Shown here: piece by piece, positions 1 through 64,000 of the stretch
Position numbering within the stretch: position 1 is the first letter of the stretch
How the letters are laid out: each line of letters starts with the position of its first letter
Source of the DNA: an uncultured Candidatus Berkelbacteria bacterium
GTDB lineage: Bacteria > Patescibacteriota > UBA1384 > UBA12157
Direction of reading: 5' to 3'
Length of the DNA stretch: 64,000 bases
Assembly: GCA_903877885.1 (NCBI GenBank)
Contig: CAIRFN010000005.1
Location: 17,956 to 81,955, forward strand
The notes under the pieces: generated by a model
The model's input: only the letters and a program-made list of their open reading frames with translations
Databases searched by the model: none
What the model was told of the DNA's origin: nothing
Program-made: the position numbers and the translations under genes

Positions 1-165
1 AGCCTTGTCACTAATGCTCGTATGAGTATAAATCATGAAGATCACGCTCGTAGCGAATACATAATTAATATTCAACAACTCAAAGAAGAATTGCTTTCCA
101 GATTGGATAAAAATAATCCAGCCGAAATTGACACTACAATCCCCGACAATGTTGTTGGTTATTAA
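1..165 (+). CDS. 3' end of a CDS running in from the window edge (hypothetical)
   Basis: Frame 1 is open from base 1 to TAA at 163-165 and is followed by a terminator hairpin. Confidence 0.55.
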   Translation, partial: SLVTNARMSINHEDHARSEYIINIQQLKEELLSRLDKNNPAEIDTTIPDNVVGY

Positions 166-187
166 AATATCAACGTTTTTTCCACCC

Positions 188-214
188 ACCCGTTTCTTAA
201 GAAACGGGTTTTTT
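188..214 (+). terminator. Intrinsic terminator
   Basis: ACCCGTTTC-ttaa-GAAACGGGT followed by a T-run. Confidence 0.8.
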
Positions 215-277
215 AGTCAAAATTTTACTATTATTTAATAATTCGTTATAATAGTAAGAGATATATTTAGGAGGGAT

Positions 278-871
278 ATGAATACAACACCAAATACCAA
301 TATTGAAACTGAACCGGTTATGCCATTGACAACGGATAAGACGCCGGTGATTGTACCGATTACAATGGGCGAAAAACCAAAAGAAACTTTATCTGACGGC
401 GCGCCTTTGGCTATGCCAACAACTATTGATGTCAAAGAAATGGCTGACACCGATGAAGGTCCATCTATCGATATTCCGAATAATGTCGATGAACTTGATA
501 TTCAAGCACCAGTCGAACCCGTTGCCGAAACACCAGTTGTTACGCCAGTTGAAGAAAAATCTGACAAGATGCCAAAAGAAGAAATTAAACCAGAAGTTAC
601 TGATAATGAAGATAAAGAAAATCTGGATGTTGCTCCAGCCATCGAAAGAATAACGGCCATGATTAACGCAACTGAAAACAGAATTAGAAATTTGCAAAAT
701 AACCAGAGATTAGTTCAAGTCGATATGGTTAATGCCGAAAAAAAGAATGCCGATATTGAACGACAAATGGCCGCTTCACAAAGTATTTTAGATGGTCTTA
801 AAGCGAATTTAGATCAATTACAACAAATTCAAACTTTCGCTGAATCAACCAAAACCGAAACTGAATCATAA
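278..871 (+). CDS. Hypothetical protein with acidic Pro-rich N-terminus and C-terminal coiled coil
   Basis: 197-aa ORF, AGGAGG RBS, terminator downstream. Confidence 0.8.
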   Translation: MNTTPNTNIETEPVMPLTTDKTPVIVPITMGEKPKETLSDGAPLAMPTTIDVKEMADTDEGPSIDIPNNVDELDIQAPVEPVAETPVVTPVEEKSDKMPKEEIKPEVTDNEDKENLDVAPAIERITAMINATENRIRNLQNNQRLVQVDMVNAEKKNADIERQMAASQSILDGLKANLDQLQQIQTFAESTKTETES

Positions 872-885
872 AATTTAACACAAAC

Positions 886-919
886 AAAAAAACACCCGAT
901 TTATTCAGGGTGTTTTTTT
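886..919. terminator. Bidirectional terminator between convergent genes
   Basis: A-run CACCC-loop-GGGTG T-run. Confidence 0.75.
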
Positions 920-936
920 GATACTAGCTACTAATT

Positions 937-2706
937 TTAGACTTCGATTATAACTGGAATAATCATTGGACGGCGTTCAGTTTCGGTAAATAAGAACTCA
1001 CCTAATTCCTGACGCATCGCTTTCTTAATATATTCCCAGTTAGCTGGATATTTTTCATTGTGTTTAGCAAAACCTTTTTTAATTTCCTGGCGAGCTTTGT
1101 AAACCAAGTCTTCGCGCTCGCGCATATAAATAAAACCGCGGGAAATAATATCAGGGCTGGTGACTAATTTGCCAGTTTCATGATCGACAGTCAAAATCAC
1201 CACGAAAATTCCGTCTTTGGCCATGGCTTGTCGATCACGTAAAACAATATTTCCGACATCGCCAACACCAAGACCATCGACTAGGACGTAAGAAGCATCA
1301 ACTTTTTGATGCGAGATACGCGCGCCTTTTTCATCAATTTCAATCACCGCACCATCTTCAATCACAAAAGTATTTGCTTCAGGAATACCTAATTCTTGAG
1401 CCAAACGAGCGTGTAAAACCAAATGTCTATATTCACCATGAATTGGCAAAAAATATTCAGGTTTAACGTTAGCAATCACAAGCTTTAATTCTTCGCGCTT
1501 GGCATGACCTGAAGAGTGAACTTTTTCGCGTTCCGAACCATAGAAGACATTGGCGCCCAAACGATACAAGTTATTGACCGTATCGTGATAGGTGCGTTCG
1601 TTTCCCGGAATAGCGCCGGCCGAAACCACGACCGTATCGCCTTTTTTAATTTTAATTTGTTTGTGTTCCCCTGTACTCATGCGAACCAAGGCCGAATATT
1701 CTTCGCCTTGGCTACCGGTACAGATAATGACCAGTTGATTGTCGGGAATTTTATCAGCCGAACGAAGGTCAGTCAAAATGCCTTTTGGCACTTTCAAATA
1801 TCCCAAGTTCATGGCAATATCAATCGCTTTTTCCATGCTACGACCCGCTACCGCCACCTTACGATGATGTTTTTGGGCCGAGTTGATTACGCCTTGAATA
1901 CGATCAAGTGCTGAGGCAAACGAAGTCACAATCATTCGGCCTTTGGCTTTACCAAAAATGCCGGCAATCGTGTCGTGAACCACGCTTTCCGCAATCGGAT
2001 TAGATTTAATTTCAACGTTAGTTGATTCGAGTAATAATAATTTAACACCGCGAGCGGCAAATTCACCCAGTTTAGAAAGAATCTTTTGCGATTCCAACTT
2101 GTTTGGATCGAGTTTAAAGTCGGCAATGTGGACAATTAAACCTTCCGGCGTGTCGATCACTAAACCGACATCGTCCAAGAAAGAGTGAGAAAATGGGATT
2201 AATTCAATCTTAAAAACACCGAGTTGGATTTTGTCGCCAGCTTTAACCACCCGAATTTGAGGTTTGAGTTCAGCTTCAGCCATTTTGCTTTCAATAAAAC
2301 CAGCGGTTAATTTTGTCGCGTAAAGCGGACATTGTAATTTTGGCCAGATGTAACTGATAGCGCCAATATGGTCTTCGTGACCATGAGTAAAAATCATCCC
2401 GCGGATTTTGCTTTTTCTTTCTTCAAGATAAGCCACGTTTGGAATGATTAAATCGATACCGAGCATTTCGGCGCGCGGAAACATAACACCACAGTCAACG
2501 ATAATAATATCATCGCCGTATTCATAAACCTGCATGTTTTTACCAATTTCGCCATTACCACCCATTGGGATGATTTTGAGCTTTTTGGCTTCTGGCGCCT
2601 TGTACGTTTGAATTGGTTTGGCAGCGTTCGATTGTTGTGGTTGCGTGTAGATTGGTCGTAGATTTGGATTTGTCCCAAAAGTTTTGGGATTTTGATTGTA
2701 ATTCAT
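937..2706 (-). CDS. rnj: Ribonuclease J
   Basis: PMGGNGEIGKNM, THGHEDHIG metallo-beta-lactamase motif, TGSQGE, HSSGHA, PIHGE, C-terminal RRPMIIPVIIEV. Confidence 0.96.
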   Translation of the reverse strand: MNYNQNPKTFGTNPNLRPIYTQPQQSNAAKPIQTYKAPEAKKLKIIPMGGNGEIGKNMQVYEYGDDIIIVDCGVMFPRAEMLGIDLIIPNVAYLEERKSKIRGMIFTHGHEDHIGAISYIWPKLQCPLYATKLTAGFIESKMAEAELKPQIRVVKAGDKIQLGVFKIELIPFSHSFLDDVGLVIDTPEGLIVHIADFKLDPNKLESQKILSKLGEFAARGVKLLLLESTNVEIKSNPIAESVVHDTIAGIFGKAKGRMIVTSFASALDRIQGVINSAQKHHRKVAVAGRSMEKAIDIAMNLGYLKVPKGILTDLRSADKIPDNQLVIICTGSQGEEYSALVRMSTGEHKQIKIKKGDTVVVSAGAIPGNERTYHDTVNNLYRLGANVFYGSEREKVHSSGHAKREELKLVIANVKPEYFLPIHGEYRHLVLHARLAQELGIPEANTFVIEDGAVIEIDEKGARISHQKVDASYVLVDGLGVGDVGNIVLRDRQAMAKDGIFVVILTVDHETGKLVTSPDIISRGFIYMREREDLVYKARQEIKKGFAKHNEKYPANWEYIKKAMRQELGEFLFTETERRPMIIPVIIEV

Positions 2707-2718
2707 ATAACTTTCTAG

Positions 2719-3285
2719 TTAATTAGATATTTGATTTATTTCCTCAAGAATTTGAGGGATTTTTTTAAAGTCATCTTTCATTGTCTCTTTTAAACTATTT
2801 TGATAGAGGGCGGCGGCTGGATGGTATAAAACCAAATAAACCTGGTCGGCTTTTTTGTAAGCCTTACCGTGAGAGGTAGAAACTGATTTAAAATGGGGAA
2901 AGAAGACCTGCATGGAATGTCGGCCTAAAGTTACAATTAACTTCGGCTTGATATTTTTGATTTGATCAAATAGGTATCGACTGGTACAGACACGGACTTC
3001 TTCCTCCAAGGGATCGCGGTTATGCGGCGGACGGCATTTTACTACATTAGTTATATATACGTCTTCTCGTTTTAAATTAATACTTTCAAGCATTTCGTCT
3101 AAAAACTGACCGGCTTGGCCCACAAAAGGGCGGCCTTCTTTGTCTTCCGATTCACCGGGACCTTCACCAATAAAAAGAATTTCAGTGCTAACCGCACCTT
3201 CTCCTGGAACTGCTTGAATTCGCCCCTTGTGTAGAGGACATTTCGTGCAAGATTTAATTTCCTGCGAAATCGAGTCTAGATCCAT
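2719..3285 (-). CDS. udg: Uracil-DNA glycosylase, family 4 (Fe-S)
   Basis: CxxC, GEGPG, GRPFVG, NVVKCRPP and YHPAA motifs. Confidence 0.93.
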   Translation of the reverse strand: MDLDSISQEIKSCTKCPLHKGRIQAVPGEGAVSTEILFIGEGPGESEDKEGRPFVGQAGQFLDEMLESINLKREDVYITNVVKCRPPHNRDPLEEEVRVCTSRYLFDQIKNIKPKLIVTLGRHSMQVFFPHFKSVSTSHGKAYKKADQVYLVLYHPAAALYQNSLKETMKDDFKKIPQILEEINQISN

Positions 3286-3349
3286 TTACAACTTTCTTGA
3301 GAACGTTAATATAGTTCAAAAAATAAAATTGATACTTCCAAGAGTCCTG

Positions 3350-3412
3350 CCCCGTGACGACGCACTATCATAATACGATGTAATCGATTTGATAGTAAGG
3401 AGTTCTACGGGG
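3350..3412. repeat. Imperfect inverted repeat in the udg leader (CCCCGT...ACGGGG, family C-like)
   Basis: CCCCGT/ACGGGG outer arms and ACTATCA/TGATAGT inner arms. Confidence 0.45.
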
Positions 3413-3435
3413 TCTTTTTAATCTGATGTAGCCCT

Positions 3436-3464
3436 ACTATACCACGAATATGGCAACTTGTCAA
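3436..3464 (-). promoter_or_regulatory. Sigma70-type promoter for udg-rnj
   Basis: TTGACA-N17-TATAGT on the minus strand. Confidence 0.7.
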
Positions 3465-3527
3465 GTTTACTTGGATTAATCCAAGCAGATTTTTTCAAAA
3501 TGTGTTAAAATAGAAAAAAGGAGCGGT

Positions 3528-4061
3528 TTGAAAACTATCAGTTTGAAGTTTGTAGATTTAATGGTCGGGATTGTTTTGGGCGCCGGGTTTTTATGGGTAA
3601 CCAACTTTCACCAACCTTGGCAATATTTAGCCTTTCTTTTCGTCTATTTAGATATTTTAGATTATTGGCTCGATCATAGTTCAGCCCAAGCCAAATTTCC
3701 ATCAAAACGGATTTTTGATCTAGTTCTAACTATTCTCACCGTTTTAGCCATATTTAGTTACACTTTTACGATTCAATTTGGTCTCTGGCCATTACTCCTT
3801 GCTTTCGGTTTGTTTAAATTTTTCGATTTTATCTGGCTTATTCGAGTCGAAAAACAACACAGACCGCATGGCGAAGAGAAAATGTTTGTAAATTCCTGGA
3901 TTATTTGTGATATTTTGGAAGTCGGCTTTGCTTTGGCTATGATTATTCTTTTACTACAAATATCGATTCAACCAATGACTCTACTTATAATTTTCATCAT
4001 TTTCCGTGTTCTCGTCTGGCTGCTCGCCACCCAATCGCATAAAAAATTGTTTTTAAACTAG
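3528..4061 (+). CDS. Multi-pass membrane hypothetical protein
   Basis: AAGGAG RBS, TTG start, several hydrophobic segments. Confidence 0.75.
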   Translation: MKTISLKFVDLMVGIVLGAGFLWVTNFHQPWQYLAFLFVYLDILDYWLDHSSAQAKFPSKRIFDLVLTILTVLAIFSYTFTIQFGLWPLLLAFGLFKFFDFIWLIRVEKQHRPHGEEKMFVNSWIICDILEVGFALAMIILLLQISIQPMTLLIIFIIFRVLVWLLATQSHKKLFLN

Positions 4062-4120
4062 TCAAATATTATAACTATGATATAATCATATCAGTTCTAT
4101 TTTGTTGAAGGAGAAAAACG

Positions 4121-4303
4121 ATGAGTTCCCTTGATCCGAAACGATTAGCCAGTCAACGATTTGAGGATATCTTACGAGCTGGCGCTTTAGAACAAAGCCG
4201 AAGAGCTGTTCGTGCCGAAGCAGAAGCTCGTAACCACATGAACAAAATCGCCGCCGAAATCCAACGCAAAAACCGGCTCTCCCAGGAGCAAAAACCTTCT
4301 TAA
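4121..4303 (+). CDS. Small basic helical hypothetical protein
   Basis: GAAGGAG RBS, TATAAT upstream, terminator hairpin at 4333-4353. Confidence 0.65.
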   Translation: MSSLDPKRLASQRFEDILRAGALEQSRRAVRAEAEARNHMNKIAAEIQRKNRLSQEQKPS

Positions 4304-4351
4304 CCTATTTACTATCCGCTTCTATTCCACCCAGCGGCCTCGGCCGCTTTT

Positions 4352-4918
4352 TTAGTCCTTGATTTTTCTTAACGCTTGCCACTCGCTATTTAGTTCCAAT
4401 TTTTCAATCCAATCATTAATATATTTCTGGTCCAATTCAGATTGAGTATCGATAACGCTTTTAATATCTTCAAGCTGTCTGGTTGATTGACTTTCGCGAA
4501 ACCATAGAAGTTTGCTAATAATTAAATCTTCGGCAGAGATGAATTTCACATCATAATCAATATTTTTCGTTTTTAATCTCGAAAATGCTGATTTTTCAAA
4601 ATCGCTTTGATTAGTAATGAAAAAATCAAATTTTAAACCGCTTTCAGGATCAATAACATTAAATTCACTTTTATATTTTAGAGCATGTTCAATTAAATCT
4701 TTATCAACATAACCTTGTGGAAAGACATCTTGAACTTTCTGGCTAAAATCATTAACCGCTAAATTAGCCATTTTAATTACAATATCAATATCGGCCGTAA
4801 ATCGTGGTCGACCGTAAGTCGTCACCGCAAAACCGCCAGTGATATAATAAGGAATCTCAAGTTCATCAAGAATCTTGACGATTTTTACTAGATTTTCTAA
4901 TTCGGGATATTTGTTCAT
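4352..4918 (-). CDS. Nucleotidyltransferase-superfamily protein (DUF6036/AbiEii-like)
   Basis: ITGGFA...RFTADIDI NTase motif and EDLIISKL. Confidence 0.75.
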   Translation of the reverse strand: MNKYPELENLVKIVKILDELEIPYYITGGFAVTTYGRPRFTADIDIVIKMANLAVNDFSQKVQDVFPQGYVDKDLIEHALKYKSEFNVIDPESGLKFDFFITNQSDFEKSAFSRLKTKNIDYDVKFISAEDLIISKLLWFRESQSTRQLEDIKSVIDTQSELDQKYINDWIEKLELNSEWQALRKIKD

Positions 4919-5033
4919 CTTTTAAATTATTTAAAAATTTACCGGCTCGAAAAAAGTTGATGGTTATTTCCAATTTCTTCTTGATTGGCATTTCACGGTA
5001 AATTTTATTTTGCATCTCTTGAACTTTGTTCAT
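4866..5033 (-). CDS. Small ORF (55 aa) upstream of and overlapping the NTase; possible partner
   Basis: Manual translation MNKVQEMQNKIYREMPIKKKLEITINFF...; below the ORF-track cutoff. Confidence 0.5.
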   Translation of the reverse strand: MNKVQEMQNKIYREMPIKKKLEITINFFRAGKFLNNLKDEQISRIRKSSKNRQDS

Positions 5034-5063
5034 TTGATTTTAGTATAGCATAAAATTATAACC

Positions 5064-5092
5064 AAAAAGAACAGCCTTGCGACTGTTCTTTT
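5064..5092 (-). terminator. Terminator downstream of pnp
   Basis: AAAAGAACAG-loop-CTGTTCTTTT. Confidence 0.65.
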
Positions 5093-5104
5093 AATATCTA
5101 TGAT

Positions 5105-5134
5105 AGATTGCTTCGCCTGAGGGCTCGCAATGAC
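5105..5134 (-). repeat. Family A single arm (GTCATTGCGAG...CGAAGCAATCT variant)
   Basis: Reverse complement reads gtcattgcgagccctcaggcgaagcaatct. Confidence 0.7.
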
Positions 5135-5139
5135 TATTT

Positions 5140-7236
5140 TTATTCTACATCTTTCATACTTAAACTAACTCTACCTTTTTCTCGGTCGACTTCGACGACT
5201 TTGACTTTAACAATGTCGCCGACTTTAACCTTATCAGAAACTTTTTCAATTCTTTCGTTGGCAATTTGAGAAATATGAACCATACCGTCTTTGTTTGGCA
5301 GAATTTGCACAATAGCGCCAATCTCATTGCCGCGCATGCGGTCTTTCAAAATCTGAACGACTGGACCTTCAAAAACTTCACCGACTTTTGGTTCGCGCAT
5401 ACTGCCGGCAATAATTTCTTCGGCTTTTTTGGCCGCAGCCGCATCAGTCGAGGAAATCATGACCAAACCATCATCTTCGATATCGATGGAAATAATTTCA
5501 CCGCCGCCGCAATCTTCAATAATCTTGCGAATATTTTTGCCGCCTGGGCCGATTAATTCACCAATCTTTTCTGGTTCAATGCGAAGTGATGTAATTCGTG
5601 GCGCGTATGGTGATAGTTCCGCTCGAGGTTCGGCAATAACTTTTTCGATTTTAGCTAAAATAAAGTTAATACCTTCGCGAGCCTGAAGAGTCGCCTCTTC
5701 GAGCCATTCGACAGACAAACCTTTAAGTTTGGTGTCCATTTGACAGGCTGTAATACCATTTTTGGTTCCGGTTAATTTATAATCCATGTCGCCAGCAAAA
5801 TCTTCCAAACCTTGAATATCAGTCAAAACTTTATGTTTATCGCCTAATGTCATCAAACCCATAGCAATACCAGCCACTGGCGACTTAATCGGCACACCCG
5901 CATCCATCAAAGCCAAGGTTGAACCGCAAGTTGAAGCCATCGAGCTTGAACCGTTGGAGGCCAAAACTTCAGATACAACCCGAATCGTATATGGGAAATC
6001 TTCTTTAGACGGAATCACGGCAATCAAAGCTCGTTCGGCTAAAGCGCCATGACCAATTTCTCGGCGAGAAGTCCCGCGAATCGGTTTAACTTCGCCGGTA
6101 GAAAATGGTGGGAAATTATAGTGATGCATGTAGCGCTTAGTGCCTTCTTCTTCCATGGTTTCGATTGTTTGTTCTTCACCAGGAGCACCCAAAGTAACAA
6201 TACTCATAACCTGCGTTTGACCACGAGTAAATAAACCGGTGCCATGAGTTCGTGGCAACAAGCCAATTTCAATATCAATCGGACGAATTTCGTCTAATTT
6301 ACGGCCGTCAGGACGAATGCCTTTATCAACAATAGCGTGACGAACTTCTTTTTCCAATAAATCGGACAGAGTAGTTTTCAATTCCGATTGTTTGTAATCA
6401 CCTTCAAAATTTTTCAAAATATCAGCTTCAAAAGTCGCAATGTCATCATCGCGTTTGGCTTTGTCCATTTCAATCATCACATTGGCCAATTTGTCGCCCA
6501 AATATTTCTTAACATCAGCCACAATCGCCGCTTCACCTGGATCTTCGGTTGTGTGCTTGGTGTCGGCAATCAATTTCTTTTGAATTTCCAAACCTGGTTG
6601 TAACTCTTTTTGGCCAAATTCAATGGCTTTAATAAAATCGGCTTCGGTAACTTCTTTAGCACCAGCTTCCACCATCATGACCTTATCAGCCACACCGGCA
6701 ACAACTAAATCTAAAGTTGATAATTCCATTTCCGCTTCTGAAGGGTTGGCCACAAATTTGCCATCGATTAAACCAACGCGGACAGCCGAAACCGGGCCTT
6801 CAAAAGGCGCTGGGGTTTGGCTTAATGCCGCGGAGGCGGCAATAATAGCCAGAATGTCGGGATTATTTTCGCCATCATAAGATAAAACGGTGATAATCAC
6901 CTGAACATCATTACGATATTTTTTTGGAAATAGCGGTCGAATCGGTCGGTCAACCAAACGGCAAGTTAAAATTGCGCGTTCTGACGGGCGACCTTCGCGT
7001 TTGATAAATCGGCTGCCGGAAATTTTTCCGGCCGCATACAATCTTTCCTCGTAATCAACGAGTAACGGAAAATATTCCGCATCTTCTTTGGCTTTAGCTG
7101 AAACAACAGCAGTTGCCAAAACCACGGTATCGCCACAGCGAACCGTCACTGAACCAGACGCTAATTGCGCCAATTTACCAGTTTCGATGGACAATTGCTT
7201 GCCACCGAGCATGGTTGTGAAAACTTCACTTTTCAT
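5140..7236 (-). CDS. pnp: Polyribonucleotide nucleotidyltransferase (PNPase)
   Basis: Two RNase PH domains, RREIGHG, SNGSSSMAS, KH (IGPGGKNI) and S1 domains. Confidence 0.97.
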   Translation of the reverse strand: MKSEVFTTMLGGKQLSIETGKLAQLASGSVTVRCGDTVVLATAVVSAKAKEDAEYFPLLVDYEERLYAAGKISGSRFIKREGRPSERAILTCRLVDRPIRPLFPKKYRNDVQVIITVLSYDGENNPDILAIIAASAALSQTPAPFEGPVSAVRVGLIDGKFVANPSEAEMELSTLDLVVAGVADKVMMVEAGAKEVTEADFIKAIEFGQKELQPGLEIQKKLIADTKHTTEDPGEAAIVADVKKYLGDKLANVMIEMDKAKRDDDIATFEADILKNFEGDYKQSELKTTLSDLLEKEVRHAIVDKGIRPDGRKLDEIRPIDIEIGLLPRTHGTGLFTRGQTQVMSIVTLGAPGEEQTIETMEEEGTKRYMHHYNFPPFSTGEVKPIRGTSRREIGHGALAERALIAVIPSKEDFPYTIRVVSEVLASNGSSSMASTCGSTLALMDAGVPIKSPVAGIAMGLMTLGDKHKVLTDIQGLEDFAGDMDYKLTGTKNGITACQMDTKLKGLSVEWLEEATLQAREGINFILAKIEKVIAEPRAELSPYAPRITSLRIEPEKIGELIGPGGKNIRKIIEDCGGGEIISIDIEDDGLVMISSTDAAAAKKAEEIIAGSMREPKVGEVFEGPVVQILKDRMRGNEIGAIVQILPNKDGMVHISQIANERIEKVSDKVKVGDIVKVKVVEVDREKGRVSLSMKDVE

Positions 7237-7335
7237 GAAATCCTTTCGAGCACGAGAACGCAGAACAAATATCAGTCAACAACTTTTGCTAACTCGTATC
7301 TGTTCTACCTGCCTCATGCATTATTATTAATTTTT

Positions 7336-7395
7336 AATTATCAAGTTCCAGGTGTCAATTATCTTTCGAATATTGATACCTGATATTTGATAATT
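7336..7395. repeat. Inverted heptamer array between rpsO and pnp
   Basis: aattatc aagttcc aggtgtc aattatc ... tgatacc tgatatt tgataatt. Confidence 0.55.
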
Positions 7396-7648
7396 ATTTT
7401 TTTAACCCTAAATCTTTAATCAATTTCTCGTATTTCTTGACTTCGTTTTTCTTGAGGTAATTCAGCAAACGGCGGCGTTTTCCCACCATCATCAAAAGTC
7501 CGCGACGAGAATCTTGATCTTTGTTGTGCTTTTTCAAATGTTTAGCTAATTCCAGAATCTTCTCTGTTAAAAGCGCAACTTGAACATCGGTTGAACCGGT
7601 GTCATTTTTGTGTGATTGGTACTTTTTGACCAAATCTTGTTTTTCCAT
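7394..7648 (-). CDS. rpsO: 30S ribosomal protein S15
   Basis: [13 protein letters not shown]...[19 protein letters not shown]; start moved to ATG 7648 behind AGGAG. Confidence 0.96.
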
Positions 7649-7777
7649 GTTTTTCTCCTGTTCGTTTATTCCAGATACCACCAGAATAAACCATCCCGAT
7701 AATCGGGCGATTAATTAATTCTTTAATTGATTGTAACAGAAAACTTGCCAAAAAGCAATAAATTCTGGTTAGTCACA

Positions 7778-7806
7778 TTGACAAAAGCTCAAAAACATGG
7801 TAGTAT
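7778..7806 (+). promoter_or_regulatory. Sigma70-type promoter
   Basis: TTGACA-N17-TAGTAT with extended TG. Confidence 0.7.
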
Positions 7807-7855
7807 TTATCATTATGACTGATCTGGCTATCTAATCTGAAAGAAGGGTACGGAT

Positions 7856-8209
7856 ATGGTTATGGACGTGCGACACGTCAAAATCAACAACAACCTCTCG
7901 ATTATCGTAAGCTGCGGTAGAGTTACGATTAACGCAGGGCATGAATCGGATAACACCGGTTTGTCTTTCACCCTCCCCAATGATGTCAGCGAAGCGATCC
8001 TTGAAAGATCCGACACTGATGAACAACTGACCTGCAACTGCTACCCAATAGCTATGTTGCTACGAGGATTAGACTTAACGCTAACCGCTCTTCTGTATAG
8101 CGCAAAAAGCCCTGAAGAGTTTCAGGAAAGCTACGAGACGCTAAGTAGAGGCCTGGAAAACGTTAACCGCGACATGATATGCCTTATGCAAGCACGTCAA
8201 GGAAAGTAA
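7856..8209 (+). CDS. Hypothetical protein (ORFan cassette)
   Basis: 117-aa ORF between a promoter and a strong terminator. Confidence 0.65.
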   Translation: MVMDVRHVKINNNLSIIVSCGRVTINAGHESDNTGLSFTLPNDVSEAILERSDTDEQLTCNCYPIAMLLRGLDLTLTALLYSAKSPEEFQESYETLSRGLENVNRDMICLMQARQGK

Positions 8210-8224
8210 TAGGCGTATCCGAGC

Positions 8225-8256
8225 AGGCGCCAGGGTTTCTACCCTGGCGCCTTTTT
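8225..8256 (+). terminator. Intrinsic terminator
   Basis: AGGCGCCAGGG/CCCTGGCGCCT stem plus T-run. Confidence 0.85.
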
Positions 8257-8399
8257 CATTTTAGAGAACAGAAAATTTTGTTTATGACAATGACTTGACA
8301 AAGCTTGATTTCGAGAGAGAGTAAACCATTTAAAGCCCACCCCGGAGGCGGGCTTTAGGTTTAAATGATTTAGATGAAAGATTTTGATATAATTAATCT

Positions 8400-8834
8400 A
8401 TGCGAATTGAAATTGACCAAAGCGGAAAATTGGAAGACACACATAAACCTACTGTTGTGGGATTCTCGAATAGTACCAGCAAAACTGTGATTATTTTAGC
8501 AACCGAAAAGCAAAAATTGCAGAAATTTTTCCGCAATATTGGTAAACCAAATGTTTACCGTTACAAAACATTCGCTATCATGATTTTTCTCTTACTAGAG
8601 CACAAGCATTTGTCTCAAATAATTATTGATACCGAATATGTCGGTCAAGAAGCTGTAATCAAAAATTATTTGTTAGAACTATTCCGGAAAACCCGTAAAA
8701 ATTTGCTTAAAAATGTAATTATCTTTAAACAAATCGGCAAGAAATCACAAGCTCATATTGTGTCATACAATGCTTATAGGACCAAAAAAGCTGATCTTAA
8801 AATTTGCGCTAAAGATATTGAAAAATTTGTATAA
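8400..8834 (+). CDS. DUF3800-like (RNase H-fold-like) protein
   Basis: N-terminal IEIDQSG resembles the DUF3800 DESG motif; followed by a convergent structured RNA. Confidence 0.55.
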   Translation: MRIEIDQSGKLEDTHKPTVVGFSNSTSKTVIILATEKQKLQKFFRNIGKPNVYRYKTFAIMIFLLLEHKHLSQIIIDTEYVGQEAVIKNYLLELFRKTRKNLLKNVIIFKQIGKKSQAHIVSYNAYRTKKADLKICAKDIEKFV

Positions 8835-8926
8835 AAAAAGATCGAGTGTTTAATGAATATTTAAGGCTGGCCTAGCCCTCGATTTTCATCGAAGCGCCAT
8901 ACGGTCGATATCCCACCCGATTCTTG
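8833..8926 (-). ncRNA. Candidate ~90-nt structured RNA convergent on the DUF3800-like gene
   Basis: Closing stem AAGAAUCGGGUG/CACUCGAUCUU, GGAUAU/AUAUUC stem, UCGAU-GAAA-AUCGA hairpin, 3' U-run, own promoter. Confidence 0.65.
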
Positions 8927-8931
8927 ATTAT

Positions 8932-8960
8932 ATTATACTTTTAAATTTGATTTTTGTCAA
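8932..8960 (-). promoter_or_regulatory. Consensus sigma70 promoter driving the candidate ncRNA
   Basis: TTGACA-N17-TATAAT on the minus strand with no ORF downstream. Confidence 0.8.
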
Positions 8961-8969
8961 GCTCAAAAA

Positions 8970-10127
8970 CTAGTTCTGTACTTTGCTTTTTTGCCAGTCG
9001 CGGATTTTTTGAATCACTTCATGACCACGAGTTTCGAGACTTTCACCAGCTAAATTGAAAGCCGCGGCGGCTTCGTGACCGCCGCCGCCAAATAATCTGG
9101 CGATAGCAGAAACGTCAACTCCGGCGCGAGCGGCCCGGAATGAGCCATGAAGACCATCATTTTTTTCAGAAAGTAACATCGCAAAATCAATGTTTGGCGC
9201 AGTTTTTAAGAGTTCATCTAAAACACCCGAAGAGGCCGAATCATCAGCGCCAGCATCTGCAAAATCTTGGCGCTTGATTGCCGACCAAATAAATTTGGAT
9301 TGAGCTTCGTCGTGAACATTTTCCAAAACTCGACCCCAAAGTTTTAAGGTAGATAAAGTTTTGGTTTTGAAAATCCATTTGATAATTTCTTGCTGTCTGG
9401 CTCCGGCGGCTACCAATTGCGCCGCCACAGTAAAAGATTTTGGGGTTGTATTAGCATTTTGAAAACTGCCGGTGTCGACAATAATACCGGTTAACAAAGC
9501 AGTGGCCACATCAACATCAAGCAAAGGTTTTTCGCGGCTAAGTGATTCAACCAAAGCGACCAAAATTTCCGCGGTCGAGGTTGCGGTTAAATCCACCCAG
9601 TTAACCTTACCAAAATAATCATTACCCGGGTGATGATCAATATTAACCACTGGAGTTTCATAAAATAAATCTGTATTTTTGTCGTAAATTGTGCCAAGTC
9701 GATCTAAATCTGGCGCATCCAAAACCACAATCAAATCATATTTAAACGCGCCTTGAGAGAAAGTCACATCTTCAGGTCGAAATGAACCGTTAATTGGAGT
9801 TATGACCACATTCAATTTATTTTCTTCTGGCAAATTTTTGTAAGATAATTTATCAACTTTAATTTTACTGGTATTAACCGAAATGATAAAATCTTTTGTA
9901 CCTGAAAAATTTGAACTTAAGTTTTCTTTACCAGGCAAAAATCGCAAATTTTCTGGTAAAACTTCAGAAGTCACGGCTGTCACTTCTTTGCCGAGTTTTT
10001 TGAGTACCAAAGACAGAGCAATCATTGAGCCCAAAGCATCACCATCTGGGTTGACATGGCTTAAAATCAAAACACGCTGTGCAGAACGCAACAATTCAAT
10101 TGTTTGCTGTTTGGGAGTTAATTCCAC
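8970..10127 (-). CDS. DHH/DHHA1 phosphoesterase (NrnA-like)
   Basis: HVNPDGDALGS, NIDHH, DTGSF and GGGHEAAA motifs. Confidence 0.9.
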   Translation of the reverse strand: MELTPKQQTIELLRSAQRVLILSHVNPDGDALGSMIALSLVLKKLGKEVTAVTSEVLPENLRFLPGKENLSSNFSGTKDFIISVNTSKIKVDKLSYKNLPEENKLNVVITPINGSFRPEDVTFSQGAFKYDLIVVLDAPDLDRLGTIYDKNTDLFYETPVVNIDHHPGNDYFGKVNWVDLTATSTAEILVALVESLSREKPLLDVDVATALLTGIIVDTGSFQNANTTPKSFTVAAQLVAAGARQQEIIKWIFKTKTLSTLKLWGRVLENVHDEAQSKFIWSAIKRQDFADAGADDSASSGVLDELLKTAPNIDFAMLLSEKNDGLHGSFRAARAGVDVSAIARLFGGGGHEAAAAFNLAGESLETRGHEVIQKIRDWQKSKVQN

Positions 10128-10199
10128 TTTTACCTCAAATTTACTTCAGTCTTATACTTTAGCAACTATTCAATATATTAGAAAGAGCCCGTTTTGTCA

Positions 10200-10241
10200 A
10201 CCCCGTTAGATATTTTTTCGGTTTTTTATATCTAACGGGGT
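10200..10241. repeat. Family C inverted repeat (CCCCGTTAGA...TCTAACGGGG)
   Basis: 13-bp perfect arms ACCCCGTTAGATA/TATCTAACGGGGT. Confidence 0.75.
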
Positions 10242-10324
10242 CAAGGGTTTCAGATAACTCTTGCAAACTTTCTTCTCATATGATATTATCTAACTATTCA
10301 AATTAGAAAATCGAAAAGGAAAAA

Positions 10325-10633
10325 ATGCCAATTACCAAATCTGCGAAGAAATCATTAAAAGTTTCCCGCACCAAACAAGCTCAAAATTACACCAACGAAG
10401 TCAAATTAGAAAAAGCGATCCGCACTGCCGATGCCAAATCTGTTAACGATGTAGTTAGTTTAATCGACAAAGCGGCTAAAACCGGTTTGATGCACGACAA
10501 CAAAGCCGGCCGACTTAAGAGTCAGTTAGCCAAAAAATTCGGCACACCGGCTGTCGCCAAATCGAAAGTCGAAAGTAAAAAGTCTGTAAAGACAGAAAAA
10601 CCAAAAGTTGCTAAAAAAACAGCCAAGAAATAG
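10325..10633 (+). CDS. rpsT: 30S ribosomal protein S20 with Lys-rich tail
   Basis: MPITKSAKK...IDKAAKTGLMHDNKAGRLKSQL. Confidence 0.93.
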   Translation: MPITKSAKKSLKVSRTKQAQNYTNEVKLEKAIRTADAKSVNDVVSLIDKAAKTGLMHDNKAGRLKSQLAKKFGTPAVAKSKVESKKSVKTEKPKVAKKTAKK

Positions 10634-10717
10634 TATTTAGTATCTGGCAGTAAGTATCTGGTATTAAAAATTATTATGTTCCCATACTAAATACCAGCTA
10701 CTAGATACCATATACCA
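10631..10717. repeat. Inverted heptamer array (5+5 units)
   Basis: tagtatt tagtatc tggcagt aagtatc tggtatt ... catacta aatacca gctacta gatacca tatacca. Confidence 0.75.
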
Positions 10718-10735
10718 ATCAAAAGGAGTGGGAAA

Positions 10736-11344
10736 TTGAATCAAATATCTGAAAATGCGCCCAAAGAGAGCGTCAAACACAGACTATTTTACGGCGCTGG
10801 TTGCGCTTTTGAACTCACTAAATGGATTATTGTTTTAGTTATTGCTATTACAATGATTCATTTTTTTATTGCCACGATTGCAGTTGTCGATGGCGTTTCA
10901 ATGGAACCAAATTTCCACACCAACCAGATAGTTTTAGTCAATCGCTGGAACTATAACTTTGGTAAACCCGCCCGCGGCGATGCGGTGATTCTAAAATTCC
11001 CGGGCGATCCGGATCATAAAAAATACATCAAACGAATTATCGGTTTACCCGGAGAACATGTTAAAGTCGCCGGCGGCGAGGTTTACATCAATGGCCAAAA
11101 AATAAATGAACCATTTTTAGGCCAAGGCATTAAAACCTATAAACTCGATCCTACAGGTGTGCCTTTAACCAATGAAGTTTTAGATGTTACCGTCAAGCCT
11201 GATGAATACTTTATCATGGGTGATAACCGTCCGAATTCCAATGATTCTCGAACCTGGGGCACAGCCGGCCGCCGTTTCTTAATCGGCAAAGCCATGTTTG
11301 TAATCTGGCCAACCCAGGAAATAGTCCCGGAAGTTAAGTTCTAA
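10736..11344 (+). CDS. lepB: Signal peptidase I
   Basis: GVSMEP (Ser), YIKRIIG (Lys) and GDNRPNSNDSR motifs. Confidence 0.95.
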   Translation: MNQISENAPKESVKHRLFYGAGCAFELTKWIIVLVIAITMIHFFIATIAVVDGVSMEPNFHTNQIVLVNRWNYNFGKPARGDAVILKFPGDPDHKKYIKRIIGLPGEHVKVAGGEVYINGQKINEPFLGQGIKTYKLDPTGVPLTNEVLDVTVKPDEYFIMGDNRPNSNDSRTWGTAGRRFLIGKAMFVIWPTQEIVPEVKF

Positions 11345-11371
11345 AAAATAGTATCTGGTGTACAGAGTAAC

Positions 11372-11409
11372 AAAGGACAGTCCTTAAACGCGTAAAAGGA
11401 CTGTCCTTT
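11372..11409. repeat. Family B palindrome (AAGGACAGTCCTT-N-AAGGACTGTCCTT)
   Basis: aaaggacagtccttaaacgcgtaaaaggactgtccttt. Confidence 0.85.
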
Positions 11410-11417
11410 TAAATTAT

Positions 11418-11449
11418 AGATCGCCACGGTCTGCTGACCTCGCGATGAC
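11418..11449 (-). repeat. Family A single arm (GTCATCGCGAG variant)
   Basis: Reverse complement reads gtcatcgcgaggtcagcagaccgtggcgatct. Confidence 0.65.
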
Positions 11450-11468
11450 AATTTTTTTAGATCTATCT

Positions 11469-12995
11469 TTATTCTACTGTCGGGTCGTGGGATTTATCCA
11501 AACTAGTACCAACATATGTAATGAGTGGGAAAAGTTCTTCAGTAAAGGCTTCCAAAGTTACCACGGCGCTATCTGATTCATACCAATCCGGTTTGGCGAA
11601 ATTAGTTTCTTTAAATCTGTTAGCCCAAGTAATTTCATCGCCAAAAACAATAGCATAAGGCAAATATTTGTTAAACACGTCCTCTAAAGTCGCGCCGGCC
11701 TCAATCCGTTTATTCATCGTCAAATATTGCTTAAATTGCAACCATTGTCGCAGTGCCACTGAACCGGTCACACTGCGGACTGGCATCAACCCGGAAATAC
11801 TGATAATTACCCAAGAAGCGGCCATTTGACCGATCCAAAAAAATAAAACATATTTTGGATCCGGTCCATAAAAAGCGGTGTAGAAAAAACCGACCAAACT
11901 CAAGAAAAAAGCGACTACGCCAGTATTGCGCCAATAAGTATGAATCACCGCCGGATTTTGAACAAAATAACCATTTTTGGTCGCTTCATTATAGATATTC
12001 AAATAAACCTCGGCAATCTTGCGCGAAAAAATATGACGGCCAATTCTCATCTGAACATCCTCGCCCGTACTCTTATACATTTGCGGCATAAAAATTTTAC
12101 TAAGTAAAATCCGCTCAAATTCGTGTAATTGGGGCGAATGCTCCAAATCCAGGCTTTTTCGCTTACCAAAGGAAAAAGTGCCATCTTGATGGCGATTGAT
12201 AAATAAAAAGTTTCGACAAGCCAAATCAATCAAAGTGGCGGCGATTTCCCGAGAACCAACCCGGCCGTCCATCAGAGCGCCAACCACCGCCGGCGACATA
12301 CCGCTTGGCGGAACATTGACAATTTTTTTACTGATGTAAAAATATTGATCTTGACGGCGACGAATAATCATCCCGATTAAAATAATCCAGGTTAGCGCCG
12401 GAAAACCAATCGCAAAAATCAAGTAAGATTTAGTGGGAATTTGAGCTAAGAAAAAAATTAATTGCTTGAGCGGCGGCGGCGTTAAAATAGTTTTTGGTAG
12501 ATCGGCCACCACCGTATAAGAAGCGCTTTGATCAATGTTATCAGCCACAAAAACCAGGGTTCGGCTATCGGCTAAATATTCTCTATGCGATTCAATCCCA
12601 TGAACCGCGTAAACCCGTTGCGTAACCTGATCGGCAGTCACATCTTCAGGTAGATGCATCGTCACCGTAAAGTTGCTTAAAAACGAACCAGGACTATCGA
12701 GAGCTAAAATACTAATTTCATATGCATTTGGCAGAATTTTTAAATCATTGGATAGACTTTTCTTCTCGGTTAAAACCTGGCCATTAGAGGTTACGATCAC
12801 ATCCAGATTTTGCGGAGTCGCCGCCTGTTCAGCCGTCAATTTCACAAATTCGTTCGAAGCGCTGGTTTTACTCTGATTTTGCCAAATGGCGTAACCGCCA
12901 CCGACGGTGATTGCTAAAATTAAAAATACAAAAAACTTCCGCCAATAAATATTGGTATTGCGTAATAATAATTGGACTAATTCAAAATTAGTCAT
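11469..12995 (-). CDS. DUF2207-family membrane protein
   Basis: SPAVVGAL, ATLIDLA.R and YLPYAIVFG...WA motifs; start moved to ATG 12995 behind GGAGGGG. Confidence 0.8.
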   Translation of the reverse strand: MTNFELVQLLLRNTNIYWRKFFVFLILAITVGGGYAIWQNQSKTSASNEFVKLTAEQAATPQNLDVIVTSNGQVLTEKKSLSNDLKILPNAYEISILALDSPGSFLSNFTVTMHLPEDVTADQVTQRVYAVHGIESHREYLADSRTLVFVADNIDQSASYTVVADLPKTILTPPPLKQLIFFLAQIPTKSYLIFAIGFPALTWIILIGMIIRRRQDQYFYISKKIVNVPPSGMSPAVVGALMDGRVGSREIAATLIDLACRNFLFINRHQDGTFSFGKRKSLDLEHSPQLHEFERILLSKIFMPQMYKSTGEDVQMRIGRHIFSRKIAEVYLNIYNEATKNGYFVQNPAVIHTYWRNTGVVAFFLSLVGFFYTAFYGPDPKYVLFFWIGQMAASWVIISISGLMPVRSVTGSVALRQWLQFKQYLTMNKRIEAGATLEDVFNKYLPYAIVFGDEITWANRFKETNFAKPDWYESDSAVVTLEAFTEELFPLITYVGTSLDKSHDPTVE

Positions 12996-13000
12996 TGATT

Positions 13001-13108
13001 CCCCTCCGCTCATCCATGACCTATGGATATTATGTAGTTGAGCGCCCTCCGAATCTACACTGTCAGTAGAGGACGAAGCCCCTTTGACAGTAAAGATGTA
13101 GGATGGGC
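13001..13108 (-). promoter_or_regulatory. Conserved structured 5' leader, copy B
   Basis: Homologous to 50402-50509 and 62451-62557 with compensatory changes; TG-n-TATAAT at 13117-13125 directly upstream. Confidence 0.8.
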
Positions 13109-13145
13109 TATTTACCATTATAACAAAATTTCTAACTTTAAGCGA

Positions 13146-14177
13146 TTAACTCGCTAATTTAAGAACTAATAAGTCGAGGGCCACTTTTGGCTCAACCTGA
13201 CCGGTTTTCATCGCCAAATCGTTTTCCATTAATTCATGGTAGATTTTTTTCAGTTCTATCATATTGTAATTCTTAATTAAATTTAGGCTTTTACCGGCCA
13301 CAAACGGATGCAATCCAGCCCGTTTCGACAGCTCCCACTGCGAATTTACTCCGCGCTCGGCAAAATCCATCGTAATTAACAGGTTCCGATATTGATAAAC
13401 AATCATCGACAAAATATAGAGTTCATTTTCGCCATTATCTAAAAGTCGGTGTAATTCGTATAATGATTTTTTGACGTTTCGACTAGCGACCGCGTCAACC
13501 AGAGCAAAAATATCGCTGGAAGTTTGCGGTTTAACCAAGAGTTCGATATTTTGAACTGTAATAATATTGTCATCCTCGAGCCGGTGTGAGTCTTTATCGA
13601 ACACCGACATCGGGGATCCAGATCCCGGATCCTGAAGCCTTCCGGTCCGGGATGACAGACCTTTAAAAGTTGCAAGTTTGGCAATTTCATTTCCTAACCG
13701 CCACAAATCGGCGCCAACATATTCAAATAATTTTTGAACACCATCAGATGTAATCGTACCATTTAATTTAGCAACTTCTTCGCGAATCCAGGTTTTTGCA
13801 CCTTGTTCATCAAGCGGTTTAAATTCTTGGGTTTTTTGTTTAGCTAATTTTTTGTAAAGCGATGTCCGTTTATCTGGCACGCCTGCTTCAGCAAAAACCA
13901 AAACGGTTGTTTCCGGGACTTTCGGCAAAAATTCGCCGATTTTTTCTTGTTCATCCTTTTTTCCTTCTAACAACAAATTTTCAATAATCACCAGCCGACT
14001 TTTGGCTAAAAATGGATAGGCCAAAATCTGCCGAATCATAAAATCGGCTTTAGTCGTCTTGCCGTCAATCACCGCTAAATTTGTGTCCCCTAAAGACGCG
14101 GAAATATACTTTTCCTTCATCTCTTTAATTTTTTGTTTTAGTCTGTAAGTATCCTCGCCAAAAAGAAATAATATCAT
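13146..14177 (-). CDS. holA: DNA polymerase III delta subunit with an in-frame repeat insertion
   Basis: LFGEDTY, PFLAKSRLVII, GADLWRLGNEIAKL, HPFVA, DLAMKTG. Confidence 0.9.
   Translation of the reverse strand: MILFLFGEDTYRLKQKIKEMKEKYISASLGDTNLAVIDGKTTKADFMIRQILAYPFLAKSRLVIIENLLLEGKKDEQEKIGEFLPKVPETTVLVFAEAGVPDKRTSLYKKLAKQKTQEFKPLDEQGAKTWIREEVAKLNGTITSDGVQKLFEYVGADLWRLGNEIAKLATFKGLSSRTGRLQDPGSGSPMSVFDKDSHRLEDDNIITVQNIELLVKPQTSSDIFALVDAVASRNVKKSLYELHRLLDNGENELYILSMIVYQYRNLLITMDFAERGVNSQWELSKRAGLHPFVAGKSLNLIKNYNMIELKKIYHELMENDLAMKTGQVEPKVALDLLVLKLAS
13569..13656. repeat. Family A two-arm element in frame within holA
   Basis: gtcatcctcgagccgg...ggatcc...ccgggatgac; encodes SSRTGRLQDPGSGSPMSVFDKDSHRLEDD. 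Confidence 0.9.
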
Positions 14178-14199
14178 GGTTTGAGTATATCTGATTTTC

Positions 14200-14228
14200 T
14201 TGACTTTTCAACCTTTTTACGCTACAAT
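14200..14228 (+). promoter_or_regulatory. Sigma70-type promoter
   Basis: TTGACT-N17-TACAAT. Confidence 0.7.
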
Positions 14229-14257
14229 TTGGACATTCGAACCTTGGAGGAAAGTCG

Positions 14258-14503
14258 ATGACGATATGCGATAAAATAAATCTGGCTATCCTCGAGTTCT
14301 GGCAAAATTATTGGGAAGAGTCAGAAGATCCGTACGGCGATTTTTTAAGCACGACTCGCGAAGAATTATTGCAAAATTTTTCACAGAAATTATCTGTTGC
14401 GCAAAAAAAACATTTTCTTCATTGCCCAGAATGTACCAGTTACTTTCACGGACACTATTTAATCCGTGAAGAAATGGCCGTCTACAACGACTTCAATGAC
14501 TAA
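14258..14503 (+). CDS. Small protein with an HxxxCxxC (zinc anti-sigma-like) motif
   Basis: GGAGG RBS, HFLHCPEC, terminator at 14526-14546. Confidence 0.65.
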   Translation: MTICDKINLAILEFWQNYWEESEDPYGDFLSTTREELLQNFSQKLSVAQKKHFLHCPECTSYFHGHYLIREEMAVYNDFND

Positions 14504-14547
14504 AATTCTATTTTCAATCTTACTTGCCCCCTCGGGGGCTTTTTTTA

Positions 14548-14576
14548 TTGACTTTTGACCGAATTCTCGATACAAT
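14548..14576 (+). promoter_or_regulatory. Sigma70-type promoter for the fabH-like gene
   Basis: TTGACT-N17-TACAAT. Confidence 0.7.
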
Positions 14577-14599
14577 CTGGACATCAGAGGAGGTGTACC

Positions 14600-15637
14600 T
14601 TGTTTAACAACATCAATATCATTGGCGTTGGCTCGTTTGTACCAGATCGGGTTTTGACAAACTACGATATCGAGAATATGCGACCTGATGATATCGAGCC
14701 GGAAAATTGGACCAACGATGCCTGGATTTTTCCGCGCACCGGTATTCGTGAACGCCGAGTTGCTCATGACAGTTGGGCTTCGAGTGATTTAATGGTCAGA
14801 GCGGCAAAAAAAGCTTTGCTCGATGCCGAAATGACGATGAATGTTATCGACCTAATCGTCACTTCCACCAGTTTTCCAGACAAGGGTTTTAATAATCCAC
14901 GAACCTCGGAAATCGTCAAAGATAAACTTGGCGCTCGCCAAAAAACTCTCTCGGTTTGCGAAGATGCTGCTTGCGCTGGTTTTACCTGGGCTTTAGAACG
15001 GGCTTGCATGGAAATGTTAAGACACGATTTTAAACATGCCTTAGTCGTCTCTGGCGATAAGGTTACATCGGCCGTCAATTACCAAGACCGCTCAACCTGT
15101 ATTCTCTTTGGTGATGCTGCTGGCGCGGTCATTTTAGAGAAAAATTCTCGATTTGGTGGCATTTACAGAACCCTTCGCGAAACTAATACTAAATACATTG
15201 AGGCGATTGAAATTCCGGCTGGCGGTTCGGCTTTACCATATATCATCAACTCTAACCCGGCTGATTTCTATATCAAAATGCCCGGCGGCGCCGATATGTT
15301 GAAAGTGATTGGTGGCGAGGTTATTCCCCAGCTTTATAATGATTTGAAGCAATATGCCAGACGAGGTGAGGTCAAATTCATTATCCCCCACCAGGCTAAT
15401 GCCCGAATCATTAAAACGGCCAAACATTACCTCAAGAATTTCGCTGGCGAAGTTTTTGACGCCAATATCGAATGTTTTGGTAACACTTCTGGCTCCAGCG
15501 TGCCCCTGGCACTGGACACGATTTATCGCCAAGGCAAACTCGCGCCTGGCGATATGATTATTCTAATGGGTTTTGGCGCCGGTTTTATTTACGGCGCAAA
15601 CCTAATCGAATGGTCCTTGCCAATTTACAAACCTTAA
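14600..15637 (+). CDS. fabH: Beta-ketoacyl-ACP synthase III family enzyme
   Basis: RTGIRERR, AACAGF, LFGDAAGA, PHQAN, GNTS (Cys-His-Asn triad); start moved to TTG 14600 behind AGGAGGT. Confidence 0.9.
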   Translation: MFNNINIIGVGSFVPDRVLTNYDIENMRPDDIEPENWTNDAWIFPRTGIRERRVAHDSWASSDLMVRAAKKALLDAEMTMNVIDLIVTSTSFPDKGFNNPRTSEIVKDKLGARQKTLSVCEDAACAGFTWALERACMEMLRHDFKHALVVSGDKVTSAVNYQDRSTCILFGDAAGAVILEKNSRFGGIYRTLRETNTKYIEAIEIPAGGSALPYIINSNPADFYIKMPGGADMLKVIGGEVIPQLYNDLKQYARRGEVKFIIPHQANARIIKTAKHYLKNFAGEVFDANIECFGNTSGSSVPLALDTIYRQGKLAPGDMIILMGFGAGFIYGANLIEWSLPIYKP

Positions 15638-15644
15638 CCAACAC

Positions 15645-15666
15645 GCGGTGGCCTCCACCGCTTTTT
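15645..15666 (+). terminator. Intrinsic terminator
   Basis: GCGGTGG/CCACCGC stem plus T-run. Confidence 0.75.
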
Positions 15667-15691
15667 AAATTCTGGCAATCTTCTAACAAAT

Positions 15692-15727
15692 AAGGACAGT
15701 CCTTCAGCGCGTTAAAGGACTGTCCTT
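15692..15727. repeat. Family B palindrome
   Basis: aaggacagtccttcagcgcgttaaaggactgtcctt. Confidence 0.85.
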
Positions 15728-15736
15728 TTATTCTTT

Positions 15737-15824
15737 GTCATCCTCGAGCCGGAGGGTACTCCGACATCAAGGATCCAGAAAATTCCTGGATCCCAGATCC
15801 TGAAGCCTTCCAATCTGGGATGAC
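15737..15824. repeat. Family A two-arm element, intergenic
   Basis: gtcatcctcgagccggagggtactccgacatcaaggatcc...ctgggatgac. Confidence 0.9.
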
Positions 15825-15831
15825 ATAAAAA

Positions 15832-16803
15832 TTAAAACAAGCTCAACCGATTATCTTCCCTATTAGATTTATGAATTCTGGGAATTAAGGATTTAAACCC
15901 GAGGTCTAAAAAGAGTTTTTCCACTTTTTCCTTATCAAAATCGTGAATTTTGGCATCTGATAATTTAAACTCGATCGGCGCATCTGAAACAATTTGTGAC
16001 AATTTTTGGCTTAAATATGCTTGATCTTTGTACTCAATTAATAAGGAAAGAACTTTTTTGGAAATTTTTAACTTTTCTGATAGTTTTTGAATTTTGTCAT
16101 CCTGAGCTTGCGAAGGAACTTTTTTAGATTCTTCACTACCGTTCAGAATGACATTATATAAATTATCAAGTGTTTGAAATTTCTCGATTAGATTGCTGGC
16201 CGTTTTTTCACCTATTCCTGGAACTCCGGGAATATTGTCCGAAGAGTCGCCTTTGAGCGCCTTTAGGTCAACAAATTGACTTGGATTAACATTATACCGC
16301 TCTTTGACTTTATTCTCATCGTACATGACCGCTTGCTGGACACCGCGCGCCATCGAATAAACCTTTGTACTCTGATCAATCAGCTGAAAAGTATCCGAGT
16401 CACCTGTCACAATAATGTTTTCAATTCCACTATCTTCTATCCCCTTTATTATCGTTGCGGCAATATCTTCGCCTTCATATCCTTCGGCCGAAACAATCGG
16501 AATATTCATGGTCTCCAACACTTTTTTGCAATATTGAATTTGCGGCACCAAATCATCAGGCATCGGTTTGCGCGTCGCTTTGTAATCAACATATTCCAAG
16601 TGCCGTTTGGTTGGTTTGGGTAAATCAAAACAAGCCACCAAGTATTCAGGTTGGAGTTCTTTAATGGCAGCAAGTAAAGCCGAGGCAAAACCATAGGCCG
16701 CGTTAATCGGATGACCATCGCGCGTCAAAGTCGGCGGAATACCATAGAATGCCCTAAAAATTAAAGCAAACGAATCAATTAAAACCAAACGATTTTTTAT
16801 CAT
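15832..16803 (-). CDS. Stand-alone 5'-3' exonuclease (PolA N-terminal domain)
   Basis: LIDS..FRAFY, YKATR, GDSD, LKGDSSDNIPGVPGIGEKTA. Confidence 0.92.
   Translation of the reverse strand: MIKNRLVLIDSFALIFRAFYGIPPTLTRDGHPINAAYGFASALLAAIKELQPEYLVACFDLPKPTKRHLEYVDYKATRKPMPDDLVPQIQYCKKVLETMNIPIVSAEGYEGEDIAATIIKGIEDSGIENIIVTGDSDTFQLIDQSTKVYSMARGVQQAVMYDENKVKERYNVNPSQFVDLKALKGDSSDNIPGVPGIGEKTASNLIEKFQTLDNLYNVILNGSEESKKVPSQAQDDKIQKLSEKLKISKKVLSLLIEYKDQAYLSQKLSQIVSDAPIEFKLSDAKIHDFDKEKVEKLFLDLGFKSLIPRIHKSNREDNRLSLF
16096..16152. repeat. Short family A two-arm element in frame within the exonuclease
   Basis: gtcatcctgagcttgcgaagga...attcttcactaccgttcagaatgac; encodes VILNGSEESKKVPSQAQDD. Confidence 0.8.
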
Positions 16804-16835
16804 TATGAATATACTTTAACACAGCTCTCTATACC

Positions 16836-16864
16836 TTGACAAATGGGCGATTTTATGGTACAAT
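16836..16864 (+). promoter_or_regulatory. Sigma70-type promoter
   Basis: TTGACA-N17-TACAAT with extended TG. Confidence 0.75.
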
Positions 16865-16954
16865 TTATTGTTGCAAAGTTGACTTAGTCAATTGTGACCG
16901 TTAGCAATTTTGCTGACATCGACCCCCGCCCGAGGCGGGAGAAGGAACCTTAAA

Positions 16955-17446
16955 ATGAAAACTTCCCTGAACTTGATGGTAATGGTTGTACTGGCGGTTT
17001 TTTCGGCGCTCCTGATGACAGGTTGCGGCGAAACGGCCGATCCGGGCAATCTCGCCGCCAAATCGTCAATCGCCATCACCGGCGATGTCTCCCCGACCGC
17101 CAACGGCGCGACGTTCCATGTCTGCCTGACCAACCCGAATCCCGGCACGGTCAGTAAGAACGTGAAGGCGAATATCTTCATCAACCCAAACAGGAAGCTG
17201 GAAGTCTTTGCTGAAACCACCGTGGGTACAAACATCACCAGTTGGCTGTACCTCGACATCCCCAATGGGATGAAAATCGGTACCGTGACCCTGTGCCAGT
17301 GGGACGTCGAGAACAACTGGATTGTTGTTCCGATTGACCCAGTCATGGCAAAAAACCCCAGGAGCATCGACGTCGGCGACATCCTGGCACAGACGCCAAC
17401 AACACAAAACCAACGCTACCTTTATGGAACGTTGGTCCCCAAATAA
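16955..17446 (+). CDS. Putative lipoprotein (GC-richer ORFan)
   Basis: Signal peptide ending in LMTGC lipobox; terminator at ~17464-17497. Confidence 0.7.
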   Translation: MKTSLNLMVMVVLAVFSALLMTGCGETADPGNLAAKSSIAITGDVSPTANGATFHVCLTNPNPGTVSKNVKANIFINPNRKLEVFAETTVGTNITSWLYLDIPNGMKIGTVTLCQWDVENNWIVVPIDPVMAKNPRSIDVGDILAQTPTTQNQRYLYGTLVPK

Positions 17447-17503
17447 CACCGCAATAAAATGCGAAACTCCCCCTTTCATTACGATTGGGGGAGTTTTGTT
17501 TTA

Positions 17504-17936
17504 AAATATGAAGTATGAATCATGAAGTATGGATTACGGTAAATGACTTTTAGAGCTTTTAATTAAACCGGTTAATAATTTATGAACTATAACTGTTTTG
17601 TTAGCTAAATCAATAAAAATTTTGTTATCAATGTAGCCTATATCTCGCGCGATTAATAACTGATTCTGGAGCTCAGCTACAGAACCTTGAGAAATAGCAT
17701 AAAATTGGATTTTATCTTTATATGATTGACGACAAAATCCCTCGGCAATATTTGAGGTGATTGAGACTGCACATCTTTGAATTTGATTTGTTAAACTAAA
17801 AATTTCGCTTTTAGGAAAATTTTTTGCCGCTTTATATATCCCTAAAACAAGTTCATGCCCTGTTTGCCACGCGTTTAAATCTGTGAATGATTTAATCGAT
17901 TTCCCTTCCATAATTCATACTCCATGATCCATACTT
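17504..17936. repeat. Inverted heptamer arrays bracketing the four-helix-bundle gene
   Basis: aaatatg aagtatg aatcatg aagtatg (17504-17531) versus cataatt catactc catgatc catactt (17909-17936). Confidence 0.8.
17534..17911 (-). CDS. Four helix bundle protein (23S rRNA IVP-like family)
   Basis: SFTDLNAWQ, FPKSEIFSLTNQIQRCAVSITSNIAEG, GSVAELQNQL. Confidence 0.92.
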   Translation of the reverse strand: MEGKSIKSFTDLNAWQTGHELVLGIYKAAKNFPKSEIFSLTNQIQRCAVSITSNIAEGFCRQSYKDKIQFYAISQGSVAELQNQLLIARDIGYIDNKIFIDLANKTVIVHKLLTGLIKSSKSHLP

Positions 17937-17941
17937 CTACC

Positions 17942-19258
17942 CTATCCATCCATTCTCTTTAACAACGCGTCGCGAGCGATTTTGCGGTCAGACCAAGGAA
18001 TTTTCTTTTCGCCAACCACCATACATTCCTCGGCGCCTTTGCCGGTAATGAGAACTATATCATCTTTGTGAGCAATTTTAATAGCCTTTTCAATCGCCTC
18101 TTTGCGATCAAAAATCTGGAAAAAGTTCTCGTTTAAAACTTTGGGATTTTTGCTATCAGCGCCGCGAGGCACGCCGCCGGAGACTTCCTCGATAATTTTT
18201 TGAGCGTCCTCGGTATATGGATCTTCGTTCGTCACAATCACAATATCGGCAAATTTACCAGCTAAGGCGCCCAAGATTGGCCGTTTGGTTTTATCACGAT
18301 CGCCGCAAGAACCCAAAACCGAAATAATTCGAGCTTTTTTAGCCATATCCAAGGTTTGATAAACTTTCTCCAAAGCGTCTGGCGTATGAGCGTAATCAAT
18401 AATGACAGCAAAACTTTGGCCTATATCCACTTTTTCCATTCGACCTGGAACCACATCCATTTCTTCGAGTGCTTGTTTGGCCACATCCAAATGAATTTTT
18501 AAAGCATAGGCCACACAAATCGCAGCCAAAGCATTATAAATATTAAACTTGCCGGGCAAATTAGAATTAACCGCAATTTGACTGGTTGGAGTGACAATCG
18601 TAAACATTGAACCAGTTGGTTCTAGAATAATTTTTTTAGCTAAAATTTCAGGTCGAACCTGACGCGTGGTTTGAGCATTTTCAATACCGTAAGTGATAAT
18701 ATCGCGAGCTGGTAAAGCCGCAAGCTGATCAATTGTTTTTTCATCATCATTATTTAAAATATTAATCGTTTTGCCAGTCGAAAAAAGTTTGGTTTTAACC
18801 TTGCGATATTCCTCAAAAGTCTTATGATAATCCAGATGGTCGTGCGTCATATTGGTCATAATGGCAATCTGATAATTGATCCCATAAGTGCGATATTGGC
18901 TAATGGCGTGAGAAGAAGTTTCCAAAACCACCCAATGACAGCCAGCTTTAAGGCATCGACTCAAAAACTTTTGAACCGCAAATGGCGAGTCGGTGGTCAT
19001 TTTAGTCGTATTAACCCACTCTTCTTTACCAATCTTAAAATTAATCGTCGTGGCCATACCCACACGGTAATTGGCTTTTTCCAAAATTCTGGCAATCATA
19101 TTACAAGTCGTGGTTTTGCCGTTTGTACCAGTCACACCGATAATTTTGAGTTTTCGACCAGGAAAACCATAAATCATGGCCGCCAAAACGCCTCGGGCGA
19201 AATGCGTCCAAATGATAAATGATTCAGGTAAAATTGATTTAAGATAAGATTTAATCAT
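17942..19258 (-). CDS. murE: UDP-N-acetylmuramyl-tripeptide synthetase (MurE family)
   Basis: GVTGTNGKTT, ETSSH, DHLDYH, DYAHTPD, GKGAE. Confidence 0.9.
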   Translation of the reverse strand: MIKSYLKSILPESFIIWTHFARGVLAAMIYGFPGRKLKIIGVTGTNGKTTTCNMIARILEKANYRVGMATTINFKIGKEEWVNTTKMTTDSPFAVQKFLSRCLKAGCHWVVLETSSHAISQYRTYGINYQIAIMTNMTHDHLDYHKTFEEYRKVKTKLFSTGKTINILNNDDEKTIDQLAALPARDIITYGIENAQTTRQVRPEILAKKIILEPTGSMFTIVTPTSQIAVNSNLPGKFNIYNALAAICVAYALKIHLDVAKQALEEMDVVPGRMEKVDIGQSFAVIIDYAHTPDALEKVYQTLDMAKKARIISVLGSCGDRDKTKRPILGALAGKFADIVIVTNEDPYTEDAQKIIEEVSGGVPRGADSKNPKVLNENFFQIFDRKEAIEKAIKIAHKDDIVLITGKGAEECMVVGEKKIPWSDRKIARDALLKRMDG

Positions 19259-20217
19259 TTCCTTCTCATCTTCTCGATAAACTTAAATAAATTATACCAG
19301 CATTTGCTGTAAATAATATCCCAACTTCCGACTGTTTGGTATTTGATGCCGCCAAATTGCTCTTTAAATTGAGTGATACCGGCGTATTTATGTTTTTTGT
19401 CATTCTGAGCTTGCGAAGAATCTATAGATCCTTCACTGCGTTCAGGATGACTATTAAATGGCGCTACTGCTAATAAATCATAAAACTTGCAACCTTTGGC
19501 TTTGGCGATTTTAATCGCCTCCCAGTGCATTAGGTATGGTGCCATTACATTGCGATATTTTGATAAGCTTGCTCCATAAAGATAAGTCGCCATTTCGTCA
19601 AAAAAAGTAAAAATTCCAGCCGCCACGGGAATATCATTATATTTAACAACCAAAAGTTCAACGGAATTTATTTCTTTTAAGGTTTGAATTAATTTAGCAA
19701 AATATTTTTTTGGTCTGATTTGAAAACCATCTCGGCTAGCCGTTTCCTTAAAAATTTCGTAAAATTCGTCAATATTTTGTGATTTTTCAACAACTAAACC
19801 ATGTTTTTGCCCTACTTTAATATTATATCGGCCTTTTGGTTTCATTTTGGCCAAAATTTCTTCTTCAGATTTTGTTATATCCACAATTTGACGATATTCT
19901 GGCTGAATCTCTTCAAACGATTTAATGAGATGATTTTTCTTCAAAATTGTTGTAATTTTTCCACCAAAAACCGAGTTTTTTTGATTCAAAAAATCTAACC
20001 TTAAAAATATCGAGTGGGATTTTTTAGAAATTTCTTTAATTTTTGGTAAAAATTTGGGGAAATTGATTTTGTAAAAATCGACTTCCGGCGAGTACAGAAA
20101 ACTAAAACCCAGTGGTAATGGTTTTTCCAAAACTAAAACCTCATCAACCCAATGGGCTTTCCAACCTTGACTTTCGCGAAGCGCAGCCCATTCCTTTGTT
20201 TGTAGAATTGATTTCAT
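19255..20217 (-). CDS. FemABX-family peptidoglycan bridge peptidyltransferase
   Basis: LQTKEW, KGRYNIK, YLYGAS, YLMHWEAI, FKEQFGG; adjacent to murE. Confidence 0.88.
   Translation of the reverse strand: MKSILQTKEWAALRESQGWKAHWVDEVLVLEKPLPLGFSFLYSPEVDFYKINFPKFLPKIKEISKKSHSIFLRLDFLNQKNSVFGGKITTILKKNHLIKSFEEIQPEYRQIVDITKSEEEILAKMKPKGRYNIKVGQKHGLVVEKSQNIDEFYEIFKETASRDGFQIRPKKYFAKLIQTLKEINSVELLVVKYNDIPVAAGIFTFFDEMATYLYGASLSKYRNVMAPYLMHWEAIKIAKAKGCKFYDLLAVAPFNSHPERSEGSIDSSQAQNDKKHKYAGITQFKEQFGGIKYQTVGSWDIIYSKCWYNLFKFIEKMRRK
19399..19451. repeat. Short family A two-arm element in frame within the femX-like gene
   Basis: gtcattctgagcttgcgaagaatctatagatccttcactgcgttcaggatgac; encodes SHPERSEGSIDSSQAQND. 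Confidence 0.85.
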
Positions 20218-20246
20218 ACTATAATTAGTATATAATAAATTATCTT

Positions 20247-21482
20247 ATGATGAAAGAAAAAATGAAAATATTAGCCATTGAATCAAGTTGTGACGAAACC
20301 GCGGCCGCCGTTATTGAAAATAATAACGGTGAGATTAAGATACATTCAAACATAATTTCTAGTCAAATTGATATTCACAAACAATTTGGTGGCGTTTTTC
20401 CCGAAATTGCTTCGCGTGCTCATGCCGAAAATATTATTCCGGTGATTAAAGAATCTTTAATTAATAGTATTGATGATGTCGATCTAATCGCTGTCACTGA
20501 CGGACCAGGTTTAATCGGTTCGCTTTTGGTTGGCGTCAATGTAGCCAAAACCTTGAGTTTCGCAAATAATATTCCGATCTTACCAATCAACCACTGGCTT
20601 GGTCATATCTATTCCTGTTTTACCGATGATAAAAATTTACCTCGATTCCCTCTTCTCGCCCTTATTGTTTCCGGTGGTCATACTGGTTTGGTGTTGATGA
20701 AAAGTCATACCGAGTACATTCAAATCGGCGCTACACTTGATGACGCCGCTGGCGAAGCTTTTGATAAAGTAGCAAAACTCTTAGAATTAGGTTATCCTGG
20801 CGGACCGGCGATTTCAGCTGCGGCTGAAGAATATAAAAAAGAATGTCATTCCGGTCCAGATGGTAATACTGGAACCGGAATCCAGGCCTGGATTCCCGAT
20901 GTCGAGTTGCCACTCGGCTCGAGAATGACAATTTCCTTTCCGAGAGCCATGCTTAATTCTAAAGATTATAATTTAATGTCAATTAAATTTCCGCGGGCCA
21001 TGATGCAATCAGGGAACTATAATTTCTCATTTTCAGGGTTAAAAACTTCTGTACTAAACAAAGTTCGAACTTTAACTGAAAATTGGAAATTGAGAACTGA
21101 AAATTTTGCCCCCGTAGTTGCCTATGAATTTCAACAATGCGTCATTGATATTTTAATTGGTAAAACTTTGAAAGCGGCTGAAGAATTTAAGCCAAAATCA
21201 ATTCTTCTTTGCGGCGGCGTTTCAGCAAATAAGGAATTAAGAGAACAAATGAAAAAAGCTATTTTGTCATTCCGGACCCCTCCTGTCATTCCGGACCGGT
21301 TGGCAACAGGATCCGGAATCCAGGAAAAAACGAATGACAAGATTAATTTTTTCTGTCCGCCCATCGAATTAACCGGCGATAACGCGGCCATGATCGGTAT
21401 TGCCGCAGCCTATCAAATCAACGCTGGCGTTAAACCAACTACATATAATAATGTAAATGCGAACTCAAATTTGAAATTGTAA
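20247..21482 (+). CDS. tsaD: tRNA N6-threonylcarbamoyladenosine transferase TsaD with several insertions
   Basis: IESSCDET, GPGLIGSL, HWLGH, SGGHT, DDAAGEAFDK, SFSGLKT, GGVSAN, DNAAMI. Confidence 0.95.
   Translation: MMKEKMKILAIESSCDETAAAVIENNNGEIKIHSNIISSQIDIHKQFGGVFPEIASRAHAENIIPVIKESLINSIDDVDLIAVTDGPGLIGSLLVGVNVAKTLSFANNIPILPINHWLGHIYSCFTDDKNLPRFPLLALIVSGGHTGLVLMKSHTEYIQIGATLDDAAGEAFDKVAKLLELGYPGGPAISAAAEEYKKECHSGPDGNTGTGIQAWIPDVELPLGSRMTISFPRAMLNSKDYNLMSIKFPRAMMQSGNYNFSFSGLKTSVLNKVRTLTENWKLRTENFAPVVAYEFQQCVIDILIGKTLKAAEEFKPKSILLCGGVSANKELREQMKKAILSFRTPPVIPDRLATGSGIQEKTNDKINFFCPPIELTGDNAAMIGIAAAYQINAGVKPTTYNNVNANSNLKL
20845..20929. repeat. Family A two-arm element in frame within tsaD
   Basis: gtcattccggtcc...ggaatccaggcctggattccc...gagaatgac; encodes CHSGPDGNTGTGIQAWIPDVELPLGSRMT. 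Confidence 0.9.
21266..21338. repeat. Family A stub plus arm in frame within tsaD
   Basis: gtcattccggacc occurs at 21266 and 21285, the second continuing to ggatccggaatcc; encodes SFRTPPVIPDRLATGSGIQ. Confidence 0.85.
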
Positions 21483-21526
21483 CCTTAATGTACACCCTGG
21501 AAGTGTACATTGGTTTGAACTAATAT

Positions 21527-21806
21527 AAAGAGAACGCCCCTGGCAAGCCAGGGGCGGTAGGAAAGATGGATAGGGATTGGGAAAGAAAAGAATGAAAAGT
21601 AGGCGTTGCGATGCCTCGAGTGATGAAGAGATGTGCTAGACTTAGAACGAGTGGACAGATGCGGTCTGAACGAAGCCTTCTTGCGAAGGACAAGTGAACG
21701 TAGAGCCCTAAGGCTCGGACAGTGATGGTCTAGGCGGCAGCCCGAAATGCTGGCGAGTCGCAACCGAGAACACCAAAGAGGTGTCGAACATGACAAAGCA
21801 ACGCCT
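21527..21806 (-). ncRNA. Candidate ~280-nt structured ncRNA between tsaD and valS
   Basis: Promoter TTGACA-N17-TACGAT (21814-21842), 9-bp closing stem 21601-21609/21798-21806, internal hairpins, terminator 21535-21556. Confidence 0.6.
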
Positions 21807-21888
21807 TATAAATATCGTAGTTCTCACTAAAACCTTTGTCAAGACCTTAAAAATCTGATAAGATAAAATAAATTAATGAGAAAATATT

Positions 21889-24039
21889 ATGCAAGAATTA
21901 CCATCAAATTACAATTATAAAGAAACTGAAGACAAAATTTATGCGCTGTGGGAAGAAGCCGGCGCGTTTAAACCAGTTATTGATCCTAATCAAAAACCAT
22001 ATACGATTGTGATTCCGCCACCAAATGTGACTGGTTCTCTTCATATGGGTCATGCTTTAAATAACACAATTCAAGATATTTTAATTCGTCGCTCTCGGAT
22101 GCGTGGCGTGCCAACTCTATGGATTCCCGGAACTGATCATGCCGGTATTGCTACTCAAAATGTGGTGGAAAAAAAGTTGGCTAAAGAAGGCAAAACTCGT
22201 CAAGAACTTGGGCGCGAAGAGTTCACCAAAGAAGTTTGGGATTGGGTTGATCAATATGGCAACACTATTATTGGACAGCTCAAGAAAATGGGTTGTTCTT
22301 GCGATTGGTCCAGACAGCGTTTTACCATGGATGAAGGCTATTCAGAAGCGGTTAAAGTCGCGTTCAAAAATTACTATGATAAGGGTTATATTTATCAAGG
22401 TGAACGAGTGATCAACTGGTGTACCCGTTGTCAAACTGCCTTATCTGATATCGAAGTCGAACATATTGATCAAAACGCTAAACTATATTTTTTTAAATAT
22501 GATAAAAATTTTCCGATCACCATTGCCACTACGCGACCAGAGACAAAGCTTGGCGATACAGGTGTAGCGGTCAATCCGAAAGACAAAAGATATCAGGATT
22601 ACATTGGTAAAACTTTCAAGGTTAATTTTTGCGGTGTCGACCGCGAGATTCGGGTTTTTGCTGACATTAGTATTGATATAACCTTTGGCACTGGCGCCGT
22701 CGGAGTCACTCCAGCGCATTCTTTGGTTGACTATGAAATGGCCGAAAAAAATGGCTTGGATATTATTAAAGTGATTGATCAATATGGGAAAATGACCAAA
22801 GAAGCGGGAACAGAATTTGAAGGTTTGAAAGCAACTGAAGCGCAAGCCAAAGTCATCGAAATGTTGGAAAAAGCTGGGCTGATGGAAAAAGTGGAAGAAA
22901 TCCAAAACGCGATCAGTGTGTGTTATCGCTGTAATCGACCGATTGAGCCTCAACCGTCAAAACAATGGTTTTTAAAGATGTCGGAATTAGCAAAACCAGC
23001 GATTGAAGCGGTTAAATCTGGTCAAATTAAATTCACACCAGACCGTTGGACCAAAGTTTATTTAGACTGGATGGAAAATTTGCGCGACTGGTGCATTTCT
23101 CGCCAAATCTGGTGGGGGCACACCATTCCAATTGAAGGCGAAACTGATGTTTTGGACACTTGGTTTTCGTCAGCCTTGTGGCCGTTTGCCACACTTGGTT
23201 GGCCCAATAAAACTGAAGACCTAAAATATTTTTATCCGACCACCACACTTTCCACTGCCCGCGATATTATTTATCTGTGGGTGGCACGAATGATTTTTTC
23301 AGGGCTTGAATTTACCAACGAAATTCCATTTTCACAGGTTTATATTCATCCAACGGTTTTCAATAAAGAAGGTAAACGCATGTCCAAATCTTTGGGCACC
23401 GGCGTCGATCCTTTGGAACTGATCGAGAAATACGGTGCCGATGCCACGCGATTTGGTCTTACCTATATTAATACCGGGATTCAAGATTTGAAATTTGACG
23501 AAGAAGCTATTGGTGCTGGCAAAAAATTTGCCAATAAGTTGTGGAATATCACCAGATTCATGTTGATGAGCATTTGTCATTCCGGTCCGGATGGCTCCGG
23601 AACCGGAATCCAGGAAAATGATAATCTGGATTCCAGATCAGGTTGCCAACCAGTCTGGAATGACAAGATGGAACCAAGAACTGAAGCCGATAAAATCATT
23701 CTTGAAAAACTTAATGCCGTTATTAAATCAACTGACAAAAATCTTGATGAATTTAAATTTGGCCAAGCGGCGCATGATTTGTATGATTTCGTCTGGCACG
23801 ATTTGGCCGACGTATATATAGAAGAAAGCAAAGTGACCGCGAACGGTCATCCCGAGCCGAAGTCCGGCGAGGGAACCCCTGATTTTTCAGTATTACTTTA
23901 TGTAATAGTAACTTCGATTAAACTTTTGCACCCGATTATGCCGTTTGTAACAGAAGAAATCTGGCAAAAACTCTACGAAGATAAATTAGTTGATGAAAGA
24001 ATGCTGATTACGGCAAAATGGCCAAAAGCACAAGAATAG
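21889..24039 (+). CDS. valS: Valine--tRNA ligase (short form)
   Basis: PPPNVTGSLHMGH, DHAGIATQ, DWCISRQIWWGH, DTWFSS, RMSKS. Confidence 0.96.
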   Translation: MQELPSNYNYKETEDKIYALWEEAGAFKPVIDPNQKPYTIVIPPPNVTGSLHMGHALNNTIQDILIRRSRMRGVPTLWIPGTDHAGIATQNVVEKKLAKEGKTRQELGREEFTKEVWDWVDQYGNTIIGQLKKMGCSCDWSRQRFTMDEGYSEAVKVAFKNYYDKGYIYQGERVINWCTRCQTALSDIEVEHIDQNAKLYFFKYDKNFPITIATTRPETKLGDTGVAVNPKDKRYQDYIGKTFKVNFCGVDREIRVFADISIDITFGTGAVGVTPAHSLVDYEMAEKNGLDIIKVIDQYGKMTKEAGTEFEGLKATEAQAKVIEMLEKAGLMEKVEEIQNAISVCYRCNRPIEPQPSKQWFLKMSELAKPAIEAVKSGQIKFTPDRWTKVYLDWMENLRDWCISRQIWWGHTIPIEGETDVLDTWFSSALWPFATLGWPNKTEDLKYFYPTTTLSTARDIIYLWVARMIFSGLEFTNEIPFSQVYIHPTVFNKEGKRMSKSLGTGVDPLELIEKYGADATRFGLTYINTGIQDLKFDEEAIGAGKKFANKLWNITRFMLMSICHSGPDGSGTGIQENDNLDSRSGCQPVWNDKMEPRTEADKIILEKLNAVIKSTDKNLDEFKFGQAAHDLYDFVWHDLADVYIEESKVTANGHPEPKSGEGTPDFSVLLYVIVTSIKLLHPIMPFVTEEIWQKLYEDKLVDERMLITAKWPKAQE
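23576..23664. repeat. Family A two-arm element in frame within valS
   Basis: gtcattccggtccgg...ggaatcc...ggattcc...ctggaatgac; encodes CHSGPDGSGTGIQENDNLDSRSGCQPVWND. Confidence 0.9.
23846..23879 (+). repeat. Family A single degenerate arm in frame within valS
   Basis: gtcatcccgagccgaagtccggcgagggaacccc; encodes HPEPKSGEGTP. Confidence 0.65.
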
Positions 24040-24075
24040 ATAAATTTTGAAATTCGAATTTTGAATTTTTTCTTT

Positions 24076-24449
24076 GTCATTCCAGACCGGCCGGAGGCAG
24101 GATCTGGAATCCAGAATAAAATGAATAATTATTATGTGTATATTTTGACTAGCAGAAGAAACGGCACTTTATATATTGGCGTAACTAATGATCTGATTAA
24201 AAGAATATGGGAACATAAAAACCATAGTAAAAAAGGATTTACAGAAAAATATAACATTTGCCAATTGATATACTTTGAGCAAACTAATAATATAAACTCC
24301 GCTATTAATAGAGAAAAACAATTAAAATCATGGAATAGAAAATGGAAACTTGACTTAATTGAGAAAGTCAATCCTGATTGGAAAGATTTATATCAAGAAT
24401 TGTTGTAACTGGATTCCCGATGTCGGATGCCATCCGACTCGAGAATGAC
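24076..24449 (+). mobile_element. Family A element enclosing a GIY-YIG gene (putative autonomous copy 1)
   Basis: Left arm 24076-24114 ends 6 nt before the ATG; right arm 24409-24449 starts directly after the stop. Confidence 0.7.
24121..24408 (+). CDS. GIY-YIG nuclease family protein (UPF0213-like)
   Basis: YYVYIL...LYIGVTNDL..R..EH...REKQLK.W.R.WK..LIE..NPDW; start moved to ATG 24121. Confidence 0.93.
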   Translation: MNNYYVYILTSRRNGTLYIGVTNDLIKRIWEHKNHSKKGFTEKYNICQLIYFEQTNNINSAINREKQLKSWNRKWKLDLIEKVNPDWKDLYQELL

Positions 24450-24502
24450 AATTGGATAATTAAAAATTGATTCGAAATTCGAAATTCAAAATTCGAATTT
24501 AA

Positions 24503-24982
24503 TTGAAAGTTACTATGTCTTTTACAAAACTCCTCATTATTCTATCTATCTTATTATTCGGTTTGAGCCTTTCGCTCGTGGTTTTTAAAGTTACCTATAA
24601 TAATCAGACGAAAGATATTAAGACTAAAAATCAACAAATTCTCGATCAATATAGTAATAATATTAAAACCGAAAATGATGCTTATAAATTAACTGTCGCT
24701 GGACTACATCAACTGGATGTGAATTTGCCGGATTTAGCTTTAATCAGTTTGAAACAAGCCACAGTTGCTAATCCCAGTTATCGCGATGGTTGGCTGGCAT
24801 TGGGGTCAGCTCAATTTGACACTGCGAATTTCAATAATGCTCTTATCTCTTTCCAAACCGCGGCCAAACTCGATCCAATTTTTCCTGAAACCTATCGTCT
24901 TCTCCAGATAACTTACAATAAACTCGGTCAAAATGACGCGTCTAAACTTGCGCAAACAAAATACGAATTGTTAGCAAAATAG
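24503..24982 (+). CDS. Membrane-anchored TPR protein
   Basis: N-terminal TM; TPR-like NPSYRDGWLALG...AAKLDP. Confidence 0.75.
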   Translation: MKVTMSFTKLLIILSILLFGLSLSLVVFKVTYNNQTKDIKTKNQQILDQYSNNIKTENDAYKLTVAGLHQLDVNLPDLALISLKQATVANPSYRDGWLALGSAQFDTANFNNALISFQTAAKLDPIFPETYRLLQITYNKLGQNDASKLAQTKYELLAK

Positions 24983-25036
24983 TTTTTGTGTTATACTTTA
25001 TATATATTTCATAAATCATGGTAGGTCGGAGGGGCT

Positions 25037-27475
25037 ATGTTTAATAAATTCAAAAAGAACTTCATCAAGTTTATGATCGGCGTATTATTAGTAGTCTCTT
25101 TTATGCCGAATATTATTGACGCTCAAAAAACCGAATTTGATCGCTGGCAACAAAAAGTAGCTATTCAAAATAATCATTGGCAACAATTAAATGAGCAAGC
25201 TAAAGCAGTTGCTGAAAAATTACAATCAGCTGACAAAAATCCTCTAGGACTAGCCACAGCTAAAGCGGCTGGAAATTATCCAGTTAAAGGTCTTCGAGTA
25301 GCCTTAGACATTTTTGATCGATATACTAATGATGCTACCTATCGACCAAATTACTGGTGGGATTCAGCACCGCTTCCGACTGGTACAAATCTGGCCGATA
25401 TTCAATTTGATATCTCTCTAAGCGCTCCTAATTATAACCTTATTAATAGAACTCTTGTTAGTACTGCCAAAGGTTCTGATTTTCCTAATGACGACAATCT
25501 AAAATGTAATAATGCTGACAAAACCAATTGCGGTACCGTTATGGTCACGGTTAAAACAATGTTGAACCAAAATGGTAATCGAACAGAAATTGGTTCTTCC
25601 TTAGCTTCATTGGTAGTTCCGAATTTAAGCGATCGTGCAAGTAAATTGGCCGCTAGTGCTATTGATAATGATTATAATCCCGCAACATTAAGCACAAGCA
25701 GCACTAGTTCTATTGATAATTCTGACTATCCACCAGCGCCAGACGGTACTACCAGAATGACTGGTGAGCAATGTCAAAACGACCCGGTATGCAGTACTTT
25801 ACCAACATTTGGCGTGCTCGCAGAACCAACTGCTGTATGGGGTGATATAGCTCCAATTGGCATACTGGCATACAATGCTAAAAGTATTGCCAAAATTACT
25901 TTGAGCATTTCTGATCCAGTTTCCAATAAATCATTTTATAAAGACGATTTTACTAACGTTAAAAAACAGGATCAAATATATTATGAATATGATTGGGACA
26001 CTTTACTAGCTCAAACTAATGTCGATAGTGCTAATTCTACCCACACTGCTTTAGCCGAATTTTACAAAGATAATGGTAAAGGCGGTTTTACTTCTATCGG
26101 CCGAGCTACTGCTACGATTAAAATTACTGCTTTCAGTAGTTTCGATCCAATGACTGATGGTTTCTGGGGCGGCTATTTAAGAAATGATGGTAGCTATAGC
26201 CAAGATTGGAAAGTAAAACTTGGTTGTGATAAAAGTGCTGATCTTTGCAAAGATATCGATTCAACTAAAACTGCTATAAGTACAGCAATTGCTAGCGGTC
26301 AAGTTACAGAACAAGATGTTAATGATCTGATAAAAAGTTTCTCTCGTTATAATACCCAATTAAGCAAATCTAGTAGCGGAAACGATGAAACAATGATGCA
26401 GACTGTAGCTAATTGTTATAATATGACTGATTTAATTGGAGTAGTTAATGATCAGATGGATACCAAAGTTGGTATCCCTATTAGCGATATGGACGAAGCT
26501 TTCTTAAAATCACCTGAAAGTATTACTATCTTGCAAGTAGTTAACCAATATAGTTCACGGATTGCTTCTTATAATCCACAAACTCTTGATGAATGGAAAG
26601 CAATGCCTTTTTGGCCACAAATGAGTAATGAGATACTAAATAAGATTAGCCGCGATCCAGCCAATCTTATTAATTCTATTGACGATGTTACACCAGCAAG
26701 TTTAGACACTACGACAACCGCAAGCAACCACAATTCTTTTGCTCTTTTTATGAACCCAACTGGAGTCGCAAAAGCAACTGACCCAATAGGTTTCGTGACC
26801 GATGGCGCCTTCCTTATTGCAGATACAATTAAAATGTTTAGAGATCCAAGTATTGGAAATGCCGCCTGGATATTGGGCGATGTTGCGCTCGGGGCAGTAG
26901 ATGTTGTTCTTGGCGGTGGCGGCGAACTTCATGCCGCTATTGCTAGTGGTAAAGCTGCTATTTGGATGGCTACACATTTTCCGAAAGTAGTTGAAGTATA
27001 TAGAGTAACTAAGGGCGTAATTGCATCGGCTAAAATTGGCGAACGGGTTGGTGCATTTTTAACTAGGATCGGTGGTGGCGCAATTAAGGAAGCAATTATT
27101 AAAGGTGGTACAGCGGTCACTGAATATCTTGCAGCTCATCCAAATCTTGCTAAAATTGTCGATAGAATCAACCCTTTTAAAGCCAAATATTGGGCTTGGG
27201 CGCCAGGAATAGCTAAGAAATTTATCACCAAAGCCAAAGCTGCCGCTTGGTTTGTTTTTGATCATATTATTCCATTCGCCAACCTTGCTGCCCACGTTGC
27301 TGGAGATTCAGGTAAATGTGAATACTGCGCAGATGCAAAAAAGTGGTGGACATGGTTTACTCCAAGCGGAGCTATTCTAAACACCTTATGTGAGCTTCAA
27401 TGTGTAATTATCAACTGGATTGCCAGCGCGGTTGGCTTTGTTGTGGATAAGGTTTTACTACCAAGTATCCTTTAA
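25037..27475 (+). CDS. Large secreted or membrane hypothetical protein upstream of the VirB6-like gene
   Basis: 812 aa, signal peptide, paired Cys, hydrophobic Gly/Ala-rich C-terminal part. Confidence 0.8.
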   Translation: MFNKFKKNFIKFMIGVLLVVSFMPNIIDAQKTEFDRWQQKVAIQNNHWQQLNEQAKAVAEKLQSADKNPLGLATAKAAGNYPVKGLRVALDIFDRYTNDATYRPNYWWDSAPLPTGTNLADIQFDISLSAPNYNLINRTLVSTAKGSDFPNDDNLKCNNADKTNCGTVMVTVKTMLNQNGNRTEIGSSLASLVVPNLSDRASKLAASAIDNDYNPATLSTSSTSSIDNSDYPPAPDGTTRMTGEQCQNDPVCSTLPTFGVLAEPTAVWGDIAPIGILAYNAKSIAKITLSISDPVSNKSFYKDDFTNVKKQDQIYYEYDWDTLLAQTNVDSANSTHTALAEFYKDNGKGGFTSIGRATATIKITAFSSFDPMTDGFWGGYLRNDGSYSQDWKVKLGCDKSADLCKDIDSTKTAISTAIASGQVTEQDVNDLIKSFSRYNTQLSKSSSGNDETMMQTVANCYNMTDLIGVVNDQMDTKVGIPISDMDEAFLKSPESITILQVVNQYSSRIASYNPQTLDEWKAMPFWPQMSNEILNKISRDPANLINSIDDVTPASLDTTTTASNHNSFALFMNPTGVAKATDPIGFVTDGAFLIADTIKMFRDPSIGNAAWILGDVALGAVDVVLGGGGELHAAIASGKAAIWMATHFPKVVEVYRVTKGVIASAKIGERVGAFLTRIGGGAIKEAIIKGGTAVTEYLAAHPNLAKIVDRINPFKAKYWAWAPGIAKKFITKAKAAAWFVFDHIIPFANLAAHVAGDSGKCEYCADAKKWWTWFTPSGAILNTLCELQCVIINWIASAVGFVVDKVLLPSIL

Positions 27476-27489
27476 ATAAATTTAAATCA

Positions 27490-30063
27490 ATGAAAAAATT
27501 TCTTATTACAAATTCCGGGCTGTTTTTAACGATTTTAATCGGTTTAATTTTATTAGGCTGTTTTGGTATTCACCAGCACCTTAATGCTGATTTTTTAAGT
27601 TTAGCTCCTGGAGTCGCCCATGCCGAACCTTTAGACCAAGAATTGAGAACCGGCGGACCAGCTTGGATCTACACCGTTTGGCGCATTACTTTAAGTTTAG
27701 CCAATGTTTTTGTTGGCGTAATTTTATTATTTTTCGCGTTTGTCAATATTGCCCATATTGATTACGACACGCTCCAGCTTAAAAAAACTTTTCCTGGTTT
27801 GATTACTGGCATTATTATGGCTAACTTCAGTTTGGTTATCTGTCGAATGATGGTCGATATTGCCTCAATCTTAACCTTAACTTTTACTCAAGATTCCACA
27901 GCAATGGTTAATGGTATTCTCTGCTCTTTAACCTTTACTCCTCAAACTACTACTAGTGGGCTGGTCACTTTAGGTATTGCTGTCGGTGCTATTTCCGCCT
28001 TCGGCGGCCCCTTATTATTACTTTTGATTTTAATTTTGGTGGCAGTATTTTTAGGTGTTCTTTTCTTGTCGTTAATGATGCTAATTCGTAAATCAATCAT
28101 CGAAGTTTTAGCCGCCGTTGCTCCTTTAGCCTTCATTATGCTCGCCTTTCCCCCAACCGAAACCTATTTTAAAAAATGGTGGGAATGGTTTTTAAGTTGG
28201 ACTTTTATGGGTCCAATTATGATGGCTTTACTTTGGATTGCTGGTCAAGTCGGCGGCCATTGCGGCGACCCGTTTAGTATGACTCGTACCTTAGCGGTTT
28301 TGGCTTTGGTTTATTTAGCCGCCACTGTTCCATTTAGTATGGGCGGAGTGATTATGGGCGCGATTAAAAAAACTGCTCAAGGTGCCTACAAAGTTGCTTC
28401 TAATAATCCTTGGAGCAAAGCCAGCACGGCAAAAATGAAACAGAAAGCTGGAAACTGGTTTAATAAAACTGGTATTGGTCAATCGTGGCGCAATGCCGAA
28501 GCAACAACCGAAGATTATAACAAACTTTATGATACTCAAGCTAAAGGCGCTCAAGATGAAGCAAGAAGAGGACGAGCACCAAGGGAACAAAGCGAGATCG
28601 ATATGCAAATGAAAGCCGCTCAAGATATCACTGCCGATATCAGTGCAAGAGTTGAAGAAAATTTAAACCGAATGGAAGCTGGTCAACTTCTTGATGGTTT
28701 AACGAATGACGATGTTCAACGCTTTACTGGTCACGCTACCGCACAAGCAGCTGCTAGCCAATTTGTTCGCAATGCCGCTAGAGTTAATCAAGCCAAAAAA
28801 GCAATTGCTAAACGACGTGCTTTAGATATTTTTACTATGGCTCGTCATAATAACGAAGCTAATACTCAAGTAAGAAATGCGATGAGAGCAAGATTGACTG
28901 AAACAGAACTTCCAACAAATGATCCAAATTATCATGCTTTTGTAAATAACCAGGACGGTGTTACAGCCACAGTTTATGATTCAAATAGGCAAGCCAGAGG
29001 TCGGCAAAATTTTACTCATGCTGACTTAGTCGACCAGGCTGCAGATTGGAGACTTAACGGTAAAAAAGCTGCACAAGGGAGTCAACAACAACAAGAATGT
29101 TTTCGAATCGCTCAAGAATATGAGCAACAAGCACAAGCCTTCCAAGATGCCAATCCACAAGTATATGACTATCAAGCAGTACTTGACCGAAATTTATCAG
29201 GTCGTCAATTTGCAGAAATTAATACTGTTCATGTAGATGAAGCTAAAACTGAAGAAATGAATACTACAGGTTTCAATGTCCTTGCAGATACAAGAAAACG
29301 AAATCCTGGCGATTTAAGAAGATTTGGTACCGCAGAAATTCGCGGTACAGACGAAGACTTTGATCGATTTTTAAGAGGAGAGCAACATTTGAATGAAGGT
29401 TTTGGAAATGACGCCTCTCTAATTAAACGAGACGCGACAATGGGTCATGCAAGAAAAGGTGTCAGTAGTGGTGATGTAGCGGGTGTATATGCACTTAATG
29501 ACATTGTAAATCGCATCCAAGAAGCTAGAGAAGTTTGGCGCGGCGATCCTAATCATATACGAACTGTACGTAATGTCCATGGCCAAGATATTCAAATTGA
29601 TGAAGGGGAGTCTAAGGCTAATTTATTTCAAGATAGCCTCGAACGCCTGACTATTCCAGCTCAAAGACAACACATGGAAGAGCAAATCTATAATCAATAC
29701 CGTGAATCATTGCCTCCAGCAGCACAAGCTCATTTGCGAGATCTTACTGGACTAAATCCAACACAAAGACAAACGGAGGTTAATTCACTATTACCCGGTC
29801 AAAGAACAGTCGCATTACGTAATTTTGATCTAACTCGTTTATCTCCTTCTGACCGAGGTGATGGAATTATTCATAAATCATTTTTAAGAAATGTCTATGG
29901 TGGTGTAGAACGTGATGAAAATTTACGTTTTGGTGAAAGTTCTGGCGCAACAGCGGGGAGATCACCGGCCGCCGGTGATGCCCACCCGCTTACTAATCCA
30001 ACACCCAGAAACCAACAAGGTCAGAATCCTGGACAAAATCCAGGCCCAGGAACCGGTCCATAA
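27490..30063 (+). CDS. VirB6/TrbL-like type IV secretion membrane protein with long soluble tail
   Basis: Multi-TM region with MANFSLVICRMMVD and LAAVAPLAF..LAFP.T..YFKKWW pattern. Confidence 0.7.
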   Translation: MKKFLITNSGLFLTILIGLILLGCFGIHQHLNADFLSLAPGVAHAEPLDQELRTGGPAWIYTVWRITLSLANVFVGVILLFFAFVNIAHIDYDTLQLKKTFPGLITGIIMANFSLVICRMMVDIASILTLTFTQDSTAMVNGILCSLTFTPQTTTSGLVTLGIAVGAISAFGGPLLLLLILILVAVFLGVLFLSLMMLIRKSIIEVLAAVAPLAFIMLAFPPTETYFKKWWEWFLSWTFMGPIMMALLWIAGQVGGHCGDPFSMTRTLAVLALVYLAATVPFSMGGVIMGAIKKTAQGAYKVASNNPWSKASTAKMKQKAGNWFNKTGIGQSWRNAEATTEDYNKLYDTQAKGAQDEARRGRAPREQSEIDMQMKAAQDITADISARVEENLNRMEAGQLLDGLTNDDVQRFTGHATAQAAASQFVRNAARVNQAKKAIAKRRALDIFTMARHNNEANTQVRNAMRARLTETELPTNDPNYHAFVNNQDGVTATVYDSNRQARGRQNFTHADLVDQAADWRLNGKKAAQGSQQQQECFRIAQEYEQQAQAFQDANPQVYDYQAVLDRNLSGRQFAEINTVHVDEAKTEEMNTTGFNVLADTRKRNPGDLRRFGTAEIRGTDEDFDRFLRGEQHLNEGFGNDASLIKRDATMGHARKGVSSGDVAGVYALNDIVNRIQEAREVWRGDPNHIRTVRNVHGQDIQIDEGESKANLFQDSLERLTIPAQRQHMEEQIYNQYRESLPPAAQAHLRDLTGLNPTQRQTEVNSLLPGQRTVALRNFDLTRLSPSDRGDGIIHKSFLRNVYGGVERDENLRFGESSGATAGRSPAAGDAHPLTNPTPRNQQGQNPGQNPGPGTGP

Positions 30064-30224
30064 CCGCAAGGTCCTAACCCTGGTCCAATTCCAGCACCTA
30101 GACCGGCTGGTGCTCCAAATCCTGCGCCACAGCCGCCACAAAGTCCACAAAACCCACCAGCGCCAACTGGGCCGGCCGGTGCCCCGCCAGTAGTTTAGTA
30201 AACATATAATTAAGTTAAAAAAAT

Positions 30225-31046
30225 ATGAACAATGATTTAGATGACAATTCATACCTTCAAGGACCAACTGCCGAAACCTTAGCTATGGCTGATGAATTAA
30301 CAGCTAATGATTTTGAAACGCTAAAAAATCAGTACGGCGAGAAGAAACTATTTGATAAAGTTTTTCGATTTGACGCTAATTACTATTCGGCGGCCGATGA
30401 ATTAAGAGCTAGACGGCATCAACTGGTCATCAATTTTTATCCAACCGATAAAGATCTTTCCTTGTCTAACAAACAAAAAAATCAAATTGTTGATCTTTTA
30501 GCTAATTCCCCAACTGACGCTAATCAATTACTAATAGATCTAAAAACAGTCAATCCAGATCTAACGATTAACCCTGGAATAGATGTTAATAGTATTATTG
30601 CGCGAAGTCAATTGATTAAAAATGCGTTTTCTGTACTTGAAAATCTAATGCTTGATAATTTTAGTTATGACTATCTTCAAGACACAATGTTATTCTATAA
30701 AATCGAAGATCAAAAGCTAGCGGAACTTGAAATTCAAATTAAAAATATCTCTGAAAAAATGGCTGATCAACTCGAAAAATTAGCTAAAAACGATTTTAAA
30801 ACTGATGAAACAATCGCGACCGACGCAATTGGAATATTAGCCAAACTCGGTCGAACGCAACTATTTGTCAGTGAAGGAAATGAAGGAAAGAACCTAGGTC
30901 AATTAGTTGAAATCTTTGGCCGATTCGATTTAGCTCTAACTGCGGCAAAAAATTTAAAGACAAAAATCTCTGGCACCAATGACAATCTAGAGCAGTCAGC
31001 ATTAGCAGAAATTAAGCTACTTCTAAAAAACGATATCGATATTTAA
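30225..31046 (+). CDS. Hypothetical protein
   Basis: 273-aa ORF co-oriented with the VirB6-like gene. Confidence 0.75.
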   Translation: MNNDLDDNSYLQGPTAETLAMADELTANDFETLKNQYGEKKLFDKVFRFDANYYSAADELRARRHQLVINFYPTDKDLSLSNKQKNQIVDLLANSPTDANQLLIDLKTVNPDLTINPGIDVNSIIARSQLIKNAFSVLENLMLDNFSYDYLQDTMLFYKIEDQKLAELEIQIKNISEKMADQLEKLAKNDFKTDETIATDAIGILAKLGRTQLFVSEGNEGKNLGQLVEIFGRFDLALTAAKNLKTKISGTNDNLEQSALAEIKLLLKNDIDI

Positions 31047-31076
31047 AATCAACTGGATTTGACAGATTATTCCCCC

Positions 31077-31105
31077 TTGACAACAGGGGAGTTTTGTGGT
31101 ATATT
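31077..31105 (+). promoter_or_regulatory. Sigma70-type promoter
   Basis: TTGACA-N17-TATATT with extended TG. Confidence 0.7.
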
Positions 31106-31278
31106 TATATGTTCTGAAATTGATGAGGTGAAAGATTATTTTACCCCTCAAGTCAGTTGCATAGATTGACAATTGAATACAAATATTACTCTGACCCAGT
31201 GGGCAAATTAGCCCCTGGCAAGGCACCAGTTTAACCTGATGCTGCGTCCGGGCTGATGAGGCCCAAGGAGAAAGAAAA

Positions 31279-32241
31279 ATGCAGAAATTCCTCTTGATTG
31301 CCATGATGGCAATCACTCTGTTATCCCTCACCAACAGCGCCTTCGGTCAGAAGGTGGTTGGAACACTGGTCGTCAAAGCGACAACCAGTACGACAACAAG
31401 CGGTGTTCCTGTGCCTGACGGTGCAGTTGAACAGCCGCCAACGCCGAAAGCGCAAACAACCCCTGCGCCAGTAGTGTCCGACCGTGTCAATATCAATGAC
31501 CTTCGGGTCAAAAAATTGACAATCGACAACGTGAAAGTACATGTCGATCGTCGGTCAGGTAATGTCGTAGCGGACGGGGCAAGACCAGCAAGTCATCATG
31601 TTGCCCGTCGCCCGACCATCGGAACCAGTCCGGTCGTAGTCAAAAAAATCTCCGGATTAGAGACGACTGTCTACGGCGGCAGGAAGTCGACTGGTTTGGT
31701 CGGGAAAGTCGCAAAAATCGACACTCGGCTAACCGACGCCGAGACTAACATCTCGACATTAAATGAAAACTGCACCACAGCCCAAACAACTGCAGATGGA
31801 GCTAAAACAGCTGCAGAGGAAGCCAAAGCGATGGCAACTGGAGCTAACGAGAAAATAAATAGTTTAGCTGCCGGAATCGGGCTGACTAAGTGGGTTGCCT
31901 GGATCGCTTTGATCTTGGCGATTTGCTTGGCCTGCTTGGCTGGCTATAACTACTTCCGAAAGGAAAGAACTGGTGTGAGTAAGGACGAGCTTGACACTTT
32001 AGGGCGTCAGGTTGTTATTAACAATATCAACCTCAAGGATCAGCTTGAAGGAATCAACCGAGAGATCGCCGATCTTAAGCGAAGTATCAACACTTCGTCG
32101 GAACCCGACGCCGAACCGGAGGCAACCCCTAGGCCGCCGTTCGACTTCTCGCGTTTTCACATGCCAAAACCCGAGCCTGAACCGCTCGCCGCGACTAAGG
32201 AAGATCTTCAGGGCGCAGTCGACGACGCGGTCATAGCATAA
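31279..32241 (+). CDS. Exported, membrane-anchored coiled-coil hypothetical protein
   Basis: AAGGAG RBS, signal peptide, coiled coil, TM segment WVAWIALILAICL. Confidence 0.75.
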   Translation: MQKFLLIAMMAITLLSLTNSAFGQKVVGTLVVKATTSTTTSGVPVPDGAVEQPPTPKAQTTPAPVVSDRVNINDLRVKKLTIDNVKVHVDRRSGNVVADGARPASHHVARRPTIGTSPVVVKKISGLETTVYGGRKSTGLVGKVAKIDTRLTDAETNISTLNENCTTAQTTADGAKTAAEEAKAMATGANEKINSLAAGIGLTKWVAWIALILAICLACLAGYNYFRKERTGVSKDELDTLGRQVVINNINLKDQLEGINREIADLKRSINTSSEPDAEPEATPRPPFDFSRFHMPKPEPEPLAATKEDLQGAVDDAVIA

Positions 32242-32310
32242 CACAACAAAACCCCAACGAAATCTTGCAGGAGGCAAGAGAGTAGTTGGGGTTTTAAAAT
32301 ACTTAAAAAT

Positions 32311-32347
32311 AGATTCCGGATCCTGTCGCCAACCGGTCCGGAATGAC
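32311..32347 (-). repeat. Family A single arm
   Basis: agattccggatcctgtcgccaaccggtccggaatgac. Confidence 0.85.
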
Positions 32348-32355
32348 ATTTGACG

Positions 32356-33969
32356 TCACATCAAATTCCAATTCATCTTAATATCAACCTTGCCTTTATT
32401 AGGCGGTAATTTGATTCTATTTGGCACGAATAAGCCCTCGCTTAAACCAGCTATTTCGCAGAAATTTTCCATAGCCGTCTTAGGAACAAATTTTCCTTCA
32501 TACCAACCACCGGCTGCATCAATTTCTTTTTGCATAAGGTCCGAAGCAATCTTTTCATACTGATTTTGTAAACTTATTCGTTTAATGAAATTCCAGGCGC
32601 CTTTGGCTGCTTTAATTTCTTGGCGTAAATGATCTAATGACATTGAGCCGGAAATAGTTTCCATAGATCGTTCAGCTCTTTCGGTTGGCTCTAGTATTGA
32701 AGCCGACCCGGCACCAACTCCACCACTGCCGCTGGCTTCTATAATCGGCGCCGAAGGCGGTAAAACCGGTTCTGGCGCACTTTCGGCTGGTTCTGACGGT
32801 ATTGCGGGTGATTCAAATACCGAAGGCGCAGCTGGCGTCGCCGGTAATTCTGGACTTGACACTGGCACTGGAGCGACTGCCGGTTGAGGTAAATCGTTTA
32901 ATTTCCACGGCGAATTTTCGCCTTCTGCTGGCTTACGCGGTTTGGAACCAAAAATCTTCGCGCCTAAAATACCGAAAGCCGACGCTATTTGAGCCCAATC
33001 CTTAAATTCCAAACCACGACCTAAAACATGACCAATCTCGTCAACAAAAGGTTCGATCGTTAATTTTGCCCCCATTTGAATGGCTTCAGCAGATGCCCTC
33101 GCATACTCGGACATATTATTATATATGAAATGACCGCCATGCATATTCCAGACAACCCTGTGACCAGCATCAAGTGCCACTTGGCCAACCTTTGTCGCCT
33201 CCGCCGCTTTATGAAAACCAAGGGGAATACCATTGAGTAAACCTGTTGCCAAAGTCGCGACCGATGATACAATCCCTCGACCTAATTTCCAGTTCTGTTC
33301 GCTTTTCATATTTTTCTGCTGCGCTTCAATGACAGCATTTTCTTTTTCTTTAATGCCAATTATCAGATCTGCAAAATTATCATCGGTCATTTCTGCACCA
33401 TGTTCGCGTAGAGCTAACTTTGCTACTTCAATTGCTTCTGTTAATTCATTTTGAGCCGCCAGTTCTAAATTAGTACGCTTATTACCCCAACCAACTTCTT
33501 CAACAACTTGAATTAAGCCGTCAATACCAACCTGTAATCCCTTGCTCCAAAGCGGAGCGGTAAAAACACCAGCACCACTCATTACCATCACTGTCGCTGT
33601 ACCAAGACCGCCAGAAACTTTAGATAAAATTCCCATCCACTTGCGATATCGCGGCGTTTTTTCCCATTCGCCAAGAGTATCTAGCTCAATACTTCCATCT
33701 TCTTTTTCTGTGTAAAATCTTTCACCGACACGATTAAAAAATTGATTGATTTCGCCAAGTGTTTTACTTCCAAACGCCCCTTTGTATCTTTCAGCGGCTC
33801 TGGCGTCATCACGATCAACTAATTCTTTAATTTCATCAATCAACCATTGTTCATAGTTTAATGGCTCTTCTTCAGGTTCAACTGGCGTTTCATGAAGCGT
33901 GATTTCAGGACCTAATTCTGGCCTGACAGTGGCTTCGGCAGAATGATCAATCGGAGTTGTTTCTTGCAT
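32356..33969 (-). CDS. Hypothetical protein with Gly-rich hydrophobic helices and Pro-rich linker
   Basis: 537-aa ORF with GGAG RBS. Confidence 0.8.
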   Translation of the reverse strand: MQETTPIDHSAEATVRPELGPEITLHETPVEPEEEPLNYEQWLIDEIKELVDRDDARAAERYKGAFGSKTLGEINQFFNRVGERFYTEKEDGSIELDTLGEWEKTPRYRKWMGILSKVSGGLGTATVMVMSGAGVFTAPLWSKGLQVGIDGLIQVVEEVGWGNKRTNLELAAQNELTEAIEVAKLALREHGAEMTDDNFADLIIGIKEKENAVIEAQQKNMKSEQNWKLGRGIVSSVATLATGLLNGIPLGFHKAAEATKVGQVALDAGHRVVWNMHGGHFIYNNMSEYARASAEAIQMGAKLTIEPFVDEIGHVLGRGLEFKDWAQIASAFGILGAKIFGSKPRKPAEGENSPWKLNDLPQPAVAPVPVSSPELPATPAAPSVFESPAIPSEPAESAPEPVLPPSAPIIEASGSGGVGAGSASILEPTERAERSMETISGSMSLDHLRQEIKAAKGAWNFIKRISLQNQYEKIASDLMQKEIDAAGGWYEGKFVPKTAMENFCEIAGLSEGLFVPNRIKLPPNKGKVDIKMNWNLM

Positions 33970-33972
33970 AAT

Positions 33973-34311
33973 TTACTCCTTTTGACTTTTTACTTTTTTG
34001 GCCAAGTCGATCAGTTTGATTTTTTCCAACAAGGTTTCTTCAACCACTAACTGACCAAGATTGATGTTTTTGCTTTCCAAAAACTTTAGAGTTTCCTCGT
34101 CTTGATCTTTAGCCATCAAATCAGTAAAAATCGATTTGTCTGCTTCAGCCAATAAATCGTCGATTCTAACCGCCACCCGACTTTGAATCCCCCGATTTAA
34201 CTGGTTTATGAGTTCCGCTTTTTTATCATCTGACAGATGGTCAAGTCCCATGAGTTCAAAGATATCGCCTTCGATTAAATCTTCCGGCGTAACATTAACT
34301 AAGTTAGACAT
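33973..34311 (-). CDS. DUF5663-like protein
   Basis: DIFELMGLDHLSDDKKAELINQL pattern; AGGAGG RBS. Confidence 0.65.
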   Translation of the reverse strand: MSNLVNVTPEDLIEGDIFELMGLDHLSDDKKAELINQLNRGIQSRVAVRIDDLLAEADKSIFTDLMAKDQDEETLKFLESKNINLGQLVVEETLLEKIKLIDLAKKVKSQKE

Positions 34312-34350
34312 TTGCCTCCTTACTTTACCTTTCTAGCATAGATTAACCTC

Positions 34351-34379
34351 TTGACAAATGTCAAATTATATGGTATATT
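34351..34379 (+). promoter_or_regulatory. Sigma70-type promoter
   Basis: TTGACA-N17-TATATT with extended TG. Confidence 0.7.
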
Positions 34380-34448
34380 ACGATGTTATTGCTAGAAGAA
34401 TATTTTAGCAATTTAGTATATTAAAAATCAAGCTTAAGGAGAGGAAAA

Positions 34449-34949
34449 ATGCCAGAAAAGACTACCGGTGAGCCGGTGAAGTTCATCCCTTTGTCCATGG
34501 TTGGTTCTCTCGTCAATATGGTTGTTGAGAAAATCAAGGCATGGCTGGTCACCACCTATTTAAAATCGATCATTGATCGATTGGAAAAAGTCGAAGCGGA
34601 TTTAAACCCGCCCGACGAGTTCTTCACACAGCAATTCGATGTGATTAACGAAGGGATAAAAAAAATCATCGATGAGCGCTTGGCGAAGGTTCGTCAGGAG
34701 GTCTACGACCAACTGAAGCAAGAGCTTAGTTCGTCGCTGACGATTCTCTCCTCCGAGGAAGAAGCCAAGACGATCGAGCAGGCTCGCGCCGAGCGCGATG
34801 CTCGAAACAAAGAGTTGCGCGACATTGCTCCACCAACGCCGCCTGCGCCAACTCCAACGACTACCGTCAAACGCACAGAGCGCGTCGTCAAACCCGACAC
34901 CGCTACCCCCACCGTCAAGAAGCCGCGGCTCGCGCCACCGAGCATCTAA
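34449..34949 (+). CDS. Hypothetical coiled-coil protein
   Basis: 166-aa ORF with purine-rich RBS. Confidence 0.7.
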   Translation: MPEKTTGEPVKFIPLSMVGSLVNMVVEKIKAWLVTTYLKSIIDRLEKVEADLNPPDEFFTQQFDVINEGIKKIIDERLAKVRQEVYDQLKQELSSSLTILSSEEEAKTIEQARAERDARNKELRDIAPPTPPAPTPTTTVKRTERVVKPDTATPTVKKPRLAPPSI

Positions 34950-34966
34950 AATCAAGGAGAAGGAAC

Positions 34967-36037
34967 ATGGGAATCGAAACCAAAGAACCCCGCCAAATCG
35001 GGGCGCTGAACATTATGCTATCAGGACTTGTCCTGGATGAGCAGAACCCTCCGAAGGATGGATGGGTCTACTACAAAATGATGGAAAATGAAACCCTGGT
35101 ATTAAATTTTGTCGACAGTCGCGAAAAAGTCCTCGAAGCGGCCGAAGCCGTATTTAACACCTCGGCAGAAATTTCCGTGGCCAAACGCGCGCACAAGGAA
35201 TTCAAAGCGCTTTTGGTTGGGTACAAAGAGGCTGTCACCGCCTTTGAAAAAGCGGTTCATAGCCCAGGCGTAGTACAAACGCAAGAGGTTATCGGTCTCG
35301 GCGGTCGTAATCGTTGGCAACGGATAATTATCTACGACCTCGAAGATGAAGAGATCGAGGGTGATATGGTCGCCTGTCGAATCTACGGTGATGCCCGGAG
35401 TTGGTTTTTTAACCCGTTCTGGTGTGTGAACCTGGATAACGGCGGCGTCTACCCGGTTTTGGCACCGATCGGTAAACAAGCGGTCATCGTCGACCGTAAC
35501 GGTAGCACCATCCGGTTCTGCTGTTACTCTCACGAAGACGGTTGGGTTGTCGAGACATTCGACAAGCGTAAGCCTGTCAAAGCGCCACCGACACTACCGA
35601 AAACGACCGAGAAACTGGCACCGCCCCCACCGCCTGACGACAAACCGGAAGCAACAGTGATATCGGAAGTCCCCATCATCTGCCCGGAATGTGAAGCCGA
35701 AATCGGCGTACCGTTCCTCGACTATCAGGAGGCAGGCACGATTAGCTGTCCGAACTGTAAAACCAGTATCGGACCATTAATCAATGGCTCCACCCTCCTG
35801 ACCGCCGACGCCGTCGGTGTCAAGGTGGGACTGAATGAACAAATGATAGTGACGCTCGGCGAACAAAACCAGCCGATCTACACCATCGCCGGATTGGCCG
35901 GTATGGGCGACAGCGATCTTCGCAAGATGCTAAAGCTCAAACGAACATCGGAAGCGGCCACGATTATCTTGGCTGCCCAGGCATTTATGCCTGACGACAA
36001 TCCCGAGGAAGATGCGGATCAGGAGGATCCGCAATAA
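34967..36037 (+). CDS. Hypothetical protein with zinc ribbon
   Basis: CPEC...CPNC; AAGGAG RBS. Confidence 0.75.
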   Translation: MGIETKEPRQIGALNIMLSGLVLDEQNPPKDGWVYYKMMENETLVLNFVDSREKVLEAAEAVFNTSAEISVAKRAHKEFKALLVGYKEAVTAFEKAVHSPGVVQTQEVIGLGGRNRWQRIIIYDLEDEEIEGDMVACRIYGDARSWFFNPFWCVNLDNGGVYPVLAPIGKQAVIVDRNGSTIRFCCYSHEDGWVVETFDKRKPVKAPPTLPKTTEKLAPPPPPDDKPEATVISEVPIICPECEAEIGVPFLDYQEAGTISCPNCKTSIGPLINGSTLLTADAVGVKVGLNEQMIVTLGEQNQPIYTIAGLAGMGDSDLRKMLKLKRTSEAATIILAAQAFMPDDNPEEDADQEDPQ

Positions 36038-36054
36038 CATCAAAAGGAGGAATT

Positions 36055-36120
36055 AGGCCGGCTCGAAAGAGCCGGCCTTTTCCATACTTAAAAGCCCGGC
36101 GCGTAAGCGCCGGGCTTTTT
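36055..36120. terminator. Two tandem terminator hairpins between convergent genes
   Basis: GGCCGGCTC-gaaa-GAGCCGGCC-TTTT and AAAGCCCGGCGC-gtaa-GCGCCGGGCTTT. Confidence 0.85.
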
Positions 36121-36139
36121 CGTGGCATCAAAATGCCAA

Positions 36140-36703
36140 CTAAAAATCGATAAAAAGATAGGAAGGACCGCGGGAAAAATTCCAATCCACCATTCGGCCG
36201 CCGTTTAAGGCCGGACCAAGAATCAATTGAACGAAATCGCCGCGATCGTAATGGTTGAGAAAAAACCCTCGAACCGAGAGATTTTGTTGCCGTAAGCAAC
36301 CGAGGAACTCGATATTCCTTTCAATCGAGAGCTCGCCAGACATATCGGCATTCGGCGTCAGCCACTTGAGTTGCAATTTGGTCTTCGGAACTTTGGACTC
36401 AACCGAGTCCGCCTCTTCCTGAACCTTAACCAATTCTACTAGCCAAGCATCTTGCAGCTGGCTAATAAGATGAGCAATAATCCTTCCGGGAATAATCATA
36501 TTCCGGAAGGCTTCAACAGGTTCGCCGGCGCCTTTAATCGACCTACCATGAAACTCGTGCTCATATTCGCCACCCAAAGCAGCAGAAAGAGCATTTTGCG
36601 TTTCACGGTCAGCTTCGCGCCGCGGCCAACTGATAATATCATGGCCGAGAATGTTTTCCAGCCGGATTATAGAAATCCGATCCACTGGCAAAATCATCGC
36701 CAT
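36140..36703 (-). CDS. Hypothetical protein
   Basis: GGAGG RBS; consensus promoter at 36741-36769. Confidence 0.7.
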   Translation of the reverse strand: MAMILPVDRISIIRLENILGHDIISWPRREADRETQNALSAALGGEYEHEFHGRSIKGAGEPVEAFRNMIIPGRIIAHLISQLQDAWLVELVKVQEEADSVESKVPKTKLQLKWLTPNADMSGELSIERNIEFLGCLRQQNLSVRGFFLNHYDRGDFVQLILGPALNGGRMVDWNFSRGPSYLFIDF

Positions 36704-36740
36704 TTCCTCCTTTTTTTATTCAATTTTCAAAGAACATTGT

Positions 36741-36808
36741 ATTATACCTTAAAATTGTCTGAATGTCAAGAGAAAGCTCTTGACAAATAGTCAACAATGT
36801 AGTATAGT
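36741..36808. promoter_or_regulatory. Back-to-back divergent sigma70 promoters
   Basis: Minus strand TTGACA-N17-TATAAT (36741-36769); plus strand TTGACA-N17-TATAGT (36780-36808). Confidence 0.8.
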
Positions 36809-36938
36809 TGGTTGTTATCTTCCGGAAGATAACATTGGCAAAGAGAAAAGGAGTTTCGTAGCTAAGAAGTTCGTAAGCTACGTAGCGCATTACAGATAGT
36901 TTCTGCCTAATCAAGCCTATACACAAGGAGACGAGTCA

Positions 36939-37664
36939 ATGCAACTCGCAGATTTCGTCAAAGACACAAATCCGGAGACCTATGCTGCCTTAACAAATGA
37001 GACAACGCAGGCCGAGGGAGCGACGCAAGTGCCGAGAAGTACACAACGGCCGATGCCAATCGCTGCAAATGTCCTGGACACCAGCAACTTCATCTTTAAC
37101 ACCAAAGTGATGACCCTGATGTTCCCGTTACCGCAGTCAGCGGCAACAATCACTGTCCCGATTCGTGATCGCGGTCAAAAGGCCGGCTTCAAACTGAAGC
37201 CGATTCACGACTTAAAATTCACAATCGTCGGGTACCCGACCGGTCGGATCCTTAGCACTATTGCCAAGAAAATGTCCGACCATCAGTTTGATTCCTTTGT
37301 CTGGCAAATCGAACAGCTCATTCGCCAAACAAACTGGAATTGGCAAGTCGCCGCCGATAAGGCTGGCAATGCCCAGTATTGGGAACTTTCCCGCGCTTAC
37401 CTGGAAGAGGTCAACTCACCGGATGGTAAAGGCAAGTATACCAGAGAAAACCGCCGCGGTTCAATCATCGCCTTGATCGATCTGCCGGGGTTGGAAGGTT
37501 TCTACTGCGAGCTGGAAAAGCTCGTCAGTAAGGCCGCTAACAAATCGACCACCCTGCCACGACCTGCCACCTACATCACCCTGATGGTGAAAGGTGCTAA
37601 TCAGGACGGCATTGGCATAAGCTCTCCCGACGAATTGGAAACGTACAAAGTCAAACGATGGTAA
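36939..37664 (+). CDS. Hypothetical protein
   Basis: 241-aa ORF with AAGGAG RBS. Confidence 0.7.
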   Translation: MQLADFVKDTNPETYAALTNETTQAEGATQVPRSTQRPMPIAANVLDTSNFIFNTKVMTLMFPLPQSAATITVPIRDRGQKAGFKLKPIHDLKFTIVGYPTGRILSTIAKKMSDHQFDSFVWQIEQLIRQTNWNWQVAADKAGNAQYWELSRAYLEEVNSPDGKGKYTRENRRGSIIALIDLPGLEGFYCELEKLVSKAANKSTTLPRPATYITLMVKGANQDGIGISSPDELETYKVKRW

Positions 37665-37750
37665 TATTTTCTCTGGGAGGAGAGCAGTCGAAACAGGAGG
37701 TCTAGACTTAAATCACAGCGCTCATGATGAGCGCTTTTTAAATACAGACC

Positions 37751-37790
37751 AAAAGGACAGTCCTTCAGCGCGTTAAAGGACTGTCCTTTT
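37751..37790. repeat. Family B palindrome, followed by a heptamer tract at 37800-37834
   Basis: aaaaggacagtccttcagcgcgttaaaggactgtcctttt. Confidence 0.85.
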
Positions 37791-37839
37791 GGATAATCTG
37801 ACACTTGATACCAGATACCAAATGCTATATACTTGACCC

Positions 37840-38793
37840 ATGACCATACAACAAATTTTTGAACTCGGAATTAAATTAGGCGTTAAAAACGATCCTCGAG
37901 GAAAAGTCGGCGTCAAACGCTGGCTTGATTTGCAAAAAAAGAAATTCGATAAAATCTCGAAAGAAGAAAAAGAATTTTTTGATTTAGAACGTTTAACCAA
38001 CCCTTATGCTGATAGTCGAATTTTATTTGACAATAAAAAACCAATCAAACGAATGGCGGCCGGGATTGATATTAATGTTGGCGAAATTGCCTTGTTAAAC
38101 ACACTTGAACCAAAAGTTGATTTAGTTATGGCTCATCATCCGGAAGGTAAAGCTCTGGCCGCGCTTGATGAAGTGATGCACTTACAAGCCGATCTGATGG
38201 CCAGTTACGGTGTCCCGATCAATGTAGCCGAAGGCGTGATGCGCGAACGAATTGAAAAAGTTTCTCGTCAAATTTCACCAAGTAATCATAAGCAAGCAGT
38301 TGATGCCGCGAAACTGGTTGATTTGCCAATGTTTTGTTTGCATACTCCTTGCGACAATTTAGTTTTCCAATTTTTGCAAAATTTAATGGATACGAAAAAA
38401 CCGGAAACTGTGGCTGAAATTGTGGAAATCCTCCAAAAAGTACCGGAATATCGCCTGGCGACTTTAGATAAAGCCGGTCCGCGAATTTTCGCTGGCAGTC
38501 CAGAAAATCGCTGTGGTAAAATCGTGGCCTTTGATATTACCGGCGGCACATCAGGTTCAAAAGAAGTTTATCCAGAATTAGTTCGAGCCAGCATTGGCAC
38601 GGTTATCGGTATGCATATGAATGAAGAAAACCGCGAAGAAGCGCTCAAAAATCATTTGAATATTGTCATCGCCGGCCATATTTCCTCCGACTCACTTGGT
38701 ATGAATTTATATTTAGATGAACTCGAAAAAGAAGGAATCGAGATAATTCCGATTAGTGGGTTGATCCGCGTAAAAAGAAGTAAGAAAAGTTAA
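37840..38793 (+). CDS. NIF3-like dinuclear metal-centre protein
   Basis: NPYADSRIL, GIDI, AHHPEG, HTPCDN, GMHM, AGHISSDSLG.N. Confidence 0.85.
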   Translation: MTIQQIFELGIKLGVKNDPRGKVGVKRWLDLQKKKFDKISKEEKEFFDLERLTNPYADSRILFDNKKPIKRMAAGIDINVGEIALLNTLEPKVDLVMAHHPEGKALAALDEVMHLQADLMASYGVPINVAEGVMRERIEKVSRQISPSNHKQAVDAAKLVDLPMFCLHTPCDNLVFQFLQNLMDTKKPETVAEIVEILQKVPEYRLATLDKAGPRIFAGSPENRCGKIVAFDITGGTSGSKEVYPELVRASIGTVIGMHMNEENREEALKNHLNIVIAGHISSDSLGMNLYLDELEKEGIEIIPISGLIRVKRSKKS

Positions 38794-38811
38794 AATTTAT
38801 AACTGTAGACT

Positions 38812-38903
38812 GTCATTCCAGACCGGACGGCGTCAGGATCTGGAATCTAGGATAATTGTTTCTGGATTCCCGATGTCGGATTGCCATCCGACTCGGGAAT
38901 GAC
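38812..38903. repeat. Family A two-arm element, intergenic
   Basis: gtcattccagaccgg...ggaatct...ggattccc...cgggaatgac. Confidence 0.9.
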
Positions 38904-38921
38904 AAAGAAAAATATAACAAA

Positions 38922-40122
38922 TTATTTATTAACTTCTTTCTTCAGTTCTTCCACTTTATCCGTTCTCTCCCAAGGTAAATCTAATTCTGGTCTACCGAAA
39001 TGGCCATAGGCGGCAATTTTTTGGTAGATTGGTTTTCGAAGATCTAAGGCTTGGATAATCATCCCTGGTCGTAAATCAAAAACTTTACTCACCGCTTGAG
39101 CGATTTTATCGTCTTCAATGGTGCCAGTACCAAACGTATCAATTCGCACCGACATTGGTTCAGCTCGACCGATGGCATAAGCAATCTGCACTTCACAGCG
39201 TTCGGCTAATTTTGCGGCAACGATATTCTTGGCCACCCATCTGGCCGCATAGCTACCCGACCGATCAACTTTACTCGGATCTTTTCCAGAGAAACAACCG
39301 CCACCGTGACGCGCATAGCCACCATAAGTATCAACAATAATTTTGCGGCCGGTCAGTCCAGTATCACCTTGCGGCCCACCAATCACAAACCGACCGGTGG
39401 TGTTGACATAGTAGTTTGTATTTTGAAGCAAGGATTTAGGGATAACTTTTTCAATTACTTTCTCGATAATTTCTTTTTTTAAGATCGATGTTTTAATATT
39501 TTCATCATGTTGTGCCGCAATTAAAACCGATTCGATGCGGACTGGTTTGTCGCCATCATATTCAACTGTAACCTGGCTTTTGCCGTCTGGTCGCAAGCCT
39601 TTGACAATCCCCTTTTTTCGAACTTCAGCCAAGCGTTGGCAAAGTTTGTGAGCCAAAACAATTGGCAAAGGCATTAATTCTTTGGTTTCGCGACAAGCAT
39701 AACCAAACATCAAACCTTGATCACCGGCGCCTAGATTTTCCAAGTCTTCGACCAAAGGACAGTCCTTTTGTTCCTTTAAGGACTGTCCTTTACTAAACGC
39801 ATCAACACCCTGTGCAATATCGGCTGATTGTTCCTTAACCGCCACCATTACACCGGAAGTTTCCCAGTGAAAACCATATTCGGCATTTGTATAGCCAATT
39901 TGTTTAATGACGTTGCGAGCGATTTTCGGAATATCGACATATGTTTTAGTGGTAATTTCTCCAGCGATAATACAAACGCCGTTGGTCAGCAATGTTTCGC
40001 AAGCGACTCGTCCTTGCGGATCGTCAGTTAAAATTGCATCGAGTACCGCATCACTAATCTGATCAGCCATTTTGTCAAGGATGCCCTTCAGTAACAGATT
40101 CTGATGTAAAGAATTTATTCAT
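38922..40122 (-). CDS. metK: S-adenosylmethionine synthetase with an apparent +1 frameshift after codon 15
   Basis: [15 protein letters not shown] then TGA; DKMADQISD continues in the +1 frame; [23 protein letters not shown]. Confidence 0.93.
39754..39791. repeat. Family B palindrome in frame within metK
   Basis: aaaggacagtccttttgttcctttaaggactgtccttt; encodes [13 protein letters not shown] just before GAGDQG. Confidence 0.85.
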
Positions 40123-40184
40123 AGGACTATCTCCTTTCTAGAGCATAAAGCTTCCTCATATTTTTTATATTTATCTAATTTTTT

Positions 40185-40277
40185 GTCATTCCAGACCGGA
40201 TGGCATCAGGATCTGGAATCCAGAGTTAATTATTTCTGGATTCTTGATGTCGGAGTACCCTCCGGCTCGAGAATGAC
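40185..40277. repeat. Family A two-arm element in the metK 5' UTR
   Basis: gtcattccagaccgg...ggctcgagaatgac. Confidence 0.9.
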
Positions 40278-40279
40278 AT

Positions 40280-40410
40280 AAAAAAACAAAAATCACCGCA
40301 AGCGGTGAAATATATAAAAACATCTTTCCCGCAAGGGGTCGGAGGTAGCACCTAAATTAATGGGTTGCTGGTGGATCATCGGGCCGAATCCCTCACCACA
40401 CTCTTGATAT
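40280..40410 (-). promoter_or_regulatory. SAM-I riboswitch with terminator upstream of metK
   Basis: ATCAAGAG...GAGGGATTCGGCCCGATGA...CAGCAACC...GGTGCTA...GAAAGATG, then TCACCGC/GCGGTGA hairpin and T-run. Confidence 0.92.
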
Positions 40411-40528
40411 TAAAATTAATTTTTAACTAAATTTATCATATTATAACCATCTAACTTTTGTCAAACTCTTGCCTGGAAACAATTTTTGCTTTAAGATGTA
40501 AATATTAAATTTATATTTTAGGAGCAAA

Positions 40529-40957
40529 ATGAGCCACCACAAAAGTCAAACAATTTTAGTTCGTTGTCCCGATGATCGCTACAGTCCCGGTGAAATGCTA
40601 CACGCCGGACTGAAAGAAATTTTAAATTGCGAAGATTGTTTGGTTCGCTATGAGCCGAACGGTTTTGGCGGCGCCATGGAATTTTGCCACCCGGAAACTC
40701 AAACTGCTTGGCTCTGGCGCTTTAAAATCGCCGGCACACTTGAACCAAAAATCCAAAGATTAATCGTCATTAATCACACGCCTGGTTGTGGTGCGGTTTG
40801 CGCTGAATTTGGCCCGTTTGCTTCTGACGACGATGAAAAAAATAAACACCTCGAACTCTTGAGCCAAGCCGCGGAATTTATTGGAAAACACGCGCCCGAA
40901 ATTCAGTTCATTGGCTACCTTCAAACCCCCGAAGGCGTCAAAAAAATTATCGGTTAA
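40529..40957 (+). CDS. Beta-carbonic anhydrase-like small protein
   Basis: CPD.R ... NHTPGCGA zinc-ligand pattern. Confidence 0.55.
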   Translation: MSHHKSQTILVRCPDDRYSPGEMLHAGLKEILNCEDCLVRYEPNGFGGAMEFCHPETQTAWLWRFKIAGTLEPKIQRLIVINHTPGCGAVCAEFGPFASDDDEKNKHLELLSQAAEFIGKHAPEIQFIGYLQTPEGVKKIIG

Positions 40958-41047
40958 ATTTTAAACTCTTGATTTTTAGTTTTGTTTAATATATCCTGAA
41001 AATTACCTAAGCGAAAGTTTGGGTAATTTTTTTAGGGAGGGCGCACC

Positions 41048-41560
41048 ATGCCAGACAATGTAAAGCGAATGTTAGAAATTAAGTGCAACGAAGCGCGTTA
41101 TCGTGAGCTAAATCATCCGCTTCGGCGCGGGCTTAAAGCGATCCGTGCATTCCAACATCGTTATGAGGGCCACAAGATCTTTAGTGATGGAGAATGGGGC
41201 GGGCTTCATTACCTGGTCTATGGATCAGAAAAACATTGGCGCGATTCATTTGATTTTGCGATTAATGTAGCCCGTATTACCAGTATCGTCGGCATCCTTC
41301 ATTTGGATTGTGCTTGGGCCAAATGGAAAATGGAGCAATTAAATATTGGATATAGTCTTGAAACAGAAATGGAATTTTGCTTAAGAACAGCTCGAGCATC
41401 AACACTACTCCTTAACTACTATGCTTCAGGAATTCCTTTTGAGATCTTTCTTCATCATGAAGAAGAGCCTTACGAGGCATATCTATTTAACCCAATCAGA
41501 ACAATTTTTGAACCATTCACTATTCCGTTGGTTGAAAAAAACCAAATCATATCCTCATAA
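41048..41560 (+). CDS. Divergent carbonic anhydrase-like hypothetical protein
   Basis: KCNEAR ... HLDCAW; terminator at ~41566-41587. Confidence 0.45.
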   Translation: MPDNVKRMLEIKCNEARYRELNHPLRRGLKAIRAFQHRYEGHKIFSDGEWGGLHYLVYGSEKHWRDSFDFAINVARITSIVGILHLDCAWAKWKMEQLNIGYSLETEMEFCLRTARASTLLLNYYASGIPFEIFLHHEEEPYEAYLFNPIRTIFEPFTIPLVEKNQIISS

Positions 41561-41617
41561 CTTTACCCCGCTTCGGCGGGTTTTTTTAATCTAATTTTAT
41601 CAAATTGAACCGTGCGT

Positions 41618-41636
41618 AAATTTCTAACGGGGTTGA
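41618..41636. repeat. Family C single arm
   Basis: aaatttctaacggggttga matches the right arm at 10229-10241. Confidence 0.5.
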
Positions 41637-41669
41637 TTTTTCTTGACTCGTGTGTTAGCCTAGAAAAGT

Positions 41670-42413
41670 ATGAATATTTCTTTAGCTGCCGAAAAAATAA
41701 TTGAATTTGGACCCGTTGCTATTACCAACACCATGCTGGTCACTTGGGTAGCAGTGGTGCTTTTAATAACATTATCGTATTTTGCCACCAAGCATATGAC
41801 CAAAGTTCCAGGTAAATTACAAAACTTTTTTGAGTTTGTAGTCGAAGCCTTATTAAATTTGATTGATAATATTACTCAAGATCGCAAACAAAGCTTGAGA
41901 TTTTTACCACTTGTGGCCACCATTTTTCTGTTTATTATCACCTGCAATTGGATGGGTTTAATTCCCGGTTTTGAAACGATTGGCCGTTGGACAGTCGAAA
42001 ATGGCCATCAAGTCTTGGTACCATTTTTACGTTCACCGGCATCGGACTTAAATACCACCATTGCTCTAGCGCTTATTGCCATGGTTTCGGTTCAAATTAT
42101 CGGTATCAGTAGCGTTGGCTTTTTCCGTTACATTAAAAAATTTGTTAACTTCAAAGGCCCGATTGAATTTTTTGTCGGCGTCGTTGAAAGCATTTCCGAA
42201 TTTGCTAAAGTCATTTCCTTTAGTTTTCGTTTATTTGGCAATGTTTTCGCCGGCGGCGTTTTATTAGCAGTCGTTTCCAGCCTATTACCACTTATCGTTC
42301 CGATTCCTTTTTATGGCATGGAACTGTTTGTCGGTTTCATTCAAGCTTTGGTTTTTGCCATGTTAACCACTGTATTTTTACAGATGGCAACTGTTGCTCA
42401 CGACGAACACTAA
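41670..42413 (+). CDS. atpB: ATP synthase F0 subunit a
   Basis: NWMGLIPG, SFRLFGN, GFIQALVF. Confidence 0.96.
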   Translation: MNISLAAEKIIEFGPVAITNTMLVTWVAVVLLITLSYFATKHMTKVPGKLQNFFEFVVEALLNLIDNITQDRKQSLRFLPLVATIFLFIITCNWMGLIPGFETIGRWTVENGHQVLVPFLRSPASDLNTTIALALIAMVSVQIIGISSVGFFRYIKKFVNFKGPIEFFVGVVESISEFAKVISFSFRLFGNVFAGGVLLAVVSSLLPLIVPIPFYGMELFVGFIQALVFAMLTTVFLQMATVAHDEH

Positions 42414-42425
42414 ATTTTAAATTAA

Positions 42426-42677
<252 letters not shown>

Positions 42678-42739
42678 ACCCAGACACGCAGCAAGAAAAA
42701 ACTTGCTGTTGCTTGAGTTTAATAATATCGGAGGTTATT

Positions 42740-43222
42740 TTGGAAGCACTTGGTATTGATGGAAAACTTTTACTTGGTCAGATAGTCAATTTTTTGATTC
42801 TTTTTGGCGCGCTCGGATATTTCTTATATAAACCAGTGGTAAAAATGTTGACTGATCGCCAAAACACCATTGCCGATTCTTTGGAAAACGCCAAAAAAAT
42901 TGAAGAAAACTTGGCTAAATCAGAAGCCAAAACTAAAGCAGCTTTGGAATTAGCTCAAAGCGAAGCCCGAAAAGTGCTGGAAGAAGCAATTAAATTAGCT
43001 TCTGATCAGAAAAACAAAATCCTAGCCGAAGCCCAAACCCAATCAGATCGAATTATTGCCAGCGCCAAAGCCGAAGCCAAACAAGCCAAAGATGATGTTG
43101 TGGCTGACGCCAAAAAAGAATTGTCTTCTGTGGTTTTGGCCGCGTTGGATAAAATTATTGGTCATGATATTGATGAAACCACCAAAGAAAAATTAACCAA
43201 GAATGCAATTGAAGAAATCTAA
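42740..43222 (+). CDS. atpF: ATP synthase F0 subunit b
   Basis: QIVNFLIL...YKPV...R; start moved to TTG 42740 behind GGAGGT. Confidence 0.92.
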   Translation: MEALGIDGKLLLGQIVNFLILFGALGYFLYKPVVKMLTDRQNTIADSLENAKKIEENLAKSEAKTKAALELAQSEARKVLEEAIKLASDQKNKILAEAQTQSDRIIASAKAEAKQAKDDVVADAKKELSSVVLAALDKIIGHDIDETTKEKLTKNAIEEI

Positions 43223-43605
43223 TGAAAATTTCTCCTAATAATTTTGCGAACGCTTTAATCGATTCTGCAGAGCCCGATAATCTTAAAATTATTGCTCGTA
43301 ATTTTTGGTACAAATTGCAAAAAAATAAACAATACAAAGATTTTGCAAAAGTTTTGGACGCGATTGATCTTGAATCAGCAAAAATTCAAAACAAAATTTT
43401 AGCGAAAATTTATTCAAAAAATGAATTAACCGATCAAGATAAGCAAACCATTAATGAAAAATTAGAAAAAAAGTTTCAAAAAGCAATTGTTTTGAAAAAT
43501 ATTATTGGCAAGAATATCACGGGTATAATTATCAAGATTGATGATAAAATAATTGATCTTTCCCTTGAGGGAAAACTCGATAAAATTAAACGGCTTTTTA
43601 ATTAA
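43222..43605 (+). CDS. atpH: ATP synthase F1 subunit delta (short form)
   Basis: Operon position; GIIIKIDDKIIDLSL. Confidence 0.85.
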   Translation: MKISPNNFANALIDSAEPDNLKIIARNFWYKLQKNKQYKDFAKVLDAIDLESAKIQNKILAKIYSKNELTDQDKQTINEKLEKKFQKAIVLKNIIGKNITGIIIKIDDKIIDLSLEGKLDKIKRLFN

Positions 43606-43614
43606 GGAAGTAAA

Positions 43615-45129
43615 ATGAGTAATTACAACATTGTTGAAGAACTAAAAAAAGAGATTATGGATTTTGACACTAACGCCAAAGAAGAATCTGCTGGCGAAGT
43701 AGCCGAAATCGGTGACGGTATTGCTAAAATTTACGGCCTTCGTGATGCCAAAAACGGCGAACTTCTAACCATTCATACTTCCACCTCCGAGGTGGCCGCA
43801 ATGGTTTTAAACCTTGAAGAAACCACTATCGGCGCCATTATTTTGGGCGATTACAAAAAAATTCAAGCTGGTGATAAAGTCAGTACCACCGGAAATGTGG
43901 CTGAAATTCCTGTTTCCGAGGAAATTATCGGTCGTGTCGTTGATCCACTCGGCGTTCCACTTGATGGCAAGGCTGATATCAAAGCTGTTAAATCAATGCC
44001 AATCGAAAAAGTCGCGCCTGGCGTTATTACTCGACTGGGCGTTTCTGTGCCGCTTCAAACCGGTATTAAAGCAATTGATGCTCTGATTCCGATTGGTCGC
44101 GGTCAACGCGAACTCATTATTGGCGATCGCGGCACAGGGAAAACCGCCATCGCCATTGATACTATTATTAACCAAAAAAATCTGCCAAAAGAAAACAGAC
44201 CGATTTGTATTTATGTGGCTATTGGTCAAAAGAAATCCAAAGTTGCCCGCATCGCCGCGATTTTGGAAGAACACGGCGCCATGGAATACACCACCATTGT
44301 TTTGGCCGGCGCTTCAGATCCAGCGCCGCTATCTTACATTGCCCCATATTCTGGTTGCGCTATTGGCGAATATTTTATGGAACAAGGCAAAGATGTTTTG
44401 ATTGTTTTTGATGATTTAACCAAGCACGCTTGGGCTTATCGCCAAGTTTCTTTGTTACTTCGCCGCCCACCAGGTCGCGAAGCTTATCCAGGCGATGTTT
44501 TCTATCTCCACTCTCGATTATTGGAACGCTCTGCTCGTTTAAACAAAGATTTTGGCGGCGGCTCAATGACAGCTTTACCAATCATCGAAACCCAAGCGGG
44601 CGATGTTTCCGCTTATATTCCAACCAATGTTATTTCCATTACCGACGGCCAGATTTTCTTGGAATCCGATCTTTTTTACCAAGGTATTCGACCAGCTTTA
44701 AACATCGGTATATCGGTATCACGTGTCGGCGGCGCCGCTCAAATTAAAGCGATGAAAAAAGTCGCGGGAAAATTAAAATTGGAAATGGCTCAATATCGTG
44801 AACTGGCAGCTTTCGCTCAATTTGCATCAGATTTGGATGCCGATACCAAAAAAACCATTGAGCGTGGCAAACGCATGACCGAGGTGATGAAACAGCCACA
44901 ATATCAACCAATGCCAGTCGAAGAACAAGTGGTGATTTTGTACGCGGTTTCCAACGGTTATTTGGATGGTTATGATGTTACTGAAATTCAAGATATTGCC
45001 AAGGAATTGACCATCAAAGCCCAAAGCGAGGGCAAAGCCATTTTAGCCGAAATCCGCGAAAAATCAGTTATTGACGAAGCCTTAGAAGCCAAACTAAAAT
45101 CGTTTTTAGAAAAAAATACGAAAAAATAA
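43615..45129 (+). CDS. atpA: ATP synthase F1 subunit alpha
   Basis: [17 protein letters not shown] and [21 protein letters not shown]. Confidence 0.97.
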
Positions 45130-45137
45130 TTTTAAAT

Positions 45138-45526
45138 GTCATCCTCGAGCCGGTTTGAGCTTTGTCGAAAACCGACATCAAGGATCCATCAAAATAAAAA
45201 GCTATTTCGTTTACATTTTAGCCAGTCAGAAAAACGGAACATTATATATCGGTGTTACAAATGATATTATAAGAAGGATTTGGGAGCACAAAAATAAAGC
45301 TATTCAAGGTTTTACAGATAAATATAGAATTGATAAATTAGTTTATTTCGAAGAAACACCAGATATTAATTCAGCTATTAAGAGAGAAAAACAATTAAAA
45401 TTATGGAGCCGTTCCTGGAAAATAGATTTGATAGAAAAGAATAATCCTGATTGGAAAGATTTATATCAAGATTTGTTATAATGGATCCTTGATGTTGGAG
45501 CGCTTCGCTTCCAACTCGAGGATGAC
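45138..45526 (+). mobile_element. Family A element enclosing a GIY-YIG gene (putative autonomous copy 2) inside the atp operon
   Basis: Left arm 45138-45187 and right arm 45483-45526 abut the gene. Confidence 0.7.
45155..45481 (+). CDS. GIY-YIG nuclease family protein; start uncertain
   Basis: YFVYILASQKNGTLYIGVTND...REKQLK; no ATG, only a TTG inside the repeat arm or ATA near 45194. Confidence 0.85.
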   Translation: MSFVENRHQGSIKIKSYFVYILASQKNGTLYIGVTNDIIRRIWEHKNKAIQGFTDKYRIDKLVYFEETPDINSAIKREKQLKLWSRSWKIDLIEKNNPDWKDLYQDLL

Positions 45527-45550
45527 AAAAAAAGATAAAAACTTTAGTAT

Positions 45551-45657
45551 GTCATTCTCGAGCCGAATGGTAATTCGACCTGCCTGACGGCAGGCAGGCA
45601 TCAAGAATCCAACTGTATGTCATTCTCGAGTCGGATGGGATCCGACATCAAGAATCC
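45551..45657 (+). repeat. Two tandem family A arms, the first interrupted by a 20-bp palindrome
   Basis: gtcattctcgag at 45551 and 45619; cctgcctgacggcaggcagg at 45579-45598. Confidence 0.85.
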
Positions 45658-45712
45658 AGATAAATAAAAAAGGCCAATGCGTAAACGCAAAGGCCGAAAT
45701 CCGGTCTTAAAG

Positions 45713-45958
45713 CTACTTTCGGAAAAACATAGCTATCAGACCAACAATTATGCTACCGATATAAGCGATTGGATGTTGTGCAAAACCGAGAGTCAACATC
45801 CATGAAATCGCTCCACTTGCACCGACGGCGGTAGATAGACCAGAATCTGGACCCATAACAGCCAGAAAGAAAAGGAAGCTTAATATCAGAGTTGCGATCA
45901 TCAGTGATGCGTACATTAACGTAGCAACACCAAAGAATCTTCCTATTCGGTAAGTCAT
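45713..45958 (-). CDS. Small membrane protein antisense within the atp operon
   Basis: GGAGG RBS, promoter TTGACT-N17-TATACT (45988-46016), terminator-like hairpin at ~45666-45696. Confidence 0.7.
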   Translation of the reverse strand: MTYRIGRFFGVATLMYASLMIATLILSFLFFLAVMGPDSGLSTAVGASGAISWMLTLGFAQHPIAYIGSIIVGLIAMFFRK

Positions 45959-46025
45959 TTCGTTCCCTCCAACAAAAATCTATCAGAAGTATACCATAAT
46001 AAGCATTAAAAGTCAATAGAATATT

Positions 46026-47066
46026 ATGCCAAGTACACAAGAATTTCGTAGAAGAATTAAATCGGTCAGTTCGACCAAACAGATTACCAAAGCAATGGAA
46101 ATGATTGCTTCTATTAAGATGCAAAAATCTGTCAAAACTATTGCCCAGGCTCGAGCCTATATCCAAAACGCATGGAATATTTTACATTTACTGTCTGAAA
46201 AAATATTAAGCGACGATCACGCGCTGATTAATCCTAAAGATCATGCCAAAAAAACAGCCGTGATTTTAATTACTTCTGACCGCGGTTTATGCGGTTCATA
46301 TAATTCAGAAGTGATCAAGAAGCTAACATCATTCAAAAATGTCATCCTCGAGACGGAGGGTACTCCGACATCAAGGATCCAGGACCTGGATTCCAGATCT
46401 GGTTCCCAACCAGTCTGGAATGACAATACGATTGATATCATTGCCATCGGTAAAGTCGGCGCCGCGTTTGTTAACAGATATAAAATCGGCAAACTGATCG
46501 CTGAATTTAAAGGTTTTGAAAATAATATTTCCGTTGAAGATGTCATTCCGATTTCCAAACTGACGAATGGTGAATATATGGCTGGAAATTATGACAAAGT
46601 GGTAGTGATTTATTCTCATTTCATTTCTTCGCTTAAACAAGTCCCGGTCGTCAAACAAATTTTGCCAATTGTCGAAGATCATATCGATCATCCGGAATTA
46701 TGGGAAGGAAATAATGTCATCCTCGAGCCGGAGGGTACTCCGACATCAAGGATCCAGGACCTGGATTCCCGATCCGGAGGCCATCCGGTCGAGAATGACA
46801 AAAACAATACTGAATACAAATTTGAACCCAATCCTGATGAAGTTTTTGATGGCGTCTTGCGACAAATTTTACGCACCCAAATTTTCGGTGCCATTTTAGA
46901 AGCCAACGCTTCTGAACATTCGGCCCGTATGGTGGCCATGAAAAATGCCACCGACAATGCCACCGATTTAGTTGATGAATTAAAATTAGTATATAACAGC
47001 ATCCGCCAAGGAAACATCACTTCGGAAATCGCCGAAATTAGTGGTGCCGCCGAGGCGATGAAATAA
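46026..47066 (+). CDS. atpG: ATP synthase F1 subunit gamma with two in-frame repeat insertions
   Basis: QITKAMEM, SDRGLCGSYN, ASEHSARMVAMKNATDNA, RQGNITSEIAEI. Confidence 0.95.
   Translation: MPSTQEFRRRIKSVSSTKQITKAMEMIASIKMQKSVKTIAQARAYIQNAWNILHLLSEKILSDDHALINPKDHAKKTAVILITSDRGLCGSYNSEVIKKLTSFKNVILETEGTPTSRIQDLDSRSGSQPVWNDNTIDIIAIGKVGAAFVNRYKIGKLIAEFKGFENNISVEDVIPISKLTNGEYMAGNYDKVVVIYSHFISSLKQVPVVKQILPIVEDHIDHPELWEGNNVILEPEGTPTSRIQDLDSRSGGHPVENDKNNTEYKFEPNPDEVFDGVLRQILRTQIFGAILEANASEHSARMVAMKNATDNATDLVDELKLVYNSIRQGNITSEIAEISGAAEAMK
46341..46424. repeat. Family A two-arm element (84 bp) in frame within atpG
   Basis: Encodes VILETEGTPTSRIQDLDSRSGSQPVWND. Confidence 0.92.
46716..46799. repeat. 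Family A two-arm element (84 bp) in frame within atpG
   Basis: Encodes VILEPEGTPTSRIQDLDSRSGGHPVEND. Confidence 0.92.
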
Positions 47067-47114
47067 CAGGAGTATAAATGAACAAAGGAACAATTACCCA
47101 AATCAGCTATCTGA

Positions 47115-48500
<1,386 letters not shown>

Positions 48501-48501
48501 G

Positions 48502-48711
48502 ATGCTAAACTTCATAAACAGCTATTGGATTTTAATAATTCCAGTAATTACCTTAATTATTGGTTTGCTATTTCTATCTATTGGCACCAAGAATAACAAT
48601 AAAAATTTAATTATATTTTCAAAAATTATTAGTATTTTTAGTTTTGTTATAATCTGTTATTTAGTATTTGTGACTTTTATGATTTACTTAAGTATGAAAC
48701 CTTTGAATTAA
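48502..48711 (+). CDS. Small AT-rich two-TM protein between atpD and atpC
   Basis: 69 aa with 1-nt gaps to both neighbours. Confidence 0.6.
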   Translation: MLNFINSYWILIIPVITLIIGLLFLSIGTKNNNKNLIIFSKIISIFSFVIICYLVFVTFMIYLSMKPLN

Positions 48712-48712
48712 A

Positions 48713-49123
48713 ATGAAAACATTTAATCTAAAATTAATTTCTCCAACTGGTATTAAATACGAAGCCTCGGCAACGGCGGCTTTTTTGCCGACTGCCGAAG
48801 GTACGATTGAAATTTTGCCAGATCACATGCCGCTGATTGCGCTTTTGTCACCCGGAGAAATTATTATTAAAAATAATGCTGAAACTAAAAGTCTTGTCAC
48901 CGATGGCGGCTTAGTGGAGATTGCCGATAACGTGGTTAAGATTTTGGCTGATGAAGCTGAAGAAGCGCATAACCTAGATGAGATGAAAATTTTGGAAGCC
49001 AAAAAAGCGGCTGAAAATCGTTTGGCTAATGCCAAAGACGATGTTGAACATGCCGACGCCGCCGCGCATTTAGAAAAACAATTATCAAAGTTGACGTTCC
49101 TTAAACGTCGTAGACATAAATAA
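48713..49123 (+). CDS. atpC: ATP synthase F1 subunit epsilon
   Basis: G..EILPDHMPL..LL.PG and GGLVEI. Confidence 0.93.
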   Translation: MKTFNLKLISPTGIKYEASATAAFLPTAEGTIEILPDHMPLIALLSPGEIIIKNNAETKSLVTDGGLVEIADNVVKILADEAEEAHNLDEMKILEAKKAAENRLANAKDDVEHADAAAHLEKQLSKLTFLKRRRHK

Positions 49124-49125
49124 TT

Positions 49126-49151
49126 GTCATCCTGAGCGTAGCGAAGGATCT
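49126..49151 (+). repeat. Family A short single arm
   Basis: gtcatcctgagcgtagcgaaggatct. Confidence 0.75.
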
Positions 49152-49205
49152 ATCATAACGCGTCGCAAGCATCAAAAATAATTATATAAAATCAAATTTT
49201 TCTCA

Positions 49206-49238
49206 CAAAAAAATCACCAAAAAAATGGTGATTTTTTT
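49206..49238. terminator. Terminator after the atp operon
   Basis: A-run ATCACC/GGTGAT T-run. Confidence 0.6.
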
Positions 49239-49559
49239 AAATATTTTTATTTAGACCAAAAAATGTCACCAAAATATCCCCTACTCATATCGTTCGAGCC
49301 AGCAGGCGAGAACTATTTCACCAACTGTCAATTCCTAATAACTTATGATTTAAGGTCAAAATTTTAAATCAAGGTGATTTTTCGGCTGTCACGCCAAATT
49401 GTCGCATTTTCGCTATTTTGATATCATCACTCTCGATTTATAACCTGATATTTGAATTACAATTATTTTTCTGATTTTTTATTATTTTCATCATTTTTTC
49501 ATTTTTTTTAAAAATCAAAAAAATCAATTTTTTTAATATTTTTTTACTCTTCCTCTACT

Positions 49560-49648
49560 GTCATTCTCGACCGGACGGCCTCCGGATCGGGAATCTAGAA
49601 ATATAATCCTGGATCCCAGATCCTGTTTGACAACCGGTCTGGGATGAC
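49560..49648. repeat. Family A two-arm element, intergenic
   Basis: gtcattctcgaccgg...gggaatct...ggatccc...ctgggatgac. Confidence 0.9.
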
Positions 49649-49684
49649 AGATAAAAAAACCGCCAATTAATTAGCGGTTGAAAT

Positions 49685-49879
49685 TTATTGTGATTGTTTT
49701 TCGGCAAGACGAGCCATTGCTTCTTCCATGTATTGAGCATGCAAAAATCCATCAGGATATTCACCTTCTTCAAAACAACGCGGTAGAGCATTGCCAATCA
49801 ATTCTGAATCAGATACTCTCTGACTTCGGCGAATCGCGTTTCGATGCGCTAGTTCTCTAACCCGAAGATAATTCTTCAC
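49685..49879 (-). CDS. Small hypothetical protein
   Basis: AGGAGG RBS, GTG start, terminator at ~49653-49679. Confidence 0.6.
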   Translation of the reverse strand: MKNYLRVRELAHRNAIRRSQRVSDSELIGNALPRCFEEGEYPDGFLHAQYMEEAMARLAEKQSQ

Positions 49880-49897
49880 TGGACTTCCTCCTATGAA

Positions 49898-50335
49898 TTA
49901 AAGAATTGGCAAAATATTCTTTTCAAATTGATAGATGAGCCATTCGGCAATAAATTCTGTAAAACCAAGTGGAATCATCATTGAGCCAAATAGAAAGAAC
50001 ACTACTAAGATTCTGGATGCTTGGTTAACAGATTGGTTAATTGATTCTGTTCCAATAAAAATCAAAATCTCTAAGAGAGCGCAGATCAGCAATAGATTGG
50101 CGCACACCGACATTACGATAATCGATTCTAAATATTTACTCTCAAACAATACTATTCCAAACTTTAATTTTGGCAAAATAAAAGCAAATACTAAAAGTAA
50201 AATCGACAGGCAAAAACTTGCCATTAGTAGAATCCAAAACCAATGCCAACATTGCACTACATCAATCATCTTGCTATCCCCACTTTCGATTGTAAGGTTC
50301 TGATTCAATATTCTCATACTAAAGTTGAATGTCAA
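49898..50335 (-). CDS. Membrane hypothetical protein (start may be the internal ATG at 50269)
   Basis: About three hydrophobic segments. Confidence 0.55.
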   Translation of the reverse strand: MTFNFSMRILNQNLTIESGDSKMIDVVQCWHWFWILLMASFCLSILLLVFAFILPKLKFGIVLFESKYLESIIVMSVCANLLLICALLEILIFIGTESINQSVNQASRILVVFFLFGSMMIPLGFTEFIAEWLIYQFEKNILPIL

Positions 50336-50401
50336 TAATAATTTATTTTATTGGCAGACAATTTGAGTTGTGATACAATGAAAACAGTATTTGGTATTTC
50401 A

Positions 50402-50509
50402 GCCCATCCTTCATCTTTACTGTGCAACCGACTCCGTCGTGTACGCACAGTGCAGATTGCGGAGGGCGACATCCTATCATATTTTTTAAATAAATGAGTG
50501 TCGGAGGGG
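50402..50509 (+). promoter_or_regulatory. Conserved structured 5' leader, copy A
   Basis: GCCCATCC...ACTGTGC/GCACAGT...GGAGGGC...CGGAGGGG; TG-n-TACAAT at 50371-50379. Confidence 0.8.
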
Positions 50510-50646
50510 TATAGTGCAGTTTCAAGTACCACAAAATATGGTCAAGCTATAACTATCATATTTTAAGGTAGCTTGCCGCGGAATTTTGCGGATAGCTAAA
50601 CGAAAATTTTTCCAAAAATATAGATTACTAATCACGGAGGGGTATA

Positions 50647-51150
50647 GTGCAATTTCAAGTACCGCAAAATATAGATCTCGAAGACAAGATTGTCGGGCCA
50701 TTGACCTTGACGCAGTTTTTGTATGTCTTAGGCGGCGGCCTTGTTGATTACATTATGTTTCAATCTTTTGCCGCTAATTATTTTGGGCTTTTTCTGGTTC
50801 TTGGTATCCCAGTCGCTTTACTTGCTTTAGGATTAGCTTTTTTTAAAGTCCAAGAACAGCCTTTGTCACATTTTATCACAGTTGGAATTTTATATTTATT
50901 TAAACCAAAAACTAGACTATGGAAAAGAGAAGAAAGCTATCCAACAGTTCTAACTGAACCAACAAAAAAAGAAAAAAAGGAAAATGAAAATGTGGCAATT
51001 CCAAAACATCATCTTGAAAAAAGTGAGCTGGAACAATTAGCCTACAAATTAGATACTTTTCAAGTAGATACGCCGGTTGAAGAAAAGAAAAAATTTGGCG
51101 CAGTTTCCGCCGCTTTCGAACAATTATTGAAGGAAGATAAAAAGAAGTAA
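50647..51150 (+). CDS. PrgI-family (VirB3-like) membrane protein
   Basis: QFQVPQNIDLEDKIVGPLTLTQF plus two TM segments. Confidence 0.88.
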   Translation: MQFQVPQNIDLEDKIVGPLTLTQFLYVLGGGLVDYIMFQSFAANYFGLFLVLGIPVALLALGLAFFKVQEQPLSHFITVGILYLFKPKTRLWKREESYPTVLTEPTKKEKKENENVAIPKHHLEKSELEQLAYKLDTFQVDTPVEEKKKFGAVSAAFEQLLKEDKKK

Positions 51151-51163
51151 CCAGGAGGGGATC

Positions 51164-51865
51164 TTGGCTCAACAAAAACCGCCACAACCAAAACCGATTG
51201 TCAGCACCCAAAGTTTTTTGGCTTTTTCTGAAGTCCACGAGGGAATTATAATTACTAAAAATGGTGAACTCCGAGCGATTTTAATGGCCAGCTCGATTAA
51301 CTTTTCCTTAAAATCCGAACAGGAACAAACGGCTATTGTTTATGCTTATCAAAATTTTCTTAACTCCCTATCTTTTCCTGTTCAAATTATGATGCAATCG
51401 CGCAAACTTGATCTAACAAAATATATTGCCAAACTTAAAGAGATTGCCAAAGTTCAGGGCAACGAATTATTGCGCGGCCAAACCATTGATTATATTTATT
51501 ACATCGAACGATTAGTTAAAGTCGCCAATATTATGGATAAAAAGTTTTATGTTGTTATTCCTTTTATGCCGCCTTCCACGACCCAAATTAAACCTTCTGC
51601 TGGTTTATTTGGTAATAAAAAAGAAGCTAGCGGCCCTAAAATTACACCGAAGGATTTTGAAAAATATCAAACCGAAATTTTACAGAGACTTCAAGTAATT
51701 CAATCTGGTTTAGGTTCAATTGGAGTCCGTACAGCGCAACTTAATACCCAACAAATTGTCGAGTTGATGTACGGTATTTATAACCCAGAAGAAGCGGAAA
51801 AAGAAAAATTAATCAATTTTAATCATCTAAATTCTGATTTAGTCGAAAGCGAAGTCGAAAAATGA
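51164..51865 (+). CDS. TraC-like accessory protein of the type IV secretion cluster
   Basis: STQ.FL..., SINFSLKSEQEQ, FLNSLSFPVQI..QSRKLD; lies between prgI and virB4. Confidence 0.75.
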   Translation: MAQQKPPQPKPIVSTQSFLAFSEVHEGIIITKNGELRAILMASSINFSLKSEQEQTAIVYAYQNFLNSLSFPVQIMMQSRKLDLTKYIAKLKEIAKVQGNELLRGQTIDYIYYIERLVKVANIMDKKFYVVIPFMPPSTTQIKPSAGLFGNKKEASGPKITPKDFEKYQTEILQRLQVIQSGLGSIGVRTAQLNTQQIVELMYGIYNPEEAEKEKLINFNHLNSDLVESEVEK

Positions 51866-53685
51866 ATAATCAAAATCAACCACAATCAATACCAACGCCA
51901 ACACAAAATAAATTACCTGCCGGTGTTTCTCAAGGTATGAACTCGGTTTTTGATCTAATTGCCCCGCCGTCATTTGAGGCTAAACCAAATTATCTAAAAA
52001 TCGGTGGCATTTTTACTCGAACTCTGTTTGTATTCACTTATCCTCGCTTTGTCCAAACCAACTGGTTAAGTCCGATTATCAACTACGATATTACAATGGA
52101 TATTTCCATGTTTATTCACCCAATCGGATCTAAAGAAACCATGGATACTCTCAAGAAAAAAGCAGCTCAACTCGAATCGAGCGAACAAATTGATGCGGAA
52201 AAGGGCATGGTTCGCGATCCGGAACGCCAAACTGCTATTTCCGATATTGAAAATTTACGCGATACTTTGCAGCGCGGCGAAATGAAATTATTCCAATACG
52301 CGCTTTATTTTACCATTTACGCTCAAAGCGAGGATGAATTAAACACTATTACCGAGCAATTAGAGTCAACCTTGGGTGGCATGTTGATTTATACCAAACA
52401 AGCGCTATTGCAAATGGAACAAGGTTTTAATTCCACTATTCCGCTTTTTCTTGATCAGCTAAATATTCTTCGCAATCTGGACACTGCTTCGCTTTCCACC
52501 ACTTTTCCATTTACTTCTTCAACATTAAGTTCGAATGATGGTATTCTCTACGGCATTAATCGCCATAACAATTCTTTGATTTTGTTTGACCGATTCAAAT
52601 TAGAAAATGCTAATTCTGTTGTTTTTGCTAAATCCGGTTCCGGTAAATCGTATACAATTAAACTGGAAGCTCTTCGATCATTGATGCTCGGTACCGATAT
52701 TATTGTGATCGACCCGGAAAATGAATATAAAGCCTTGTGCGAAGCGGTTGGTGGTAATTACTTGAATATTTCCATCAACTCCGATAAACGAATTAACCCG
52801 TTTGATTTGCCGGTGGCTGGTGTGGGTTTACAAAACGATGCCACTGGTGAAGATATTTTAAGAAGTAATATTACAACTTTACAGGGTTTGATTTCTTTAA
52901 TGCTTGGCGAAATGACTCAAGATGAAGACGCGATTTTGGAAAAGGCTTTATATGCCACTTACGCCTTGCGCGATATCACCGCCGACCCTAATACTCAAAG
53001 AAATAAGCCACCGGTTCTAGCCGATCTTCAATCAATTTTGGCTGACACAACCGGCGCTGATAGTATGGTCAAACGTTTAGAGCGATACACTAATGGTACA
53101 TTTCGAGGTTTATTTGATCAACCAACCAACTTTGATTTAGGCGGCGGCATGACTGTTTTTAGTGTCAGAGATTTGGAAGACGCGCTTCGGCCGATTGGCA
53201 TGTATATGGCTCTGAACTATATTTGGCAAAGAGTTCGTTTTAATGTCAAAAAACGAATTATGATTATTGATGAAGCCTGGTGGATGATGCAATACGAAGA
53301 TTCTGGTAAATTTCTTTATGCTTTAGCTAAACGCGGTCGTAAATATTTCCTTGGTTTAACCATTATTTCTCAAGATGTAGAAGATTTCATTGGTAGTAAA
53401 TATGGCCGTGCCGTGGTCAACAACTCTTCAATGCAAATTTTAATGAAGCAAAACCCGGCATCAGTCGATAAAATTGCTTCGATTTTCGGTTTAACTGAAG
53501 GTGAAAAGTTTATGTTACTTGAATGCGAAGTTGGTGAAGGTTTATTCTTTGCCGGACTCAATCATGTGGCTATCAAAGTCGTTGCCAGTTATTCTGAAGA
53601 CCAATTAATCACCACTAACCCGCAAGAAATTCTCGAACAACAAGCAAAAGCTAAAGAAGAAAAAGCTGCGGCCGAAACAAATTAA
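51862..53685 (+). CDS. VirB4-like type IV secretion ATPase
   Basis: Walker A AKSGSGKS, IDPENEY, INPFD, Walker B IIDEAW, RGRKY. Confidence 0.92.
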   Translation: MNNQNQPQSIPTPTQNKLPAGVSQGMNSVFDLIAPPSFEAKPNYLKIGGIFTRTLFVFTYPRFVQTNWLSPIINYDITMDISMFIHPIGSKETMDTLKKKAAQLESSEQIDAEKGMVRDPERQTAISDIENLRDTLQRGEMKLFQYALYFTIYAQSEDELNTITEQLESTLGGMLIYTKQALLQMEQGFNSTIPLFLDQLNILRNLDTASLSTTFPFTSSTLSSNDGILYGINRHNNSLILFDRFKLENANSVVFAKSGSGKSYTIKLEALRSLMLGTDIIVIDPENEYKALCEAVGGNYLNISINSDKRINPFDLPVAGVGLQNDATGEDILRSNITTLQGLISLMLGEMTQDEDAILEKALYATYALRDITADPNTQRNKPPVLADLQSILADTTGADSMVKRLERYTNGTFRGLFDQPTNFDLGGGMTVFSVRDLEDALRPIGMYMALNYIWQRVRFNVKKRIMIIDEAWWMMQYEDSGKFLYALAKRGRKYFLGLTIISQDVEDFIGSKYGRAVVNNSSMQILMKQNPASVDKIASIFGLTEGEKFMLLECEVGEGLFFAGLNHVAIKVVASYSEDQLITTNPQEILEQQAKAKEEKAAAETN

Positions 53686-53687
53686 TT

Positions 53688-54941
53688 TTGTTTATTATGA
53701 TCAACCAAACGGTAAATAAACTAAAAGCCCTTAAGAATCGTAAAGGCGCGATTGGGATTATTATTGCTATTTGTATAGTAATTTTTCTTTTGATTCTCTT
53801 AATCGCTTTTGCCGCCGCTATAATTGGTAGTCACCAGGGCGCAAATTCTACCGGCGGATTAATCACTGGTACTGATACCGGAGGTTGCACTGGTGGGAAA
53901 TTACCACAAAGCGTTTTAGATCTTATTAATCAAAACAAACCGGTTTATCAGGCCGCAGCCAAAGCCGAAGGAATTGATTGGGAAATGTTGGCTGCGGTTC
54001 ATTATCGCGAAGCGACCAATAACCCCAACGGATCGTTGATGAGTGGTGAAAAAATTGGAACAGTAAATCCGGATAATGGTAAAACTTACAATACTTTATA
54101 CGATAGCGCAGTCGCCGCCGCTCAATCTTTAAAATCCCGTGTTAATGGTCTAAGAGTTGGTTCAGATAGTGACACAATTAAAAAGGCTTTTTTGGGACAT
54201 AATCGAGGTGACAGATATACAAAAGGTGGATGTAGTCTTGATTCTTCACCATATGTTATGAATCAATTTGATGCTGCCCATACAAATATGGCTTATCCAT
54301 CAAATCTAATTTGCGAACCAAAAAGTACTGCCGGAAGAACCGAAACAAAACTTGGCGCTTTCACTGTTTACTCAATCTTAAAAGGCAATATTGCTGGTAG
54401 TGCTACTTGCACCCAAACGAGCGGACCAGCCGCCACAGGTAGTTGCGCTGATATTTTGCCAGCCGCGGAAAAATATTTCGGACTAAATTATTCACAAGCT
54501 AGTCACTGTGGCCCAAATACAATCGGACCAGCTGGTGTAACTGCTGTTGATTGTTCTGGTTATGTTTCCAGGGTTTATCGTGATATTGGTATCGCATCAA
54601 AAAACTGGTGTACAAGAACCGCAACTATACCTAACGATTCCACTTTAGTCTTAATTACAAACGATCTTTCTAGGGCACCACAATTAGCTCAACAGGGCGA
54701 TTTAATCTTAACCGGAAGTCACGTCGTTATCTATGTTAACAATAATACTGTTTATGCTTCTCGCGGCGAAACAGCCGGTGGCCCACAAAAGGAGACTGTT
54801 AGAAGTGGTGTTTGGAATGTCAAAAACCTCGCAGCCACTCATGGTTGGGTCGGACTTTATCGGGCCAAGGCCTGCACACTCCAACAACCAGCCGCCTTAA
54901 TTCAATCGGCTGTAAATAATGCCTTAAAGGTGAAAAAATGA
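53688..54941 (+). CDS. Membrane-anchored cell-wall hydrolase: lysozyme-like plus NlpC/P60 domains
   Basis: GIDWEMLAAVHYRE; DCSGYVSRVY ... HVVIY. Confidence 0.82.
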   Translation: MFIMINQTVNKLKALKNRKGAIGIIIAICIVIFLLILLIAFAAAIIGSHQGANSTGGLITGTDTGGCTGGKLPQSVLDLINQNKPVYQAAAKAEGIDWEMLAAVHYREATNNPNGSLMSGEKIGTVNPDNGKTYNTLYDSAVAAAQSLKSRVNGLRVGSDSDTIKKAFLGHNRGDRYTKGGCSLDSSPYVMNQFDAAHTNMAYPSNLICEPKSTAGRTETKLGAFTVYSILKGNIAGSATCTQTSGPAATGSCADILPAAEKYFGLNYSQASHCGPNTIGPAGVTAVDCSGYVSRVYRDIGIASKNWCTRTATIPNDSTLVLITNDLSRAPQLAQQGDLILTGSHVVIYVNNNTVYASRGETAGGPQKETVRSGVWNVKNLAATHGWVGLYRAKACTLQQPAALIQSAVNNALKVKK

Positions 54942-55954
54942 ACAAGAAATTTATTTATTTAATTATTGGCATAGTAATTATCCTTTTCGGTCTGATTGTT
55001 TTAATCGCGATTACTGTAGCTAAACCAGTAGAAAGTTTAGTTAATCCAGATAAAGATGCCATTAGCTTATCTACCTTATCCTCCGACTCTCAATATCTTT
55101 TTTACTATGATCAAAAATCAAGTATTAAAAGATGGAATTTGCAAACAAACCAAGTTGAAGATTGGCTACAATTTCCTTTTTCCAAAATTGATAATATTAG
55201 TTATTCACCAGATAAAAGTTTGGCAATTGTTTATTGGAGTAACCCTAATGATGTCACCGATATTCATACTTGGTTAGTTGATTTAACTAATAAAAAAATT
55301 ATTAAAGAGATTAGTCAAAATATTTCCAATAGTGCTTGGTCACCTGATGGCGAACAATTAGTAACCCAATATTGGAATGAAAAACAAAACAAATTTGAAA
55401 TCGATCTATACCAAACTGATGGCACGAATCTTAAAAAAATCTCCGATGATGACGCCGGCGATATAAATCTGTTATGGCCAAATTCCAAAACTGTAATTTA
55501 TTTTCCAATGGCTTCCGAAGCCAGTCAAAACGATGTAAATGCAATTAATTTACAAACTTTAAAACAAACAACTATCTTACAAAATAAAGCTGTGATTAAT
55601 GCAAAAAATTTGATTGATCAAAACACCTTTATAGTCGATTTAATGTCTGATAATTTAATAACCGAAGAAGTGGCAAGTTACAATTTGTTAAATAATAAAT
55701 TATCAATCATTAAATCTGGAACAAACTTAAACAAAATTACTCCAATTTCAACCACGAATAATTTTTATGTTGCCATCAGACCAGATAAACAAACTACAGA
55801 TGATATTATTAAAATCAATTCCGATACCAATAAAACCGAAAATGTTCGAACCAAATTACCAGGTAAAATTGATGCCACAAATTTAGCTGTTTCGGCTGAC
55901 AATAAATATTTGTATTTTATATCAGATAAAAATTTCTATCGGTTAAAATTGTAA
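54938..55954 (+). CDS. Membrane-anchored beta-propeller (TolB-like) protein
   Basis: Repeated SSD/YSPD/WSPDG/VSAD motifs. Confidence 0.72.
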   Translation: MNKKFIYLIIGIVIILFGLIVLIAITVAKPVESLVNPDKDAISLSTLSSDSQYLFYYDQKSSIKRWNLQTNQVEDWLQFPFSKIDNISYSPDKSLAIVYWSNPNDVTDIHTWLVDLTNKKIIKEISQNISNSAWSPDGEQLVTQYWNEKQNKFEIDLYQTDGTNLKKISDDDAGDINLLWPNSKTVIYFPMASEASQNDVNAINLQTLKQTTILQNKAVINAKNLIDQNTFIVDLMSDNLITEEVASYNLLNNKLSIIKSGTNLNKITPISTTNNFYVAIRPDKQTTDDIIKINSDTNKTENVRTKLPGKIDATNLAVSADNKYLYFISDKNFYRLKL

Positions 55955-55966
55955 ATAGGAGACTAA

Positions 55967-56671
55967 ATGAAAAAAGGCTTATCAAAAATTATTATAATTA
56001 TCTTAATAACAATATTTGTATTGATTATTGTTGGTCTTTATTTTTATCTAGCTAAAAAACCTCAACCAAAACCAGTTTCTTCGCCAACTCAACTAACACA
56101 ATTAAATCAGTTGCCAATTGAAACCAATGATTTTAAAATTACTTATGATCCCGATCAAAATACTCTAACAATTACTCCAAATATTTTATTTGATTCAACT
56201 CAAACTCCCAGCGACTTTTTCAAAAAAAATTGGGATCAGTATAATACTGACGCGCATGTTGCCTTGAAATATCTTGAAGATCATCAACTTGGTAAAACTT
56301 TCCGGACTAACTTTGGGATTAAAATCGTGTGGTGGCAACAGGCCTGGTGGCCAGCCGGTAAGGGTAGCGATCTGCTCGACGGAGCGATTATTGCACCAGC
56401 GAGCGATTTATATCAAACCTTAGTCAATGAAACGAGCGATTACTCAATTAAACTGGCTAACCAACCTAATTATGATTTGGAAGTTGATTTATACGCGACT
56501 TTAAATGGTTCGGATAATCCTGAAGCTGACCAAATAAAATTACAAAATTATCTTGATGAACTAAAAGCTTTCAAAAAAGAGGTTTTTGATTATATTAAAT
56601 CAAAAAACCTTGATCTAACCAAAATCAGAATTTATTGGATTCCGAGCGATGCCAAGGATATTCAGATTTAA
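55967..56671 (+). CDS. Membrane-anchored hypothetical protein with two similar domains
   Basis: ETNDFKI...IVWW and ETSDYSI...IYWI. Confidence 0.7.
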   Translation: MKKGLSKIIIIILITIFVLIIVGLYFYLAKKPQPKPVSSPTQLTQLNQLPIETNDFKITYDPDQNTLTITPNILFDSTQTPSDFFKKNWDQYNTDAHVALKYLEDHQLGKTFRTNFGIKIVWWQQAWWPAGKGSDLLDGAIIAPASDLYQTLVNETSDYSIKLANQPNYDLEVDLYATLNGSDNPEADQIKLQNYLDELKAFKKEVFDYIKSKNLDLTKIRIYWIPSDAKDIQI

Positions 56672-56720
56672 AAAAGAGGCCTTGTAAGCCTCTTGGGGAT
56701 TGAAATTTATTTTTTATATT

Positions 56721-57614
56721 TTATTCGTCGGGGTTAAAATCAAATGAATAAGTTTTTTTTGTTATATTGTAAGTCAAACTAAAAAGTGGAACTGCAACCT
56801 TATATTTTTTGTATATAGTCAAGTCATTTAAAACAAAAGGGACTCCGATTTCATTTTTAATCCGCAATGGACTACTATGAATTGACCATTTAGATAGAGC
56901 GTAATATTTTAAATAATCTGAAAAATATTTCTTTGCAATTAATCTAGTAGCTGGGTCTATCTGTTGAATCAGATTGTTTATTTCAGTTTGATTTTTAGCT
57001 GCCATTAATTGATAACCAAAATTAATTATTCCAGGCACAAGATCTTGGTTTAAGGTTGCTAATACATCAGGTGTTAAAACAACCTTTTTTTGATTCTCGG
57101 CGAATTCACTCATTGGTAAATGGATCAATTTATAGGAAATCACATTCGGCCCATCCCAATGAGCATTTTCCACTGTATCCATTTTTAAACTCGCTACCTG
57201 GCAATATTTTTTTTCATAACCGACTAGCCAATAAATTATTTTTGTCAAAGGATCATATACGCCTAAATAGTCATGAAAATCACGCTGACTAACCTTCCCA
57301 TCATCCGGAATTTTATCAGCCACAATCATTAGCCAACCATCATCTGACCAGTCAAAACTAACAGTTTGAACCGCTGGCTCACAATTTTGCCTATCAAGCC
57401 AGGTAATTTGTTGCCAAATTTTACCTTTGTCGTAACTTATTTCCAATTTTTGACCATAATAAAGTTCATTCTGAACCAGCCGAGCCATTACCTGCGGCAT
57501 TTTTGGTGATGATACTGCTTTATCTTGCGCTACTATCGCAGTTGATAAAAACAGAAACACTAATACAATTGTCAAAGTACGCATCGAATTTCCTCCTAAG
57601 GATAAGTTGGTCAT
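56721..57614 (-). CDS. Secreted hypothetical protein
   Basis: Signal peptide MRTLTIVLVFLFLSTAIVA behind AGGAGG (true start likely 10 codons in); terminator at 56674-56694. Confidence 0.72.
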   Translation of the reverse strand: MTNLSLGGNSMRTLTIVLVFLFLSTAIVAQDKAVSSPKMPQVMARLVQNELYYGQKLEISYDKGKIWQQITWLDRQNCEPAVQTVSFDWSDDGWLMIVADKIPDDGKVSQRDFHDYLGVYDPLTKIIYWLVGYEKKYCQVASLKMDTVENAHWDGPNVISYKLIHLPMSEFAENQKKVVLTPDVLATLNQDLVPGIINFGYQLMAAKNQTEINNLIQQIDPATRLIAKKYFSDYLKYYALSKWSIHSSPLRIKNEIGVPFVLNDLTIYKKYKVAVPLFSLTYNITKKTYSFDFNPDE

Positions 57615-57696
57615 ATTCTACATCATTAGACAATATTATTCAAGACATGATATGATAAAATTGAAAAATTATATTGATCTATTTTAGGAGGGGAAC

Positions 57697-60600
57697 ATGG
57701 CCGACGATAATATTAAATTTACCACTAAAACCAACCAAACCTTTGATGTTGAGGTTGAAAAAACCAAAAGTTCGACCGAAAAAACTGAATTAGGTACTAC
57801 TACTTCGACTGCTGGATCAGAAAATAATAGTGGAAAAGCTTCACCAAGTCAAACTGGATCGACTGAACAATCCTCTAAACCCGGTTCTACCCAATCCCAA
57901 CCACAAAATAATAATCAACCAGAAAATCAGCAAAATCAACAAGATCAGCAAAACCAAAAAAACAAAGAAGAAAAAGAAAAAGCTGATCAAAAAGATAAGG
58001 ATAAAGAAAAAGAAAAAGCCGAAAAAGAAGGCCAAGAACCAAAAGAAAAACCAGCCGAAGGTGAGAAACCTGGCGAACCAGGTCAACCAGCCGAAGGTAC
58101 TCCGGGCGAAGGTATCGGCAATGAACCAGCTGGTGTACCTGAAGGCGGATTACCAGAAGGAGCTGGCCCAGTTGGAACAGAAGCGGGGACAACCGGTTTA
58201 GGTGGTGAAGCGGCAGTCGGTGGCGAAGGCGCAGCCGCGGCTGGTGCTGAAGGAGCAGCCGTAGCCGAAGGTGCCGCTGTCGCCGAGGGAGCAGCAGTTA
58301 CTGAAGGCGTGGCTGTAGCCGAGGGAGCCGCGGTGGCTGCTGGCGCTACTGCCGGTGCGCCGGTTTTATTAATCGTTTTAGGAGTTTTAGTAGTTATTGT
58401 ATTGATTCTTTTGGTAATTTTTGGCGTCATGGCTTGCCAAGCCGATCAAGGCGAATTTGGCAAAGGAACCAAACAAGAAGCCGGACCAAATTATACCAAT
58501 ACCAAAACAGTCTTAGCTAGCGCCGGAACACCAGCTAAAAGCGCTCAAGGCAACACTGTTAGCGGTCAAAATAAAATTAATCTTAATGCCACTGATCAAA
58601 AATATATTGCTGCCGGTAGCACCGACAAACGGTTGATGGATGCCTTGCACTATGTTGACCAAAAACATCTAAGTCTTGGTGTTAGTCACGTTATTTCTGG
58701 CTATAACGGCTCGGCGAAAGTTAGTTACAATTCTAATACCTTGGCTTCCGAAATTGATGCCAAATATAGTCTATTTCATCCGGTAGGCATTAGCTATGCC
58801 GCGCTAGATTATTCAAACATTCCTGATTTAACCGAATCTGGCGCCTTGGACAATTCTCAAGTGACAGCCAATGTTTCGGCCCACCAAGAAGGTTTGGCAA
58901 TTGATATTTCTACGATTGATTTTGTCTATCACGACCACGAATATGATCCGCTCTGCCCAGATGGTTTTCCACCGTTTGACAAGGTTTGGTATAGCGACGG
59001 TAGTTCGGATTCTAGTGGTATTTTGGGTAGCTTAATTAATCCCGAGGGTTTAAAAGCTAATTTAGATAGTTTGACTTCGCAAATCACGAATTTAACTGCA
59101 TCTTTAAACGATTCAACTATTACCAAAATTTTAAATCAAGCTAATCCCGATCAAGCCAGCAATCTATTGAAAATCGTTCAAAATGCCAGTAAAAATAGTA
59201 ATGGCGATTTGGCTAGTATTAATAATATTTTCCAACAAAACAACGACTCTGTTAATGCTCTGCAAGCCCAAGTTGCTAAATACGCTGGCGCCATTAACGC
59301 CAGTTCTCAAGACCAAGCGACAAAAGATAAAGAAACTAACGCTCTAATTAAAATTCAAGCAATGGTTGAGTCTAATACTAGCCAATGGAGCCAAATCGGC
59401 AATGTGACTGGCATCCATACTGGTAGCATCCAACGAGATATTGATGATCTTAGTGATTTAGCTAATGGTCAATTCGACCCAAATCGCACTAATGATTTGA
59501 TTAACCACTTAACGAGCGATTTTAACAGTATTACCAATTTTAAGGGCATCAGTGGCTTAGGCCAAGCCAGCCAGTTGACTCAAAGTTTTGGTGATATTAC
59601 CAAATATCTAACCAACGGTAATAGTTCCGATGTTAATGCTATGGCCGATACTTTTAATAAATTTATTTCTGATCCTGGTATCAGTTCTGGTGGTCTTGGT
59701 TCAAGTTCTAAAAATTTCAACACAGTATTAAATGATTTGAGTAAAAATCCGAGTTTAAAAAGTTTAGCTAATTTGGATATTGCAAAGTTGGGAAACCTTG
59801 GTGATTTTGGTAAATTAACTAATCTGGCCAATTTGGATAATTTATCCAATCTCACTAAAATCGGCGGTTTAGGTAGTTTAAGTAGTTTGCCTGGTTTAAG
59901 CAATTTAAGTAATATTCCAGGTGTTAGTGGATTAATTAGTGGTCTAAGTGGGCTTTTGGGCGGCAATGAATTATTACGCATTCCCTGCTCCAGCTACAGC
60001 CCAGTACCAGATTCGAGTAACCAGTTGCCATCGATTCCCGGGTTAAGTCAAGCTCTTGGAACAGTTACTAATAGTTTAAACCAATTGAATAATGTGATGA
60101 ATACTTCAGTTATAGACGCCTTAAATAAAATTGATCCAACATTAACAAAACAACTTCAAAACTCGATTTCTCAAATAACTGGCATTGCCCCAGGTCAACA
60201 AGCGACCGATATCAATGCTATCACCAGCCAAAAACTGGCTTCTAACCTCTCGACTGTTAAAGATTTATTTAATAAAAATTCCGATACGGTTAATTTATTA
60301 CAAAAACAAGTCAGCCAAATTGCGTCGGCAATTAATCATTCCTCTCAAGATCAGAATACTAAAAATCAAGAAACTCAGGCTTTAGTTAAACTTCAAGCCA
60401 TGGTTGAAACTAATTCTAACCAATGGAATCAATTTATGTCTGATTCTGTTAACCAAAGAGGAATGATCGATCAAGACCTTAGTTTCATCAATTATGTCAC
60501 CGGCCAAAACTCGAATAAAGTCGATGCCAATACGGTTAAAGGTGTACTTGATCGAGCAATCAACGATATTCAAGCGACAAATTTTAATCAAAACAATAGT

Positions 60601-61437
60601 CAGGTTGCTCAAGCCAGAGATTTAAATACTGCCTTTAACGATATTACTAATCAGTTAAAAACAATTTTACCAACAAACGGTTCGACTAGTTTTAGCGCAA
60701 GCCAAGCCAATCAAATTGCTGATACATTTCAGAATTTCTTAAAATCAGATTCTAATCCAGCCACCGGCACTAAAAACTTCTCTAGCATCATGAATACTTT
60801 AAGTAAAAATCCTGATTTGAAAGCTTTAGCCAACTTGGATGTCAGTAAACTTGGTGATCTGGGAGATTTTGGCAATCTTAGTAAATTGGCAAATGTTGGC
60901 AATTTAAGCAGTCTCACAAATATTGGCGGCTTAGGCAGCCTTGGTAGTTTAACTGGTTTTTCTAAAATTGCTTCTAGCCTGGGTAATATTCCCGGATTAG
61001 GCAGTCTCTTTGGCGGTCTGACCGGCGGTACCAATACGACCTGGAACGGTTTGCCAGCCGTCGCTATTCCGATTCAAGTGGGTTGGCAAGATCGAAAACC
61101 ATCAGTCGGCTGGATCACTGGCGATTCCAGTAATTTGATTACCAATGCTATTACTAATGCTTTGGTTAATTATTTCGTTTATCAACCGGAAGCGCGTCGC
61201 AAAACCCATCAACTGGTTGGTGAATTATTACAATTTCCATATGATATGGTAGCAGCAAGTGGTAAATCTAGCGATAAATATAATTATCGCTTAAGCCAGA
61301 TTATTACTTACTCTGATGAACGCGATGTCAAACCATTTTGGGATAAATTAACCGATCTCTATGGTTTACCTCGCACATCAAATCTTGGTCTTTTTGCCAT
61401 GCCAGAAGCTTGGGATCATGTTCACATCGGATACTAA
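57697..61437 (+). CDS. Large membrane-anchored protein with split M15-like peptidase motifs and a ~330-aa tandem duplication
   Basis: GAAVAE repeats, TM segment, SAHQEGLAIDI, duplicated helical/GLxxL domain, C-terminal DHVHIGY. Confidence 0.8.
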   Translation: MADDNIKFTTKTNQTFDVEVEKTKSSTEKTELGTTTSTAGSENNSGKASPSQTGSTEQSSKPGSTQSQPQNNNQPENQQNQQDQQNQKNKEEKEKADQKDKDKEKEKAEKEGQEPKEKPAEGEKPGEPGQPAEGTPGEGIGNEPAGVPEGGLPEGAGPVGTEAGTTGLGGEAAVGGEGAAAAGAEGAAVAEGAAVAEGAAVTEGVAVAEGAAVAAGATAGAPVLLIVLGVLVVIVLILLVIFGVMACQADQGEFGKGTKQEAGPNYTNTKTVLASAGTPAKSAQGNTVSGQNKINLNATDQKYIAAGSTDKRLMDALHYVDQKHLSLGVSHVISGYNGSAKVSYNSNTLASEIDAKYSLFHPVGISYAALDYSNIPDLTESGALDNSQVTANVSAHQEGLAIDISTIDFVYHDHEYDPLCPDGFPPFDKVWYSDGSSDSSGILGSLINPEGLKANLDSLTSQITNLTASLNDSTITKILNQANPDQASNLLKIVQNASKNSNGDLASINNIFQQNNDSVNALQAQVAKYAGAINASSQDQATKDKETNALIKIQAMVESNTSQWSQIGNVTGIHTGSIQRDIDDLSDLANGQFDPNRTNDLINHLTSDFNSITNFKGISGLGQASQLTQSFGDITKYLTNGNSSDVNAMADTFNKFISDPGISSGGLGSSSKNFNTVLNDLSKNPSLKSLANLDIAKLGNLGDFGKLTNLANLDNLSNLTKIGGLGSLSSLPGLSNLSNIPGVSGLISGLSGLLGGNELLRIPCSSYSPVPDSSNQLPSIPGLSQALGTVTNSLNQLNNVMNTSVIDALNKIDPTLTKQLQNSISQITGIAPGQQATDINAITSQKLASNLSTVKDLFNKNSDTVNLLQKQVSQIASAINHSSQDQNTKNQETQALVKLQAMVETNSNQWNQFMSDSVNQRGMIDQDLSFINYVTGQNSNKVDANTVKGVLDRAINDIQATNFNQNNSQVAQARDLNTAFNDITNQLKTILPTNGSTSFSASQANQIADTFQNFLKSDSNPATGTKNFSSIMNTLSKNPDLKALANLDVSKLGDLGDFGNLSKLANVGNLSSLTNIGGLGSLGSLTGFSKIASSLGNIPGLGSLFGGLTGGTNTTWNGLPAVAIPIQVGWQDRKPSVGWITGDSSNLITNAITNALVNYFVYQPEARRKTHQLVGELLQFPYDMVAASGKSSDKYNYRLSQIITYSDERDVKPFWDKLTDLYGLPRTSNLGLFAMPEAWDHVHIGY

Positions 61438-61459
61438 AAAGTAGACGGTATCCGACAAT

Positions 61460-61535
61460 AAAGGACTGTCCTTCAACGCGCTAAAGGACAGTCCTTTTTA
61501 AATACTTGATACTAAATCCTAAATACTAGATACTA
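61460..61535. repeat. Family B palindrome plus heptamer tract
   Basis: aaaggactgtccttcaacgcgctaaaggacagtccttt then aatactt gatacta aatccta aatacta gatacta. Confidence 0.8.
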
Positions 61536-61540
61536 ATTTT

Positions 61541-61813
61541 ATGATGGATAAAATTAGTGGATTTTTAAGCCACAACTCAAAATATCAAAGGCTGTCCGGG
61601 CCGCTTCGCGCCGCTCAAGTTTGTGATACAGCACGCGAACTTGGCCTTAATCGTTTCGGCGTTGCAAGTTTCAAAGACGGGCTTCTAACGCTTACCGTCG
61701 AAAATTCCATGGCCGGGGCCAACTTGCAAATGGAAATACCAGAAATAATCCAATCTGTGAATACTAAAATTGGACAAGAGTTAGTCAAAAAAATTAGATT
61801 TAAAATTCAGTAG
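61541..61813 (+). CDS. DciA/DUF721-like protein
   Basis: SFKDGLLTLTVENS...LQM...II..VN.KIG..LVKKIRF. Confidence 0.7.
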   Translation: MMDKISGFLSHNSKYQRLSGPLRAAQVCDTARELGLNRFGVASFKDGLLTLTVENSMAGANLQMEIPEIIQSVNTKIGQELVKKIRFKIQ

Positions 61814-61821
61814 CTTTACCT

Positions 61822-61860
61822 AAAAGGACAGTCCTTCAGCGCGTTAAAGGACTGTCCTTT
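61822..61860. repeat. Family B palindrome
   Basis: aaaaggacagtccttcagcgcgttaaaggactgtccttt. Confidence 0.85.
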
Positions 61861-61877
61861 ATTGTTTGTGATTTTTC

Positions 61878-62447
61878 TTAAAATATCTGCGGCAAATGCA
61901 TAAAGCTGGCAAAGATGTTCGGCAAAAACGAAACGAAATATAAAAATAACGAAATAAAAACACCGTAGAGCAAAACCCGAATTGACCAATTAAGGTAAAA
62001 CTTGCGCGGCACATTGGAATATTTGGTTAAATTATAGGTCTCTAAAATATAGGCATCATAAATTTTGTTCTCATTAGCCAAGGTATCCAAAACCTGTTTT
62101 TGATATTCGTCTTCGGATTTACCGCTGATTTGATGATGGTAAAACAGACTTTCACTCTGACCTTTTTTGGTCGCAAAATGACTTGGTTTCAAAGCCATTA
62201 AAGCAAAAAACATAGAAATAACTACAGATATTAAAGCAGCAATAAAAAATACGCTTTGAGCCCATTGGGCTTCAAAATTTGTGGCAAAAAAGACAATCAA
62301 AGCCGAGTTAAAACCAATCATAATATTGGTTCTTAAGTCCAACATATTGCGAATTTCAATCTGTTTATTTAAAATATCAGACACAAAAGTCACCCGCTCC
62401 AGAGCGCCCAATTCCCCATCCCATTTAATTTCTTCTTTAGTTTGCAT
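61878..62447 (-). CDS. DUF5706/Pycsar PycTM-like membrane protein
   Basis: D.RTN.MIGFN, TM pair, SLFY..I...EY, terminal TM; start moved to ATG 62447 behind GGAGGGG. Confidence 0.65.
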   Translation of the reverse strand: MQTKEEIKWDGELGALERVTFVSDILNKQIEIRNMLDLRTNIMIGFNSALIVFFATNFEAQWAQSVFFIAALISVVISMFFALMALKPSHFATKKGQSESLFYHHQISGKSEDEYQKQVLDTLANENKIYDAYILETYNLTKYSNVPRKFYLNWSIRVLLYGVFISLFLYFVSFLPNIFASFMHLPQIF

Positions 62448-62450
62448 CTT

Positions 62451-62557
62451 CCCCTCCGACACACATTAATTTAAAAATATGATAGTTTGTCGCCCTCCGA
62501 TACTCGCACTGTTCGTACACTACGAAGTAGGTTGAACAGTAAGAGTTTAGGATGGGC
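62451..62557 (-). promoter_or_regulatory. Conserved structured 5' leader, copy C
   Basis: Homologous to copies A and B; TATAAT at 62574-62579. Confidence 0.8.
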
Positions 62558-62656
62558 AAACAATAAAACACTTATTATATATTTATCATATCACAAACAT
62601 TTATCAAAACGTATTAGTTAAATTACTTAAGGACAGTCCTTTTAGTTTCATAGATT

Positions 62657-63088
62657 TTAAATATCTTTCCCTTGCTGCCAAAGTAAATTAAAATAGTTCA
62701 AATATGTTTTAGCCAGAACTGGATTTTTAATTTCAATCACCGAAACTGGTTCATCGAAAATTTGCATCGCAATATAATCCTCAATCACCAACATGTTTGC
62801 CGGCGTTTCTAAATTAGTAGGAATAACTCGCACTTCGTAAAGTTCGTTGTTGTCTGATTTTCTCTTATCAACTTCGGAAACATGGTACTCAACCATTTTC
62901 ATCACAATATTTTTCTTTTTGCGAATCCGATCATAGCGATGTTGCTTACTTCCCATCAACTCATACCAGCGATCACCAATGACACCCAAGACATAAATCG
63001 TACTACCCTCTTTCATCCGACTGATATAATTCAAACTAAAATTTTGAAAACCTTCCAAACCTTCGTAAATCACGATCTCTTGTTTCAC
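62657..63088 (-). pseudogene. C-terminal part of a TrmB-like regulator, HTH region absent
   Basis: IVIYEGLEG...RIRKKKNI...IEIKNPVLA..YLNYFNLLW; composition changes abruptly at ~63088. Confidence 0.6.
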
Positions 63089-63089
63089 T

Positions 63090-63536
63090 GCCGACCTGCA
63101 GACCGGGACGGTCTGCACCGAGGTAAATTTAGAAAAAAACCTCGGCAACCGTTTCGGCCTTTGGGCCTATGCGGCCCAGTCGGAGAATTGGGGCGAGGTT
63201 TACGCCGGCCCAAGTTACGCGCCAGCAAAAAATTTTCAAGTCGGCATCGCCGCCGGCACCGAATCCAACCAGCCCCGCGTCCGCTTCGGCGGCTTCGCGT
63301 GGATCGGAATGGGCCGTTTCTCTCTCATCGCATTAGGCGAGGACGGCGGATCGGGAACCTGGTGGAAGCTAGAGGGTAAATATACCCTCGATGCCAAAAC
63401 CAATATTGGCGTCATGGAAGACGCCAACAAAAAAACCAGTCTTCTTATCGAGCGCAAGCTCGACAATAGCTTAACGCTCCGCGGCCGTTTTTACGGCAAC
63501 GGAGCAGGCGATTTGGGATTAAAAATCGCCTTCTAG
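63090..63536 (+). pseudogene. 5'-truncated beta-strand-rich protein ending in Phe
   Basis: Frame open from 63069 with no credible start or RBS; terminator at 63545-63571. Confidence 0.5.
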
Positions 63537-63670
63537 AAAATTAACCCCGCATAGAAATGTGCGGGGTTTTTCGTATTCAAAAATTATATTTGCATGATTT
63601 AATCAAGAAGCTATTGACATGTTCGCTATTTGTTCGTGTATAATATAATTATATAAAGAAAAGAGATCTC

Positions 63671-64000
63671 ATGGACAAACAAAAAAGTCGGGGTCAAATC
63701 ATCATCTACCAAACGCCGGAGGGCGAAAACAAAATCGAAGTTAAAATGGAGGAGGAAACCATCTGGTTGACACAAGAGCAAATGTCAACATTATTCAATA
63801 AAGATAGAAGAACCATTACTGAACATATCGGAAATATTTTTAAGGAGAACGAGCTTAGTAAAATTTCAGTATGCCGGAAATTCCAGCATACTGCCGCTGA
63901 TGGTAAAAAGTACAAAGTCAATTTCTACAATCTCGATGTAATTATCTCTGTTGGATATCGTGTTAAATCAATCCAAGGAACTCAATTTCGCATCTGGGCT
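63671..64000 (+). CDS. RhuM-family protein, 5' part
   Basis: IIIYQT...ETIWLTQ.QM..LF...YNLDVIISVGYRVKS..GTQFRIWA. Confidence 0.9.
   Translation, partial: MDKQKSRGQIIIYQTPEGENKIEVKMEEETIWLTQEQMSTLFNKDRRTITEHIGNIFKENELSKISVCRKFQHTAADGKKYKVNFYNLDVIISVGYRVKSIQGTQFRIWA

Follow-up and report, generated by a model that had tools for sequence, protein, structure and literature searches.

Small RNAs that act independently of Hfq and carry unpaired, C-rich UCCC motifs have been described in Firmicutes, with RsaA, RsaC, RsaE, RsaG, RsaH and RNAIII in Staphylococcus aureus (PMC2790875) and LhrC in Listeria (PMC4132741). For the Rsa RNAs of S. aureus, binding of unpaired UCCC motifs to SD regions is documented (PMC2790875). 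The Firmicutes RNAs are stand-alone genes with their own promoter, a classical Rho-independent terminator and a protective 5′ structure; they expose unpaired pyrimidine-rich segments with UCCC, and their hosts do not depend on Hfq. A short segment between tsaD and valS in an uncultured Candidatus Berkelbacteria bacterium (GenBank assembly GCA_903877885.1, contig CAIRFN010000005.1), hereafter the cassette, appears to have the same organization. It also differs from these RNAs: the Rsa and LhrC motifs lie in conserved loops and have been shown to bind SD sequences, whereas the UCCC motifs of the cassette lie in a long tail for which no target stands out, and the predicted RNA is longer (~275 nt) and without a homologue in the other genomes that we searched. 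The likeness to the Rsa RNAs is one of functional class, not of homology family.

Two housekeeping RNAs are also relevant for comparison. In 6S RNA, the 5′ and 3′ halves of the molecule pair into a long, mostly double-stranded rod that opens into a central bubble. Like the cassette, it is a stand-alone gene with a closing stem between the 5′ and 3′ ends, and the two sizes are within a factor of 1.5 of each other. Unlike the 6S rod with its bubble, the cassette is branched, is not conserved in relatives and does not match the covariance model of the family (RF00013). The SRP RNA (RF00169, RF01854) resembles the cassette in being a small GC-rich RNA with one GNRA-capped hairpin, but the cassette has neither a match to these models nor loops of the domain-IV type, and its genome has no detectable Ffh.

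Here, we analyze the cassette within a window of 64,000 nt, the whole stretch of DNA under study. We find that it is a GC-rich, non-coding minus-strand unit with its own promoter and intrinsic terminator. Our tentative reading, held with slightly less than even confidence, is that it encodes a predicted small RNA of ~275 nt, seen in one species only, which, if active, would most likely be an Hfq-independent base-pairing RNA acting through its unpaired C/U-rich tail. We take it for an accessory feature of minor weight rather than for a missing housekeeping RNA. An earlier sequence-only reading of the locus had listed a set of sequence elements, every one of which is present where it had placed them. 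Its interpretation fared less evenly: a non-coding, separately bounded minus-strand unit without a match to a known family is supported in silico, whereas a 6S-like RNA, an anti-SD RNA and a new class are not.

A bounded minus-strand unit between tsaD and valS

The cassette lies in a gap of 406 nt (21483-21888) flanked by two plus-strand genes, tsaD and valS (Table 1). Directly after the stop codon of tsaD there is a separate plus-strand hairpin, which is likely the gene's own weak terminator and would lie outside the RNA. The minus-strand TTGACA-N17-TACGAT promoter proposed earlier was recovered by a consensus scan, with matches at 10 of 12 positions and a perfect consensus at the -35 box. 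Its spacing predicts a transcription start at ~21807/21806. At the other end, the terminator with a CUUG loop, also proposed from the letters, is a strong one on the minus strand, with a stem of 9 bp of which 8 are G-C. Read on the plus strand, the stem lacks a T-run after it, which assigns the terminator to the minus-strand unit. Promoter and terminator thus share a strand and are suitably spaced, and the 5′ arm of the closing helix P1 starts at the predicted transcription start, two observations that we count in favor of a small RNA. Transcription of the cassette, with the start and end of the transcript, is a prediction made from these signals.

Table 1. Features of the tsaD-valS region, in window coordinates.
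Feature	Position	Strand	Sequence	Basis or remark
tsaD	20247-21482	+		TIGR03723, 358.6 bits (cut-off 296.1)
Hairpin directly 3′ of the tsaD stop codon	21490..21508	+	GTACAC-CCTGGAA-GTGTAC	Sequence; role predicted
Intrinsic terminator	21525..21556	-	Stem CGCCCCTGG-CTTG-CCAGGGGCG, then TTCTCTTTAT (21556..21535); T-rich run UUCUCUUUAU	Consensus scan
C/U-rich tail, 44 nt	21557..21600	-	Two UCCC motifs	Unpaired probability at least 0.9 at every base
P1, 3′ arm	21601..21609	-	GCAACGCCU	Perfect pairing with 21806-21798
Domain closed by a proposed long-range helix	21636..21733	-	CUAGAC (21733-21728)/GUCUAG (21641-21636)	Complementarity in the sequence
Hairpin added in this work	21668-21656	-	CAGA-CCGCA-UCUG	In MFE and centroid
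Hairpin with GNRA loop	21689-21676	-	CCUUC-GCAA-GAAGG	In MFE and centroid
Hairpin	21716-21703	-	GAGCC-UUAG-GGCUC	In MFE and centroid
Hairpin P3, weak	21738..21752	-	CAGC-AUUUCGG-GCUG	MFE pairs this part differently
Hairpin P2	21769..21785	-	GACACC-UCUUU-GGUGUU	Closing G-U pair possible on the minus strand only
P1, 5′ arm	21798..21806	-	AGGCGUUGC	Perfect pairing with 21609-21601
Sigma-70-type promoter	21814..21842	-	TTGACA-17-TACGAT; -35 at 21842-21837, -10 at 21819-21814	Consensus scan, 10/12 positions
valS promoter-like site	21836..21864	+	TTGTCA-17-TAAGAT, TG before the -10	Consensus scan, 9/12 positions
valS	21889-24039	+		TIGR00422, 864.5 bits (cut-off 612.1)

Composition and predicted fold

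The G+C content is 54% between 21600 and 21799, to be compared with a genome mean of 38%, and only 1.3% of the 200-nt windows of the genome reach this value. The other GC-rich islands of the genome (G000) correspond to rRNA, tRNAs, RNase P RNA or imported coding DNA, and none of them resembles the cassette. Given the imported coding DNA among these islands, a high G+C content alone is no proof of an RNA gene. One island outside the window (L134, G000:C11:4000-5000) has 58% GC and is coding, with two ORFs separated by a terminator, one of which has a ribosome-binding site (GGAG); it is likely imported DNA. The core of the cassette is composed of 32% C, 29% U, 22% G and 17% A, i.e., it is 61% pyrimidine throughout. 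Such a pyrimidine content, with C far above G, is odd for a structured RNA and we count it against a small RNA.

The helices proposed by the sequence-only reading can be found in the sequence. The 9-bp helix joining the two ends is formed by perfect complements, AGGCGUUGC and GCAACGCCU, and the four hairpins GACACC/GGUGUU, CAGC/GCUG, GAGCC-UUAG-GGCUC and CCUUC-GCAA-GAAGG are all there; to these we add a further one (Table 1). The long-range CUAGAC/GUCUAG pair survives in part: the complementary segments are present, but the helix occurs in neither the minimum free energy (MFE) structure nor the centroid, both of which are multi-branched with short hairpins. For the 218-nt core, the earlier structure model has a predicted energy of -55.3 kcal/mol, against -61.2 kcal/mol for the MFE. 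Beyond the short hairpins, the fold is a model prediction.

The minus strand has an MFE of -80.9 kcal/mol (z = -3.95), and none of 200 shuffled sequences was as stable, whereas the plus strand has a z of only -1.95; a repeat run gave -3.74 and -2.49, respectively. For reference, the RNase P RNA and the tmRNA of the same genome have z values of -2.49 and -3.28. The background for these values is a genome rich in palindromic repeats and hairpins, and 2 of 38 random 284-nt windows drawn from it fold as extremely as the cassette, which makes the fold notable, not exceptional. The asymmetry between strands, with the more stable fold on the strand of the promoter, counts in favor of a small RNA. The same holds for the two tetraloops (GCAA and CUUG) and for two G-U pairs, all of which fit the minus strand only.

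Distribution, strain variation and the variable gap

The searches for homologues were consistently negative. BLAST against 60 related genomes gave no credible homologue, the only match being one of 21 nt to the tail in a single genome (G047, E 0.008), which we take as chance. We also based a covariance model on the one available sequence, with the structure of the sequence-only reading; searched in 149 relatives, it gave one partial match of 48 nt in one genome (17.7 bits, E 0.009), which is chance level over 150 genomes. Among 80 metagenome loci that have a valS orthologue and its upstream flank, the same model gave only scores of 8.3 and 6.3 bits, which were rejected. There was no match in phages and plasmids (blastn, distant mode), a pattern made of two hairpins had 0 occurrences in genome contigs and 0 in viral contigs, and the 18-mer of the 5′ end had 0 in viral contigs. 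The 21-mer of the tail had one match, in Hallella seregens, that does not extend past 21 nt, with ~0.3 expected by chance. Hence, the search for covariation in related genomes by BLASTN and Infernal, which had been suggested as a check, found no homologue and brings no covariation support, and the putative new class has no second member in any search. With no homologue in any of them, the fold and the function have no comparative support, and a new class cannot be claimed. The idea of a MITE or another repeat element was rejected, since the cassette is single copy in its own genome (blastn with 7-nt words, and covariance model).

Five sequencing runs contain the stretch. All are DNA, from lake or freshwater metagenomes of two studies, four being possible sources of the stretch itself. 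A contig of a run from the second study (X5) has the cassette at 98% identity, with 7 substitutions and 1 insertion in the 406 nt. All these changes lie within 21763-21828, and the tail is identical. The five that fall inside the predicted transcript are all at positions left unpaired by the model, so that no modelled pair is broken (one contig, at 3.4x). The stem of P2 is kept and its CCUC-containing loop is altered, a loop change that we count against a small RNA. The divergence between X5 and the window is ~1.25% across the neighborhood, in a patchy manner, and is not lower in the cassette (8 in 406); between strains, there is no sign in the cassette of either extra constraint or decay. None of the contigs of X5 or of another run (X1) has a joint that removes the cassette, the cover of X5 being thin (2-5x) and fragmentary.

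Two other observations concern the surroundings. Over 14000-28000, the differences between X5 and the window range by contig from 0 in 172-383 nt to 7-12 in 282-430 nt, which suggests a recombination mosaic or mixed strains. In addition, between 24122 and 24407 an X5 contig skips 284 nt and has 3 different letters at the junction (depth 2.8, short side of 25 nt). The strain of the second study would accordingly lack most of a small GIY-YIG nuclease gene (24061-24408), a presence/absence polymorphism.

The synteny of tsaD and valS is widespread in the class, and the gap between them varies from ~30 nt to 1.2 kb. In relatives it holds HicB/HicA (G003), a PaaX/Cas2-like gene (G009), a 23S-IVS four-helix protein (G027) or unknown small ORFs (G002, G007 and G026). 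From these loci (L013, L017, L020, L022, L024 and L039), we conclude that the gap is a variable slot for small accessory genes and that the cassette is the occupant of this slot in this species.

The turnover of unrelated small genes in this slot counts in favor of the main alternative to a small RNA, namely that the cassette is a non-functional remnant, either decayed cargo or an imported GC-rich fragment, of which a promoter, a terminator and hairpins that arose by chance are left and any transcript would be noise. A remnant would also account for a cassette that is missing from every relative searched, for the random windows that fold equally well, for the lack of visible extra constraint between strains, and for the company of imported coding DNA among the GC-rich islands. 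Still, a decayed gene might have left some residual protein similarity, and there is none in any frame. Nor does this alternative fit well with a promoter that is perfect at the -35 box and a terminator of 9 bp with 8 G-C pairs, both intact and exactly framing a body with pairing ends, with a fold asymmetry that favors the strand of the promoter, or with strain changes that avoid paired positions inside the transcript (in one low-depth contig). We therefore regard a remnant as rather unlikely, while taking it more seriously than any other alternative to a small RNA.

A possible cis role of transcription

The promoter of the cassette and the valS promoter-like site are back to back on opposite strands (21814-21842, minus; 21836-21864, plus), and their overlapping -35 hexamers surround a palindrome-like core, TTGTCAAG. 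One may thus imagine a cis-acting unit in which the act of minus-strand transcription matters and its RNA product does not: it would compete or couple with the valS promoter, or run antisense to read-through from tsaD. The overlap of the two -35 boxes counts in favor of such a unit, and so does the weakness of the terminator-like hairpin of tsaD, which makes plus-strand read-through across the cassette conceivable. However, relatives with a gap of ~30 nt manage without any cassette, and neither role needs a folded body of 200 nt and a strong dedicated terminator. We consider such a unit improbable, well behind a remnant.

The C/U-rich tail and its possible action

The C/U-rich single-stranded tail of the sequence-only reading is also single-stranded in our predictions (Table 1), and a possible action of the small RNA can be built on it. 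Pairing of the 5′ and 3′ ends in P1 would protect a compact body of 200 nt. Between this body and the terminator, it would leave the 44 nt of the pyrimidine tail, with its two UCCC motifs, single-stranded. The tail could then pair with purine-rich stretches of mRNAs, e.g., ribosome-binding sites, and thereby damp translation. Any function of this kind is proposed by analogy with the Firmicutes RNAs.

The SD of this genome is AAGGAG(G) and the 3′ end of its 16S rRNA is canonical. Neither CUCCUU nor CCUCC occurs in the predicted RNA or its tail. When the tail was paired with 1170 start regions using RNAduplex, the mean energy was -10.69 kcal/mol, against -10.63 kcal/mol for shuffled tails, and 16 of 20 shuffles matched or surpassed the best pairing of the real tail with a start region (-30.1 kcal/mol). 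The earlier suggestion of an anti-SD RNA accordingly finds no support: the motifs are missing and the tail binds start regions no better than its shuffles. The two UCCC motifs themselves are about what the composition of the tail predicts (~0.9 expected, an estimate). We found neither Hfq nor CsrA in this genome, and with CsrA not found, the idea of a CsrA sponge on the plus strand was rejected.

A broader version of the small-RNA reading can be formulated, to which we give very little credence. The cassette might be the first member to be seen of a class of fast-evolving, pyrimidine-rich regulatory RNAs of Patescibacteria, in which each species would have its own. The tail would titrate purine-rich ribosome-binding sites, or else a protein that binds pyrimidines, such as S1, and serve as a cheap global brake on translation, in hosts without Hfq, without CsrA and, as found here, without SRP. 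The literature searched yielded neither a catalogue of small RNAs of Patescibacteria nor a study of structured or small RNAs in the phylum.

Coding potential and known RNA families

There is no plus-strand ORF of at least 40 aa in the gap, where stop codons abound in each of the three plus frames. On the minus strand, an ORF of 103 aa starts at a TTG (21796..21485) and reads through the terminator. The cassette could in principle be a small protein gene, using this ORF or frames of 57, 44 or 27 aa, as the ORF is open across 103 codons and has an AAGG 7 nt ahead of the TTG. Yet a sequence so poor in A is expected to lack stops over 103 codons in ~5% of cases per frame (an estimate), and the AAGG would fall at the extreme 5′ end of the transcript. 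No Pfam family matches the ORF, and a search of 5.8 billion protein clusters gave no homologue. At -0.375 bits/codon, its codon score is below that of every one of 780 real 103-codon windows sampled from this genome (mean +0.319, sd 0.129, minimum -0.071). Protein-like conservation of this ORF, which would have spoken against a non-coding unit, was thus not what we observed, and the passage of the ORF through the terminator adds to the case against it. We regard a small protein gene as highly improbable. The idea that the cassette is a replication origin was rejected because its contig has no global GC-skew turning point.

The Rfam comparison proposed as a check gave no family at the gathering threshold for the cassette. 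Over the whole window, on both strands, Rfam 15 yielded only a SAM riboswitch at 40317-40413. When a region of 801 nt was searched with E values up to 10, there were 7 weak matches, the best of them at 18.7 bits for a cut-off of 55 and driven by the terminator. The covariance models thus bear out the earlier statement that there is no signature of RNase P, tmRNA, SRP or T-box. We found no tRNA or tmRNA in 20000-24500, and the RNase P RNA and tmRNA of the genome are on another contig. The models of 6S RNA (RF00013) and of SRP RNA (RF00169 and RF01854) have no match in the region or in the genome. The suggestion of a 6S-like RNA fails on the missing RF00013 match, on two halves that are both pyrimidine-rich and on the multi-branched fold; with 61% pyrimidine throughout the core, the two halves cannot form a rod of the 6S type.

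A divergent housekeeping RNA (6S or SRP RNA) that the Rfam models fail to recognize in this phylum might explain why the three models match nothing in a 99%-complete genome, but it is largely refuted and the least probable of all the alternatives, as such an RNA would be shared whereas the element is missing from a closed genome of the same family and from all other relatives searched, the cassette is not rod-shaped, RNase P RNA and tmRNA are present elsewhere, and no SRP RNA is expected in a genome where Ffh and FtsY were not found.

The SRP system was not found

This last point led to a result of its own. The genome, which is 99% complete, has no match to PF02978, PF00448, TIGR00959 or TIGR00064. 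A scan for the DT.GR motif identified no ORF resembling an SRP GTPase; of its P-loop candidates, the best three were RadA, PilB and PilT according to Pfam. The best match of a tblastn search with the Ffh of Escherichia coli has an E value of 0.87, whereas controls encoded at the same E. coli locus (rplS, trmD, rpsP and grpE) all match the genome, with E values from 1e-11 to 1e-60. The pattern extends to relatives. In a sample of the phylum, none of 201 genomes had a match to PF02978 and none of 121 had one to PF00448; within the class, RF00169 matched none of 31 genomes, and E. coli Ffh had no match in the 5 genomes searched with it, four of which are single-contig. Control genomes included in the SRP searches gave matches throughout. 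Since neither Ffh nor FtsY was found in the genome, no SRP RNA is expected there, and the cassette is not an SRP RNA. We found no statement of the absence of SRP in these bacteria in the literature searched, and it may be known outside this scope.

Implications

The main value of the cassette is a negative one, in that it is not a hidden gene for 6S RNA, SRP RNA, RNase P RNA or tmRNA. On its own it changes little, as we found neither relatives nor a target. Should it be transcribed, it would add a further species-specific small RNA to a phylum in which RNA biology has hardly been studied. The absence of SRP, if it is real and unreported, would be more interesting than the cassette itself.

Follow-up and report, generated by a model that had tools for sequence, protein, structure and literature searches.

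Two GIY-YIG genes enclosed by inverted hairpins

The DNA considered here is a 64,000-nucleotide window (C5:17956-81955) of a Candidatus Berkelbacteria genome, termed G000, whose assembly comprises 1,006,725 bases in 13 contigs with 35-40% GC. Throughout, C numbers denote contigs of this genome, other G numbers the genomes with which it was compared, and L numbers the compared loci, and ssn is used for the Ssn nuclease gene. Two GIY-YIG genes in the window are each bracketed by inward-facing, GTC-tagged hairpins that lie 1-8 nt from the gene ends.

In the first cassette, a class B left arm recognized by sequence and fold (24076-24112, forward strand) precedes ssn1 (24121-24408, forward strand; ATG at 24121, stop codon at 24406-24408), which encodes a 95-aa single-domain GIY-YIG nuclease, and a class A right arm on the reverse strand follows (24411-24449). 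The gaps between gene and arms are 8 and 2 nt. In the second cassette, which lies between atpA and atpG, a class A left arm with a long loop (45138-45187, forward strand), the gene ssn2 (45194-45481, forward strand; stop codon at 45479-45481) and a class A right arm (45483-45526, reverse strand) are separated by 6 and 1 nt, and two more class A arms stand in tandem behind it (45551-45657, forward strand). These distances bear out the initial annotation, which had placed a whole GIY-YIG gene between inverted arms at both loci with only a few nucleotides to spare. A third armed ssn cassette is present on another contig (C7:1202-1574), and no ssn fragments were found elsewhere in G000.

The reading frame of ssn2 is intact and its product is 71% identical to that of ssn1. 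Its first codon, at 45194, is ATA where homologues have ATG, and the sole standard in-frame start, a TTG at 45155, falls within the left hairpin. The gene may therefore go untranslated.

The first cassette is itself surrounded by outer AT-rich inverted repeats (24043-24500), which are heptad-like and include a perfect 19-nt pair (24050-24068 and 24482-24500). Similar AT-rich inverted repeats enclose a gene for a four-helix-bundle protein (TIGR02436) at the same site in the congener G001 (L059:7718-8136). This arrangement suggests that the cassette replaced, or is nested in, another small element. Low-complexity loops akin to these inverted repeats also occur in the TsaD and exonuclease proteins of relatives.

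Membership in the Ssn family

The GIY-YIG domain (PF01541) is the sole Pfam domain in both window proteins, with E values of 1e-14 and 1.9e-16. A structure model of the ssn1 product (pLDDT 92.7) has the GIY-YIG fold, and its top fold-search matches are BH0048 and Slx1; no solved Ssn structure was found by sequence search, and a search of NCBIfam with the ssn product gave only a sub-threshold match to TIGR01453. The relevant family was defined as Ssn (cd10448), together with its NTS/SRM repeats and the flanked-gene layout, by Chenal et al. (2025; PMC11893778), who report that 42% of Ssn homologues are repeat-flanked on both sides.

As a stand-in for the N. meningitidis protein SsnA, we used the NTS-flanked, 94-aa homologue of N. 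gonorrhoeae, whose gene has 16 NTS copies within 3.3 kb. The ssn1 product is 54% identical to this protein in an ungapped alignment over 90 aa (pairwise E 5e-38, database E 5e-27). It is thus a single-domain GIY-YIG protein of fewer than 150 aa that, relative to the stand-in, aligns with E < 1e-10 over more than 75% of its length, and its 54% identity to the gonococcal protein falls below the stricter, optional threshold of at least 60% identity to SsnA. Residues Y6, Y17 and E64, which were mutated in the N. meningitidis protein (PMC11893778), correspond in the gonococcal homologue to Y7, Y18 and E65 of ssn1. Conserved positions in ssn1 are Y7, Y18, R28, H32, E65 and N84; among 32 homologues Y18 and E65 are invariant and Y7 is retained in at least 90%. 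All three ssn genes of G000 are flanked by oriented, GTC-tagged hairpins with the ..ATCYNB tail. Two accessions filed as N. gonorrhoeae plasmids (NZ_CP119140.1 and NZ_CP119142.1) are 2.17 Mb in size and chromosome-like.

Judged by sequence, both window loci are members of the Ssn nuclease and SRM repeat system, a pairing that has already been published (Chenal et al. 2025; PMC11893778). They share with it a single-domain GIY-YIG protein of 94-95 aa, the same catalytic positions, a GTC-tagged hairpin ending in ..ATCYRG, and a repeat-flanked gene. In contrast to the published system, the class A and B hairpins of G000 are longer (37-60 nt), a clean inverted pair of arms adjoins the gene, three ssn copies occupy one 1-Mb genome, and 18 of 90 elements lie in long open reading frames (ORFs), whereas 2% of NTS lie in genes.

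The three G000 copies are 70-73% identical, with dN of 0.18-0.24 and dS of 2.7 or saturated. Because dS is saturated, these gene-bearing copies are old, and no recent gene-bearing jump has occurred in this genome. The same values show that all three are under strong purifying selection.

A different small GIY-YIG family, with 33-42% identity to ssn1 and no GTCAT arms, is located directly upstream of tRNA genes (G000 C6:143116, reverse strand; L252, L253, L254, L258, L259 and L261/L263). In most cases, part of the tRNA 5' end is repeated ahead of the nuclease gene. From this arrangement, the family looks like a second minimal element, one that targets tRNA starts.

Hairpin arms and their gene-less copies

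The initial annotation described the arms as halves of a REPIN-like palindrome with 0-15 bp between them. The inverted pairing and the short spacers hold, but each arm is itself a hairpin of 25-60 nt that belongs to one of several classes, and measured doublet spacers range from 0 to 20 nt. In a single arm, a GTC tag is combined with an AT-starting stem, a long loop that contains an inner stem, and a tail of the form ..ATC(C/T)AG. A T precedes the GTC in 85 of the 94 arms of a first arm catalogue.

Class-specific patterns recovered 34 arms in the window and 130 in G000 as a whole, where they make up 90 elements, including 35 doublets with outward tags; ten shuffles of the sequence gave 0-2 arms. 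An initial, loose arm finder had been discarded with 310 matches versus 169-190 in shuffles, and a first set of class patterns was replaced after it missed many class B arms. Classes C and D account for 32 of the 130 arms and have no cognate ssn gene in the assembly. Together with the three armed ssn genes, the 35 gene-less doublets provide the layout of putatively autonomous and non-autonomous copies that had been proposed at the outset.

An arm or doublet is present at all 19 window positions where the initial annotation had listed some 18 gene-less copies or single arms, the one at 21266 being partial. Gene-less intergenic doublets occur at 15737-15824, 40185-40277 and 49560-49648, and another precedes the metK 3' end (38812-38903). 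Single arms of class D lie at 5105-5134 (reverse strand) and 11418-11449, one of class B at 32311-32347 and one of class C at 49126-49151.

The other copies are placed in frame inside protein-coding genes. These comprise a doublet in holA (13569-13656), class C doublets in a 5'-3' exonuclease gene (16096-16152) and a FemAB-like gene (19399-19451), a doublet in tsaD (20845-20929) behind which about 14 codons are duplicated in diverged form, and, also in tsaD, a partial plus a full class B arm on the forward strand (21266-21321; full arm at 21285). In valS there is a doublet (23576-23664) and a single class C arm on the forward strand (23846-23877), and atpG holds two 84-bp doublets (46341-46424 and 46716-46799). 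Compared with relatives, all six of these genes have extra in-frame loops. The 18 elements within ORFs of at least 150 aa compare with 66% of positions that lie in such interiors. Doublet lengths in ORFs fall 4/2/3 across the remainders modulo 3, with the true insertion ends uncertain.

Some of these loops have a more complicated history. In the tandem duplication of tsaD (20930-21030), copy 1 resembles the version in G002 and G003 and copy 2 that in G001. At the protein loops of the valS doublet at 23576 and the atpG doublet at 46716, unrelated repeat classes are inserted in independent lineages (G002 and L071), and in the atpG loop both G002 and L071 carry different repeat classes.

Doublets mix arm types and their spacers are all different. 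Among those with arms A and B located between co-directional genes, arm A precedes arm B along transcription in 11 of 12; this bias is inseparable from replication strand, given that 18 of 24 follow GC skew, and from selection. One 131-bp duplicate within G000, 99.2% identical, takes in a doublet and 37 nt of its flank. The gene-less arms have spread more recently than the gene-bearing copies in this genome. A candidate 5-nt carried flank was dropped after the shared upstream bases of near-identical arms gave no such mark.

Repeat abundance follows ssn rather than Y1 genes

Repeat counts, taken as the sum of two motif searches, were compared among 60 relatives, 20 with ssn and 34 with a Y1 gene. 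At least three motif matches occur in 19 of the 20 relatives with ssn and in 6 of the 40 without. Repeat count correlates with ssn at a Spearman coefficient of 0.72 and with Y1 at 0.42, and the partial correlations are 0.67 and 0.28; because these 60 relatives are kin rather than independent samples, the p-values overstate the significance. Five of six ssn-bearing genomes without a Y1 match hold 8-51 repeats (51 in G049), and 17 of the 20 relatives with Y1 but without ssn have at most three matches. There are also individual exceptions. G051, an assembly of 120 contigs and 91% completeness, has 42 motif matches and one Y1 gene with no ssn found; G046 has 9 matches with no ssn found; and G026 has ssn with 0 matches. 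In G055, with 18 matches, an armed ssn lies below the search cut-off.

The same association is apparent at individual genes. G000 has eight Y1_Tnp genes, and adjacent GTCAT arms accompany none of them (one has a motif 761 nt away) versus all three ssn genes. One of the eight (C6:93298-93948) is flanked by REPIN-like doublets of the form AGGACWGTCCT, which occur at 32 sites, including about 11374-11410 of the window; the other seven each have their own short inverted repeats. Repeats therefore track ssn better than Y1/RAYT genes, as the initial annotation had proposed when it tied them to GIY-YIG.

Homologous nuclease genes are usually armed as well. By a loose criterion, the 5-mer GTCAT on both sides in the correct orientation within 150 nt, arms flank 26 of 31 class-level loci, 44 of 66 GTDB loci and 85 of 106 phylum loci, versus 5, 9 and 11 in wrong-orientation controls. 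The class-level set comprised 30 of 38 matches plus the C7 copy, three of the loci being G000's own, and 107 matches were examined for the phylum set.

Positions of ssn cassettes in related genomes

If the cassette is mobile, the same bounded unit should be found at unrelated sites, with empty sites in relatives, and this is what the ssn cassettes display. At the valS-TPR site of the first cassette, ssn is lacking in G001, G004 and G007, and at the atpA-atpG site of the second it is lacking in G001 and G002. G001 is a congener and syntenic across the window; it has ssn at neither site and carries the four-helix-bundle gene at valS. The comparison with relatives that the initial annotation had called for thus yielded sites without the gene, in relatives too distant for junctions to be read at the base level. 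At metK, the three genomes compared all differ: G001 carries a complete ssn cassette whose arms are different, G000 a gene-less doublet, and G004 neither. The ssn copy of G002 is at yet another site, adjoining a truncated gene, and the cassette of one relative (L009) splits genes that are 10 bp apart in G000. Overall, only 4 of 465 pairs of ssn loci share a flank. In a quick protein tree, in which 52 of 90 inner branches are open, the copies of G000, G001 and G002 do not group.

Recent duplicates define the boundaries of the unit. G242 carries 379-bp duplicate cassettes with 96.8% identity, in which the continuous identity begins 2 nt ahead of the left GTC and stops 3 nt beyond the right GAC. 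At a third site, this genome has a 5'-truncated copy that consists of ~42 nt from the 3' end of the ORF and the tail, followed by a right arm; no congener of G242 was found for an empty-site comparison. A single-cell Thermodesulfobacteriota genome holds a 368-bp duplicate (91.6%) that starts at the left arm and ends about 11 nt past the right arm, and two congeners share a 343-bp cassette pair (84%) bounded at the arms.

Cassettes can also replace one another. In one genus with six genomes and 13 ssn genes, three species hold different cassettes between the same genes, which are 65-86% conserved. These three same-site cassettes encode proteins with 52-61% amino acid identity, have different arms and occur in both orientations. 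Among the 11 loci viewed of the 13 in this genus, each of three nuclease groups has an arm class of its own.

Other signatures of transposition were sought. Neither cassettes nor doublets have a target-site duplication of fixed length, and short target duplications showed no excess over chance in 35 doublets. Long direct repeats were considered as a rule for target duplication and rejected: they flank 7 of 66 cassettes and, in viral contigs, 3 of 19 loci, yet none of another 84 cassettes and none of the 35 doublets, and of the seven, two are one locus, three are in repeat arrays and one is weak. Cassettes with direct repeats of 50-200 bp, whose second copy lies 2-14 nt after the right arm, include L149:2751-3534, L187:2842-3400 and L279. 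These rare repeats are possibly traces of circle integration or one-ended copying.

No credible empty-site allele was found in the contigs of five sequencing runs. One apparent excision of ssn1, a joint in a contig of run X5 that skips the ORF (24122 to 24407, side 25, depth 2.8), is best explained by a similar doublet at C11:22328, and other X5 contigs contain the gene. Annotated phages gave no ssn matches, and the pattern of an arm plus a gene start had no match in viral contigs; such contigs do encode ssn relatives at 69 loci, about 45 of which are close.

Some ssn loci are nearly alike under different phylum labels, namely L199 and L201 (94.7% over 3.6 kb) and L195 and L196 (85% over 493 bp). 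This likeness could reflect bin contamination or transfer.

Taken as sequence comparisons, these arrangements suggest that the cassette of about 370 bases is mobile, and the repeats are likely to be spread by it. Comparative support for cassette mobility is what is new here; the ssn-repeat pairing itself was published previously. Neither empty-site nor duplicate-boundary evidence was found in the available parts of Chenal et al. (2025; PMC11893778), which already hypothesizes that NTS-ssnA-NTS is an IS-like element. Beyond that paper, the open-licence literature yielded nothing relevant on Ssn-driven transposition or on Ssn copies in Patescibacteria, and no paper there was found to pair GIY-YIG with "repetitive extragenic palindromic".

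Comparison with known repeats and insertion elements

The published SRM search string matches nowhere in the window and at 2 sites of the genome, a number at the chance level (0-2 in shuffles). Because it allows only short loops, this string is an operational filter and not a definition of the family; it misses the long arms of G000, which are therefore a long-hairpin variant. Long-hairpin SRM classes may also appear in the supplements of PMC11893778.

The arms also resemble the CGTC-tagged REPs of Di Nocera et al. (2013; PMC3733652), which include dRS3 and the Rickettsia repeats RPE-4 and RPE-6. That group is characterized by a (C/T)GTC tag, a stem starting with AT, a CCA tail, inverted dimers and in-frame intragenic copies, and the arms of G000 likewise have an unpaired CGTC or TGTC tag, an AT-starting stem of 8-9 bp and a CCA tail. 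Loops in the published repeats are 4-5 nt, whereas those of the A and B arms are long and contain inner stems, and only the short class E fits. A further difference is that the G000 repeats are linked to an ssn gene; for the published repeats, neither a dedicated transposase nor a tyrosine transposase flanked by CGTC repeats was found (PMC3733652).

In the 35 inverted doublets dispersed as gene-less copies, G000 resembles a REPIN population. According to Bertels and Rainey, REPIN/RAYT systems reportedly combine dispersed, non-autonomous REP doublets with an old, conserved, repeat-flanked enzyme gene, and the hairpins are acted on in single-stranded form. The flanked gene in G000 encodes a GIY-YIG hydrolase, whereas RAYT is an HUH Y1 tyrosine transposase that forms a covalent intermediate, and the tag is GTC rather than GTAG. 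Unlike RAYT genes, ssn cassettes occupy changing sites, and a single genome can hold several lineages of them.

Elements of the IS200/IS605 type have hairpin ends, use a single-stranded substrate, are cut outside the hairpin and produce no target duplication. By analogy, ssn cassettes would be alike in all four respects. They differ in having neither a Y1 transposase nor a known strand-transfer step, and both of their ends are the same type of motif, inverted.

A nicking and repair model and its alternatives

Four Ssn homologues cleave only single-stranded DNA, upstream of the hairpin, in vitro, and SsnA cuts beside its own hairpin, leaves empty targets uncut and ignores RNA (PMC11893778). Counted from the 20-nt product reported there and the oligonucleotide in its supplement, the SsnA cut falls 5 nt before the G of GTC.

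We favor, with somewhat better than even confidence, the reading that each locus is an Ssn cassette, probably a slow and minimal mobile element, whose enzyme probably also spreads the gene-less doublets. An arm would fold while the DNA is transiently single-stranded, as in a lagging-strand template, a cruciform or incoming transforming DNA. Ssn would then bind the folded arm and nick about 5 nt outside the GTC tag, as shown for the Neisseria enzyme. Because the arms face inward, the top strand would be nicked at its outer left end and the bottom strand at its outer right end; this geometry is present in the cassettes, and the model presumes its use. Insertion of the freed strand into A/T-rich gaps or tolerant protein loops would be the work of host repair or template switching rather than of a transposase.

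GIY-YIG enzymes are hydrolases, for which reason we favor repair-mediated copying over true transposition; to our knowledge, no strand-transfer chemistry has been described for them. The ragged but near-precise ends, the lack of a fixed target duplication, the mixed arms, and the truncated or flank-carrying copies all fit a repair model. We infer from sequence comparison that Ssn is the mobilizer through nicking followed by host repair. A broader proposal, which we hold tentatively and a little short of even confidence, is that arm-ssn-arm would be an autonomous element of about 370 bp from an undemonstrated class (GIY-YIG nickase plus host repair) and the missing bacteria-wide mobilizer of CGTC-type REPs (dRS3/NTS, RPE-4/6), among them those copies through which essential enzymes gain peptide loops.

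Ssn might instead be a host enzyme, domesticated to trim single-stranded DNA at the repeats as it enters the cell, with repeats and cassettes shifting passively by recombination and gene conversion. In N. meningitidis, Ssn indeed affects natural transformation in vivo and acts as a filter (PMC11893778), G000 encodes a ComEC-family protein (PF03772, E 1e-48), and the purifying selection on its three ssn copies, like the mixed arms and variable spacers of its doublets, could be read in this way. Such selection is equally expected for an element that needs its own enzyme, however, and passive recombination explains neither arrival at arm-free sites, including in-frame insertions in valS, tsaD, holA and atpG that relatives lack, nor arm-bounded duplicates with unrelated flanks. 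We regard this account as unlikely but deserving of serious attention, and it is compatible with the mobile-element reading if filtering was a later co-option. Movement of the repeats by a trans-acting enzyme, either a Y1/RAYT-type HUH transposase or an IS110-type recombinase, with ssn as a passenger, is improbable. The eight Y1_Tnp genes of G000, the weak correlation of Y1 with repeats that persists after ssn is taken into account, and the many repeats of G051 speak for it. Yet those eight genes have repeats of their own in place of GTCAT arms, most relatives with Y1 alone are nearly free of the motif while G049 is rich in it without Y1, no IS110 was found in G000, and no tyrosine transposase flanked by CGTC repeats was found by Di Nocera et al. 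(PMC3733652).

Penelope-type retroelements combine GIY-YIG with a reverse transcriptase, and by analogy the nick could come from Ssn, and an RNA form of the repeat could be copied by a reverse transcriptase acting in trans. There are seven RVT_1 matches in G000 (some split or at contig ends: C4:879-1475, C3:6468-7179, C6:59742-60399, C8 and C9), and the A-first order along transcription, the one 5'-truncated copy and the few cassettes with long flanking direct repeats would be in keeping with copying of this kind. Against it, SsnA cuts next to its own hairpin rather than at empty targets and disregards RNA in the published assays (PMC11893778), the long direct repeats are rare, the orientation bias has the other possible sources given above, and no reverse transcriptase adjoins the window cassettes; we consider this route very improbable. 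That chance or misassembly placed the genes between repeats is already refuted. G000 is a metagenome-assembled genome and run contigs do break at some repeats, but each cassette lies, free of differences, within single contigs of the runs (42890-46383 and 18024-33000 in X1, 15749-33000 in X3; these runs may be the source of the assembly), pieces from a second study cover the first cassette, and the layout recurs in more than 150 homologue loci.

Implications for the spread of palindromic repeats

How CGTC-type palindromes spread is still a question, because the group lacks a dedicated transposase (PMC3733652) and a mobile origin has merely been hypothesized (PMC11893778). Arm-bounded recent duplicates, the replacement of cassettes at shared sites and the exclusion of RAYT make the identity of the mobilizer directly testable. 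The long-hairpin arms are also candidates for new specificities in single-strand DNA tools. If Ssn is the mobilizer, its cassette would be among the smallest self-spreading elements known and would be a source of in-frame loops in the core proteins of reduced genomes.
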